From Epithemia pelagica (taxonomy: Eukaryota > Protista > Bacillariophyta), in NCBI GenBank assembly GCA_946965045.2, contig OX337235.1, positions 310,001-374,000 on the forward strand: a stretch of 64,000 nucleotides of DNA, in the 5' to 3' direction. Both the position numbers and the translations under genes were made by a program. Positions 1-64,000 of the stretch are shown here, one piece after another. The stretch's first letter is position 1. The number at the start of each line of letters is the position of its first letter. The notes below the pieces were generated by a model. The model made no database searches. It was not told where the DNA came from and was given only the letters and a program-made list of their open reading frames with translations.

Positions 1-64
1 TCTTTGAAAAACGTTCAAATTCTAGCTCCTAGAGTGCATCAAACAAAAACCGGAACACACCATC

Positions 65-1255
65 ATGAATCAAGATGAGGACTCTGAATCTTCCTCCTTG
101 GCACATTTGACACAAGTAGATGCTGCTCATGGCAATGGGTCAACTGTGGATCAAGATGATGGACTCCACAGCGGCTTGGGTCTGGAGGAGTTACGGACTC
201 GGGCACGCAAACATGTAGAAGAGGTAAGCCATGTGTGTTGGACTGCATCGTTCATTTCTCTACAAATGTCGTCCTGATTGAAAATGCCAGTACATCCGAG
301 GCATTCCAATGAGCGAGAAGCTCGAATACATGGAAGGTCTCTCCAGGTCTCCAGATCTTGTCGCTTCAGAGTCAGATCCTCTTCAATTTGTGCGCTTTTG
401 CAACTATAACGTGTGGGCGGCAGGGGAACGTCTTGTACGATACTGGAAAGCACGAAAGGAGGCATTTGGTGATGAACGTGCTTTCTTGCCGTTGATCCTC
501 ACAGGAAGGGGTGCCCTGACCGATGGTGATGTACTTCAGCTGAAGGCTGGGTATCCAGCTGTACTTCCAAACACACGAACTGGCCTTCAAGCTGTGTTTT
601 GTGATCGTCGACAGAGCCTTCAATCAACATCTGTGGAATCACGAGTGCGGTGTGCCTTCTACATTGGTCATCTCCTATCGCAAGATCCGATGGCTCAATC
701 AGATGGAGTGGTTTGCCTGGTCCTGCTGACGACTCCTCGAGTTCAAGGTTATGACCCAAACTTCATAAGGAGAATATATACCTTGGGGAAACATGTGCTT
801 CCCATTAAATGGCAACTTCATGTTCTCAACTATTTACCTAAAAGCCCTGCTAAACGATTCGCCGTGCAGGATCTGATCACCTCGTACGTTGCTGAGATTA
901 TGAAGATTGGCTTTGGGCCTGAAGATACAGAAATCCATATTGAACGTGAAGATGGACAAATACTACAAGAACTTCTCGATATTGGTCTGCCGACAGAGGG
1001 AATTCCAGATGCCGCGGGTGGATCATGGAGCTTTGAGCAGTCTGCCAAATGGTGCCGAGAAAGAGCCACAGCCGAAAGACACAAGTATCACAACCTACAA
1101 TCATCTCCACAGCGAACAGCGGCGGCTACTGCATCTCCTGCTCGACCAGTAGTTGAATCTATAGGAGTGCCTACTGAACAAATGAGTCGAGTGACAAGCA
1201 CTTCAACGATGGCGGGAGCAAGTTCCTGTTCATCTGTTGTCATGGACGAGGCTAC
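65..1255 (+). pseudogene. 5' part (exon 1 65-223, intron 224-290, exon 2 from 291) of a CRAL-TRIO/Sec14-like + bZIP gene (paralog A), interrupted by copia element 1
   Basis: GT..AG intron joins RARKHVEE|YIRGIP in frame, at the same position as in the paralog at 27486-29598. Motifs ESDPLQFVRFCNYNVWAAGERLVRYW and FGDERAFLPLILTGRGALT match that paralog. The frame runs into LTR sequence at 1256. Confidence 0.85.
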
Positions 1256-1650
1256 TGTTAGAGCCAGTTGCTCAGCCTTCAGCCTATGCAATGGCACGCT
1301 TGTTTCTCCTTACAAACTTCGTTTTCGCTATAGAGTGAGCTCTCTCAGCTCGTCGTTAATCTAGTCTTAGTTTGAGCTTCCACGACCTTCTCCGATCAAA
1401 ATGTCCCTGTAACTTCTTGTCGTGGTCATTCCATAGGCATTAAGACCGGCGTCTGATCCGGCCATGGCTTTTCCTTTCTTGTTATCCTTGTTATCATGAT
1501 GTGGTTGACTTGTGTCCCCATCTGTATTGCTGCCGTCCCAGTATGACTTCTTGTCTCCCTGGTGGACAAGTTTGGTCTTTGGCGTAATCGGCATTGCTTC
1601 CGAATGACCAGCTTCCGAATCGTTCGTCCGTCGGTTCTCGTGCTTCAACA
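1256..1650 (-). repeat. 3' LTR of element 1 (395 bp)
   Basis: Matches 14881-15275 except at two positions (gagcc/gaacc, ccatagg/ccaaagg). Confidence 0.97.
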
Positions 1651-4600
1651 CACTCCTTGGGTCCTCCATCTGGTCAGTTGGTGGATCCATTCCCATTACA
1701 AGGTTCCGCAACTTGTGAAACAGGTGTCCTTGAAGAGGCTTTGTGAAAAAGTCCGCTATCATGTCCTTGGTTGGACAGTGTTCGATTGATATTTCCCCTT
1801 TCTTCACTTGGTCGGTGATATAACAATAACGTATGTGCATGTGTTTGGTTCATTTCGTGCTTCATTGACGTCCATTCTTCTCAAGAAGTATAGAACTCAA
1901 GTTATCTTGATACAGCACGTTTGCAGCGATGGAAAACCCTTGCGCTTCCAAGAACATTTTGGTCCACAATATCTGTGGAAGGACATCGTGCACGCCGACA
2001 ATCTCACTTTCAGTCGAGCTACGAGTCACCATCTTTTGTTTCCAAGATCCACTGAACACTGAGCCTTTACCCATTGACATCGTTGCTCCTGTATGACCCC
2101 TCATGTTGGGGTGCACTGCATATGAAGCATCAATCCACCATTGCAGTTTTGCATCATCCTCTACCCGTAGAGTTAAAGGAAGCGACCGGGTTCCTTGTAG
2201 ATACTTCATCATTCGACTGAGTTTACTGTAATCATCTTCGTCAGGGCAAGTTAGTCGCCCGCACAGGAAAGACACTGCTGTACAGATATCAGGACGACCC
2301 CTCTGACTGAGATATAGGGCTTGCATTACAAGGTGCACAAAAATTTCCTTCTTCTTGGAATTTCAAGTTGGTGTACCGTTCGTGTTCACCTTGAACAAAC
2401 TGCTGGAAGCGGGTGTTGATGCCACTCGTATCATGTCCTTGGGCATGTCATTGATCATATTGTTGATGTAGCTCTCCATTCTGATAATCACTGACCCCTC
2501 CACTGAATAGTCAAGTATCATACCGAGTTAGTCGTGCACTTTTCCTCGTGACATGGTTAGGGGTCCTTCTTTCCCAAAGGTTTCTTCCATTTGTTGAATG
2601 AACTGATCTACCACTGTGCTGGACTTGTGTGAAACCTTGATATCGTCCACATGCCAGGTGACTGTCAATTGGCCACCACTGCACTCCTTATTCGCCACAC
2701 ACTCATCGTATGGGTTCACAACAAAACCCCATTCAACCAGTTGCTTGCTTAGCATCTCCCAAAATAGCCGAGCTGCCTTTAGAGTACCGTAAAGGGCCTT
2801 GTCCAACACCACGTACAACGCTTTCTCCCCTCGTTCATAGCATATGTAGCCGGCATAGCATGGGTCAATTTCCAGTAACATCTCTAGCATTTCCCCAGTA
2901 AATCTGATGTAAACAATGTCGTCCATATCTGCCTGCATAAAGGCCCCTGGGACATCTACCACTGCAACGTCTCGTTTTTCTTTTGCATCGATAGCGGCTG
3001 TTAGTAAAACCGACTCTGTTTTTACTGTAGGTGACGTCGAATCCTCTTTGGGTATATAATCGCGCTGTTTGCGCCCATCCGCGCATCCGCGACCCTTCAC
3101 TTTGCCTGTTCTCTTCCTTTTCAGGAACATAAGATAGGCCAGTGCATCTCTTCGTTGTTTTGGTGTTAAGCTATACCGCGCGACCGGCCTCATAACCTTT
3201 CTGTCATGCAGTTGTCTCATCTCTTTCTGAACAGCGTCCAATCCTTCTTCGCCGAACTTTTTCAACCCCAACTTCAATGACATTTGTGGAGTCTCCACGG
3301 TATCTTCAACTCCTGCCACTTCAGCCATGACTGCACCATCCTCGTCATCATTTTCTCGGTCGCTTGTGTCAAACTCCTCAGGATTGTATCTGTGACTATA
3401 GTCTCGTGTTCTGCGGCTTCGTAAGCTGTATCTTCCTTCATTCTCACGGTTGCCACTTTCCTCCTCATCATGTTGAGACTGGTCATCACCTTTTTCAGCC
3501 GCGGCCATCACTGGGTCATTATTTTCGTCCGTATTGTTCACGGGCCTCTCTTCCTGTACTTCTTCAATCGGCACGTCATCCACGTCGGCGTCATCATCGA
3601 TAGGGTCCATAGCATCATCCTCCGGCTCCTGTTCCATGATAACTGGTGGCACTCCTTCATTTTCCGCTACCTCCATTCCGGGCAACACTCCTTGGTTTTC
3701 CTCCACCACGGACAACACTCCTTGGTTTTCATCCTCATTGTCGGCAATCTCATCCTCTGGATCGTCGTACTCGTCGTAATCGTCGTCTATTTCGTCCATC
3801 TCGTTGGGGTTAAAGTCGTCATCGTCTTCGTCGTCATCATCCAAATCAAGAATGTTTGCCAGGTTGTTTCTGTCCCCGAACACAAGACCAGGGTTTGCCT
3901 TTTGTTGTCGTGCCATCCTGTGCACCCGATCGATAACATCGTCAGGCATAGGTAGAGCAGTTGCGTGTAGTCGATTAATAACTCGTCCCGTTGAAAGACT
4001 GAGAAAATAATAACTTCCTTGGGCGTTTCCGGTTGGTCGTAGTGCGAGTGCCCCAATTGTCCTTGGGTTCATAGAGTTGTCGTGCTCTTCGTGTGTTTGG
4101 CAGTATTCCCCGAATTGATACTTGCAGTGGCGGCTATAATCTAACTTTTGTCCTGTAATGATCGTTCTGGGACTTGCCTCTTGAGATACGCCACTCGCAA
4201 TAGGAAACCCGTTCAGCCAGAACACAGCCGACTTTGCCATTTTGATGACTAGTCTCCCAGGTATTTTCTTGAACGGTAGTGTATTGTAAGTTGCCCGAAT
4301 CCGCTCCTTCATCGTCCTGATGTATCTTTCCACGTCTCCAACGTGTTCGTCTCTCGAAGTATCATTGAGTGCGATCCCCATGTCGGCTAGAGCGCCCTTC
4401 AAATACGAGAATGCGCCATCCATCAGTGACGATTCCACCTTGAAACCGGCTCTTCGATATACCTGGCAGATGTGTTTGATTGCTTCCAACATTGGGCCTT
4501 CTTTCAAGCTCACCATGGCTTCGACTGTACCAAACTTGATGTTTCTTGAAATGCTAGCTAGCATTGGGATGTTGTTGATATGTAGCACGTCCACACAGAT

Positions 4601-5514
4601 GGTCACACGTCTGTACTTCTCCAGAATAACATTGGGGACTGGTGTCACGGGTGAGTCCACAATAGGTGGTCGCCTTCGAGTCGTCTTTCCTTTCAGGGCT
4701 CCAATGTCAGGCCCAAAAATGTGTTCTGCAGCCAATATATCGGCCCTCGTCACTGGACAATTTGGTAGGGAACTTCCTTCCACAATTTTAATGTAGTCCC
4801 TTGTACTTGGTCGTCCAATCTTGATTTGAAGTTCTCGTGCTCTAAGGGCTCTCATGTAGTCGTTGTTGGTGTATTTAGATTTATTGTCCCTGACTGTATT
4901 CACCACCAACATATGTCCATCATCATGCATCTCATCATTTGGGCTTGAAGTGTCTAGGTAGTGTAGTCCCGACTCGGCTTCCTTGAAAATATGCCTTTTT
5001 CCGTCTGGCTTATAAACAGTGAACTCGCCCCCGCTTTTCTTGACCACATAGTCCACCCTTCCATATTTCTTTCTGATCCGACTGAGACTCAGCACATTTG
5101 CAATTCCTTTTGGGTTGTGCCACACCTCACCATATCCTTCCAAGTCTCCAACCATGTCAATTGTGCGTCTTCCTGCATTGCAATAGATATTAATCTCCTT
5201 ATTTGTCTTACGTATATTCTTGAGCAAGGCTCTGTTACTGAAACAATCCACCGTCGACTGACTATCCAGAAGGATCCACGTCTTGGGTACAATATCGTTA
5301 GATTGGGAAAACGAGAACATCACAGCATTTACTTCAGTGCTCTCACCGTTGTTGTTGTTGTCATCATTGTTGTTGTTACCGTTTCCTTCTTGACCCTGCT
5401 GGTGTGGGCAGTCTCTTGCGTAATGACCTGGTCCTCCGCAGTTGTAACAGATGACTTGACTCATGTCTCTCCCATTAGTCGAGGTTTGTGCAAATGCCAC
5501 TCCGTCATTCTCAG
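1367..5514 (-). pseudogene. Downstream part of element 1 gag-pol (CCHC knuckle, protease, integrase, RT, RNase H) with four in-frame stops
   Basis: CYNCGGPGHYARDC; LLDSQSTVD; integrase VDVLH..LMDG..DVERYIR; RT VVDVPGAFMQ and WHVDD; RNase H WIDASYAVH, STESE, QDNLSS. Stops at 2528-2530, 2363-2365, 1862-1864 and 1850-1852, all in one frame. Confidence 0.92.
1651..1667 (-). other. Polypurine tract of element 1
   Basis: Minus strand GGAGGACCCAAGGAGTG immediately precedes the 3' LTR start TGTTG. Confidence 0.7.
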
Positions 5515-6297
5515 TGTTACAATTCTTTCTGAATCGTAGGGACATTGATGCTCGGTAGAGCAGACAATCAGGTAGGTCACCAACCGATACAAGCTTCTCA
5601 GGGTCAGAGAAGCAAGCAAGTCGAAGTCTATCAGAAGGATAGTCGGGACACAAAAGAAGATGTGATAAATGGTGATATTGTTAGATTGTGTGTTGATTAC
5701 TACGATAGGTCTACGTGAAATGTTCGGTCCTGCCAAGGGTCATGTGTCATAGGTTCTTGGCGGCAACAGGTTTGGAATAGTTGGAGTCGATTCATGTGAT
5801 GTATATGACATGTATATGTGGACGGATAACATATACAGGGTCAACAGCTCTTGCTTTGGGTTGGCATAGTTGTTTTCATGGCGCGCAGCTTGTTGACAAT
5901 TTGGAGATTGTGGGAATGGAAATATGGTCTCGCGTGATCGTGTGTCGTGCTTGGAATACTTAGACCGTTGGGTCGGATAGATGCCGACAGCGCTCGGATG
6001 TCGCTTGGGCGCGCTCGATGATTTCGGGCGCGTACGCTTAGGGCGTTAGTATAATGTCCGAGCAACGGCCAAATTTACGTCCGTTGTAATACCGCACGAC
6101 CCAGTTTAGTCTTGAGAGTGAGTTCGTCAATCTATTCTCACTTTTCATGATTTGCGAAGAAATATAGGTCGATATAGCGCGAAGCTAGGGAACATAGCTC
6201 GAAGCTAGATGGCATGATGCGATAGCACGAGGCTATGTGACATGGGGAATCGATGAGATGTAGAATCTAACCACCATAGACGGTGAGAATTCTAACA
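5515..6297 (-). repeat. 3' LTR of element 2 (783 bp)
   Basis: Near-identical to 13116-13898; at least one mismatch (cagacaatca vs cagacagtca). Confidence 0.97.
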
Positions 6298-9200
6298 CTC
6301 CCCACAACTTGTCGTTTCAGCCTTGTCATCATTGGATTTGTTGAGGTCTTGAACTTCTCCTTTCCAAAACAACAATGGCTTGAGCATGGGCGAAATAGAT
6401 ACGAAATCCCAATGTTTGCTAAGGATATCGGCAGGGTTGGTCTTTCCATCTTTCCAGTAGAATGCAACATACTTTGCTGCGATGGCTTCACAAACTCGGT
6501 GGTATGACAGAAGATGGTGTCTCTTGGATAGTATGGAATGAGGAACGGTTGCATTGAGCACAACAGATCTGTTATCTCCGTACATGTAACTTCGCTCTCG
6601 GATAGGTACTCCAAGGTAGCGGAGGGAATGTCGTAATTCTGTAATCTGATCTATTGCTGTCCTTGCAGCCACAAACTCAGATCCATAGGTAGCAGTTTCC
6701 ACCGTGCTCTGTCTCTTGCTGTACCAGTCAATAGGTGTTCCGTTCAACAAATGTAGAACAGCAGTGACGGATTTACCAGTGACTATGTCATGCATGAGAT
6801 TGGCATCAACATAATGAGTTGTGGTAACATAGCGGCCAAGAGGTGTTGGGCAGTCTTCAGGAATACGTTCACTTGCATTCGAATAGACAGTGCGAGTCCA
6901 ATCAAATTCTTGGGTAGGAAGACTTGAATAATCAGGCTCTCCAATCCTAAATCTGATTGCGCCTTCTGGGAGATGTGCAAGGTATCCATAGATACGCTTG
7001 GCTCTATCAAGATGTCCTTTCCTCGGAGCAGCACGAAAGCGTGATAGCGTCATTGTAGCGGTGAAGACGTCGAAACGACCAATAGTGATCACCCATTGGA
7101 GTTGTCCAATCAGAGTTTGGAAATGGCTAGTACCTTCTTCATCAAGGAGCTCAGAATCATCCAGTTCAGGATGGTCTCCACCAATAAGAGGTGTTTTGGC
7201 TTTCTTGGGTTTCTCCTTGAAGATCCGTTCGAAAGTGTCCATCATCTTACCAATGTAGCGTCTTGGATCTGCTACTAATGTTCCATCAGAATCCTTGGTG
7301 TAACAACATCCCAAGTGGAAATCAATAGGTTCATCTCCTTTGAGTTTGAAGTTGTATTTCTCCTTCAGGATCTTGCAGATATTCCCAGGATCAGTAGAAA
7401 TAATGGCTAAGTCATCAACGTATACGGCAATGTTTTCGTAACAGTCTTCTCCAGGTGCTTTCCTCATCCAGATATCCGGATCTGCTTTGCTTGGTGAAAA
7501 TCCCATGTCTGTCAAAACATCGAATAAGACATCATGCCAGCGTGCGCCTGATGACTTCAATCCATAAAGTGCCTTGTATATAATCAGGATGTGACCTTCT
7601 AATTCCTTGAATTCAGGTCCTGCGACAATGAAAATTTTCTCCCCTGTCAAGGCTTCCAGATATGCGTTTCCAATATCTGCTCCCCATATTTCCAAGTCAT
7701 TCAAAGTACCCAGGAATAAGGCAATGCGGAGGTTGCAAATGGAAACAACACCTGAATAGATTGTCTCAACAGGTTCTTTTGTGTGATGTCCATCTGCGAC
7801 AAGTCTTGCTTTATGTCGTCCATCATGTTTTACGTCAAAGACAAGATGTACACGTATCTTATGATATCCTTCAGGTGCATTGGATACTTTCCCTTTAATG
7901 AAGATGGCTTTCCCAAAATCCTTGAATGTCTTGTAGGACTGGATCTGTGACAATTCTAATTCTGTTGCATCCTGCCACTTTGTGTTGCCATGTTGTTTAT
8001 CAAGAGCGACAGCTTCCTCATAATTGCGTGGTACTTGGAATCCAAACTTATACTTGACGGAATGGTGAACTTGTTTAATCCTTGACTGTTTGGCTGCTCG
8101 AATGAGACGTTTGCTTGTTTTGACATAACGTTTCAAATGCTTCCATCCAGGTTCGTTGAGTAAATCATGTTTCTTTCCATAAATTGCTACAGTGATCGGA
8201 TCATCATTGGCGATGAATGATAAAGGTTCATAGGTAGTCTTCCCAGTTTCCCAATCAACAAGCAAATTATATTTGCTCCCCTTGTAATCTGGATCAGTTG
8301 TGTTCAGTGGGCCTTGATGGGCGATGACGTCCCTGAACCTGAAAAGATTATCTCCAGAGGTTTGAGCTTGGTTATCTCGTTCGATATACTCCATGAGTTG
8401 ATTATAGGATATCATCTCATCAACATCAGAATTTGTCTTTCGGTAGATGTATTTGACACGTTCTTCCTGTTTCGTTGCTTCTTCATTAAGATCAATGACT
8501 CGTTTGATGACACGTGCACGGTGTCGCTCTCCATTTTCTTCTGTGTCGCATAGGAATGTGCGTCCTATCATGTCGTCAAAATCGATCGTGGGCATTGGTT
8601 TGGATGGATCTTCACTATCACTGCGAATGAAGACAGTGTCAGCTTGCTTATCATTGTCATCCTTCTCAGACAAATCCTCCCCTGAAGGTCGATCCACTCG
8701 TAGGTTAGGTGTAGTGGATTCAACACGGCGAACGGCAGAACGGTAGATTATTTGGTTATCCTGGGTGAGAATCTTCCAAGTAAAAGAATCACCAACGTTG
8801 TGAGCAAAACCAACCCAGTGGCCAAGTTTCTCATCAGAAGAAGATGGATATGAACCAGAATTGGGTTCAGCGGGGTCAACACGGTAGTAAACCTCATCCC
8901 AGAAAGGAAAGAACAAGAGATGAGTAATGTCGGGTGGGCGTCCGGAGAGAGCCTCAAGAGGAGTGCGACCGGAATGGGTGGGTGATGATGTATGGTTCAA
9001 TAAGTCACAGACATACTCAAGGCAAAGAAGCCAGATGTTGGCAGGGCAACCAGTGGCATTCATGAGAGCGTTGGTCATACGTTTAACGGTCTGGTAACGG
9101 TTTTCAGCCTTATTCTGGTGTTGATGATAAGGTTCGGATCGATACTCCCCAATAAGCAAAGTGCGAAGAATGTCTTTGACCTTTTGAGAGATGAGAGATG

Positions 9201-11979
9201 AACCACCATCACTGATAAGAGTCTCCATGGCACCACGAAACCGGATGTTGTCCTGAAGAGTATTGACAAACTGTTTGGTTGACTTGATCCCATAGATATC
9301 AGTAACCAGAGTATCTCGACCAACAAAGATTTGTGCGACTTTACCGCCATGGTCAACAGCAGGGGTGTCGGAGAAAACCGAGTCAGTAGCAACGGGTTCA
9401 TGGCGTCGAGGTATATTAAGGACCGGATTGCGAGCCTTGAAATGTTTCTTGAGGGTGTCGTGGTCAAAAGTAATGCTACCATTACGTGTAGTGTGCTTGA
9501 ACGTATCGGCAATAACATCTTCAGATTGCCAACCAAAGAATGGACGGAACTTCTTCCAGTCATACGCTTCCTGGTAACGACGGTGGACAGAGGCATGAAG
9601 TGTAGGATCATTACCTTCTGCGTCAGCATAGATAGAAAAGAAGGGTGCATCGTCAGGTCCATGATCGTATGGGAGATCCAAAAGGAGATTGAGGTTACAA
9701 ACAACACGATCAGTGTACTCCCCATAGTTGTCATATGGATGGTTCGACATACTACCATCAGTCTTGACGTGTTTCCAATCAGGATCATTGTCAGAGGGTG
9801 TGGGAGAATACGAATGGTCCAGAACACCAGGATCCCATGTGTCGGGTGACGTGAAGATGATCTGAGGTAAGGTATCCATGTCATCGTCGCTAGGGATACC
9901 CAAGGAGTGGATGTAGGCTAACCCATCCTTGATGTGAAGGGGTATAGCACGACCATCAAGTGTAGTGATGCGTTGTTTACCATCAACTTTAACAGATCGT
10001 TCATCAACAGCAAGTCCGAAATGCTCGAATTGACCAGGAGCATGGATAGATAAGCCCTTTCCATAATAAGCATATTCATTGAAGATGCCGACAATAGGTC
10101 CATCATTGGTCTCAAACTTTGCGGCACATGTGACGACAGGAAGTCCAGTAAGTTCATGGTTATCAATACCCACAATAGTGATATGGCGGCCAGTCTTAGA
10201 AAGGATGCGCATGTCAGAACCAGCAAGTCTTCCATTAGCACCACGGTCAATCAATTGATTTCCTGGTAAAGTAGATTTCCTGGAAAACAAATAGCGTGGA
10301 ACATGTCCTGCTTGTTTATGCATGTTGGCTTTGAAAGTAGCCTTCTTGCTCGTCTTGGACTTGGCGTTAGAAAGAACACTAGTCAGGTCAGTTGCCGGGT
10401 GATTGATATCAGTCGTCATGGCTTGGTTGATAAATTGTGTAACCGGATCTGAATCATCTGGATGCTCAGGGACTACGCCAGGTGAGTCGTCATCAGATGC
10501 AACTTGGTTGGGGTCAGGATCAGGTTCCGGATCAATGTCGAGAGCATGTGTTTGCACTTTCCTCGGTGTTGTTGATGAAGGTGCTTGAATCATCTTGTTA
10601 TACTCAATGATCAACTTGCGATCTTCTTCAGAAAGTTTGAACCATAGGTCACGCGGTAGACTAACCTTGGACGAAGAGGATGGAGATTCAGATGTCGCTT
10701 TGGTGTTGTGGACATGATACTCCATATCATCTTGTGAGGTTATGTCAGCATCTGTATCTTGGCCATATAGTGATTCATGTTGTTTGACATGACGACGGCG
10801 GTTAGACGCAGAAGTTCGGGTAGCTTGGTCATGGTCAAAAGCAGCATCAAGAAGCAGGCGGAAATATGATTGATAACAGAGAGACTTGGCTCCAGATTTT
10901 GTGTTGACAACCTTATCCAAGATCTTGACTCGGCGGAGATCAGGTACCTTTTCTACAGCTTGCATGAGGAAGGTCATCCTGGTATGATCAGGGATGCAAT
11001 CAGACAATGTCACTAGATTGTCTAGCAAACGTAGCTGCTCTTGAAAGTGTAGAAGAAATTGACGTGTTGTTCCGCGCCATGTGTCGTCAAGACGTAGATT
11101 GGAAATGTAGTTGGTTAAACGGAGGACTTCTCGCTTTGCTAGGTCGGATTCGGTATGCAAAGAGTGTAACTTCTGCAATACGGCACGCGCATCTTCATCA
11201 TGTTCATGTTCACGTACATAGGCCCGACCTTGGTCAGTCTGAATGATACGGACAAGAACGGAGTAAAGAAATACTTGTTGCTCTTGAAAAAGTTCTTCGG
11301 CATACTCATCATCATGGGGTGGTGTGTATTTGAAATTCAGAACGTTGGATAGGCCCTGAGCCTTAGCTGTAGTCTTGAATACACGCCAGAATGAATCGTA
11401 GTATCGTTCATCCTTGAATACCTCATATGCAGTTGCGTCGTGTTTAGTTCCCTTTCTGAATGCTGTAAGGTCTTGTTGAGATTGGGATGCGGCAGTAACT
11501 GTGCTGACAGATTTCACAGATGACGGTGACTTCATTGGCGAGACTGGGACTTGGCTAGGTGGTCCCTTAGAGAAATCTGTGTTGATCCTCCATGTGTTGA
11601 ACTCTTTCCTCGTTAGGTTCATCCAGTCGCTATTGGATAGCTCGTCTTGAATTTCATTGGTCTTATATATGGCCCAATAAGCCAAGAGCTTGATCTGCTG
11701 TCTTGTGGGGCCTTGTAGATCATGTGTCTGTTTGTTGACCTTGTATTGTGTCAGTTCCTTCATGGATTCCTCGGTATTAGTTTGCATATACGAGATAACA
11801 TGGGTAATGTTCTCAAAACCATGGTATTTCATCCACTTCATTAAGTAATCGGCCCTTTCTTTGGTAAAGAATTGGCAGACAGTAAATATGATGTGGTCGA
11901 ATAGGTCTGTGTTCGAGACATTGTCTTGGTTATCTTCTCCCTTAGGAGTCGTAGGTGTCTTGGGTGATTGAGGATCCAT
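6292..11979 (-). CDS. Gag-Pol polyprotein of element 2 (1895 aa, uninterrupted)
   Basis: Protease LIDRGANG; integrase ETLISDGG and SEPYHQHQNKAENRY; RT ADIGNAYL, KALYGLKSSGARW, YVDD; RNase H YVDANL, STVETATYGSE, GDNRSVV. No CCHC knuckle seen. Confidence 0.95.
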   Translation of the reverse strand: MDPQSPKTPTTPKGEDNQDNVSNTDLFDHIIFTVCQFFTKERADYLMKWMKYHGFENITHVISYMQTNTEESMKELTQYKVNKQTHDLQGPTRQQIKLLAYWAIYKTNEIQDELSNSDWMNLTRKEFNTWRINTDFSKGPPSQVPVSPMKSPSSVKSVSTVTAASQSQQDLTAFRKGTKHDATAYEVFKDERYYDSFWRVFKTTAKAQGLSNVLNFKYTPPHDDEYAEELFQEQQVFLYSVLVRIIQTDQGRAYVREHEHDEDARAVLQKLHSLHTESDLAKREVLRLTNYISNLRLDDTWRGTTRQFLLHFQEQLRLLDNLVTLSDCIPDHTRMTFLMQAVEKVPDLRRVKILDKVVNTKSGAKSLCYQSYFRLLLDAAFDHDQATRTSASNRRRHVKQHESLYGQDTDADITSQDDMEYHVHNTKATSESPSSSSKVSLPRDLWFKLSEEDRKLIIEYNKMIQAPSSTTPRKVQTHALDIDPEPDPDPNQVASDDDSPGVVPEHPDDSDPVTQFINQAMTTDINHPATDLTSVLSNAKSKTSKKATFKANMHKQAGHVPRYLFSRKSTLPGNQLIDRGANGRLAGSDMRILSKTGRHITIVGIDNHELTGLPVVTCAAKFETNDGPIVGIFNEYAYYGKGLSIHAPGQFEHFGLAVDERSVKVDGKQRITTLDGRAIPLHIKDGLAYIHSLGIPSDDDMDTLPQIIFTSPDTWDPGVLDHSYSPTPSDNDPDWKHVKTDGSMSNHPYDNYGEYTDRVVCNLNLLLDLPYDHGPDDAPFFSIYADAEGNDPTLHASVHRRYQEAYDWKKFRPFFGWQSEDVIADTFKHTTRNGSITFDHDTLKKHFKARNPVLNIPRRHEPVATDSVFSDTPAVDHGGKVAQIFVGRDTLVTDIYGIKSTKQFVNTLQDNIRFRGAMETLISDGGSSLISQKVKDILRTLLIGEYRSEPYHQHQNKAENRYQTVKRMTNALMNATGCPANIWLLCLEYVCDLLNHTSSPTHSGRTPLEALSGRPPDITHLLFFPFWDEVYYRVDPAEPNSGSYPSSSDEKLGHWVGFAHNVGDSFTWKILTQDNQIIYRSAVRRVESTTPNLRVDRPSGEDLSEKDDNDKQADTVFIRSDSEDPSKPMPTIDFDDMIGRTFLCDTEENGERHRARVIKRVIDLNEEATKQEERVKYIYRKTNSDVDEMISYNQLMEYIERDNQAQTSGDNLFRFRDVIAHQGPLNTTDPDYKGSKYNLLVDWETGKTTYEPLSFIANDDPITVAIYGKKHDLLNEPGWKHLKRYVKTSKRLIRAAKQSRIKQVHHSVKYKFGFQVPRNYEEAVALDKQHGNTKWQDATELELSQIQSYKTFKDFGKAIFIKGKVSNAPEGYHKIRVHLVFDVKHDGRHKARLVADGHHTKEPVETIYSGVVSICNLRIALFLGTLNDLEIWGADIGNAYLEALTGEKIFIVAGPEFKELEGHILIIYKALYGLKSSGARWHDVLFDVLTDMGFSPSKADPDIWMRKAPGEDCYENIAVYVDDLAIISTDPGNICKILKEKYNFKLKGDEPIDFHLGCCYTKDSDGTLVADPRRYIGKMMDTFERIFKEKPKKAKTPLIGGDHPELDDSELLDEEGTSHFQTLIGQLQWVITIGRFDVFTATMTLSRFRAAPRKGHLDRAKRIYGYLAHLPEGAIRFRIGEPDYSSLPTQEFDWTRTVYSNASERIPEDCPTPLGRYVTTTHYVDANLMHDIVTGKSVTAVLHLLNGTPIDWYSKRQSTVETATYGSEFVAARTAIDQITELRHSLRYLGVPIRERSYMYGDNRSVVLNATVPHSILSKRHHLLSYHRVCEAIAAKYVAFYWKDGKTNPADILSKHWDFVSISPMLKPLLFWKGEVQDLNKSNDDKAETTSCGEC
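6298..6308 (-). other. Polypurine tract of element 2
   Basis: Minus strand GTTGTGGGGAG directly before the LTR start TGTTAG. Confidence 0.6.
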
Positions 11980-12299
11980 GGTGTTATTTGGTTGGTTCGA
12001 TGTTTATTTAATGTGCGGTGTGATGTGGTTTATTTAATGTGTGATGTGATGTGAACCCGGATGTACCACGTGTGCCACGTATGTACCACGTATGTAATAC
12101 CCGGATGTGTGTTGTGATGTGCGACTCCTGGAAATTTCCGTTGATTCCGACAAATTTTCGCCGAGTTTCAACAAATTTTCGCCGAATTTTCGCGATTTGA
12201 CGGGAATGTGTGGCGTGTTGTGCGACCAAGGGTACCCGGATGTGCGTTGAGTTTAAGTCTTGGAAAGGTTTTGAGAGGACGGGAGTTAACTATGAGTAA

Positions 12300-13079
12300 T
12301 TAAGCTTCGGTCTCCGAATCCCCACTGTCTTCCGAATGATCAGAGTCGTTTCCAGGCTCAGATGGGGCAGCACAAGCAACAGAAGAAGGGGTATCACCTT
12401 CAGCCAGGTGATTCTCGACCTCGGTACGCAAAGGGAAGATAGTTGCACGATGGTCCTCGATGGTATGGACCTCGTGGATGTAGGCAACGTAGTTATCTAG
12501 GCGTACAACGTTAGGAGGCAGAGGGCAAGTCGTCGCGTTCACGACGTGGATGGTATTGTAGTATCCAGTTGGGCGCTCGAAGGTTAGGAAGCGGAGGTGG
12601 ACAGTACGGATGGGGTTGCCCGAGAGGGCGGCCAAGATGAGGCGACGCCTCGGAGAACGATGAAGTTGGTCGTTCAGACGGTCAATGTCTTCTTGGTCGA
12701 CGACGTGGGTCACCGATTGGAACTGGCGTTCGATCTGGGTCTCCCCACGGATGATCTCGGGATCGAAGGTCGAACAAGTTGGTTGACGGAAGTACTTGAT
12801 ATGATCAGCAATCAACCGGGTGGTACGACGGGATCGAGAAGGGACGAGCCGACGAGGCGGACTCGGGGGCCGAAGCAACGGCGCAGGGATCGGAGCGTGA
12901 GGCTGGGTTGGAGTCTCGAATGGGTTGCTGTTGGAACTGTCGACGGAGATGTTGACCGATGTGTTGGCTGCCTTCGGCGTCGGCACCAGTTCCTGCTGCA
13001 CCAGGGTATCGGGCTGCCCGGGATGCAGTTTGGCTCGATAGATCTGTCGTACAGGAGTGATAAGCTCGTTAGTATCCAT
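12300..13079 (-). CDS. Accessory ORF upstream of gag in element 2 (259 aa, unknown function)
   Basis: ATG 36 nt after the 5' LTR, same strand as gag-pol. Pro-rich N-terminal half, mixed-composition central region, acidic tail. Confidence 0.6.
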   Translation of the reverse strand: MDTNELITPVRQIYRAKLHPGQPDTLVQQELVPTPKAANTSVNISVDSSNSNPFETPTQPHAPIPAPLLRPPSPPRRLVPSRSRRTTRLIADHIKYFRQPTCSTFDPEIIRGETQIERQFQSVTHVVDQEDIDRLNDQLHRSPRRRLILAALSGNPIRTVHLRFLTFERPTGYYNTIHVVNATTCPLPPNVVRLDNYVAYIHEVHTIEDHRATIFPLRTEVENHLAEGDTPSSVACAAPSEPGNDSDHSEDSGDSETEA

Positions 13080-13101
13080 GAAACCACAAGGAAATAAGCT
13101 T

Positions 13102-13115
13102 TGAGACTGTTAATC
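13102..13115 (-). promoter_or_regulatory. Primer-binding site of element 2, complementary to the tRNA-Asn(GUU) anticodon stem-loop
   Basis: Plus strand TGAGA-CTGTTAA-TC abuts the LTR: 5-nt stem arm, canonical CU-GUU-AA loop, and the first two bases of the returning arm. Confidence 0.7.
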
Positions 13116-13898
13116 TGTTACAATTCTTTCTGAATCGTAGGGACATTGATGCTCGGTAGAGCAGACAGTCAGGTAGGTCACCAACCGATACAAGCTTCTC
13201 AGGGTCAGAGAAGCAAGCAAGTCGAAGTCTATCAGAAGGATAGTCGGGACACAAAAGAAGATGTGATAAATGGTGATATTGTTAGATTGTGTGTTGATTA
13301 CTACGATAGGTCTACGTGAAATGTTCGGTCCTGCCAAGGGTCATGTGTCATAGGTTCTTGGCGGCAACAGGTTTGGAATAGTTGGAGTCGATTCATGTGA
13401 TGTATATGACATGTATATGTGGACGGATAACATATACAGGGTCAACAGCTCTTGCTTTGGGTTGGCATAGTTGTTTTCATGGCGCGCAGCTTGTTGACAA
13501 TTTGGAGATTGTGGGAATGGAAATATGGTCTCGCGTGATCGTGTGTCGTGCTTGGAATACTTAGACCGTTGGGTCGGATAGATGCCGACAGCGCTCGGAT
13601 GTCGCTTGGGCGCGCTCGATGATTTCGGGCGCGTACGCTTAGGGCGTTAGTATAATGTCCGAGCAACGGCCAAATTTACGTCCGTTGTAATACCGCACGA
13701 CCCAGTTTAGTCTTGAGAGTGAGTTCGTCAATCTATTCTCACTTTTCATGATTTGCGAAGAAATATAGGTCGATATAGCGCGAAGCTAGGGAACATAGCT
13801 CGAAGCTAGATGGCATGATGCGATAGCACGAGGCTATGTGACATGGGGAATCGATGAGATGTAGAATCTAACCACCATAGACGGTGAGAATTCTAACA
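13116..13898 (-). repeat. 5' LTR of element 2 (783 bp)
   Basis: Direct repeat of 5515-6297. Confidence 0.97.
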
Positions 13899-14864
13899 CT
13901 CAGGAATGATGGCCACTGTGTCTTCATCACGCCTCTGAAGAATATTGAAAGCATCGGATACCGTCTTTGGATAGTTGTCGTGATTGTCCAAGTGGCTGTT
14001 CCGCAGATGTTTAATATAACCCTTATGGTTCTCATTGGTTCCCCGGATAAACCGGATAGCCAAGGCGCGTTGTTTGGCTTCCTCATAGTTCTCTTCTTCA
14101 GGTGCATCACCTCGTCCATTGCTCTCAGCAATGTTATCGACCAGTGCTTGATCCCACACGGTAATGCCCACCTCGTCTAGGACTGCAACTTGAGCCACGA
14201 ACAATTCGTGATATTTCTCCAGTGACATGTGTTTGCCCTGTCTAAGTTTGTAAAAGCTTTCTTTTACGTCACACAACGAGTCAGCTAGGTTCCTCTTCTC
14301 CTCAAACGTATGGATGAGGGATCTCACAATAACCAGTAGAGCAATCCCATCCTGGCTCGCGGCTTCAAAGTCTTCATGCGACTTAAGCCGTTCCTGCATC
14401 GCGTCTGTACATTGTCCGAACACAAGGCTGTACAGACTTGCTCGAAAGTTTGCATATTCTTGCATCTTGGTACGATGATCCTTGATGTTCAACTTCCAAT
14501 GTTCGAATGCCACCTGATCATTTGGGTCAGGATCATTTGGTTCATCTGGGTCATCGAGTTCTAACGTCTCTATCGCTGCTGTGTAGTCGCCTGGGTATTT
14601 TGTAAACGTCCTTCCAACGTAGTTCGCAATCTCCTTGGTAGTACGTATGTACTTATCGAGGGTTCTCTCCCCGTTGTAATCGTAGATGTGGCCCGCCAAC
14701 GCTGTCTCCCGTCCTTCAAAGCGACTTCTCTGAAACTGATTATTTCTTCGGCCTGTACGGAATCGGTTACCTCTGCCACCTCGGCCGGTGCGTGGACGGC
14801 CATTTCCACGGCCACTGCTTCCACCATCTCTTGGGGGAGAGGGAGCATTACTGTCACTTGACAT
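13899..14864 (-). pseudogene. gag portion of element 1, cut off from its pol by element 2
   Basis: ATG 16 nt after the 5' LTR. RG-rich N-terminus and copia gag motifs (FEGR..L.GHIYD, SLVFGQCT, FYKLRQG, YPKTVSDAF). Removing element 2 and one TSD copy restores IPE-NDGVAF in frame. Confidence 0.92.
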
Positions 14865-14866
14865 CG

Positions 14867-14880
14867 CTCTATAGCGAAAA
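14867..14880 (-). promoter_or_regulatory. Putative self-priming PBS of element 1
   Basis: Minus strand TTTTCGCTATAGAG abuts the 5' LTR and is the exact complement of the LTR segment 14947-14960. Confidence 0.75.
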
Positions 14881-15275
14881 TGTTAGAACCAGTTGCTCAG
14901 CCTTCAGCCTATGCAATGGCACGCTTGTTTCTCCTTACAAACTTCGTTTTCGCTATAGAGTGAGCTCTCTCAGCTCGTCGTTAATCTAGTCTTAGTTTGA
15001 GCTTCCACGACCTTCTCCGATCAAAATGTCCCTGTAACTTCTTGTCGTGGTCATTCCAAAGGCATTAAGACCGGCGTCTGATCCGGCCATGGCTTTTCCT
15101 TTCTTGTTATCCTTGTTATCATGATGTGGTTGACTTGTGTCCCCATCTGTATTGCTGCCGTCCCAGTATGACTTCTTGTCTCCCTGGTGGACAAGTTTGG
15201 TCTTTGGCGTAATCGGCATTGCTTCCGAATGACCAGCTTCCGAATCGTTCGTCCGTCGGTTCTCGTGCTTCAACA
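14881..15275 (-). repeat. 5' LTR of element 1 (395 bp)
   Basis: Direct repeat of 1256-1650. Confidence 0.97.
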
Positions 15276-15506
15276 GCTACAAAGCTTGCCCAGATGCGTA
15301 CATCGAATGTCATTCATTCCCGTCGGAAGCGAGATCGACGAAGAAAAGAATTTGCTGATCTCAAGTCAGAATGCAGCCGGCTTCAAGCTGAACACTCCTC
15401 TTTGGAAGAGGAGCACAACCGCTTGACACACTTACTACAAGAGGCGACGACTGTAGCGAATGGACTAGATGATTCGAAACCACCAGCTAAAAAGAGAAAG
15501 AGTTAA
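15276..15506 (+). pseudogene. 3' part (bZIP domain) of paralog A, downstream of element 1
   Basis: NVIHSRRKR-x9-L-x6-L-x6-L-x6-L. Rejoins 1255 in frame (MDEAT|KLAQMR) and matches the C-terminus of 27486-29598. Confidence 0.88.
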
Positions 15507-18111
15507 CTACTTCTCCATATCACTACTAACTTCTTGGTGAACAGAAGAAGAGCACTGCTCCAGCTTCTATGTAATATGTAGTGTTTTAACGCGAGGCATA
15601 ACGGGGCCGCCAGACTACGATTGGAATGGTGATGTGCTTGCTGATCGGATATTGCATGGCGGCAACTGTCTTCTTCCAAGACCAGGAATCGACAAGGCGC
15701 CACATAGATCCCTCTTTTATTCGCTTCCAGTATTGACTCATGGATCATGGAAGCAATTGGCAATCCTCCCTTACATATGATTGGCTATGTTGGTTGGGGA
15801 TCGAAGTCGCTGGATTTGACTCTTTGACATGATTTCTGCCGGCACTATCGGCATGCTGCTTCCAGTCCAAAAGAAAGCTCTGGAAAATCCGAACTCCTCC
15901 GGGAACCCTGCAATCCACCATGATGTGCGCCATACTCGTACTCTACGACCACCTTCTGGAAGCTGGGAGACCGGGACTCAGCTTCAATTGCTTTCCTTTT
16001 GACATAACAACCACGAATATTCCTACTCGTTTTTCGTACGTTGTTTGATGTCCCTGGAAATCCGCCGAATCCCGACGCAGGATGGGATGGAATGACTGAC
16101 GGTGACAGCAATTGACAGATGACAAATGACAAAGAGACCGATCTCCTGCAAGGAACAGGAGGTGAGGGACTGTCAGTTAGGAGTAGGAGTAACAACAACA
16201 GAAAGTCAACCTAGCTACAGAACTGACTAGATACTACCGCTAGGCATTTGGATCAGGTTCGCATTTCCAATTTCCAATCCGTGGTTCGCATTTGATAACA
16301 CATAACACATAACACGCTTCAATCTACCATCTACCATGGTTTTAATGGTTAAAGGATACTCCTATTCGCCATTATAACCCCTCCAAATAGGTGAGGCGGC
16401 CAGACAAATCCCCAACCCTATCCTTTTACAATATCGCCCGCCACTGCTCCAGGCAGCTCTAAGTATCTCTAATTGCCAACACCGTTACATCAAGGTCGGC
16501 TTGCGTCCAGTTTCCTCTAAATTTGGGCAACCCTCTCTCCTCGTTCTCGTCTGTCACAAAACCCAAAACCGAGGCAAATGCTTGACCATGACGTGAGGTA
16601 AGAGTAAGAACAATGGACGGATCATGCTGGGCTGAATCGCTGAATCGCTTCTAACTTCTTACTACAATATTAATATGAGTACGGTTACCGGTTTCTCTTC
16701 AATTCCAACTTTTCTCTCTAGAGAAGAGAGTAGTGGTAATGATATTATTACAATAGAGTAGACACTTCAGCCTAGGTCTACTACGTAGCAGTAGCAAGTA
16801 GTCCGACTACCGACTACAATGATAGTCAAGCTACACTCCTGCTCTAGAACCCGCAATCATTGCCTTCCCCTCTGACTGTGATTTGACACGTAAGAACGAT
16901 CAGGAGTAAGGGCAAACGGCATAGAAATGAGAGAAATTAAATGAGATACGAGATCCTGAATCTGAATCGCCTCCTCAATCCTCAGCTCCTGAGTCCTAAG
17001 ACCTAAGATCTCTCTGGCTTTCTCTTTTCTCTTGCTTCTTGCTCTGATGAAATGATGGCGTATTCGAAATAATAATATGGCTCGCAGTGTGGCTGGTGGC
17101 TAGGATTCACATGTCCTTCCTTGATAATGATCCATGATTGACATTCTTTGAGTCAAGAGTCAAGAGTCAAGAGCGATATCCAATATATGTCCTGTATCCA
17201 TGTCATGATTATTTTTCTTTTTTCCCTTGCCGGCTTTTGGTTTTGGGTTTTGGGTCTGGAACTTTTCAACTAGTACTTTACCATCTCAAAGAAGTCGTAC
17301 AAAGACTAGATTCTTCTCGTCTCTCTTTTCTCTTGGCTTGAGGTGTTTTTCTTTCCGGTATCTTCTCTTATCCTCCTTGACTTTGCTACTCAACGAGAAA
17401 AGGATACGGCTACATAGACATAGCCCCCTTGCCGAGAATCAGAGGGGTCCTTGGCCATTGATTCCAAGGATGCCTTAATGAAAGCCATACTAGATAGCAG
17501 ATAGCGAAGTGGACAATGGGTTCTCTCTTCGTTTAAACACATCTCAAATCTCAATGCGTTACCTTGCTTCTGGCAGGAAAAAGTCGCTCCAGGACAAGAA
17601 GTATTCCCCAACGTCAACCCCCAAACTGTAGACGGACGTGGACGGTGGGAAGCTGGACGTCAACAGCACTCCGTTCTCCGTTGCCAATTTGCTCGAATCT
17701 CCCTCAATAGGGTATAGCGGTTGAAGATACCTCCAATCAAGGGCATCCAAACGGATGAGTTTCTTCCGAGGGGTCATCCATGGTCGAGACCTTTGAGAAA
17801 CTACCATACATAAAGATATCGAGATAGCTAGAGGCCTACTTATGGTGGTAGCGTCGACCTTCTGACCATGCCGGCGCGCTCCGCGACCAACGACAGAGGG
17901 GGGTGGATCGAGATTTTCCACCATGGCGGCGGCAGCACTGGTTTTGCGGTTTTGCACTGTCTAGTAGTCTTTCCTGTTGCCTGTGGTGGCGCCTCTCCAA
18001 TTTCCGGCTCTGTTCTTTTTGTACTCTCCTTGTGTCGTTGGTAGTTCCATTCGTGCCTGAGAGTTTGCCGGTGTGGTGTTGTCATCTCTCGATTCGCGGA
18101 CAACGCGCAAC

Positions 18112-21100
18112 ATGTCATTTCCGTATCGAGACAACAATCGCAACCACAATCCATATCACCCGAATCATCGTGGTTCCGGTCATGTTCATGCACCATCAGT
18201 ATCGCTCTCTCAAACAGGAGATTTCACTCCAGTGTCGGGTGTGACTGCGACAACTTCTTTTCCAGCCGCCGCTCCTGCACCCGATGCGCCACCACAACCA
18301 CAACAGTCGCACCTGCAACAGCAAGTGCAGGACTTGCAACAGCAATTGGAACAAAAGGATGAATCCTTGTGGGATGTGTCGGCGACACTGGCGACTGTTC
18401 AAGCGGAATCGACGGTTCGACTCCAACAAGTGCAACAAGAATCGCAGTCCAAAATTGCCCAACTCGAACAACAAGTGCGACAATTGCAACACGAAGCCCA
18501 ATTGTTGCTCGTCCAAAAACAAAGCCAACAACTCCAACAAGCCAAGGCCAGTTCCAATGCCGCAGCTTCTACCAACAATACCACACGAGGTTTGTCACAG
18601 CACCACGCCAAACGGCCTCGATCGTCCATTTCCTCCATGCCCACTGTGGTTCCACCTCCTACACCTCAACCATTCTCCTCCTCCAGATCAACACGTCCCT
18701 CCTCCTCGTCGTCCTTTTCGGTTTCGTCGCCCGAGTTTCCCCTTCCCGAAACACCCTTGCCTATCCACAAGGAGAAGGAACAACCACAAGACGATCCTCC
18801 TCCTTCCCCCGAAACAACACCAACAAACACTTCTTCGAAACCAATCACTACTACTACCTCCTCGGTGCCCCCTGCGACACTGCTTCCACCAACAGCAACA
18901 GGTTCGTCTTTTGCTGGGCCGTCATGGTCCTCTTCCTTATCGCCCTTGTCGTTACCACACTTGTTGCTTCAAAGCATTGCCGCTGGTACGATAACAGGCA
19001 ATGATGGAGACTCGGTACCAGAGTCCTTCGACGAGAATCCTTCCTGGTCTCGTCAGCACAAGGACGACAAGAACCAGCGTCGGCAGCAGCCAACCACCCA
19101 GCAAAGGTCGTCAAGTCGCCCCCGCAACAACAACAAGAACAACACTCCGTATCCCGAGGCGCTTCAAGATTTGTACGAGTACAAACCAGAATCTCCTCCG
19201 TGGAAGCAGGCACCACATCAACAACAACACTATCAAGACCGTTTCAAGGCCTTGTTGACACCCCTGGTACGGGTGGCCCCTGCCGGAGGGAATGCCAACA
19301 ATGTACCAGTTTTGCAACTCGAACAAGATACCCTCTTGTGTTTGCTACAAGAGTTTGTGCTTCCGGTACGGTTGGTGCAGCAACAGGAATCGTCTCATGT
19401 GGCAATTCGTTCTGGTCATTCTTCTCCCTCGGCTCCGTCTCCTACTAGCAGTGGAACATGGCGCGACTCGTACCACTGGATCTTGACCCTGTTGCCCTGG
19501 TTGCATCAAGCACTGCTTTGGGCTCGTCCCGAAACCTGTCGCTGGATCGTACAACGAGAGCAACGTGAAAACCCTCCAGACGTTCCTACGGCGACTGTGC
19601 CAACCACACACTGCACACCAACAACAACAACACCCGACATGTGGTCGAGAGAGTCTTCTCGTCGGGGTCGTACACTGCGGGTTCGATCGTCGACTTTGGC
19701 CAAGGAAGTAGTATCCTCGAATCAGGATGGTTCCATGGAAACAACACCAACACCAACTGGTAGCAAAACCACTTTCCAGAAGGATTGGCGCCGTGACTTG
19801 GTCGACCGAGCCATTCAAGTCTTGTGTCACATGGCCTTGTTTCAATTTGAGCCACATGTCTCAAACGCGGGTAACAGCAGCAGCAACACCCAAGAGAGCA
19901 CCACCAGCAAAGAGGACCGGACGGAACGACAACGTCAACATCAAGCTTTTTTGGGTGCAGTCACTGGGTTGGCACCCTTTCATGTCACCGGTACGAATGA
20001 CGACGACGAGGAGGATCCCTATTATGTCAGGGACCATGACGAACGAATCGCCTCGGAACGGTATTTACTTCAACTCCAACTCTCGGTTTGGGCCTTGCGG
20101 ATCCTCCAAACCTTGCTGGGACATGTTGTGGTGGGGGAAGGCAATGCCAATTCCATGTCCCATGACAAGAAACGGAACCAAGCCTTGATTCGGAGCTGGT
20201 TGGAACGATTGGGTATGGTTCCAGATCATGAACAGGACAGTTCGTCCACCAATGACGCACCAGAAGGTGACCATCCGGATGCGGAAAACACAATGCCCGA
20301 GGACACGTCCCTCTTGGAAAGCACAGAGGCATCTCCTCATTCATCATCACCACCACATCGATTTCATCATAACCTGTTGTTGTTCTTGTTGCGACGGGCC
20401 ATGGACTTGCAAATTGCGCAACGCCAACTCCTTCCCAATGGTCACGACCCGGTGCAGCGCACCAAAAATGGGCGTCATCGCCGACTCCTGGGTGCTCCCT
20501 CTTCGGCCGCTGCCGCGGCAGCCTTTTATCAGAAGTCCAAACGACGAATCCTGCGACGAACCGCATCCTTGGCCACCACCATCACCACCACGACGACCGA
20601 TACGGAAATGACACCCGAGTCTCGTTTGGCCGAACTACAACAACAGCACGTGGATCGTGTGTTTCCAGTGGATTGGTGGTTGCCCCAAGCGCCCTGGGCT
20701 ATCCATGTATCGACTGGCTATCCCCACGACATGTACGGTGACCACGACAATGGCGATAGTGATGAGGAAGATGAGACCAACTACGCCTACCGAAAACGAA
20801 TTCATGCCATGATCTTGTGTGATCTTCAGCACGAACGAAACCATTGGTTGGTTCAGTGGATGACGGCGGCCATGGCATTGATTCGTCAAACGTGGACGGT
20901 GAGTCGATCCACATCCTTTTCGTCCTCCGAACATTGGTATACCCTGTGGATGATGGCACCGCAGAAACGTGCTCGCTACGTGTTGGCTACCGTGTTGGAT
21001 TGGACGCAACTCGTGTTTCTTCCCCAACTCAAACAGTGGGGAAACCTGCGTCGTCCAGTCCAGGACCAAGAATACGAAAACAGTGACAGCAATAACACAG

Positions 21101-22053
21101 AGGAAGAGGGACCCTATAGTGTTGGTTCGGCACAAGCCTTGTCCGCATTGGAACTGGAATGTGTTTGGTTAATTACCAATTTATTGCAAGAGCCTCAGTT
21201 GGGTGGACATGCCTTGGTTTGTACTCAAATGGGTGCCATGTCGTTGCCACTCCGGTTGCCCACCAATCACAACCAGCTCACCACGGACGCACACCGTACT
21301 TCCGCGGCAAGCAGCACTTCCATCCCGCTGAATCTGGCACCCCTGGACACGAGTGCCTTGACTCCGTCCTACTCGGCCATTGGTGTCTTGTCGCAAGTCC
21401 TCTTTGAATTGGTCCAACGACAGCACGTCGAATGCGAACAAAGCTTTTATGAAAGGGACAAGGAAGAGAAAGAAGAAGAACAAACGAAAAATCGTGAACA
21501 GGAATGGACTAGGTTGCGTGATGCCATTGTTGGCTTTTACGATGGCTTGTTGCGGATTACGCAGTTCAATCGGCAACAACAAGATGCCTTGGACGAGCAA
21601 CTGCAGCAGCAGCAACACGTCAAACTTAGTAGTCCGAAGAACCGAAGCTTGACCTTTTTGACACAGACCATGGAATGTCAAGACTTGTATACCAGTGCCA
21701 TGTCGGTGTTGCTCACAGCCTATGACATGGAACAAGAGGAACATCCACCCATACCCTCGTCGTCGTCATCATCCACTTCTGCTCCTCCACCGGCACATGC
21801 GCCGAATGGCGATTGGAAATCGTGGAATCCGGAACACGACACGGTCTGGATGCGTCGAACGAACCGTTCCTACGACGAGTCTTGGAGGAGGACGAGTAGG
21901 CTCATTACCACGGCCAGTAGTCGACTGGTCCCCGTCTCTTCCGGCATTGCCGCTCTTCTTCGATTGCAGTTGGAGGAATTGGAATTGGATCAAGAAGAAC
22001 AAGACGAAGAAGAACAAGAGCAGCAACAACAACAACGTGCGGGACGCCGATAA
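18112..22053 (+). CDS. Large hypothetical protein: N-terminal coiled coil, S/T/P/Q-rich linkers, helical blocks
   Basis: 1326-codon open frame; first ATG at 18112. No family recognised. Confidence 0.75.
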   Translation: MSFPYRDNNRNHNPYHPNHRGSGHVHAPSVSLSQTGDFTPVSGVTATTSFPAAAPAPDAPPQPQQSHLQQQVQDLQQQLEQKDESLWDVSATLATVQAESTVRLQQVQQESQSKIAQLEQQVRQLQHEAQLLLVQKQSQQLQQAKASSNAAASTNNTTRGLSQHHAKRPRSSISSMPTVVPPPTPQPFSSSRSTRPSSSSSFSVSSPEFPLPETPLPIHKEKEQPQDDPPPSPETTPTNTSSKPITTTTSSVPPATLLPPTATGSSFAGPSWSSSLSPLSLPHLLLQSIAAGTITGNDGDSVPESFDENPSWSRQHKDDKNQRRQQPTTQQRSSSRPRNNNKNNTPYPEALQDLYEYKPESPPWKQAPHQQQHYQDRFKALLTPLVRVAPAGGNANNVPVLQLEQDTLLCLLQEFVLPVRLVQQQESSHVAIRSGHSSPSAPSPTSSGTWRDSYHWILTLLPWLHQALLWARPETCRWIVQREQRENPPDVPTATVPTTHCTPTTTTPDMWSRESSRRGRTLRVRSSTLAKEVVSSNQDGSMETTPTPTGSKTTFQKDWRRDLVDRAIQVLCHMALFQFEPHVSNAGNSSSNTQESTTSKEDRTERQRQHQAFLGAVTGLAPFHVTGTNDDDEEDPYYVRDHDERIASERYLLQLQLSVWALRILQTLLGHVVVGEGNANSMSHDKKRNQALIRSWLERLGMVPDHEQDSSSTNDAPEGDHPDAENTMPEDTSLLESTEASPHSSSPPHRFHHNLLLFLLRRAMDLQIAQRQLLPNGHDPVQRTKNGRHRRLLGAPSSAAAAAAFYQKSKRRILRRTASLATTITTTTTDTEMTPESRLAELQQQHVDRVFPVDWWLPQAPWAIHVSTGYPHDMYGDHDNGDSDEEDETNYAYRKRIHAMILCDLQHERNHWLVQWMTAAMALIRQTWTVSRSTSFSSSEHWYTLWMMAPQKRARYVLATVLDWTQLVFLPQLKQWGNLRRPVQDQEYENSDSNNTEEEGPYSVGSAQALSALELECVWLITNLLQEPQLGGHALVCTQMGAMSLPLRLPTNHNQLTTDAHRTSAASSTSIPLNLAPLDTSALTPSYSAIGVLSQVLFELVQRQHVECEQSFYERDKEEKEEEQTKNREQEWTRLRDAIVGFYDGLLRITQFNRQQQDALDEQLQQQQHVKLSSPKNRSLTFLTQTMECQDLYTSAMSVLLTAYDMEQEEHPPIPSSSSSSTSAPPPAHAPNGDWKSWNPEHDTVWMRRTNRSYDESWRRTSRLITTASSRLVPVSSGIAALLRLQLEELELDQEEQDEEEQEQQQQQRAGRR

Positions 22054-23284
22054 TGTGTGGTTCCGCATGATCGACGGCTCGCTATGACCCTGGGGATTTG
22101 TTGTCTGCTCCTTTCGTTTGGGTGAGTCGACCGCCAACCGATACTAGAGCTACCGTCCCTGGGACCCAATGATTTGAAGCTCAGCGCACCCGGCAGATGA
22201 ATCTTTTAGAGTCGGTGGCCATGATGGTAAACGTGTTTGTGGTGGTGCTGTCGCAATACTGTCCCGACGACGACCACTCACATTCCCCAACACGACGCCA
22301 AACAGAGAATCACCAGGTGTAGTGTGCATGTTGGGTTTTTGGGGGGAAGCTCCGAAACTTGTGCAATCTATAGAGAGAGAGTGTGTCCGGTCCTCATTCT
22401 GCTTCTTGTGGTGGTTGTGGATGATTGATAATGTCCCTCCTGGAGTGCCATCGTGTGATTGTGTCCCTTGGAGGAACTCGGAAGGAAGGATAGCTACCTG
22501 TTACATGTGTCTGTTGGGGAATGGGGTTCGACGTTCGACGTTCCACGCTCTCTACGCTACCTCTAGAGATAGACCTAATAGAGGAGTAGCACTATTTTGT
22601 GGATAGCACGGAGTCTTTTTTGGTGAACATTCCAATTCGGCGCGCCAGCCTCTACGAGCAATGCCCCGTTGACAAGTTTAGATATCCTGTAGGATCCGAG
22701 GTCAACGGTCATGGCACGGCCGGCTCCACGGTCGGTTGGTCGTGTAGCGCGGCGAACACTTTTGAGATTGCACCATCCACGCTGGGTATGTTGTGTGCAC
22801 CGACGTTCATCGTGCCTCCTCCTTTTCTCCATGGCATCCAGAGACGACTGTAACAACAACAACGTCAACAACCTACATCCTTGAGAGAGTGCCATCCTAC
22901 TAGAGAGTGAGAGTACTGCGAGGTTTGAGTTCGTTTGAGGTTGGCTGTAGGTTTTCGGTTGGTGGTTCCCAAAGAAAAAAATTGGCAGGGTCGTTCTGGA
23001 AGAAAAGGGAGCGCTTCCAATTCGGTGAGTGTGGTGGGACGCAGCGCAAGTGGGGAGAGAAGTATTTTTGGGGAAATCTTGGGAGATTGAATTTGGGGAA
23101 ACAATTACACAACAACAATAACAAGAACAACGACTTGGTGCCAAACGATTTGGTTGTTTGGACGCTCTCGCAACCACAGGTTCCACTTTACAACCACTCC
23201 AATTTGCCATTCGACACTCCTTCGTCTTGTCTTGTCTTTGCTTCTTCTTCTTCTCTATTGAGGTGATACAACAACAGTACGGAA

Positions 23285-26140
23285 ATGCGCGATTACAATC
23301 AAATTGTCAATCTCGGCAAGTTATCCAACCAGAACAACAACCACCATTCTCGAGGATCGAGCAAACGAGGGCGTCCTACCAGTAGTACCACTACTACTAC
23401 CAATAGTCACTCTCCCTCGCAATCGCAACAACCACCACGCCCCTATCCCGACGACGAGGAAGAAAAAAAGGCCGACGATCACCATCCATCCGTGCCCAGC
23501 AGTAGTAGTGCCACGGCGGCCTCCTCGTACACCTCCACGGCACCCAGTACGCCTTCCACCACGGCCACGGCTCATGAAGCAACCGCATCGCAACAAGCAC
23601 CACCCCACAGTCCTCCTCGCACGAGTACCATGACGACAACCACGACGACAACCAGTGCCAATTTGTCGCCCACGGATGCCTTGTCCATGCGCCGCGAAGG
23701 GGCCGAAGCCACCATTGCTCGATTGCGGCAGGCCTTGGACGAATCCACGAGCAGTGAATCGCAAACCAAATCGGCCTTGGCCAAATCCGAAGCCGTCGTG
23801 TTGGAATTGAAATCGACGGTCCGCCAAATGAAGCGACAAATGGAGTCTGAAAAACAAGCACCGACGGATTCCTCCACCACCACGGGCAGTACGGCGCCCC
23901 ATAACCAAAACAATACGAATCAGGATCAACGATTGGGCGAATTGCAATTGCAATTGGATCGGGCCCATGCCCAAATGGTCACGGCCGATATGGTGCGCAA
24001 GGAATTGGAAGATACCCTCGAGGCGGAACAATATACGTGGGAATTGCGCGTCCAAGATCAAGAAAGACAAATTGCCGAATTGACGACGGATTGTGCCAGT
24101 CTGGTGAATGATTTGGAAAAGGCACGGACCCAACATGAATCGGAACAAGATGCCTGGCTCCAACAAGCCCAAGAATTGAATCAACAAATTGCCAAACTCC
24201 AACAAAAACAAGATGCTATTGAAGAACGACAATATGGCAACAACAACAATAATACCGAATCCGCCACGCAAGATTTGGTTCTGGCCGACTTGGAAGACAA
24301 GATTCAACAATTGGAACGAGAACGAACCGAATTGCAGGGCTGTTTGGATGAAGCGCTCAAGGAATTGGAAGCCGTTGATGCCGAATTGCAACAACAACAA
24401 TCGCCCAACGACCACAATAGTGACTTGGTGGAACCCCTCCAACACTTGTATCGATGGTTGTTGGAACGCGATGGACAAGCCGATTCCTACAATCATGGCA
24501 TTTTGACAACGACCACTAACCAAAATGGCCGACCATCCCAAGATGCCAAGGCGATTTTGAGTGCCATTCAAGATCATTTGCGACAGCACGAACCCGTCAC
24601 GGCGACGAATGCGACGGCCGCACTCGTGTCCATGGACGAACGAAAACGTTTGCAAGCCTTGGAGGCGGAATGTTCCGTCCTCAAGGGTGATTTACAAGCC
24701 CGACAAGAATCGTCGGACGAATTGCGGTCCAGTCTCAAGGAAGCTGTCGCCCTCCTCAAACCCTTGCAAGATGCCGTGGCGCAAGGAGATCGCGACAAGG
24801 CCCGATTGCAACAGCATGTGCAATCCTTCGAAACGGTCCAACAAGAGTTGCAAACCAAACAAGATGAATGCGACAATTATCAACAACAAGTGGAACGGTT
24901 GCAACTGGAATTGACCCAAGCCAAGGCCGTGACGGCTTCGTCGCTGGTGCAAACGGTCCGACAACAACAATTGCATGGGGGACGGGACTCGCCCGTCGAC
25001 GCCTTGCCGGGGGAATCCAAGGCGCGGGCCCGATTACGAGCCAAACGACAAGAAGAAGAACAAATCAAACAAATGTTGGATTCGGCACGGAATCGATTCC
25101 GATCCTTGCAACAACAAAATATGGATTTGACGGGAGCCAATACGGAATTGCAAGCTCAATTGGATACCCCCAAGGCCTTGCAATCGGCCGTCCAAGACGA
25201 ACTCCAGACCTTGCAACAGGAATTGACGACGACCAAACGAGAATTGGCCCAAAAGGAACAAGAATTGGAATCCCTCGAATCCGATTTGGCCACGGCCCAA
25301 GCCAATATACGACAATTGGAAGAACAACAAGAACAAGCCTCGTCCACCTTTCACAACCATACCCAATTGGAACAAGCCAAACAACGAGTTGAGGATTTGG
25401 AAACCAAATTAGGGGAAACCAATCACGAATTGCAACTGAAACAAACGGTCGAAAAGGCCCTCAACAAATCCCTCAAGGAAGCCTTGAACTTGTTGCGGCC
25501 TCTCCAACGGCATTTGGAAGATGCCGAACAAGAAAAACGAGCCTTGGCGACGGAATTGGAAAGCCTCAAGAAACGACTCGTGACATCGTCGACGCAACCA
25601 AATAATACGACCGCCTTGACGACCATGGCCCTGTCGGACCATGATTCCCAAAACGACCAAAAGGTGAAAGAATTGGAATATGCCGTGACGCAATTGGAAC
25701 AGGAAAATTCCCAATTGCACGATGCCTTGGACGATATGAGTCACAGTTTGAACAATGCCAGTCATGTCAGTGGGAGTACGGCGACACAAAATCGCAATAA
25801 CCATAGACTCAAGGAGGAATTGGTGGAATTGCAATCCCGCTACGAAGTGACGCAATCGCGATTGCAAGATGCCATTGTCGAAAACCATGCCTTGCGAAAC
25901 AATGTACCATCCACCACCATGGCGTCGGCCAGTTCCTTGGTATCCTCGTCCTCCCAAGGCGTGGGAACTGCAGGACCTTCCTTGACGAACAACCACACCA
26001 CAACGAGTCGCATGATACGGAATCGAAGAACGGACGACCGACCCGCCGCGACGACTTCCTGGCAAACCACATCCACAACAAATACGACGAATCCGAATCC
26101 CAACACGGGCAGCAAACGACGGAATCGACTCTCGTATTAA
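23285..26140 (+). CDS. Long coiled-coil protein (951 aa) with repeated LKEAxxLLxPLQ motif
   Basis: Long open frame with heptad-rich Q/E/L sequence; SLKEAVALLKPLQ and SLKEALNLLRPLQ. Confidence 0.8.
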   Translation: MRDYNQIVNLGKLSNQNNNHHSRGSSKRGRPTSSTTTTTNSHSPSQSQQPPRPYPDDEEEKKADDHHPSVPSSSSATAASSYTSTAPSTPSTTATAHEATASQQAPPHSPPRTSTMTTTTTTTSANLSPTDALSMRREGAEATIARLRQALDESTSSESQTKSALAKSEAVVLELKSTVRQMKRQMESEKQAPTDSSTTTGSTAPHNQNNTNQDQRLGELQLQLDRAHAQMVTADMVRKELEDTLEAEQYTWELRVQDQERQIAELTTDCASLVNDLEKARTQHESEQDAWLQQAQELNQQIAKLQQKQDAIEERQYGNNNNNTESATQDLVLADLEDKIQQLERERTELQGCLDEALKELEAVDAELQQQQSPNDHNSDLVEPLQHLYRWLLERDGQADSYNHGILTTTTNQNGRPSQDAKAILSAIQDHLRQHEPVTATNATAALVSMDERKRLQALEAECSVLKGDLQARQESSDELRSSLKEAVALLKPLQDAVAQGDRDKARLQQHVQSFETVQQELQTKQDECDNYQQQVERLQLELTQAKAVTASSLVQTVRQQQLHGGRDSPVDALPGESKARARLRAKRQEEEQIKQMLDSARNRFRSLQQQNMDLTGANTELQAQLDTPKALQSAVQDELQTLQQELTTTKRELAQKEQELESLESDLATAQANIRQLEEQQEQASSTFHNHTQLEQAKQRVEDLETKLGETNHELQLKQTVEKALNKSLKEALNLLRPLQRHLEDAEQEKRALATELESLKKRLVTSSTQPNNTTALTTMALSDHDSQNDQKVKELEYAVTQLEQENSQLHDALDDMSHSLNNASHVSGSTATQNRNNHRLKEELVELQSRYEVTQSRLQDAIVENHALRNNVPSTTMASASSLVSSSSQGVGTAGPSLTNNHTTTSRMIRNRRTDDRPAATTSWQTTSTTNTTNPNPNTGSKRRNRLSY

Positions 26141-26309
26141 CATGAGAGTCGCAAATTTTGGGTGCATATTCTCTCTACAGTCTCTCGCTGGCACTTGTGG
26201 TGGTGGTTGAGTAACACTTGGTAATACTAGTTTATACTTCTCCTTGGGGTTACAAAACACACACGCACATGTGTGGATGTGATGATTGTTTGACAACAGT
26301 AGTTCCTTA

Positions 26310-26544
26310 ATCTATAGACGCAGTTCCGTGGGTTAATGAGAAAAGGAATGCCCTACAATAGGTTTGCTACCGGTAATTACACAGTCCTAGCACCATTGGA
26401 ATGGTGCAAAAAACGGACGATTTATCTATAGACGCAATTCCGTGGGTTATGGGTTAATGAGAAAAGGAATGCCCTACAATAGGCTTGCTACCGGTAATTA
26501 CACAGTCCTAGCACCATTGGAATGGTGCAAAAATCGGACGATTT
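26310..26544. repeat. Tandem duplication (114 bp + 121 bp) covering the left end of a MITE
   Basis: Copies 26310-26423 and 26424-26544 differ by 3 substitutions and a 7-bp duplication (TGGGTTA) in copy 2. Confidence 0.92.
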
Positions 26545-26828
26545 ACCCGTAAAACGAGCATGCCCCCAAAGAGTTTCATCCGTCCATAAAATGAGAACTA
26601 TAAGTTGGATTTTGATGAGCCCGGGTGGGATCGAATCCTCTTTTGAAGAAGATTCAAATGATAATCATTAGACTAGCTAACTCAAAGTACTTCTAAAGTT
26701 GCAGTTTCAAACATGTGGCATTTCGGCTTTCAGACTTAACGGCAGATGCGTTGAGCACTACACATTGGTCCTATACAAATTTGAGCGGAAAGATTCAACG
26801 CATGGTGCTAGGACTGTGTAATTACCGG
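26491..26828. mobile_element. MITE-like non-autonomous element with terminal inverted repeats and TA flanks (Tc1/mariner-type signature)
   Basis: 26488-26517 (CTACCGGTAATTACACAGTCCTAGCACCAT) is the exact reverse complement of 26802-26831. TA at 26489-26490 and 26829-26830. No ORF inside. Confidence 0.75.
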
Positions 26829-27485
26829 TAGTCCTCCTTCTAGAGTGAGGATAGCCGCATGATTTCAAGAGCGACCCATACGCGTATCAGCATTTCTGTA
26901 TGGCCCCTTCGGAGTAAGTCTTCTCCTTCTTCCGTTTCGTCGGAATTTTGAAGCAGTCGATATAATGGTGGACATGTCCCATCGTCTGTCACAGGGGTTG
27001 GCGCCACTGGTTTGGAATCACATCATCATCTCCTGTTTTCCTTTCGAGAGCGGAACTTTGCACAACAAAGTACCAAGCCCAAAGCCAAAGCTCTATATTA
27101 TCATCTTGGGATATCATTTTGTTAGATGGAGACGCCAAAGCCCAAAGCCCACGTTGAGATTGCACATCCACCAAAGATATTCCCACGCCAGCTCAAGACT
27201 CTTATTAAATAGAACCGTTTGCAGAAACAACAACAACAAGCAACCACGAAAGCACGTGCTTCATCATCAATCATCATCTCTTCTCTCTTGGGCAGTCTCT
27301 CCTCTCCTCTCTCGGTCTAAGAATACAGAGAGCGAAACACTCGAGAGAGCACCAGGCACCACACAAGGCACCGCCACAACACAAGACGAGAGATCTGGAC
27401 TTGTGTGTGTGGGTATTGTTGGTCGTTCCCAAACGTCTCGAACCTCTGTTTGGTTGTTTCGTGTCCACTTACACACACAATCAGT

Positions 27486-29598
27486 ATGGAAGCAGGCAGA
27501 GTTTCATCGGTATCCTCCAACCATGCTGCTGCTCCTCGTGTGCCGTATGCCGCTGCTCGAGGCGCAGCACCACCCGCACCAACCGCTGCCCTTCCACCAC
27601 AACAACAACAGCAAGTCTCTTGGTTGTTCCCCACTCCAGCAACTACTACGAATGGTGAAACAACCACAGCACTCGGACGACCACCACAACCACTACAAGG
27701 AGGAGTAGGAAGAGGATCCACGTACCAGCACACCTCCACTACCCTCCACAACAATACTACGAATGGGACGAACCAAGCAACCAACAACAAGAAAATGCAG
27801 AAAACACGGCTTTCTTGGAATCTGTCCTTGTCTGAAGAAGAAGAAGATGTCGACGACCAAGCACAACCACCACCAGAGGCTTCTCCCGAAACGTGGACCG
27901 AATCCAACCTCTTCTGGTTGCAAGAATTGCGAGACCGTGCCCGGCATCATGTCGAAGAGGTACGTATATAGAGAGAGTCTGTATGTGGACCCTACAGAGA
28001 GAGTGTGTAGGAGAACCACCATGATTTGTGTTTGGAAAGTTGGTTGGTTCCATCCACTGGATGGACACCACACAAGAAAGGATCCTAACCGAGTGTGGTC
28101 CGGCAGGAGCACACGAGGGACAGGTTCGGTGGTGGAGCACTGACTGTTCAACTCTCTCATGTGTGTGTTTCTGCTGTTGTGCTATTCGTTTCGGTGTATT
28201 CTTGCTGTTGGCTGCTCGTTGTTCTCCATTTCCACCTTTCCACAGTACATTCGTCACGTCATTCCGTTGGAACGCAAACGTGCCTATGTCCAGGCCCGGA
28301 CGGTTTGTCCCCACTTGGTGGCGACGGAATCGGATGCCATTCCCTTTGTCCGATATTGTCAGTACAATGTCTGGGATGCGGCGGAACGACTCGTCTTGTA
28401 TTGGACCGAACGCCTCGCTGCCTTTGGACCGGATCGTGCCTTTTTGCCACTGACGCTCACGGGACGGGGCGCCTTGACGCAAGCCGATATTTTGAGTTTG
28501 CAAGCCGGATATCCCTGTATCTTGCCCGATACCACGACGTCCAATGGCGGTCAACAAGTCGTCTTTGGCGATCGACGACAATATGTGCAAGCCGCCACGA
28601 CGCAAACCCGTGTCCGGTCCGCCTTTTATCTCTGTCACTTGTTGGCCCAAGATGACCGCGCCCAAACCAAGGGCGTCTTGCTGTTCATTTTACTCGTCAT
28701 GCCGCGCGTCCAAGGCTTTGATCGCGCCTTTGTCCAAAAAAGTTTTTCCCTGGCCGTCCACGTCTTTCCCATTGTCTTTTACGTGCACTTGTTGAATTGC
28801 TTGCCCAAAACGCCCGCCAAACGTTATGCCGTCCAAGATATAATCTCGTCGTATGTTTTGGAAGTGATGGACTTGGGGTTTTGTGCCACGCAATTGACGG
28901 TCCACATTGAACGGGAACCGGGTCAATTGCTGCAGGAATTGCTCGATTTGGGTTTGACCAAGGAGGGCATTCCCACCTCGATTGGAGGCACGTGGACCTA
29001 TGATCAAGCTGCCGTCTGGTGTCGCGAACGAGCCCGTATCGATGAACAACGACCAGACGAACCACAACAACAAGTGCCAGCAGCGGCGCAACAACACAAC
29101 AAGGTGGTACACCCACAACAGGCGGCGGCGGGCATGATGGGAACCACCCTGCCACTGTCCACTCAGTCCACAAGAGCCACGGCCAAGAATCCGCCTTCGA
29201 CGGGAACACTCCACAGTAGCACTGCGCCAACCTCTCGGAAACGAGTTGCCAGTACTTCGACTACTACAACTACGACCAGCCAACCAGCACAACCCGACGA
29301 CAACAACCCCCAAACGACGACGACGCCCTCGAAAAAGCCATATTTTTGGTCACCCGTGACGGGAGCCACAGAAGAAGAACGACGCTTGCAATTGCGAACT
29401 TACAATGCCATTCATTCGCGACGCAAACGGGCTCGACGACGACAGGAATTTGAACATTTAAAAGAAGAAAGCAGTCAACTCAAAACGGAACATGCCCTTT
29501 TGCTGTCCGAACAGGCCCGACTCACAAAACTGCTCCAACAAGCTACGACGATAGTACAACAACTGCAACAACAACAACGACCAAAAGAAACCGAGTAA
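27486..29598 (+). CDS. CRAL-TRIO/Sec14-like domain + C-terminal bZIP protein (paralog B, intact); exons 27486-27959 and 28246-29598
   Basis: GTACGT..CACAG intron joins RARHHVEE|YIRHVIP. ESDAIPFVRYCQYNVWDAAERLVLYW..FGPDRAFLPLTLTGRGALT. NAIHSRRKR-x9-L heptads from 29404. Confidence 0.85.
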
Positions 29599-31009
29599 CT
29601 GTGGGACTCCAGTTTCCCAAGACGCGGGTCCGTTATTCTCAATTAGGGCCAGTTCACCCAGTGGTACGGTACAGAAACAACGGCCACTTTGCCAACAGAG
29701 CAACGAACAAAGGGTCTGTCTCCATTGCAACCAATACTCCGTTCCAAAGCTCTTAAAGCGTGTGATTGGCACGGCTGTCTTAACGAAGGCGCAATGGGTA
29801 ATGAATCCAACCAAAAGCTTTGTAAGCTGAGAAAAACGGTTTGGTATCCAAAAATTGATCTTTTGAAAAGCAACGCGGAACTACTCCCCTATTATTATTA
29901 TTTGTTGTGACTGCTACACACAACATCAGCAATACTCTTCCATTTGGATAATTTTCGCGTGTCATGATCCCACTTCGGACCTTGCGATCAAACTTGCCAT
30001 GTATTACTACGCAAAAATGGTTGTATACCACATGTGGGATTCACCAACGCTTCCTCTCACTTTCACCGAGGAAACTCCAACGACAGTATAGCAAGAGGAG
30101 GCACGCAAGGTATCTGTTTCGTTGAATGGAAGGCTCCCCTTATTCCGCACACAAGGCTACGACCACCTTTGGAACGTCAACCAAAGAACACATTACCAAG
30201 TATTGCATGGAAGGTGAGAAAAGGTCGTGAGGACACTGGTTTTTTCATTGTGGCTTGGCCCCGTACATTGACTCTGTCGATGACAATCGGGTTCACTTAT
30301 GGATCGTTTGTTGGGTTGTTTTGTTCATTCCATACCGCGGACATGGGCCATCCATCAGGGTGTGACCAGATTAAGAATAATCAGCAGGAAACGGTCATGG
30401 CAACAAAATGGATTCTGCTATCGGCAGGAGGACGGTGCGACATTCCGATCAGGTCCTTCTGGCTGTTGTTGAAGGGTTGTTGTGGTAATAGCCTCGCACT
30501 CGTAATGGTCGTGGACCGCTCCCGGCATTGCAGTGCCTTCCTCGCCGACACCATGGCGACGAGTGTTGTTGTTGTTGATGTTGTTGGTTGTGGTAAATGA
30601 GGCCAACATAAAGGAATTCTCTGGGTCTGCCGCGGTCCTTTCTGCCAGGTCATGCTCGAGAGGGATAGAAGAGCCAGAGCACAGACACGGGAGACAACAA
30701 CGAACAGCACGTGAAACAACAAGAACAGCAACAAGTATCCCGGGATGACTGTGATTTCCATGACACGACCACCCTTTGTGCAATCCTAAAACCGTCTACC
30801 AGAGGGAAAGGAGACACTTTTGTCGATACTTGTGTATTCTAAAGAGAGAGTCGATAAGCGTGGAGTTCGGTTTCGTAATGTCTATATATAGAGTGATTTG
30901 GTTTGTTGGTTCGTTAGCTATAGCAATGGGTGCCATTTTTCGTACAGAATACAAGGGAATGCATCCATGACCCTGGACAAGTGTCCTCGCTGTTGAAAAG
31001 CTGTTTCCG

Positions 31010-34000
31010 TCAAGTGTCCGACTTGACGGTGTTGTCGTCGTCTTGGGAAGCAGATGACGTCGAGGTTGTAGAGGAGGAGGAGGATGACGATGACAGCAAC
31101 TCACTAAACAACAATCCTTCTTCCACAATACTTGCCGAACTGAGTGATTCCAACAGAGCATCTGGATCGGTTGTTGTCGCGGTTGCCTCATCCACATCAA
31201 AGACACGTTCCAAGGCATTGCCATCATCATCATCATCGTCGTCTACAATCCGTTGGGCAAGTGCCGTAACCTCGGGAGGAATCCGAGGACGTGTGCGACC
31301 TAGTTTGAGCTTTCGACTCAAGACATGATCGGCATTGTCGGTATCCTCTTGTTCCAAGTCCAGAACGGAATCCAGGCTTGGATCAGTACCGCCATGTCTT
31401 GGTTGATGGTGGTGCCCCACTCGTCTCATACGTGACGGAGCATTACTATACGGCTCATTGGTGTGTCGCTTTCGCGATCGGTGAATGGTTTTGTTGGACG
31501 AGGCGGATGGTTGAAACTTGTTGGTTTGAAAATGAACCGCCGCTCGTTTGTTGAGTTTGGACAAGCCTTCTAAATTAAAAACTTGGGCTTCCAATTCGGC
31601 CAAGGCATGATACAAGGCGGCATACTGTGGATCGAGTTCCATGCCCCGTTCATAAATTTCTCGCGCTTCTTGTATTTTGCCCGCACTCAGTAGGGCATCG
31701 CCAAAGGCTCGATACAATTCCACACTATCGGGAGCACATTCCAAGCCTCGCCGGAGCAACAAGAGTACGAGACCGGTATTGCCCGTCCGGCGTTCAATTT
31801 CGGCGGCCACCATCCATCCAGATCCATTGTGTTTGTCGCGCGTCAAGGCTTGGGTAATGAGCACTCGCGCCGCCGAACAATTGCCTTGTCGCAGTTCGAG
31901 GGAGGCCCAGGCTTGTAAAAGGGGTGTATGATTGGGTGCATGTTGGAGTCCCTTGGAAAACAGCGTCCGGGACACTTGCACATGGCCCTTGCGTCCTTCC
32001 AAAATGGCATAGGCCAGCCACAAGGCGCCGTGTTTGGGATTGGATCGAAGTCCACATTGAAAGAGGGTTTGGGCCTCTTCCCATTGTCCGGCTCGCATTT
32101 CCATGACCCCCCAGGCTTGCCAGGCCTGGGCATGGCGAGGATTAATCGTCACGGCGCGTTCAAAGAGAGGCCGTGCCCGGTCTTCTTGGCCCAGTTGGAC
32201 TTCACTGAGGGCCGCGCCCAACCACAAGAGCGACGAGGCATTGCCGTGTCGTTCAATGCCATCGGCAAAGACTCGTCGGGCCTCCATGGGATTGTTGCTA
32301 TTGAGTTCGAGCATTCCCAAGGTATGCGTCAAGAATCGTGTTCGATCCCGATGCGGCGAATCCATGCCCAAATGTTGCCACCTGGCTTGTTCCAATCCCT
32401 GTTGCAACAATTGTCGTCCTCGACTGACATTTCCCATGGACAATTCCAATTTGGCATATCCATGATAGACCGAAGCGGCATCGGAACAATTGGCCTGTAC
32501 GCCCCGATCAAAAATCCTCCGTGCCTCGTCCACGTTGCCTCGTTTGAGGAGGGCATTGCCATAGGAGTTGTAGGCCGGACCATGTCGTGGATCTAACAAC
32601 AAGGCTTCTTCAAACAATCCTTGTGCTTGTGAGAAATTGGCAACGCGTTTGTTGTTTCCCAACGACGACGACGACCTGTTTCGACTATGAGGAGACGATT
32701 CGGCTTGTTGTTGTTGTTGTTGTTGTGGATGTTTCAATTCGAGGAGTGCATAGGCGACCAGTGTGGGCGCCGACGGTTGAATGCACAAACTGGTTCCATA
32801 ACAGGACCGAGCGCCGGTGAGATTGCCCAAACATTCTTCGACTTTGCCTGCCGCTTGCCACAAGGAAAAGTCTCGCGGATGATGTCGCAAGCCTTCTTGC
32901 AGAATTCGACGGGCCTTGTGATATTTGCGGTTCCGGACTTGCAAATTGGCCCAGGCATTGTAGACACGACCATCGTTGGAATTGGCCTTTTTGTTGTTGT
33001 TGTTGTAGTGGATGGAGGATCTCTTGTTGTTTAGGCGAAAGGATTGTTTGGTTGGGTTCTTGTTCCTGTTCTGGTCATTCCAGGAGGAAGAATGGGAATT
33101 GTTGCTAGTATTCTCCAATGGCAAAAACGACGAGGTTGTTTGCGGTTGGATATCGTTTGGTGTGGTGTCTGCGTTGGTCGTTCCGGTACCCTCGGGCCAG
33201 GCCGCTGTCGACGACGTCCTTGTGGTTGCGTTCTTGCTGCTGGCAGTCCTTGTTCTGGACCGACGAGGTGATGGCACGGATTGTTTGGTCAAGCGTTGCA
33301 GTGTGACTTCTTGGACCTGTCGTGGATTACTGGTGGTTTCTGTTGTCGTCGTCGTCGTCATCATCATCATGTGATGTCGTCCTTCCAATCGGGCCAAGGC
33401 GAGTTGCGCCCACGTATTGGTGGGATCAATTTCGTCGAGACAATACTGCAACAAGTTGCGGGCCGTCGTGACATTGCGATTCAAGTATCGTTCTTCCAAC
33501 CAGGCCCAGGCCAAGTACACTTCGACTTGTTCGCGTCGCGACGCGAGTTTGGACACGTGCGTTTGATACAAGTGTTGCGCTTCTTGGTGTCGGTCTTGAG
33601 CAATCCACAATTCGCCCAAGGAACAGACCAAGGCGGCCGTACTGGATTTTTCCAAGGCCCGTTGCCACAAGGTTTCGGCCGCCTCCAAATGGCCTTGTCG
33701 TTTTTCGTACAATCCGTAGGCATGACAGACATGGGTATTGTAGGGATCCATTTGCAAGGCCCGATTGTACAATTGACGAGCCTTGTCGTCGTTGTGGTTG
33801 TCATTGTCGTCCTGGCCCGTACGACCTTGTCGGGTCGTCGTTCGGTGGACTTCTTCATGGACGGCCCAGGCTTGCCACAAGTGAATGGACTGGGGACACG
33901 CGCGGGTGCCCCGTTCAAAGGCTTGAGTGGCTTCCGACCAGTGATTGCGACGCGCTTGCAATTTGGCCAAGGCCAAGTAGGAATGAGAATCGGTCGGATC

Positions 34001-34612
34001 CAGTTCCAAAATTTGGTCCAACAATTCAATGGCCTTGCGCCATTGGCCTTGGCGTTCCAATCGTTTCGCCTTTTGAAACATGCGGCGAATCGGACCGCGA
34101 GTGTCGGAACCAGCGTGTCGTCGCTGTGGTGGTTGTGGTTGATTCAACTTTGCGGAACCTTGTTGTTGTTGTGGTGGTGGTGGTGGTTGTGTGAGTGCTT
34201 CGTTGGTGGATGATGATGATATGGATGGTGGCGACTTTGGATTGTTGTTGTTGTTGTCATTGTCCTCGGGATGCATGGCTGGTTCCGTGACTGAGGAAAG
34301 CGATGAGGAGGACGACGACACGCAGAGTTGGGTGGTCCTTGTCCTTGCATGACGACGACCAAACGTTGCTTCGAGTCCCAGCAAGGAGGACGACCCTTGG
34401 ATGGTGGGATACGGATGCCCGACTAGTATTTTGGGTGGGTCCCCTTGGACCAGTCTCGTCGTCCTCCAAGCAGTAGATGATATTGTTGTTCTTCTCCATG
34501 TTATTCTTCTTGTTCTAGTTGGTACTGTTAGGAGGAGGGCCATTGTCGGATGGCAACAATACGTCATGGAACCCAACCACAACCACAACACTAGGACGAA
34601 CCGAATCACCAT
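31010..34612 (-). CDS. HAT/TPR-repeat helical protein resembling organellar mRNA maturation factors (Mbb1/HCF107 type), with probable N-terminal signal peptide
   Basis: Many repeats such as LWQAWAVHE, RVYNAWANLQ, AWQAWGVME, LLQAWASLE. Hydrophobic MVIRFVLVLWLWLG at ATG 34612; the frame is open to 34864. Confidence 0.75.
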   Translation of the reverse strand: MVIRFVLVLWLWLGSMTYCCHPTMALLLTVPTRTRRITWRRTTISSTAWRTTRLVQGDPPKILVGHPYPTIQGSSSLLGLEATFGRRHARTRTTQLCVSSSSSSLSSVTEPAMHPEDNDNNNNNPKSPPSISSSSTNEALTQPPPPPQQQQGSAKLNQPQPPQRRHAGSDTRGPIRRMFQKAKRLERQGQWRKAIELLDQILELDPTDSHSYLALAKLQARRNHWSEATQAFERGTRACPQSIHLWQAWAVHEEVHRTTTRQGRTGQDDNDNHNDDKARQLYNRALQMDPYNTHVCHAYGLYEKRQGHLEAAETLWQRALEKSSTAALVCSLGELWIAQDRHQEAQHLYQTHVSKLASRREQVEVYLAWAWLEERYLNRNVTTARNLLQYCLDEIDPTNTWAQLALARLEGRHHMMMMTTTTTTETTSNPRQVQEVTLQRLTKQSVPSPRRSRTRTASSKNATTRTSSTAAWPEGTGTTNADTTPNDIQPQTTSSFLPLENTSNNSHSSSWNDQNRNKNPTKQSFRLNNKRSSIHYNNNNKKANSNDGRVYNAWANLQVRNRKYHKARRILQEGLRHHPRDFSLWQAAGKVEECLGNLTGARSCYGTSLCIQPSAPTLVAYALLELKHPQQQQQQQAESSPHSRNRSSSSLGNNKRVANFSQAQGLFEEALLLDPRHGPAYNSYGNALLKRGNVDEARRIFDRGVQANCSDAASVYHGYAKLELSMGNVSRGRQLLQQGLEQARWQHLGMDSPHRDRTRFLTHTLGMLELNSNNPMEARRVFADGIERHGNASSLLWLGAALSEVQLGQEDRARPLFERAVTINPRHAQAWQAWGVMEMRAGQWEEAQTLFQCGLRSNPKHGALWLAYAILEGRKGHVQVSRTLFSKGLQHAPNHTPLLQAWASLELRQGNCSAARVLITQALTRDKHNGSGWMVAAEIERRTGNTGLVLLLLRRGLECAPDSVELYRAFGDALLSAGKIQEAREIYERGMELDPQYAALYHALAELEAQVFNLEGLSKLNKRAAVHFQTNKFQPSASSNKTIHRSRKRHTNEPYSNAPSRMRRVGHHHQPRHGGTDPSLDSVLDLEQEDTDNADHVLSRKLKLGRTRPRIPPEVTALAQRIVDDDDDDDGNALERVFDVDEATATTTDPDALLESLSSASIVEEGLLFSELLSSSSSSSSTTSTSSASQDDDNTVKSDT

Positions 34613-35435
34613 GGAACGCCAGGACTGTATTTTCGACGCTATCCGTCGTCTTGAGACTTGTGGTGGTGCTGATGGACGTGGTCTCCGTCGTTGACTCGGA
34701 AACAATGGTCCACCGCCACCACCACCACCACCAACAACAAGACAATTCGGACCAGAATCGGCCACCGAATTCTTCTTCTTCATGGCAGCAGAGGAGTCAC
34801 AAGAAGGACCACCAACAAGAACTATATAGTATGTCGTCCCCTTGTTTCGTTTCTCCACAAACACACGCAGAGACGCTGCCGTTGCTGTATCTATCTATAG
34901 TTCGAGTGGTTGGTGGCTGTTGTTGTTGTGTTGGTTTCTGTTTTGGTCGTCGTCGTTGTCGTTGTGGTTGCGAGACACACAAAGAGAAAAAGACAGACAC
35001 ACCCATAAGAGGATGATGTTTCGTGGGTGGTCCATGCTGTGGTGTGTGGTGTCGTGTGTGTCATGTATCTTATTACGCCCTAGCGGTTAGACACATAGAC
35101 AATTTGTAAAACATTATTTCACAAACGCTTCTATATGTAAGATAGTGCATGCACCCTCCATTCCAACGTACGTCAGTGAAAACTTCCTTGGTTCGCGACT
35201 CGAACGCGTCTAGATCGAGTCCCACCAACGAGTCGGCTCGGCCACATGCGCGCGCATGGCGAGACGACCCCTTTGCCCCATGGCAAGAGTCGCCACACGA
35301 CAGCAACTCTTGTGGTGGTGGTGGTGGTGGTTGTTTTCTTGTATCCGTTGCCCCATCCAAAGGACCACACAGAGGAACCGGATTGGCGCTCACTCTCTCT
35401 CTCATATTATGTCGTTGTCGTAGTGGTATTCGAGA

Positions 35436-37136
35436 GTGGTGGTTCGATTCCTGGCTGTCCCTTGGCCCACACACCAAACCAACACCAGTGAGAATGGAGG
35501 ATATACCTCGTGTTCCTCCCATTACACGACGAAAACGAAGAATCATGACTGTGTTCCTCTCCGGTACTCCGTCATGCTCTACCACAACTCTTGGCTGCTG
35601 CTGCAAGGGCAAACGACTCTTGAAGCGACGACATTGGTAAGTGTCCTTACTATATATGGATGGAAGGAATGCCAAACTCGAATCGTTGTGGTGGTGTACT
35701 ATCTATTACTGTCATATCGTCATGTGTCTCACACTATATGCGATTGGGACTCTTGGAACCATTGTCACAGGTTCCGACTTCAAGGCATTTTGTTTTGGAG
35801 TGCCGTGGCATTTCTGTATTACATTGAACTCACCGTCATGGATCCCCAGCAGCAATACCACTCGTCGTCGTATTTGCGTCCCCCCACGAGCCGTGCCTCC
35901 CGACACTTGGCGGCAGTGGCGGCGGTGACGGAAACGACGAACCTCCCCACAACAGCTGCGACCCACCATTATTCTTGGGACAACCACCCTGTGGTCCCTC
36001 CAAACACACAGATTTTAGGTTTGCCGAATGATTCCCAAAATCAAACGACGACGACGACGACGACGACCGTAAAGCCAAAGCCCATTTTGTGGGTTCCGTT
36101 TTACCCCTGGGAAGATGACGGGTGGAAAGTTCTACAACAAGAACAAGAGCAACAACAACAACAACGAAATGATTTCGACAAGAAGCTTCCAACATGTCAT
36201 GGTTTGGATCCTTCCTCTTTTTCTACCACAACAAGAACGATTCGACACAACCACAGCGACCATGACACCTTGGCGGTGGCGGTCCTGTCCGAGCCCCACC
36301 AACCCTATTATCCCTATTGTCCACGGCAGTTTCGCAATGTGGCCGTGATGCGTCATCCCCTGGACCGTGTGGTATCCCATCTCCAAGCACAACAATGGAC
36401 CGAGCAGCAGGTCCGGCACCAACTCGTAGTAGTACGGATGGACCCACAACGACACATACTCCGAAACAACAACCAGAACAACGAGAACCAACCGGAACCA
36501 GCACCTCGTCCTGCTCTTGTCCCCCACAGGAACAACGCCATGGAAACAAACAGTGGACCCTCCGACCACAACAACAACAGGCCCGACGATTCCTCCCTGT
36601 ATTATTCGTGGATCAACAATAGGGTCATTCGGCAGTTATTGGGACCAAATCGGTTTCTCGACCCTACTCCCATTAACGAAGTGGACCTGGTCCGGGCCCA
36701 ACAAATTGTGGACCAGTTTCCCGTCTTTGTGCCACTCGAACAACTCCAACACCCCCACGTCGTGGCCTTGCTCCAACGGGAAATTCCAGAGTACCATAAT
36801 GCCGAGACACTCCCCCTCCACGCGTGGCTGGAAAAAACAGCAGCAGCTGCGGCACACCTGGATGATCACGCCATGGGAATGATATCCTCCTCCTCTTCTT
36901 CGTGGTCGTCGCATGCAAAGCAATCCTCCTACTCCTACAACAACCCAAGCGCCGAACTCTTGCAACTCTTGTACGAGGAAAACAAGTACGATCTTCTCTT
37001 GTATCAATACCTTTACGATAAATTAGGGTTGGGTCCCTGGACAGACAACAACAACAACAACAACAAGTGGAGTCCATCCAGGCCCCGAGCACAAGCAGCA
37101 GCAGCAGCAGCAACAACAACACAAAGAACCGAATGA
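35436..37136 (+). CDS. Sulfotransferase-like protein (3'-PB motif present); start uncertain
   Basis: VAVMRHPLDRVVSH, WINNRVIRQLLG and ENKYDLLLYQY resemble Golgi sulfotransferase motifs. Hydrophobic stretch FWSAVAFLYYIELTV upstream. Confidence 0.55.
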   Translation: MVVRFLAVPWPTHQTNTSENGGYTSCSSHYTTKTKNHDCVPLRYSVMLYHNSWLLLQGQTTLEATTLVSVLTIYGWKECQTRIVVVVYYLLLSYRHVSHTICDWDSWNHCHRFRLQGILFWSAVAFLYYIELTVMDPQQQYHSSSYLRPPTSRASRHLAAVAAVTETTNLPTTAATHHYSWDNHPVVPPNTQILGLPNDSQNQTTTTTTTTVKPKPILWVPFYPWEDDGWKVLQQEQEQQQQQRNDFDKKLPTCHGLDPSSFSTTTRTIRHNHSDHDTLAVAVLSEPHQPYYPYCPRQFRNVAVMRHPLDRVVSHLQAQQWTEQQVRHQLVVVRMDPQRHILRNNNQNNENQPEPAPRPALVPHRNNAMETNSGPSDHNNNRPDDSSLYYSWINNRVIRQLLGPNRFLDPTPINEVDLVRAQQIVDQFPVFVPLEQLQHPHVVALLQREIPEYHNAETLPLHAWLEKTAAAAAHLDDHAMGMISSSSSSWSSHAKQSSYSYNNPSAELLQLLYEENKYDLLLYQYLYDKLGLGPWTDNNNNNNKWSPSRPRAQAAAAAATTTQRTE

Positions 37137-37238
37137 GCCGCCACTCTGCAATTTGGTAGACCACAGCCAATACACCATTCGGCATCTTGGAACTGTGTAG
37201 GATACAGTTCGATTGGCCTCTATTTTTCTTCTTTGTTA

Positions 37239-38809
37239 TTAGGATTGCACAAAAGGTGGTCGTGTCGTGGAATCCACCGTCAGCCAGGGATAGGAGTGTT
37301 GTTTCACGTGTTGAGCGTCCAATGCGGGCTTGGTCCAGGTGGATTCCATCGTGTCCACATTCCAATAATACACCTGGCCCTTGAGCGTCATGTGTCGCAC
37401 CCAAGGTGGAGGCACCACATCGTCTTGCTCAATGGTAGTCGTAGTAGCAGTCGTCGAACTGGAAGTCGTTGCAGTGGAGGGTGGTGGGGCGTGCGACGCT
37501 TGTTCCAAATGAGGAGGTTTTTCATCTAGTGCGGTTTTCTTTTTCTTCTTTTTCATGTTGGTAAAGTCGGGCAAATTGGTCCAAACCAAACGTCCTTGTC
37601 GGTAGTCGTCATCGGGCCAATCCAAGACAATGTTTTGATATTGTTCATCAATATACCAGGCCAAGCGATTTAATTGATCCGATGATTTGCTCGCGACCAA
37701 ACGATCCAAGTACTCCAAGGATTGTTCGTACTTAGTGTTGTTGTCGCCATCGTTGGTTGCGGCTTCTTGTTGTTGTTGTTGTGGAATCTCGTGTGGATCG
37801 ACAAGAATGTGTCGGGCAATCAATCGTTTCAATTCCTGCATTCGATTCTGGGGATAGTCCAAAAATTCGGTATAGACATGATCGTAATGGGTCAAATGGA
37901 GCCAGGTATATTGTTGGACTTGCAAGACATTTTTGTTGACTGCCCATTCATTGACGCCTTGATGCCGGACACGACTCGTCGTGTCTTCCCACAGAATGGA
38001 AAACAATTCTTCTTGCACCAACAAGGCCCACGTGGGATTGTACGTGTCGGAAATTAAGCGTTTGTGAATCATCCAAATGTGCAAACACAACAGAGCATGA
38101 CGATTGCGAAAATTGCGAGGAATGTCGCCGGGACCGTACCACAATCTAGTGTCGAATCATGTAAATATAAAGATGTAGAATGGGAGATTGAGCGAATTGT
38201 GCACGTCAACAGAAATGTTTCAGAGACATGGAGAAAAAAACGAAAGAGAAAGAGAGAGAGAAAACGATTGAGTATCCAGGTGAGACAACGAATGAATATA
38301 CTGTGCTTGGTGTGTTGTTGAGCCATGCCAGAGTATCATGCACCACACAATCACCCATCCAACAAACGCAACGCAATGCCAAGCAATGCAACGTACGGAT
38401 TGGAAGCTTGATAACTGGCGGCCAAAAAGAGTTGTTCGGCCAATCGTTTGCGATTGTGAATTTCATAAAAGGAAATGCGGTTGTCGTAAAAGGATTTCCA
38501 CCAGGATTGTTCCAGACGAGGCAAGGATTCGGGTGCCGTTCGAATGGGCAAACTGGTGGGCACCGTGCTCTTGCTGCTGGGGGTACTGGCGCTTGTGCTG
38601 GTGGTGGACGATGACAAGGCTCGTCGGGGAAGCGTTTGTTGGTGATAAAAATTTCCAGGAGATTGGTTCCCCACCAATAATGATGTCAACACCAGAGGAT
38701 TCGGATGGAACGAAACATCTCGGACGGTTCGAAATGAGGAGGAGAATGGTGCGTGTCGTTGTGGACCAAGCTTGGCCGACAATAGAATCCTCGTCCTGGT
38801 CGAAAACAT
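37239..38809 (-). CDS. CBP3: Ubiquinol-cytochrome c reductase chaperone CBP3/UQCC1-like with C-terminal WW domain; exons 38809-38397 and 38145-37239
   Basis: GTACGT..CTAG intron gives ASNP-LWYGP. FRNRHALLCLHIWMIHKRL and ELFSILWEDTTSRVR. R/S-rich N-terminus resembling a mitochondrial presequence. PPPW..YYWNVDTMESTWTKP. Confidence 0.8.
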
Positions 38810-39677
38810 GATTCTGAAGTAAAGGGAGTGTGCCGAGAATCACTTGGTACAATGCCGCACTCTCTCTGCGTGTTTGATGAGAGAGAGAGATGGAGACTCT
38901 GTCCAAGAGGATATTGTGGAGAGAATGGTGCGGATCGATTCTATTATGGTCGTCGCGATGAGATCTTCCGCCGTGGTGTGAGTGTGTGATGTGTTGGCAT
39001 CCTTCGCCCGTTCGTCCGTCGTTTTAGAGGGACATAGCAGGGGTAGCTATGTTTCCGAAGCATGTCTTTGGCTCCCTCCCTCTCTCTCTCTACCTTTTGA
39101 AGTATAGAGGAAGAGTATCTCTCTCTATCACCCTCTCTTCCTTTGGAGATCATGTCCGTGATTCTTTGTGTGTGTGTCGTCCATCGGAGGAGAGAGGTCT
39201 AATACCACTCGAATAGAGTATTCTACCTCTAGTAGAGAATGTCCACCAGTATGTCCATCCCCTGGGAGCAAAGTACTAATGGTTGGAACGCAGCACAACA
39301 ACAACAACAACAAGAGTTGCCGACCGCGTTCGAACCAACGCACCCTCAGTTGTTGTGTTACGTCAACCACAACGATGCACCAAACGAAACCACCAACGAA
39401 TCCCAATCCAACTATGTATACCAAGAACTAAAAATACTATAGGTGTGTCTCTACCATAGATAGAGAAATTATATGGATGGAGAGTCTCGTCCCAAAACGA
39501 CACGAGTTGTGTGTGTCCATGAACTAGTACTCAAATAGAAACGGAGTAATAGGTAGAGCGGCGAACGGGGTCCTTTCTCCAGAAAATAGATAAGGTGTGC
39601 AGAGTGTGCCGTTGTGATGGTGGTGGTGCTGGTTTGCTCGATCCCAAATAATCCACCACATACAGAACAATCACTTA

Positions 39678-40733
39678 TTACATGACCAAGGCTGCCACAC
39701 CCAATACCACAGTGGAAAGGAGGGCGGTATTCGTACTACGACTCATTAGATGGCCCGGTGCCGACGATTGGGTTTGAATATTGGCAAATCGATCGGGATC
39801 GTTGGTCGTGTCGCCGCCGCCACCGTCTGCGGCGGGGGTGGGATCGGGTGTGACCGGGCCGACATATTCCACCGCGACGGAACAGGACAAGGGCAATTGA
39901 CCATTATTGCCAATATCCTCTTGTTGTCGTGCTTGTTCGGCCAAGGCGGCTTGAGCAACAATGAGTGCCAAGTTGGCTTGCAACCCGGCCAAGGCACCGA
40001 CCGTAGCAGAATCACACACGGACGGATCCAAACACACTCCAAAATCATCCAATTGAAAGGTAAAACTATCCCCCAACAAGGCCGGAAGGGGCGAATTGGG
40101 ACCCAACAAGGTGGCGAGAAGAGGACCAAGGTCTCCCAGTCCCAGCGGATTGTCCTCCGTATTAGTAGTAGGGGTAACTTGCGGCGTAGTCGTCGTATCG
40201 GTATTCAAGAGTGTCCCCAAAAGGGCTGTATCCTCAGTTTCGTCGGTAATGGTACAATCCACACCGACATTGTAATTAAAGACTTGATAGCCCAATTCTT
40301 GACATTGAGTTTCAAATTGACTGCCATCTGGAACAATCAAGTCCCCCAAGGGCAAGATTTGGTCACCGTCCGTGCCGTCACCACCACCAGCCAAAATGTC
40401 GGTCATGAACGTGACAATGCCATCGGTCATTTCATTTTGCACCGATTGTTGCAATCCAACAAATTGACTATTCATGTTTTCCAACGAGGCATCGCAGGCT
40501 TGACCAAAGGATTGCAAATACCGACGAGCCACATCGGGAAACGGCATGTTTGCCAAATTGACAGCCTGGTCTTGCTTCATGGCCTGTTGCAACTGAACCA
40601 ATTGACGTCGTTGTCGTTCCTTGGCTTGGTGATAGGTTTCCGTAGTAGTAGTAGTTTGGCGGCGAATCGTATTCGTCCCCAGGACACTGCCAATGGGCAG
40701 CAACCACACTAAAAGAAACTGTACCACCTTCAT
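39678..40733 (-). CDS. Secreted, probably GPI-anchored surface protein of unknown function
   Basis: Signal peptide MKVVQFLLVWLLPIGSVLG; four spaced Cys; C-terminal small residues followed by the hydrophobic tail ALLSTVVLGVAALVM. Confidence 0.7.
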   Translation of the reverse strand: MKVVQFLLVWLLPIGSVLGTNTIRRQTTTTTETYHQAKERQRRQLVQLQQAMKQDQAVNLANMPFPDVARRYLQSFGQACDASLENMNSQFVGLQQSVQNEMTDGIVTFMTDILAGGGDGTDGDQILPLGDLIVPDGSQFETQCQELGYQVFNYNVGVDCTITDETEDTALLGTLLNTDTTTTPQVTPTTNTEDNPLGLGDLGPLLATLLGPNSPLPALLGDSFTFQLDDFGVCLDPSVCDSATVGALAGLQANLALIVAQAALAEQARQQEDIGNNGQLPLSCSVAVEYVGPVTPDPTPAADGGGGDTTNDPDRFANIQTQSSAPGHLMSRSTNTALLSTVVLGVAALVM

Positions 40734-41980
40734 GCTATCAATCTCGTATATTATGTTGTGGTTTCCAACAAGATCCAACGAAAAAGCTCCTGTTGCTGCT
40801 TTGGATTCACAAGAGTGTATTCTTGTGATTCGGTGGAAGGACGAGAGACTGTTGGCTTCACCGGAATGCTACCTGACTCTCTGTAGGCAATCGTGCAATC
40901 GTTGCTTCCACAAGGTTTGGTGCGCGATAGATCGAGCTATATAGAGATGGTGGGTATTGTATCCTTTGCCACTCCAGGAAAGCGAGAGAACCTTGCTTGG
41001 TTGTCGATCTTGTGCACGCCGGTATCGCCTTTCCTAAGTACGAATCGTCAGTTGGCGATGTCCCCCAGAATCATGCGTTCCTTAAACGTTCTTGAGGATA
41101 AAAGAAATTTATCTAAATAAATACTCTTGCATTCCATGTCGCAGAGCCGTTCAACCGAAGATTACTTAAAACATCCAAAACGGATCGCAAGAGCAAGCCA
41201 AATTTTCCCTTTCTCCGCCGCTCACTTTTTGGGAACAGGTTTCTGGTGCTCTCTCCATGGTACAAGAGAAAAACCAATACCCGTTTACGAGAGTTGATGG
41301 CGCTTTCGAGGTTCTTGTGGAACGTTTCCTCGAACAGCAGGAGGATCGCAGACAAACGAGCTGTACTACGAGAACCGAATGGACCGGTGGACACCAAAAA
41401 CCCATCGTGTGAACCTTTCCATGCCGAATCGAAATTCGTCGGGTATCAAATCTCATCCGAACAATAACAACACAAATTTTCGACAAGGGCTCTCGTCACC
41501 ATTTTCAGTACGCTGCGGTAGACACATTAGAGTGTATCATAGATAGATCGAACTACCGTGCCAGATACGGACCTTGTTTGGAAGGCCTGGTTGCTTCAAA
41601 CAACCCCAGCATATGGCACCACCAAGCTGTAGCGTGTCGATCGACAGGGACGGCGTGTGCGTACTGCGTACCAAAGAGACGTTGCCTCTTATGTGGATTG
41701 TCACAGTGCTTCATAGGCGAAACCAATCGAAGCATCTTGATGCATCCAGGTCAGGGAAGCAGGGAGAATTCTATCCTCATACATCTGCGGTCTTTCCTGG
41801 AGGCCCTACCCAACTGGTTGTCTCTTTTTGCTTTTTCATCCATACTAATAGAGTACAGATTCCTGTTGGATCGAGTGGATCGGTTCGGTTCGGTCACCAT
41901 GACTCTCCAGTTTGTTACGGATACGAGGAGGAAGAAGGAACCATCTCCCAGCAATCATATGTACTTGTGAAGGGATTCTC

Positions 41981-42108
41981 GGTTCGGTTTCGTGAACTTG
42001 GACCACGCAACGCCGAACTAGAACGATACCAAGTTCGGTTCGGTTTCGTATACGACCACGAACTTGGACCACGCAACGCCGAACTCTCGAACGATATACC
42101 AAGTTCGG
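41981..42108. repeat. Two imperfect tandem units, each a GAACTTGG...CCAAGTTC hairpin
   Basis: GGTTCGGTTTCGT..GAACTTGGACCACGCAACGCCGAACT..GAACGAT..ACCAAGTTCGG occurs twice. Confidence 0.8.
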
Positions 42109-42926
42109 GCATTTCTTTGGTGTACTTTTTCGTACTGGAAGATGGCACTCGACGGTTCTCAATCGTTGCAAGTCAGAGACAGCCTTGACTATCGTCATTC
42201 GTTGTGGAGGCTCGTAGATGTTCCACCACACACAACAGGGAGAAAATGTTACGGATGTCTCTCCTCTCTCATCCCCCTTGTTTCCATGATGAGCGCAACC
42301 TGCCACGCCAAAATTCGAACAGCAGGTCTCGGGTCGATGATTGGGAGAGATGGAAACGCTGTATTGCGAATTATGGGAGTCGGTGACGAAAGAAAAAAGT
42401 TCGGGAGTTTCAGAACAGCCATGCCAAAATCCAGAAATCTCACCAATGCCATGTTGAGTTCAACATCGAATCTCAGGTAGCGGAAAGTAGGAACTGCAAT
42501 GGAATCCTTCATGGAACTCGGCGACTGGTAAAGTTACCTTGATAGACGGACGACGACAGACCTTTTGAGTATACGCCAAAGTGTGACGCGTCTGTCATCG
42601 CCCGTCACTGTGTCGATGTAATGGCGGGTTGAAGATTGTGCCACACCGTCGCACGCCTCTTGAAGAAGACGACGTGATGGAGTCCTTGAACGTTCGCATT
42701 CTTGTATTGACCGTAGGAAAAGGGAAAAGGGCGAACCTTGAGATGTTCCAACCGAACTTTTTCGAACGACCTACCACTTCCGCTTGAAGTTGGAAATCCA
42801 GCAGAGCCAATGGGGAGCCTTACCGTCGAGAACTCGAGAATGCGAGGTTCGTTGGCACTTGACAACGACATCACGTCGGTATCCACGTGAATGGTACAAA
42901 AGAGAGGATGACCCCCCAAAGTAACA

Positions 42927-43637
42927 TTGGATTTCGAACGATTGAGAGAGTTGCGTTTGTCAATGACCGACAAGTGTTGTCGACAGGCACTCACAAAATT
43001 CAAAACGAGCAAAGTCGAACCGGCCACACTGCATCGATTGACGATTATTGTAACCATGAAGCTTGACTTGACATACTCCTCGCAACCGGCTCTCCGACAA
43101 TTGGAACTTTCCGACAAGGATGTTTTGTGTACCAAGGACAAGACCTTGCGTCATCATCCGGGCAATTGCTTCTTTCGAGCGCACATTGACAAAATGCTTC
43201 CAGCCTACAAGAGTGTCACGAGCAAATTGGACAAGATGAACTTGACCAAACAAATTGTCGATGAACTGGAAATGTTTTATGGCATGCGATTTGTCAAATT
43301 CAACGACGAGACTGCCTCCTGGGAACAAGTTGACAGTTCCGTGGCTCGAGAAAAGGTCGGACATACCATTCGGTTTGCCATTCGACGAGAACAAAAGCAA
43401 GCAGTCAAGAAACAGACCAAAACAGCACTCAAAGCAAGAACAATGTGCAAGGTTCGCTCGACCATGGAAGCGTGCCATGTCGTTTCGGATTGCGGCAGTT
43501 CCGATGAAGAGAGCACGGGTGTCTTGGACCAACAAGAACAAGAGACACTCGAACCCACAGCATCGTCTGTGTCTCCTGATTGCACGATAAGCAGCTTGGA
43601 CAACATCATGTCGTCCGTGAATCTTTCTCATGAGTGA
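42927..43637 (+). CDS. DUF6824-domain protein (first likely ATG at 42962 or 43056)
   Basis: DVLC..RHHPGNCFFRAHI..Y..K..LTKQIVDEL..RFVK..WEQV..AREKVGHTIR. Confidence 0.8.
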   Translation: MDFERLRELRLSMTDKCCRQALTKFKTSKVEPATLHRLTIIVTMKLDLTYSSQPALRQLELSDKDVLCTKDKTLRHHPGNCFFRAHIDKMLPAYKSVTSKLDKMNLTKQIVDELEMFYGMRFVKFNDETASWEQVDSSVAREKVGHTIRFAIRREQKQAVKKQTKTALKARTMCKVRSTMEACHVVSDCGSSDEESTGVLDQQEQETLEPTASSVSPDCTISSLDNIMSSVNLSHE

Positions 43638-44534
43638 ATCATGGACAGTGAATTGACACCCATGAGCCAGTCCGAATCCACATTGTTGGTCTGGACCCAA
43701 GAAGACTTTCAGTTCTTGATGAATGAAACGGTCTTGTTTCAAGAATAAAGCGATTTTTTGATTTTGCGTTTTGGGGACTGCTAAGAACCACATCTCACAA
43801 CAATAACGAGCCAAACAACATACGACTAGGCAACTCCTACTTCCCAGTCCCACCACGGTATTCCTCGAAGCATCGTCGTCGTTGTCGTCCACCACCACCA
43901 TCACGTTGGATACATCCCCAAAGACAACAACAAAACAACAACGAGGACAACTGTCTCAATGACACGACCGACTCCTCGTGCTGCTGCTACTACTGCTGCT
44001 GCCGACCCGCAAGTCATTGAAGTGTACATGTCATCATACGACCCTAGTAGGAATAGTGGTATTCGTAACAGCAGCAGCAGCAGCAGGAGGAAGATACCCG
44101 ACACCACCACCACCACAACACGCTGGGATTCCTCCGGTTGCTTTGTCATCGTCTTCTTCTTCTCGTTTGCCAACAGGTGGTCCAGCAGGAGGACGACCAT
44201 GGAGTCGTCGTTGTCTTCGTCGCGTGCCGTCGAGGTGTGCTGGACGACCTAGGTAGTGTATCCATACAATCGCTACGATGAATCCGGTACTCCTAGTAGA
44301 GAGAGCAGACAAGAGGAAAAGACATGTGTGTATGTGTGTGTATGTTGAGTGATCTAGACTTTGTATAGGGAGAGATATGACATCACCATCTATTAGTACG
44401 AGTAGAGAGAGGATGGTTGCATCGACAAAGATGGCCTGTATCAAATGTATCATGCAGACTGATGCTGTCCCATTCCCCTTACACTCGTTGTTCTCGACAA
44501 GAATTTCTTCCAAGCCGATGGGATTGACTCGCAT

Positions 44535-45713
44535 CTAAGATTGGGGATAGATCTTTTGGAGCTTTTGAACGATCATGCCCCGACAAGGCTCGTCGAGGGT
44601 TTCAACTCCTTTTTCTTTGAGCCCGCGAATCACCGCGTCAACTGCATTCTCAAACGTCACAAAAGTAACTTCGCCCGAAGTTTCTGCGAAAAAACTAATT
44701 TTTTGTTTGACATCTCGCTTGGTAGCTGAGAATGTTCGTTCAGCGGTAGACTCTCCTCTACTGTCTCTGTTCGACTTTGTCGGTGTTTCGTAGAGCGCCT
44801 TCAAGAACCGTCCATTTTGAACAACAACATTGCGAGCACTTGGCATCATGTTCATGAGGGTTTCATGCTCTGTCTTACTGATGTAGAGCACGGTGGCCTG
44901 GAGTCCAACGAGGACCAATGGACGGATTGTTTTGACCGGAAAAATTTGCAACGTTTCATTTTTTAAGGCTTTGCTATGGCTAGGCCCCTGCCACTTAAAC
45001 GCATTCTCAATGTTGTCACGGGGATGTTGTTTGATCAAAGTAAGAAAGTCTAGTATGTCGGAGCAAATTCGGGTCGTGGCATACTGAATACTCTGAAGGG
45101 ATCGCTTCTTTTCTAGAAACGGGTTGGTTCCTGGATTGGAGTTATTCTCAAGATATGCCCGAACCGCCTCGTAGATGGCGGTCTCAAAGAGAGAGTATTC
45201 CTTTGCGGGCTCGAAGGCGTTGGATATGTAGTTGAGGCGTCCTTCTAGCATCTCGATTCGTTTCGTGTTATCTTCGACTTCAGATTTTAGGTCTTCGTTT
45301 TGTTTCTTGTTGTCTTCGACTTCAGATTTTAGGTCTTCGTTTTGTTTCTTGTTGTCTTCGACTTGAGATTTTAGGTTTTCGACTTCAGATCTGAGGAATT
45401 TGAGGTAGCCAACAACTTCCTCAGGCAAGCCATGGCTACTTGCTAACCAATCTTCCGCAATCCTTTTCATTGTCTCGCTTTGCCCCATTGGTTCGGATGC
45501 CAACATTTTCGACTGTTTTCGTCCAGTGGAGTTTGGAAGTGTTTTATCCTTCTGGGAGGTTTCCAATTGAATGTTGTCAACAGAATCATTTGTCTGAGCG
45601 TTATCCATTGAATCTGTTTCGATCTTCTTTGACGTTTTACAAATGATGCGGTCACTACATGCACTCGTTTGAGCGTGCTCGAAAGGTCTTTTCTTGCTGC
45701 TGTTGCGGTCCAT
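44535..45713 (-). CDS. Hypothetical protein with central coiled coil built from 14-aa repeats (SEVEDNKKQNEDLK)
   Basis: Open frame from ATG 45713; 42-bp perfect repeats at 45271-45312 and 45313-45354 plus a partial copy. Confidence 0.65.
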   Translation of the reverse strand: MDRNSSKKRPFEHAQTSACSDRIICKTSKKIETDSMDNAQTNDSVDNIQLETSQKDKTLPNSTGRKQSKMLASEPMGQSETMKRIAEDWLASSHGLPEEVVGYLKFLRSEVENLKSQVEDNKKQNEDLKSEVEDNKKQNEDLKSEVEDNTKRIEMLEGRLNYISNAFEPAKEYSLFETAIYEAVRAYLENNSNPGTNPFLEKKRSLQSIQYATTRICSDILDFLTLIKQHPRDNIENAFKWQGPSHSKALKNETLQIFPVKTIRPLVLVGLQATVLYISKTEHETLMNMMPSARNVVVQNGRFLKALYETPTKSNRDSRGESTAERTFSATKRDVKQKISFFAETSGEVTFVTFENAVDAVIRGLKEKGVETLDEPCRGMIVQKLQKIYPQS

Positions 45714-46184
45714 CGTCACGATTCCTTTTGCGTTGAAATGTAAGTGCAAGGGGAAAGAAGAAAAAGAGTGAAACGGCGGGTAAGCATGAGAGATGAGAGA
45801 TTCCGTGCACGTTTGATTATTTCAAATTTCAAAAAGCGAATGGATTTGAAAAGGAGACGGTCTGTCCGCTTTCCGACTAGGTATTCACCGAGTAGCCAAT
45901 ATAGAGGACTCTATCGACTCCTCTCTAGCTAGAGAGTACTACTACACGTAAAGCACAACAACACGATGACTTCACTAAAAACACAAGGAAAAGAAGACTT
46001 TTCTTATCATATTGGCGTAGAAAAAAAAAAAAACAGCCCCGATATTGCTCCGTTCCAATGATACAAATGCGAACGAAGTGAAGATAGAAGTACATCCTTA
46101 TATGGAGCAAATCTTTGATGCTTCTACCACGACCTATTCATCCTTGAGATAGCTCGTGGTACAAAGAAGCGTCTCTCCGGTGAT

Positions 46185-47960
46185 TTAGTGCTCCGAAGGT
46201 TCATCAAGGTCAAATCCCTCGGACACGCTTAGCTTGTTCCTGTTTTTCCGGGGAGAAAGGGATTCGTCGTGCTCCGAATCGTCACCATGATGATGTGATT
46301 TGGACTTGTGCTTCTTTTTCTTCTTCTTCTTCTTTTTCTTCTTGAGGGATTCACTGGCGCCACTATGGGCTGAATCATCTCGAAGACTTCTTGATGATCC
46401 CGTTTTATTGAATGACTTTTGAAATGGAGTTGAAGGGTCTTCAAAATCATCCCCATTGCTACGACTAGATTCATCACGCTCTTCACTCTTTCCTACGGCT
46501 TGCATCTCCAAATCCCTGATTTTGTTCCGGGGAGAAAGGGATTCGTCGTGCTCCGAATCGTCACCATGATGATGTGATTTGGACTTGTGCTTCTTTTTCT
46601 TCTTCTTCTTCTTTTTCTTCTTGAGGGATTCACTGGCGCCACTATGGGCTGAATCATCTCGAAGACTTCTTGATGATCCCGTTTTATTGAATGACTTTTG
46701 AAACGGAGTTGAAGGGTCTTCAAAATCATCCCCATTGCTACGACTAGATTCATCACGCTCTTCACTCTTTCCTACGGCTTGCATCTCCAAATCCCTGATT
46801 TTGTTAAGCGCGCGTTGGGACGCATGAGATTCAGGCTCCGAAGAGGGCGCCATGTTGGACTGGGCATAGAGACTGCGTCTTGAATGCCTTGACCCTTTAT
46901 CCAATCCAGCTCGGCTGCTCCGACGCCTCTGCATCTTGCCCTGGTTATCGACACTTTGACGACGGGGAGGTCTCCGGGCGTCTTCCGCTTGATTTTCCTG
47001 GCCATCGGTTCCATCGTAGCTGCGTTCATTTCCGGAAATTGGGTCGAATCCCATTTTACTCGGCCCAGTTGATGCTTGATCTGCTTCTTTTCCAGAGAAG
47101 GGGTCAAAGTTTGATGGGGCGGTCTCCGGTGCGGCGTCATCCTCTCCGAAACCACCAATATCAAAGCCTCCGCTTCGGTGGCTTCCGTGACGCTTCAACA
47201 ACTCTGGTCCGAAAAGATCAGATGACTTATCGCCACGGGCCTTGCTCGAAGGAAGGAGACTTGATTCATTATATCCCTCGCTCGATGTGGTCGAAGCCTC
47301 GTCCACAAATCGATCGGAGTTTGTCGTAAAGCTCTCGCCGCGGCTCAAGAATCCCTTCCTCGAAGATTTTTTCTTCTTCATCTTTTTGTCGTTATTCTCT
47401 TCTTCCGCATCTCCTTGTCCAATGGTTATCTGTTTGGGAGGCTCGGAAGGCTGTTCACCACGCAAAATTGCTTTCATTCGGGCACGTTCTTCACGGCGTT
47501 CTCGTTTCTCCGCTTCCTTCTTTCTCTTTTTCTTGACGTGCTTGACCGTGCAGTAAAGAATAGTAAGGAGCATGACAGCTCCCTCTACAACTCCTACAGC
47601 AATAAAGACCCCCGTATCAATGGATTCGGCAGCATTAAGGCCGAGAGTAACGCCCTTGTCAATCATATCCTCTTCACTTGTCGGGGCCGGAGTAGGGGCT
47701 TTGGTGATTTTGTCCGCCTGCACAATCATTGTCAAGTCCGACGCTCCTGCAAAATATTTGTGCCGATCGTTTTCTGAGATGGGACCGGGGTAGTTCATGT
47801 TGTACTTGAGGACTTCAAAAAACTCTGGTTCAAACTGCTCAAACGCACGTCGGATGCGTCTGGCAAAGTCGACGTTGGTGTCGGAGGCAATGACAGCACC
47901 TGTGATGGTACCATCACCTCTCAGGCAAGCTCCCTCCATCCAGTACTTATGAAATGCCAA
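46185..47960 (-). CDS. Single-pass membrane protein with long charged tail; 5' end not identifiable
   Basis: PTPAPT linker, TM segment VFIAVGVVEGAVMLLTILYCTV, then basic stop-transfer KKKRKK. No in-frame ATG upstream of 47939. Confidence 0.6.
   Translation of the reverse strand: MAFHKYWMEGACLRGDGTITGAVIASDTNVDFARRIRRAFEQFEPEFFEVLKYNMNYPGPISENDRHKYFAGASDLTMIVQADKITKAPTPAPTSEEDMIDKGVTLGLNAAESIDTGVFIAVGVVEGAVMLLTILYCTVKHVKKKRKKEAEKRERREERARMKAILRGEQPSEPPKQITIGQGDAEEENNDKKMKKKKSSRKGFLSRGESFTTNSDRFVDEASTTSSEGYNESSLLPSSKARGDKSSDLFGPELLKRHGSHRSGGFDIGGFGEDDAAPETAPSNFDPFSGKEADQASTGPSKMGFDPISGNERSYDGTDGQENQAEDARRPPRRQSVDNQGKMQRRRSSRAGLDKGSRHSRRSLYAQSNMAPSSEPESHASQRALNKIRDLEMQAVGKSEERDESSRSNGDDFEDPSTPFQKSFNKTGSSRSLRDDSAHSGASESLKKKKKKKKKKKHKSKSHHHGDDSEHDESLSPRNKIRDLEMQAVGKSEERDESSRSNGDDFEDPSTPFQKSFNKTGSSRSLRDDSAHSGASESLKKKKKKKKKKKHKSKSHHHGDDSEHDESLSPRKNRNKLSVSEGFDLDEPSEH
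46246..46805. repeat. 279-bp (93-codon) tandem duplication inside the membrane-protein tail
   Basis: Two copies offset by 279 bp; one synonymous difference seen (gaaatggag vs gaaacggag). Confidence 0.93.
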
Positions 47961-48063
47961 GAACTCGGTTTTGACCGTGTGGGTGAAAGTAACCCTATTT
48001 TGTCTTCGAGGGATCTTTCGAACGAGCCGATTATCATTGATTTGACCCCCCCAGCTTCAAACA

Positions 48064-49328
48064 ATGGAAGTACCACCATCGCCTCCCACCGAGGGCTCCG
48101 ATGAAGATAAAAACAACAGGAAACGTGCTGTTGCTGATGGGCTTGTTCGATCTGTTAAAGAACAAGAAACAGTTGATTCAGAGCTCACCCGTCAACAACT
48201 CACTGCCGAACTTCGAGAAGCAACAAATTTGATGACCGACTCAGAGAACCCGGAAACCTCACTATTCTGGAGAAACCATGTTTTGGATCTACAAAATAGG
48301 TTGCTCACGATACAAGGTGAAGATCAACAGTCTCATACCCATCCCGATGAAATTTTGGAAAGGAACCACAAACTCCTTTCTGAGTTTCAGAACAGGGAGC
48401 AGTACTCACCACCAAGCTACACGGAGAGCCAACAAGAAGCAGTCGTTCCTAGCACTCAAGATCAACATCACCATACCAGTATCCATGATAATGCTGAAGA
48501 CCAGTCGCGCATGGTTGATGTTATTTCGCCTGCTGATCTCCCAGGTGGATATCACTTCGAAGCGGAAATCGAGGGCCAGCGCTTTCTGGCCACGGTGCCA
48601 CCATGCGGCGTCCGGCAAGGGGAGACCTTCACGTCGGTAATGCGAGAGCTTGATTCCGTTGCCATCGATATACCCGTTGCGTACTGGAAAGACGGGATGA
48701 CGAGTGCCTGCAAACATGGTTGCTGTCACCCGTCCATTTGGAATGCTATTTTTTGCCCATTGAGTAAGTGTGAAACCCTCTTCTACTTTCATTATCGCGA
48801 TGGATGCTTACTTACTATTATTTTTGCATTTTAACAGTCGCACTAGCGCAGATCGGCCAACGCATTCAGCTCGACTTTTTGGGACGGCCGCAACACCCGC
48901 AGAGCGAACATCCGTACTACTCAAACAGAACTATGATGAGTATTGTGATTCTATTCTGGTTCATGGTGAACTGTGGATTGATTGCTGGTTGTGTCTACAA
49001 GTGGAAACTCGCTTTGGAAGTCAGCTTTGCCGATTATTCGGCCCTCGCGTTGATCAATGTTGCGATGGTTGGCTTCACCATATTTGTCACGCAGTCTACC
49101 CGATACAGCTTACGAGACAAGTTTTTGATTAGGGAGGAACGTTGCTACGATCTCGAGGACGTCTTTTGCTCGATTTTCTGTCTCCCCTGTGTTGTTTGCC
49201 AAATGCAACGGCACACTGCTAACTATGATGAACATGATGCAGTGTGCTGCTCGAAAACTGGTCTTCCAGATGGCGTTGGCTTGCTAACAGACAACAACCC
49301 GGAAAAATCATCCGCATTTATTGTGTAA
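48064..49328 (+). CDS. PLAC8-family Cys-rich membrane protein; exons 48064-48763 and 48838-49328
   Basis: GTAAGT..AACAG intron gives FCPL-IALAQIGQR. WKDGM..CCHPS..FCP and EDVFCSIFCLPCVVCQMQRH; two hydrophobic segments. Confidence 0.85.
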
Positions 49329-49490
49329 GACAGAAAATTGTCGAAGACGCAACATCTTCAAGAAATTATAAATCATAATCGTTTACCATCTACTCACAAA
49401 TTACAGATTAGTGGCCAACCTCACTCATCATCCACCATCAATTCAACGGTCTGACCTTAGGACAGAGACGGGTGGATATCCCACCCAAAA

Positions 49491-52400
49491 TCAATAGTGT
49501 GACCTTAGGACAGACGGGTGAATATCGTTTGACTCATAAAAAGCCTGCAAGAGGTCCAGTTCAAGCACGTGCACACCACAGGCGTCTGAACAGAAGCGCG
49601 AGTCAAATCTCGCGTTCTTGTTGCAATCTTCACGAATACATTTTTTGCAAGTAAGTTTAGAACTTTCGTCGTTGCCGTCTGATGTCTCTTTCGTCTGCTT
49701 GTGACTGTCCAAACGTCGAATCGACGGAGAAAAACCGAAGCTATCAAATTCTTCATCCGTATAGCATGGATCAAATAGATTCTTGTACTCTTCTTCAAAC
49801 CCGACTGGTACAGGTCGTTTGGTATCACGCAACAGAAAAAGGAGCATATTGTGGCGATCTGTTTGACCCTCCGCGTCCTCGACGGCGACGAGGAGTCTTT
49901 CCAGCTCTTTGGTTCGAACACGTTGTCGCTCCTTTGTTCGATATCCATACCCTCTCCCAAGACGTGTAAGTAAGTCAGCCCATTGCTTCTCCGCTTTGTC
50001 ATGGCGAGCTTGCACACTTCTCGTGTGTCCCCCGACGTGAGTTGCCGACACACTGCCGAGGGGCCACTTGTAAGTTCCACCGTGTTTTGAAAACGACATG
50101 CTTCGCATGACCGCAGTTGTGGAAAGACCACGCCTCAGCTGTTCCATTCTTTGACGTTCAATCCTTGCCTTGGCCATTGGATATTCTTTTATGATCTCCT
50201 TCTCTTGGTGACATTGCTCACAAATGGCAACAAAGGGTTCATTCGCGTTCTTACGGACGGAATAGGGCTCGAAGTGACCGCCACAAACTGCATGACGCCA
50301 AGTACCGCATATTGAGCAACATACCATCATCTCTCCAGGGTAACATTCAGTTACTTGAAAGCAATATACGAGCTCGGCCAATGAACCAACATTCTTTCGT
50401 TTCAACCGATGGAGTCGACAGTGCGGAATCTTTTCAAGAACACCCGGTTCCAGTTCTGTCTCGAGGCGTTCGTCAATTTTCTTTTCGTTGACGCGAAGGC
50501 ATGTCGGATTGGACTTCAGTAACAGGTCTCGCGGGTCTTCAAAAGCATCCTCGTCACTTGTTTCACCAGCGTGTCGACGTTCTCGACGGCGACCAGCGGT
50601 GGAAGGCCACCACGTATCCACTGGGTAAGGATAATCCAATACATTTGACTTCCTCTTTTGGGTCTCTTGTCTGCCCTCTTTCACGCCAACCTTGCCCATC
50701 ATCTGGTTTTCGTCTTGCTGTCCCGTTTGATCTTCGTTTTCAGCGTGCTCATCGCCTTTCTGGTTCTCGATTACCATTACATCTTCCTGTTCACCCAAGA
50801 AGGCGTTGCCATGGCTGACTCCAATTTCTTCATTCAAAACTGGTTCCTCAGGCAAACTCGGGAAGTAAGATTCCAACATGCTTGTAACAATGGATTGGGC
50901 AGGGGGTCGATCATGAGGCGGATGTCCATCTTCAGGCGAAGGCTTGGTTGGAGCTTTATCTTCTTTTTCTTCGTCTTCCGTCCATTGTTTATCCTTCAAA
51001 AACTGCAATACATGAGCAGCTTCAAACGCTTTTTCTTCAGAATTTGCTGCGGCAAGCAACTCTACAACCGTCCCCAACCTCGACGAGCCCTCCTCAATAC
51101 GACGAACAGGCGCGTGTTTCCCTTCCTTTCGCGAAGCCGAAGCGAACAAAGCGACAGTCGAACCCGGCGCCAGTGAAAGAAGCGCCGAAGCACCAGTTCC
51201 ACCAGAAAAAGGAGGAATGCTACCCTCCATTTTCCCTTCACTATTGTCGTCGATAACAATCTCTACTCTCTCATTCATTGTAGTACCGCTACTGCTTTCG
51301 CCGGTGTGCATTCCATCGGGTAGGCCGGGTGCATCATTTTCTGATTTCATTCCAGCAGCACGTTCGGCCATTGCTTGAAGGATCGCTTCTGCTCTCATTC
51401 GTTGTTCTTCCTCATCTACCACCTCTTTTTTCTTTTTCGCTGCCTTGATAGAAGTAATAGAATCAGCTGGCTTGCGGGGGCGTCCTCGTTTCCGTTTTCC
51501 GGGAAGTTTTTGGTCTCCGTCAGCGGCCGAAGCTCGGGACGACTTGCCCTTTTCTTTCTTGCCACTAGGACGTGAATCAGGACCTTGTTTCTGGTGCTGC
51601 GCAATCACATAATCTTCGAGTTCCACGCTGTCAACCGAGTTCTTGCGGGACAAGGGGAGCCGTTCCGCGGTTTCTTCTGAGACACTCCCCACCGATTCCG
51701 ATGTCGCAGCCACAGCAGCAGCTGCAACGGCAATGCCTGGAGCAACCGGTGGCGATGTGCTAGAATTCCTTCCAGCAACAGCAGCACTGGGTACCGGAGC
51801 AACGGCAGGGGGCTGTGGAGGCGGTGCCGGAACAGCACCTGGACCGACTCCTGCGTTTCGTAATACCAGGTCCAGACTTGACATAGGTCCACTTCCTCGG
51901 AGATGTGCATGAAGCGCCGCAGTCTGTTGCTGCTGATTATGTTGTTGTTGCTGCTGTTGTTGGTGCCTCAATTCTTCTTGGTAACGTAATTGCGCTTGGG
52001 CTGCGGCTTGAACTGAAGCATGATGGGTGGGGTGCGCAAAGGCGGCATGAGCCGACTGCGGGACCGAAGTCGCACCGGCTGCAGCGGCTGCCGCAGCATA
52101 CTGTTGCTCTTGAGCTACGGCCGCTGCTTGTCGCGCACGATAAGCCGCTGCAGCAGCTTGTTGCTCCACCTGCTCTGCTCCTCGAGCAATTCGCTCTTTC
52201 AACAAGAGACTGGCGTAGTGTTGCTGAAGATCCGGCAATTGCTCTAGCTCGGCCACGGCGTTTGCGCGCATCTGCAATTCGTGCAATTGGTGGTCCAATT
52301 GATCTTGATACAAGGCATTCCTGTAGCGAATATCGCGATGCTGTTGCTCCAGTCGTTGCTGTTGTTCCACATAAAGATTGGCTGACAATTCATCCACACT

Positions 52401-52700
52401 GGGCAAGCCCAACGCAGCTCGCATTTGGGCATTTGTTACCTGGAAATGATAAGCAAATTTCACCAATTTCAGAAACAAAACAACCCAATTTCATGTTCTC
52501 GGCAAACATCAAAACCAAACACAAGAACACGACAGAGCTCACACGAACAAGTTTCACGCAAGAAAATCACGATCCGTTTGCACCCGAAGTAGATATCACC
52601 AAGCCGTCCGTAATGATCTTCCAATCTCTCAACCTCAGGTACTTACCCTGCCAGGATTTCCAGGATTCCCGTTAGGATCGAAAGGGAATCTTCCAGCCAT
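49491..52700 (-). CDS. Nuclear chromatin protein with AT-hook, PHD-like finger and Spp1/CFP1-like C-terminal Cys cluster; exons 52700-52647 and 52439-49491
   Basis: ATG at 52700 and GTAAGT..CCAG phase-0 intron. KRGRPRK; MVCCSICGTWRHAVC..ICEQC; CIREDCNKNARFDSRFCSDACG. Q/A-rich N-terminus. Confidence 0.75.
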
Positions 52701-53442
52701 GGTGTTCAATAGCGTTCAATGGATATCGACAAATTGGACCGGGAACTTCCAATGTCGGCGCTGTTATGTTTTTGTGGATAAAAAAGGGAAAAGTGTGAGG
52801 CAACAAGCAAGCCAGGGACGACTGGGCCAAACCCCAAAAGCGCTGCAACGAAACAACGAAGGGGACTTGTTCCATAGCCACGCGTATTTTCGATTTTATA
52901 TATAGAAATGGAGTGTAAGTTCCATACAGTAATATATTGAAAATGTAACGGTAACAGTTATAAGGCAATTGTCAGATAATCCCAAAACTGTCCGCCAAGA
53001 TACACTACAAAAACTGATACTATCTTCCAGTCAGTACCGAAAGCCGTGAAATTAAAAGGCCCTTCCGAATATGATACACTCTAGCACTTTGAACAGCAGA
53101 TATCCATTGCAGAATATTAAGCTTCTCTTCCTTGTCGCGCTGAGGCGTGATAGACCACCATAGAGCTACAATATTTTCCCACTTGAAGAAACTATGACCC
53201 ACACTATTACTCGTACTCCTACAACCGATCAAGAATCAAGATATCACAGATCAAAGGAGTACGAGTAGGTAGATGATAGATGATAGGAGTAGAGTTTTAT
53301 GAATCAGAAGCATCAACAATCAACATAGTCGAAGCAGATAACAGCATACTCCCACTCCTCTAGTAGGCAATAGGATCTATGCCTACGGATATAAAGTTTC
53401 ACCAACACATCTTCCATCACCATGACGATGAACAATCAGCTC

Positions 53443-54237
53443 CTATTTCTTCTTGTCACCTCCTACGCCTCTCAAAACTTGCAATATTGATCCAAAGTCT
53501 TGCGTCCCTTTCCCTTGAAGAGAGCACATTTGGTATAACTCTTTGGAGGTGGAAGTGAGAGGGAGTGCCACGTGTTTCTCGCTAGCCACTTGCATTGCCA
53601 AGCCCAAATCTTTGAGCATAAGGTTAGTCACGAACCCACCCTGGTAGTTCCGCGATGCGGGGGCTCCTGTTGCAGCTGCTACCTCGGGATGGGGATTGTT
53701 CACTTTGGAACTCCAGCAGGCGGCAGTGGAGGAATTGAGAACCGACGAGAGCACAACTGGATCCACACCCAAGGATTCACCCAAATTGAGTGCCTCGCTT
53801 ATACCAATCATTTGACAAGCCAAGGCCAAGTTATTACAAAGCTTGGTAGCTGCTCCAGCACCGACCTCAGGACCGCATTCAATGACCCGAGATCCCATCT
53901 GCTCCAAGACGAAATGAACGTCAATGCTACTCTTGGGTAGGGAAGAGCATCCCCCGAGCATAAAGGTAAGGGTGCCATCTGTCGCACCTTTCACTCCTCC
54001 ACTTACAGGTGCATCGTACATTGTTGCGGTCCCGGCTTCGGCTAGAATTTGGGCCATTTCACTGGATGTGGAAGGACTTACGGTGGAACAGTCTATGACC
54101 ACTCGTTTCTCCAAAGATTTGCCGTCTTGCTGCCAGCAGCCATGTAAAGTCTTCAAAACAGACTTCATTGCTGAATCTCCTGGTAACATAGTGATAACTG
54201 GTGACCACAATTGTTGCCTCAACATCTTTTGTACCAT
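53443..54237 (-). pseudogene. HIBADH: 3-hydroxyisobutyrate dehydrogenase, C-terminal ~80% only; N-terminal GxGxxG exon not found
   Basis: VITMLPG, IDCSTV, DAPVSGGVKGA..GTLTFMLGG, GAGAATKLCNN, YQGGF..LMLKDLGLA. The product is secure; pseudogene status is not. Confidence 0.7.
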
Positions 54238-54269
54238 ACTGAATAAATTTTGATATCCGATAGAACAAC

Positions 54270-54587
54270 TGTTGAAAAAGGAGACGAAGAAGGACCAACA
54301 AAGGGAACGGTCTTGCCGTCAACCCTCAATGATGATCGAAATCCCAATGACAATCCCAAGCAGGAAGAAAGCAGTGACGTACTGAGTGGCCCAGATAAGA
54401 AGGTGCCATGCCCAGACAAGAAGGTGTCATGGGCAAAACCCTCTTACGCGGAGATCGTCAAACGATCTCATTCTATTGAGTTAAAACGTAACGAGAGTAA
54501 TAGCAAGTGATTTCTAAAGGAAACACAGCGCACCTCCGTAGAAGAGCACCGGATCGTTGAAGACGAACCTCAGCCCTCCTTCCAACA
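54270..54587 (+). repeat. 5' LTR of element 3 (318 bp)
   Basis: Identical by eye to 60699-61016. Confidence 0.97.
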
Positions 54588-54601
54588 TTAACTCAATAGA
54601 A
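54588..54601 (+). promoter_or_regulatory. Putative self-priming PBS of element 3
   Basis: TTAACTCAATAGAA abuts the LTR and is the exact reverse complement of the LTR segment 54471-54484 (TTCTATTGAGTTAA). Confidence 0.78.
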
Positions 54602-54624
54602 AAGACTATCCTGAAGCATCCTGT

Positions 54625-55158
54625 ATGGAACGAGACAAAGTATTCCGAGTCCTATACGCCAAACAAGTCATCGAATCCCTGCACCGCCAGCGTGCCAGGA
54701 TCCACCAAGATCGGTCTCGGATTCTCACCCAATACCACAACGAATTGGAAGCGAACAGAGAAGCACAAGTGCGGAACGAAGAACGTCTTGGCGCCGCGTA
54801 TCAAACGCTAGAAAACGCCATTGACGACGAGGACGACGGATTGACTAGTGAGTCGAGTAGACGAAGCACTCCTCACCGAGCCAGAAGCGCAACAGTCTCT
54901 ACCGACGACTATTTCAAGGGTCCCGACGCAGGCGACAACCAAGTTGCTCGTGCTCGTGCGGAATACCAGTACCCTTCCGCAGTAACCTCCTACACTGCCG
55001 TGGCAGCCCCCGCACCACACAAGGTGAATCCGAAGCGGACAGCGAACCAAGAGAAGGACAGGGAGACAGCAGCGTCGAAGTCGTTGCCAGTCCCAATAAG
55101 GACAAAAGTAATCGAACCCGGAAGGCGGAACCAGACGCTAAGCCTGCAGCCAAAGTAA
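54625..55158 (+). CDS. Accessory ORF-A of element 3 (177 aa, N-terminal coiled coil)
   Basis: ATG 37 nt after the LTR; helical Q/E/R-rich N-terminal half, disordered C-terminal half. Confidence 0.55.
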   Translation: MERDKVFRVLYAKQVIESLHRQRARIHQDRSRILTQYHNELEANREAQVRNEERLGAAYQTLENAIDDEDDGLTSESSRRSTPHRARSATVSTDDYFKGPDAGDNQVARARAEYQYPSAVTSYTAVAAPAPHKVNPKRTANQEKDRETAASKSLPVPIRTKVIEPGRRNQTLSLQPK

Positions 55159-55273
55159 CCACCAGATCGGTGAGAGAGAAGCGCTCGAAGAAGAAACGAC
55201 GCACCAGGTAATCGATTACATAGGTACTCCCTGAACCCCCACGCGTCATTGCATTGTTTTCCCTGACGTTTTT

Positions 55274-55819
55274 ATGGCTGCACAAGACGACGACATTGAA
55301 GGCATCCTTTTCCGTCTCCAAGAGCTAGCCGCTGAGCAAGTAGTGCTCCTTGATCGTCTGTCTTCCCTTCGGGAGGTGGAGAGACTCACATCACCGACCG
55401 CGCCAAACGCGACGAGCCAAGGACCACAACACCAAGAAGAGACAGCAGAGGATTCTCGTGCTGACCGCACACAAGGAAGACTTAGTCCACACCACCCACG
55501 GGCAGATCAGAGTCTTTGGGGTCGGAATATCAGTGTGCGGCGTTTTAACCCAGGTGACGCTGTTGAGATACTCAACCCGGTACCACCAGAGGTCGAAGGA
55601 GGAGTGTCCACCCGAAGGGATCACACGGGTGTGACTTATAAGACAGCGGGAAACTGGGTCTACATTTACACCGACACCGGTAGATACATACAACGAGACA
55701 GGAAGAACGTTGCATTGTTGACGAGGGCCCGTGATGAGTACATCACCTCAATCGCAGGCGCCCCCCTCAGAAGGAGCGACCTCGAACGGTGGCAGTACCA
55801 CGAGCGGGCAATCGCCTAG
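55274..55819 (+). CDS. Accessory ORF-B of element 3 (181 aa; coiled coil plus KOW/SH3-like beta-barrel pattern)
   Basis: ILFRLQELAAEQVVLLDRLSSL; FNPGDAVEILN..TGVTYKTAGNWVYIYTDTGRYIQRDRKNVALL. Overlaps the gag start out of frame. Confidence 0.6.
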   Translation: MAAQDDDIEGILFRLQELAAEQVVLLDRLSSLREVERLTSPTAPNATSQGPQHQEETAEDSRADRTQGRLSPHHPRADQSLWGRNISVRRFNPGDAVEILNPVPPEVEGGVSTRRDHTGVTYKTAGNWVYIYTDTGRYIQRDRKNVALLTRARDEYITSIAGAPLRRSDLERWQYHERAIA

Positions 55820-58800
55820 TGGTGGTAACGGTAACCGGCAGGGTGGACGCAACGGCCGCGGTGGTCGAGGACGCCGCAATAACAACGGTGGAAGTGGTGG
55901 CACAAGAGGTCAGGGCAAGGCAAAGTTTAAAGGCGACACGTCTGCAATGAATGGGCATGTTTTCCAAGTATTCGCTGAATGCGACGACAAGCGACAGTTC
56001 GCGAAGACGATTGAAGCCCCCGGCGCGTATATAGCGAAGGAGTTGAAGTACCCTGACGACCTGGTCACCCTCACTCGGGATCTCGAGAACCCAACGATTG
56101 AAGAACCCCCGGAACCCCCTGAAGATGAGACGAGTCGAGTCCGCATTGCCATGTTCGAAAAGGAATGCCAACTCTGTGTGACTCGTCAACACGAGCTTAA
56201 TGGCAATTTACGTGCCATTTTTGCAGTGATCTGGGGCCAGTGTTCGGAAGCAATGAAGGCTAAGTTACAGGGTTTGGACGAGTTCAAGGAGCGTGAGCGA
56301 CGCAATGACTGTGCCTGGCTCCTCAAGGAGATCAAAGGCATTCGTCACCGCTTCGAAGAGAAACGCTACTACCCTTTGTCACTGCGTGATGCGCTGGCAA
56401 ATTTCTATAGCTACCGACAGGGTCCAGGAGAGTCCCTTTCCGATTACTTACAACATTTTCGCTATAACGTTGATGTTCTCGAGCATTACGGCGGCCAGGT
56501 TGGCGCCGATCCCGGCCTTCTTACCATGGTGGAAGAAGAGGACGATGAGTTAACCGGTGAACTCGAGTTTGCACGTGCGGCCAAGGATAGGCTCCTTGCA
56601 ATCCAGTTCTTACACAATGCCGACGGAAAGCGTTTCGGTGGGCTCCTCGTTGATCTCGAGAACCAACATAGTCGCAACACGGATCAATATCCCAGGGATT
56701 TGGCCAGTGCATACTCCCTCCTGGTCAGTTATCGGCCACCCAAGGTACCCACTCCTTCCCAGCCTGCCTCGGAGAACGCCTCCTCCTCATCCGGAGCGTC
56801 TTCGGGAGCACCCACCACTAGCGATGGCCTCCAGTTCGTCCAGAATGGGCCTCCTGTTCCTGGCACCGACGGTATTTTGCACGAAAACGTGAAGTGTTAT
56901 CGTTGCAAGGGCTTCGGCCATTATGCCAACGGCTGTCCAGTTTCCCCCGACGAGCTTCAGTTGCTCCAGTCCACGACCTCGTCCGGTTTCAGTTTTGCAC
57001 AAGCTGCCGTCTCCCTTCCGAAGTCTTGGGTGCTCTTGGACAGCCAATCTACCGTTTCTGTTTTTTGTAATCGGTCTCTCCTCATGAACATTCGCCCCAG
57101 CACTAACGCCATGACAGTCCACACCAACAGTGGCTCGCAAACGTCCCATCTCGTCGGCGACATCCCCAATTTCGGCACCGTCTGGTTCAATCCGGATTCT
57201 ATTGCCAACATCTTGTCGCTCGCCGCCGTTCGTCGCGTGTGTCGCGTCACCATGGACTCCGCTGGTGACGCGTCTTTCCTCGTCCATCGTACCGACAAGC
57301 CGCCCCTGGTGTTCCACGAGGTCAAAAGTGGCCTTTACGTTCACGACACCGCCGCTCCATCGGCCGTGCCCCTCACCTTTGTGTCCACCGTCTCGGCCAA
57401 CGCCGCTTCTTTCTCCCCCCGCGAGGTCGAAGGAGCGCAACAAGCCCGACGTCTATATCGTCTACTTGGTCGACCTTCGCAGCGCGATTTCGAAAGCGCC
57501 CTCAAGAACAACCTCATCCGCAACTCCCCCGTCACCGCCGACGACGCCAAGCGCGCCCTTATCATCTACGGGCCGGACGTTGCAGCCCTCAAAGGCAAAA
57601 CAACGAAGCGTAAATCCACTCACGTTCCCAGCATAACCCCGACTCCGGTTTCCCCCTCCATCAAAGACGCCCACGGACAACTCACTTTGTGTGCCGACGT
57701 ACTCTTCGTACAAGGCCTTCCTTTCCTTCATACCATTGCTCGCCACATCAAATTTCGCACAATTACTGCCATGAACACCAGTGGGAACCCCACCGCAACA
57801 CACATCATGAACGACCTACAGGGAATCCTGCAGATGTACCAGACACGTGGTTTCGTCGTCAGCGACCTACACGCCGACCTACAATTCGAACCGCTCAGGA
57901 ATCGTCTCCTCCCTATTCATCTCAACGTGGCTGTGCAAGACGATCACGTGGGCGACGTAGAACGATCCGTGCGAACAATCAAGGAGCGCGTGCGCTCCAC
58001 AGTTCACGGACTCCCATATAGGTGGTACCCCGTCATTATGGTCAAACAACTCGTTATACATGCGATCAAGTCGCTTAACCAGCTCCCCAGTGCAATCGGC
58101 GGTATCAGTCCCACGGAAAGTCCACGCAAGATTGTGACCGGTCTGCCTGACCCGGACTATTCGAAAATGAAGATCGAGTTTGGGCAATATGCCCAGGTGT
58201 TTGAAGACAACACACCGAGTAACACGAACGCCGCCCGAACGACCGGTGCCATCGCGTTGAACCCGACTGGAAACGAACAAGGAAGCTACCATGTCCCTCA
58301 CCACTGGGAGAAAATTGGCACGAAACCAGTGGACACCACTGCCCATTACGTCCGACGTTATCGAGCGCGTGCACCAGATGGCCCAAGCCCAACGACAAAA
58401 GGAAATAACAGGTGGAAACCTACTTTTTGAATGGGGCCCAAATGACGAGGTCCCCGATGACGACGCTGACGTCGAGGATACCGACGACGGCGACATTGGG
58501 ACACAACAAGAAGACGCGCCGGCAGACGAGGCAGTGGTATATGAGCCACCAGCACCACCAAACGACGTGCAACAACAAGATGAAGACGTACATGACAATC
58601 ACCAACCACCGGAACAAAACAATCAAGACGCATTAGTGGCAGAGGTGGCGGAAGTGAGCGAGAGTGAAGAGGGAGCCAGCGACAACGCTGACGAAACCAT
58701 GGAGATAGTGCTCGAGGAAGAAGCCGACAATAACAGCGAACCCCTGTTCCCGCAGGAAGATGTAGACACGCAAGAAGAAGGAGCGCAAGAGCCAGGAGCG

Positions 58801-60939
58801 CAGGAAGACTCTGCCACACAAGAGAACAATGCGGGTGTCTATAACCTGCGTGCGGATCGCGAGAGGTCCTATGAGCACAGGTACGACCACCAATACCTGC
58901 ATTTTGCGCTAGCACAAGTTGCAGCCCGCTTCTTGCCCGAAGCAACAATGAAGAAAATCAACAAAAACAACGCGTGGGATCTGGCGACGAGCAAGTACAT
59001 TCAGCCAAACCGCCCCAGTGTTGCGAATGCCACACAAAAAATACAGCGCGAGGTCATGCTGACCCAAATGAGTGCCGCTGCGGGCATCAAAAGGTACGGA
59101 CAACCAGCCATCGACGCGCTCCTCAAGGAATTTCTACAGTTGGATGAACAAGCAGTCTTCGATCCCAAACATGCACATGAGTTAACAAGAGAACAGAAGC
59201 GCGAGGCGCTTTGTTCTGTAAACCTCATCAAAGAGAAAAGATGTGGAAAGATCAAGGGGCGCAGCTGTGCCGACGGACGCCCACAACGCGACAAATATGA
59301 CAAAGGCTCAATCGCGTCTCCGGCATTGTCTAGCGATGGACTAATGTTCACACTCATGATAGACGCCATCGAGCGTCGGGACGTCGCAACAGCCGACATC
59401 GCGGGAGCCTATCTGAAGGCACTCATGCCTGACTTTGTTCTGATGAAACTAGAGGGACCCGTGGTCGATGTTTTTTGCAAGATGAACGAGGAATATAAGC
59501 AATACGTTACTTTTGAGAACGGAAAGAAGGTGATCTACGTGAGACTAAACAAGGCGTTATACGGCTGTGTTCGGTCAGCACTGCTGTGGTATGAGATGCT
59601 CCTTGGTGCACTGAAGGAAATGGGCTTCGAAGTTAACCCCTACGAACAGTGCGTAGCGAACGCCATGATCAACGGAACACAAGCAACCATTGCGTGGTAC
59701 GTGGATGATTTGAAGATATCACACGTACAAAGCGAGGTCGTGACGGACATCATCAAGGAATTGGAACGTCGGTTCGAAAAAATGACGGTAAGACGTGGAA
59801 ACGAACACACGTACCTAGGCATGAACATCGCATTCAAGGGTGACGGAACAGTCGAACTAAAAATGGAACAGTACATCGATGAGGCAATCGCGGCTTTCGA
59901 CGAACCAATCACCAACACGGCACCGACTCCGGCCAAGAAGGATCTTTTTGAGGTCAATCATACGGCTATGAAACTGCCAAAAGAGAAGGCCGATATGTTT
60001 CACAGCATCACGGCGAAACTCCTGTATATGTCAACACGCGCACGATCAGACATCCAGACAGCCATTGCTTTCCTCACCACACGTGTGAGCACATGCACCG
60101 AGCAGGACCGCATGAAGCTCAAACGCGTCCTTGAATACTTACATGGAACAAGAGACCTCACCTACATCCTCGCCGCCGACGACGTCCGGAACTTAGTGAC
60201 CTGGGTCGACGCATCGTACGCGATCCACTCCGATATGAAGAGCCACACGGGTGGTGTCATGTCACTCGGACGAGGAGCACTGGTGACGAAGTCCCGAAAA
60301 CAAAAGCTTAATACCAAAAGCTCCACCGAGGCAGAGGTTGTTGGTGCGAGTGACTACCTACCCAACACCATATGGGCTAAACGCTTCTTAGCCGAACAAG
60401 GCTATGACGTCAAAAGCACTTTCGCGCAAGATAATCAAAGCGCAATCCGACTTGAGAAAAATGGACTACGGTCCGCCGGGAAGCAATCCCGGCACATTGA
60501 CATACGCTTCTTCTTCATCAAGGATCGTGTCGAACAAGAGAACATTGAAATCTTTTACTGTCCAACGGAACAAATGTTGGCCGATTTTTATACCAAACCA
60601 TTACAAGGAGCCCTGTTTCGAAAATTTCGTGACGTGCTTTTGGGCCATAAGCACATCAACACACTAAGGGACAAGACCGCTCATATGTTGGAGGAGCGTG
60701 TTGAAAAAGGAGACGAAGAAGGACCAACAAAGGGAACGGTCTTGCCGTCAACCCTCAATGATGATCGAAATCCCAATGACAATCCCAAGCAGGAAGAAAG
60801 CAGTGACGTACTGAGTGGCCCAGATAAGAAGGTGCCATGCCCAGACAAGAAGGTGTCATGGGCAAAACCCTCTTACGCGGAGATCGTCAAACGATCTCAT
60901 TCTATTGAGTTAAAACGTAACGAGAGTAATAGCAAGTGA
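55734..60939 (+). pseudogene. Gag-Pol of element 3 with one frameshift at ~58290
   Basis: CYRCKGFGHYANGC; LLDSQSTVS; ADVLF..HAD..DVERSVR; ADIAGAYL; WYVDD; WVDASYAIH, STEAE, QDNQS. The frame changes between GSY and MSLTTG. Confidence 0.9.
60690..60698 (+). other. Polypurine tract of element 3
   Basis: GGAGGAGCG directly before the 3' LTR start TGTTG. Confidence 0.65.
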
Positions 60940-61016
60940 TTTCTAAAGGAAACACAGCGCACCTCCGTAGAAGAGCACCGGATCGTTGAAGACGAACCTC
61001 AGCCCTCCTTCCAACA
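60699..61016 (+). repeat. 3' LTR of element 3 (318 bp)
   Basis: Direct repeat of 54270-54587. Confidence 0.97.
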
Positions 61017-61755
61017 ACAACTGTCTACTCCTAGAACTTAACTATGCTCTTCTTGGGTTCACATATTTCTATGCTATCTTCCAGCTATCGATGCTACCCC
61101 TATCCAACATACCCCCCTTTTCCTCTCGGGGGAGCGGGAACTTTGAGTTCAAGGTCAAGGGGGGGGGGAATCAATCATTCTGGGGACACGGGAATACTGA
61201 TAGATCACATTTACGACCGGTCTATTCCACCAATGGTATCAAGGAGCCGAACCTCTGACGATGGGGATCAAAGTGGCAGTGCCACCTTTGAACATGTCCA
61301 CGATTGTACCTTCAACTTTGTGTACAACCCCGTTGGCAAGGCCTTGACCAAGGCCAACTAAGTTTGGGGGATTTTAGTATGTCTGTTATCTGTTCAATGC
61401 AAAGACGTTTTGAGCTCCGCTCCGTCTTTACTTGCACCATGATTCTGGGGAGTTAAACAGTATTCAGTCGAAAAGAATCACATTATCACACATGATTTTC
61501 TTTTGCATACTATACGTTGTAGGCGTCATTGTGGTGGTGTTAGAGATTCCATTAGGAACGAATCGGTAAGCAGAATGGGGAACGAATCGAAAACGACGCC
61601 ATACCGGTCCCCAAAGTTTGCTTGTCCATCTGGATTGTTTGGACAGCAACGCGACGAATGTCCCACAATCCGTGCGTTCCGATACATCCCTCCCTACGAA
61701 ATGCATGACACATGCAGTTGGAATCCTTACTGCTTTGCTTGTTCGCCATGTTTTC

Positions 61756-62930
61756 TTATACCGAAGCCACAAACGTAATCTCCTCATTGTCATTGTCACT
61801 GTACCGAGTATTGGTAGGATTGCTGGTGGTGCTATTAGTGTTGTGCTGGAAGGATCCCTGTGGAGCAGTGCTGGGCGGTTGGGTGGTGCTGGTTCCTTCG
61901 TAGCCGGTGATGCGTTTCCGCAGTGGCACCGATCCAGTTGGTGGTGGTGGAAGAGACGAGGAGGATGGTGCTGGTGGTTGGGAATACGAGTGTGGTGCTG
62001 GTGGTTGCGGCACTGGTGCTTGCGAGTAGTGTGGAGCTGGTTGTGGGGCCGTCAAGGACACGGCAGCATAGGCTGCGGCTGCTGTTGGTGCTGCTGTACC
62101 GGGTGCGGGTCCCGGCGCATGGGTCAACGTGGAAGAAGCTGGAGCCGTGGCTGCGGGTGCTGGTGGATAGGACGACAGAGGATAGTGAGTGGTTGGTGGT
62201 GGCGCTGTGGGGGCCGGGGGATAATAATAGGCCGTCGACGGTGGTGGTGGTGGATAGGCACTGTGAGCGGCTGCCGCTGCAGGTGGTGGTGGCAAGGCGT
62301 GATGAGGAGGAGGAGGATGCATGTGAGCATAGGGATAATACGGCGAAGCCGCCGCCGCCGTGGGAAGCGGTGGAGGAGCATGAGCCGTATTCGTGGGAGG
62401 TGCCTGAGACAGTCGGGCTCGTTTGGCGGCCGACTCTTGTTGTTGTTGTTGTTGTGTTGGAGCAGTTCCGGATGCATGGACCGCTGTCGTCGTGGTCAAC
62501 GTGGATGGAGAAGGAGCCATTGTCGTCGTCGGAGCGGTAGTTGTGGCCATGTAGTTGGTGGAGGAGGACGTTCCAAGTGGCTGGTGGTTTGTGGTGAGGG
62601 CCAAAGAATCAGATCTTTGTGGTTGTTGTTGTGGTGGTGGTTGGGAAAGAGGATAAGGATAGGATTGTGGATAGTGGGACGCCGGTGGATGGGATGGTGT
62701 ATAGGATGATGGTGTTGCATAGGAAGGGGCTTGAGGGGTCGATCGGGGAGCCAAAACTGGTGGTGGTGCTTGCTGTGTTTGTTGCTGTGCTGCTGGTTGT
62801 GAGGAAGCCGCAGTAGCAGCAGGAGTCGGTGCAGGTGGAGGATAGTTGTTCAATGTCGTTGGTATCGTGGTACTGCTACTAAACTTTTTGGTCATGTTGC
62901 GCCATTGTTGAAATTTCTCATCCTGCACGG

Positions 62931-62962
<32 letters not shown>

Positions 62963-64000
62963 GATGGCATTGGTGGTTGCGCTGGTCCAGATTGTGTGGT
63001 TGTTGCTAGTTGTGGTTGTTGCTGCGACTGTGGGGCTGATTGTGATTGCGGCACGGATGGATACGACGAGCTAGATGGCAACGAGGATTGGTGCAATGCC
63101 AATGGGTTATGGGGTATCGTCGTTGTCGTTTTTGGGGCAGGAGTAGTTGTGGTGGAACCTGCCGAAAAAAGTGGTTGTGCTGATTGTCCTCCGGGCAAGC
63201 CGGCTTTGGTACTACCAATGGTATTCGCAGCGACCATACTCCCCGTTGTCGCTGTCATTGTAGATGGCCTTGTGGTGGTGGTTGAATACACGGTCGACGA
63301 CGTTGGTTGCGCTGCCGGTGCGGGCATGGTCACGGACGCTGATGATGACGATAGTGCCTGTGGTACCAATGGTGTCCCATAGGATGGTAGTTGTGATTGT
63401 GTTGTTGTTGTTGGTATCAGCGACGCATGAGTCGAAAGAGGAGCATGCGATGAGGCATGAGGAGAAGGAGGCAAGGACGACGCGATTGCCAAGGGCATTT
63501 GCATGGAAGAAGCAGAATGGGTGGTGGTTGCCGTTGTCGCTGTGGATGATGGTCCTTGTAGGTTGGTTGCGGTGGTTGGTTCGAGACGATGCGCTGCGGC
63601 TCCACCCCGTAACAAGTCTTGAATGATACCCACGGTCCAAGTTCGACCAATGGTCAAATAGACATCGTCTGGTAACCGTTGCAAGGTGGCCGCATCGTGT
63701 TCTTGCAAGACGGATTGGATGCGGTCTTTGGAAATTTTGCCCAAGGCTCGATTCTTGTCAAAATAGGATTTGCGCACGACAAAGAGCCAGGTTCGAAATT
63801 GTCGAACCGTGGCGGGATTATTGTGGGACTGCCCCAACAACAAGTCGCGACAAAAGCCCTTGCCGCGACGCGGACTTTTCAGGTAATCCGGCAAGTGTTG
63901 CAAAATGGCGGTCCGAATGGTGCGATTGCCGACATGAAAATTGGTTTCGCCACCCCGACCGGCAATAAAAAAGTGCGAGGCAAATTCGGATTCCTTGACG
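61756..64000 (-). CDS. DUF6824-domain protein with long Q/T/P/A/Y-rich tail (5'-partial, continues beyond the window)
   Basis: Extending the frame by hand to the window edge gives FFIAGRGGETNFHVGNRTIRTAILQHLPDY..RRGK, the GRGG..N.H.GN signature. Confidence 0.8.

Follow-up and report, generated by a model that had tools for sequence, protein, structure and literature searches.

The gene studied here raises the question whether a lipid-binding fold and a DNA-binding module can be joined in one diatom protein, and whether such a protein could work as a transcription factor responding to a hydrophobic ligand. The gene (gene A) lies on a 64,000-nucleotide stretch of Epithemia pelagica DNA (contig OX337235.1, positions 310,001 to 374,000). 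The whole stretch is called the window below, and all coordinates are counted from its first letter. The original prediction, made from sequence alone, placed a two-exon gene at 27486-29598, described its product as a CRAL-TRIO/Sec14-like domain fused to a canonical bZIP, and recognised a second, diverged copy (paralog B) in the same window. The two-exon gene was confirmed and its coordinates were exact. Its features are as follows.

27486 to 27959, plus strand: gene A exon 1, 158 amino acids, from the open reading frame and splice model
27960 to 28245, plus strand: gene A intron, 286 nt, GT..AG, phase 0, between VEE and YIR
28246 to 29598, plus strand: gene A exon 2, 450 amino acids plus stop, with the Sec14-like domain, linker and bZIP in one frame
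28246 to 29052, plus strand: gene A CRAL-TRIO/Sec14-like domain, 269 amino acids modelled
29053 to 29370, plus strand: gene A linker, low-complexity, predicted disordered
29371 to 29574, plus strand: gene A divergent bZIP, one continuous helix of 68 residues, with the Asn codon at 29404

Gene A is encoded by two exons on the plus strand and its product has 608 amino acids. Translation was taken to start from the ATG at 27486, which is the first in-frame ATG downstream of a stop. Exon 1 encodes a low-complexity N-terminus rich in Q, T, N and P, and its last 24 or so residues (27888-27959) form a conserved helix leading into the Sec14-like domain; the motif 'L.ELR.RAR.HV..' of this helix is kept in homologs. 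The Sec14-like domain and the bZIP are both situated in exon 2, within a single open frame of 450 codons which is not interrupted by any intron.

Sequencing runs were inspected for evidence that the two domains are expressed together. None of the runs on record as RNA contains the gene A locus. The locus is present in four runs of one study, denoted X1 to X4. In X1-X3 the intron is covered as deeply as the exons, so these runs are likely to be DNA. Runs X1 and X3 also show a joint from 27613 to 29556, which was considered as a deletion and rejected; only 20 letters support it on each side, and it is therefore read as a probable assembly artefact between two CAA/CAG (poly-Gln) repeats. Run X4, dated 2024 and comprising 39 Mb of contigs in total, represents a different allele or strain, and its kind is unrecorded. 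Its depth falls to 6.9 in the gene A intron against about 90-400 in the exons, a roughly 20-fold depletion of the intron. One X4 contig stops at 27959, and the letters that come after it are the first 15 of exon 2; a second begins on exon 2, with the end of exon 1 in front of it. According to the X4 contig, the 5' end of the transcript lies at about 27161 or further upstream. Coverage of exon 2 is gapless through the domain, linker and bZIP. The loose ends of these contigs spell the predicted junction of exon 1 and exon 2, and the profile is the one RNA would give, even if the run is not on record as RNA. Independent evidence that transcripts join both domains came from family members of Amphora coffeiformis and Entomoneis sp. 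CCMP467, which are complete, transcriptome-derived open reading frames carrying both. Absence of transcripts joining the two domains had been set beforehand as an observation that would refute the prediction, and this refutation failed on both the X4 profile and the Entomoneis and Amphora frames. The fusion protein encoded by gene A is thus very likely real.

The X4 allele also allowed the constraint on gene A to be estimated. Over exon 2 the two alleles differ by 24 synonymous and 8 non-synonymous changes, and inside the Sec14-like domain the ratio is 17 synonymous to 3 non-synonymous. In a colinear contig with about 95% DNA identity, the encoded domain is 98.5% identical and the changes cluster in the linker. 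On the basis of these ratios and identities, gene A is under purifying selection which includes the whole Sec14-like domain and acts at both ends of the protein.

The N-terminal domain was originally assigned to CRAL-TRIO/Sec14 by motif resemblance only. In Pfam scans of gene A, with exon 1 also scanned separately, and of paralog B, no match to CRAL_TRIO (PF00650) or CRAL_TRIO_2 (PF13716) was found even at E<=1, and a rescan at E<=0.1 also gave none. A family profile built from 20 domains matched ten chains in the PDB, all of them CRAL-TRIO, including CRALBP (E=3.3e-6) and alpha-tocopherol transfer protein (alpha-TTP; about 4e-3). A phmmer search with the gene A domain retrieved stand-alone proteins of approximately 300 amino acids at E=6.5e-17 (P0173) and 1.4e-14. 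The stand-alone protein P0173 shares 30% identity with the gene A domain over 264 amino acids (BLASTP E=4e-24) and also possesses the family signature F-G-P-D-R-A-F-L-P-L-T-L. Both P0173 and P0174, each of about 300 amino acids, pass the Pfam CRAL_TRIO models at 68-73 bits, P0173 reaching 68 bits on PF00650. Weak CRAL_TRIO_2 matches were observed in 8 of the 20 family domains, and a family member with two domains, P0025, exceeds the cut-off of this model.

Structure prediction pointed in the same direction. A Sec14 fold combines N-terminal helices with an alpha/beta domain whose sheet forms a floor and which is gated by a helix. The model of gene A shows this arrangement, with helices in its N-terminal part, a floor made of a beta-sheet, and a helix at exon-2 residues 190-209 as the putative lid. 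Its best alignments were with alpha-TTP and CRALBP in their ligand-bound state; they extend over almost the entire fold and take in the helix at the lid position. In a shape search of the ESM Atlas the closest match was a mostly diatom CRAL_TRIO cluster (TM 0.81), while the sequence-feature search of the same resource gave no usable match. The domain therefore belongs to the CRAL-TRIO/Sec14 superfamily by both fold and homology, though it remains below the Pfam thresholds, and the original assignment held on stronger grounds than those on which it was made. It is inferred that the fused domain probably evolved from stand-alone proteins of the P0173/P0174 type.

The conserved family signature R-A-F-L-P-L-T-L-T-G-x-G-A-L occupies residues 65-78, in a loop without assigned secondary structure between the N-terminal helices and the sheet. 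The strand-loop that carries 'E-N-F' in CRALBP is three residues shorter in the family, hence the pocket could be altered. Binding of a membrane lipid or of a small hydrophobic molecule by the domain is plausible, but this is inferred, as there are no binding data and no pocket has been measured.

The C-terminal part of the protein was analysed in the same way. The linker preceding it is poorly ordered in the model (pLDDT below 50 for exon-2 residues 286-367), and neither its length nor its sequence is conserved among homologs. It is followed by a helix of 68 residues (exon-2 residues 376-443) predicted at pLDDT 90-96. The basic region in this helix reads N-A-I-H-S-R-R-K-R and is followed by heptad leucines, the spacing to the first of which is exactly that of bZIP proteins. 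In the six-frame translation of the window, the pattern N-x7-R-x9-L-x6-L-x6-L-x6-L occurs at exactly two sites, 29404 in gene A and 15306 in paralog B, and it is absent from all 50 residue shuffles. In an alignment of 19 tails from the family, SRRKR is invariant and the leucines keep the heptad spacing. When the tail profile was searched against the PDB, the best matches were basic-region-plus-zipper chains of GCN4 from DNA complexes (8e-5 to 1.3e-4), with BACH1 (0.0067) and ATF4 (0.029) ranked lower. The GCN4 alignment runs in register through the basic region, including the N and the R-R-x-R-x-R spacing.

No member tested reached the Pfam cut-offs for bZIP (27.6 bits for bZIP_1 and 22.3 for bZIP_2). 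Gene A scored 12.7-17.5 bits and paralog B 19.2 bits, and 8 of 19 members matched at E<=0.1, the best at 1.4e-4. On single sequences, many generic coiled-coil families score about equal to bZIP. The signature expected of a bZIP basic region is N-x2-A-A-x2-(C/S)-R, and gene A does not meet it, having N-x2-H-S-x2-K-R instead. The C-terminal part is thus a divergent bZIP, recognisable as an in-register bZIP-like helix, and not a canonical one, in view of both the sub-threshold score and the replacement of A-A and C/S by H-S and K. The same replacements suggest that its DNA specificity is probably unusual, an inference drawn from the basic region. The DNA-contacting Asn is replaced by Asp or His in about 8 of the 19 aligned members, making classical DNA binding by the whole family doubtful; gene A and paralog B both retain Asn and Arg at the right spacing. 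The gene A product is likely a DNA-binding factor, where DNA binding and dimerisation are both inferred. Of the earlier claims on this part, the leucine pattern in both paralogs and the unusual basic region NxIHSRRKR held, and the description as canonical was overstated.

Paralog B provides a second copy of the same architecture within the window, in a broken state. Its features are as follows.

65 to 223, plus strand: paralog B exon 1, 53 amino acids, ending in VEE
224 to 290, plus strand: paralog B intron, 67 nt, GT..AG, position and phase as in gene A
291 to 1255, plus strand: paralog B exon 2, 5' part, with the Sec14-like domain and the start of the linker, from tblastn, the open reading frame list and alignment
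1256 to 15275, no strand assigned: LTR retrotransposon splitting paralog B, with 395-bp LTRs and a 5-bp target-site duplication
15276 to 15506, plus strand: paralog B exon 2, 3' part, with the remainder of the linker and the bZIP through the stop

A tblastn search of the window with the gene A protein gave 48% identity between the domains of paralog B and gene A, and placed the bZIP match of paralog B at 15219-15506, 14 kb away from its own domain. The basic region of paralog B reads N-V-I-H-S-R-R-K-R. The LTRs of the intervening element (1256-1650 and 14881-15275) have TG..CA ends and are 99.5% identical to each other, the target-site duplication GCTAC is found at 1251-1255 and 15276-15280, and the Copia-like gag/pol open reading frames are on the minus strand. 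A second element is nested within this retrotransposon. Conceptual removal of the element and one copy of GCTAC gives one open frame of 397 amino acids running through the bZIP to the stop. Since a single frame is restored, paralog B was an intact gene of the same kind as gene A until a recent insertion, and is now broken. The claims that the paralogs share the VEE|YIR intron (same position, phase 0) and the N-terminal domain both held, with the caveat that paralog B is no longer intact.

To describe the extent of the family, protein collections were searched with profiles. An exhaustive HMM search recovered 3657 proteins at E<=1e-3, of which 2041 remained at E<=1e-10 and 808 at E<=1e-30; these counts are representatives of 50%-identity clusters with no taxonomy attached. 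Word-index protein searches, which need exact shared words and so give no census, returned 23-27 relatives, nearly all of them hypothetical proteins from Epithemia clementina or diatom assemblies. The named sources of family members are E. clementina, A. coffeiformis and Entomoneis sp. CCMP467, all raphid pennate diatoms. Domain organization was analysed in 157 sequences using one HMM for the domain and another for the bZIP. In 146 of the 157, between one and six Sec14-like domains are followed by one bZIP, which is situated after the last domain: 82 proteins have one Sec14-like domain, 41 have two, 19 have three, three have four and a single protein has six. The bZIP was not detected in the remaining 11, which are likely to be truncated. 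Gene A is thus a member of a very large, unannotated diatom family with the conserved order Sec14, linker, bZIP. The claim of a family therefore held, and the family is far larger than had been supposed.

In shape, the family domains are closest to alpha-TTP and CRALBP, which are single-domain CRAL-TRIO carriers of tocopherol and 11-cis-retinal, respectively. Unlike gene A, these carriers have no DNA-binding extension, and the gene A domain differs from CRALBP in its own signature F-G-P-D-R-A-F-L-P-L-T-L-T-G and in the shorter strand-loop. The stand-alone CRAL_TRIO proteins P0173 and P0174 similarly have neither the linker nor the bZIP of gene A. Sec14 modules joined to effector domains are found in SEC14L2/SPF (GOLD), the Kalirin/Trio RhoGEFs, neurofibromin (Sec14-PH) and PTPN9, where they are thought to regulate or target the effector; all of these are among the fold matches of the gene A domain.

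Aureochromes are bZIP-LOV photoreceptor transcription factors of stramenopiles (PMC7670200, PMC5812316). Like the gene A family, they combine a bZIP and a small-molecule-binding sensor in one stramenopile protein, following a one-component logic. The aureochrome sensor is a flavin-binding LOV domain, whereas the candidate sensor of gene A has a Sec14 fold; a Pfam scan of the gene A protein gave no PAS or LOV match, and the Sec14-like domain is the sole folded domain in it. The order also differs, the bZIP standing ahead of the sensor in aureochromes and behind it in gene A. Standard models recognise the aureochrome bZIP, whereas that of gene A is below threshold, and aureochromes number only a few per genome against dozens for the Sec14-bZIP family. 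By analogy, the likeness is one of shared logic and not of membership. Plant class III/IV HD-Zip proteins with a START domain and animal nuclear receptors also covalently join a pocket for hydrophobic ligands to a dimerising DNA-binding module. The folds involved are unrelated to those of gene A (START or nuclear-receptor ligand-binding domain versus Sec14, homeodomain or zinc finger versus bZIP), the domain order is opposite, and they are not known to have tandem sensor arrays.

No description of a Sec14 or CRAL-TRIO domain joined to a bZIP, in diatoms or in general, was found in the full-text literature searched, which is consistent with the original suggestion that the architecture is uncharacterised. 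The SAK1 domain, present in some bZIP factors (PMC4067076), was considered as prior art and rejected; it is an unrelated domain of green algae, mostly helical and about 150 residues long, and CRAL/TRIO appears in that paper only in gene lists. By analogy with the systems above, the fusion is of a kind already known, a sensor domain with a transcription factor, while the Sec14-bZIP combination itself is undescribed in the literature searched.

The explanation we prefer is a lipid-responsive Sec14-bZIP factor. According to this model, the protein would consist of a Sec14-like domain, a disordered linker and a C-terminal bZIP that dimerises and binds DNA. The ligand of the Sec14-like domain would be either a small hydrophobic molecule or a lipid of the membrane, and the occupancy of the pocket, or the membrane attachment resulting from it, would decide nuclear entry, pairing and DNA binding of the bZIP. 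The outcome would be a one-component, lipid-responsive transcription factor. As an overall explanation we favour this model by a modest margin, given that ligand binding, DNA binding and their coupling are all inferred. For the specific proposition that the Sec14-like domain is a ligand or membrane-lipid sensor controlling the factor, the balance is even, there being no binding data. The lipid- or pigment-gated one-component factor of the original prediction accordingly remains plausible, its pocket, ligand binding, DNA binding and coupling still being inferred. A bolder reading, which we hold only tentatively and consider rather less probable than its negation, is that the family is a diatom counterpart of nuclear receptors, with a Sec14 pocket acting as the gate to a bZIP whose DNA specificity would be novel. 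Under this bolder reading the ligands may be carotenoid or tocopherol/quinone derivatives, sterols, oxylipins or phosphoinositides. The family has grown to dozens of genes per genome, and arrays with as many as six pockets in tandem may permit combinatorial or cooperative sensing.

The main rival, which remains possible, is that the protein is a bZIP factor with a 'pseudo-Sec14' domain, that is, a ligand-free module for protein-protein interaction, oligomerisation or constitutive membrane anchoring, with regulation residing elsewhere, for example in phosphorylation of the linker. In its favour, the gene A domain is too divergent for Pfam, the most conserved signature lies in the loop at residues 65-78 and not in an obvious pocket element, and arrays of up to six domains resemble a scaffold as much as a sensor. 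The neurofibromin and Kalirin Sec14 modules, which are mainly known as regulatory or targeting modules, are also among the fold matches. Against it stand the best fold alignment to ligand-bound alpha-TTP and CRALBP with the lid-position helix included, the purifying selection across the whole domain, and the stand-alone relatives, which are ordinary CRAL_TRIO proteins.

It is also conceivable, but unlikely, that the protein is not a transcription factor at all. It could instead transfer or present lipids, its C-terminal basic patch and coiled coil being used for dimerisation and for binding to acidic membranes, or merely for nuclear or organellar targeting. The failure to reach the Pfam bZIP models, the comparable single-sequence scores of generic coiled-coil families and the family members with Asp at the position of the key Asn all support this view. 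It is opposed by the PDB matches, which are led by GCN4 chains from DNA complexes in register, with BACH1 and ATF4 next, by the exact bZIP spacing between the basic region and the first heptad leucine, by the invariant SRRKR and by the position of the helix, always C-terminal after the last domain. An annotation artefact, with the two domains in separate genes or transcripts or the locus being a pseudogene, is all but excluded. The lack of the locus in runs on record as RNA and the broken state of paralog B speak for it. They are outweighed by the single intronless frame of 450 codons holding both domains, the continuous coverage of exon 2 and the exon 1-exon 2 junction in X4, the constraint reflected in 24 synonymous against 8 non-synonymous changes, and the complete two-domain transcriptome frames from two other genera.

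Diatoms are major primary producers, and their lipids, carotenoids and oxylipins serve in storage, photoprotection and signalling. The link from lipid status to gene expression in diatoms is largely unknown, and the Sec14-bZIP family would be an obvious candidate for it. Since neither half of the protein reaches the Pfam thresholds, the family would probably escape any census of diatom transcription factors or of lipid-transfer proteins that relies on domain models. Should ligand gating prove true, the family would represent a new class of one-component lipid-responsive transcription factors and a new bZIP specificity class with H-S and K in the basic region, and would provide building blocks for algal gene switches controlled by a ligand. 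Even with a ligand-free domain, the family would still be a large and unrecognised expansion of transcription factors in raphid diatoms.

A contig of a second assembly (ENA ERZ21939226 ctg1209l) was found to be colinear with window positions 18277-36000, about 18 kb, with a DNA identity of 94-96%. It derives from a divergent haplotype or else from a sister strain. Protein P0002 is the counterpart of gene A, the two-exon Sec14-bZIP gene, on this contig. The allele of gene A in X4, the intron-depleted sequencing run, differs by an ACC insertion that keeps exon 1 in frame (27688) and by a +1/-1 indel pair, 4 bases apart (28538 and 28542), which falls within a variable loop of the domain (T-T-T-S-N-G-G). 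Together, these indels leave the reading frame intact, which is compatible with a functional gene A and a tolerant loop.

In X1 and X3, two of the DNA-like runs, 27613 was joined to 29556, skipping 1942 nt. The joint lies between two CAA/CAG repeats coding for poly-Gln, and its shorter side consists of only 20 letters. It is most probably a repeat-induced assembly join and not a real deletion.

Two other features of the window were noted, one beside gene A and one inside its paralog B.

31010-34864, (-) strand: ORF of 1284 aa, convergent to gene A
1256-15275: LTR retrotransposon interrupting paralog B, with 395-bp LTRs (TG..CA), 99.5% identical

The counterpart of the ORF on the 95%-identical second contig showed TPR-family Pfam matches. 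A single 5.6-kb X4 contig spans from the 3' end of gene A (29278) through this convergent gene, and therefore the transcript 3' ends of the two genes are likely to overlap. The retrotransposon is flanked by a GCTAC target-site duplication and carries Copia-like gag/pol ORFs on the minus strand. A further element is nested within it, marked by a 300-nt direct repeat (5515-5814 and 13116-13415, 100% identical). As the LTRs are near-identical, a recent entry into paralog B is inferred.

Among the homologs, P0027 (Amphora coffeiformis, 1941 aa), P0036 and P0029 contain four to six tandem Sec14-like domains followed by a single bZIP. Across the homologs, insertions are concentrated immediately before and after the lid-position helix (columns about 290-390 of the Sec14-like domain alignment A1). 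In bZIPs, an Asn of the basic region is invariant and contacts DNA. In one branch of the family (bZIP tail alignment A2: P0012, P0013, P0015, P0017, P0018, P0019 and P0020), it is replaced by Asp, in one case by His, while S-R-R-K-R and the zipper are retained. From sequence alone, this branch may have a different DNA specificity or represent a class of non-DNA-binding partners.
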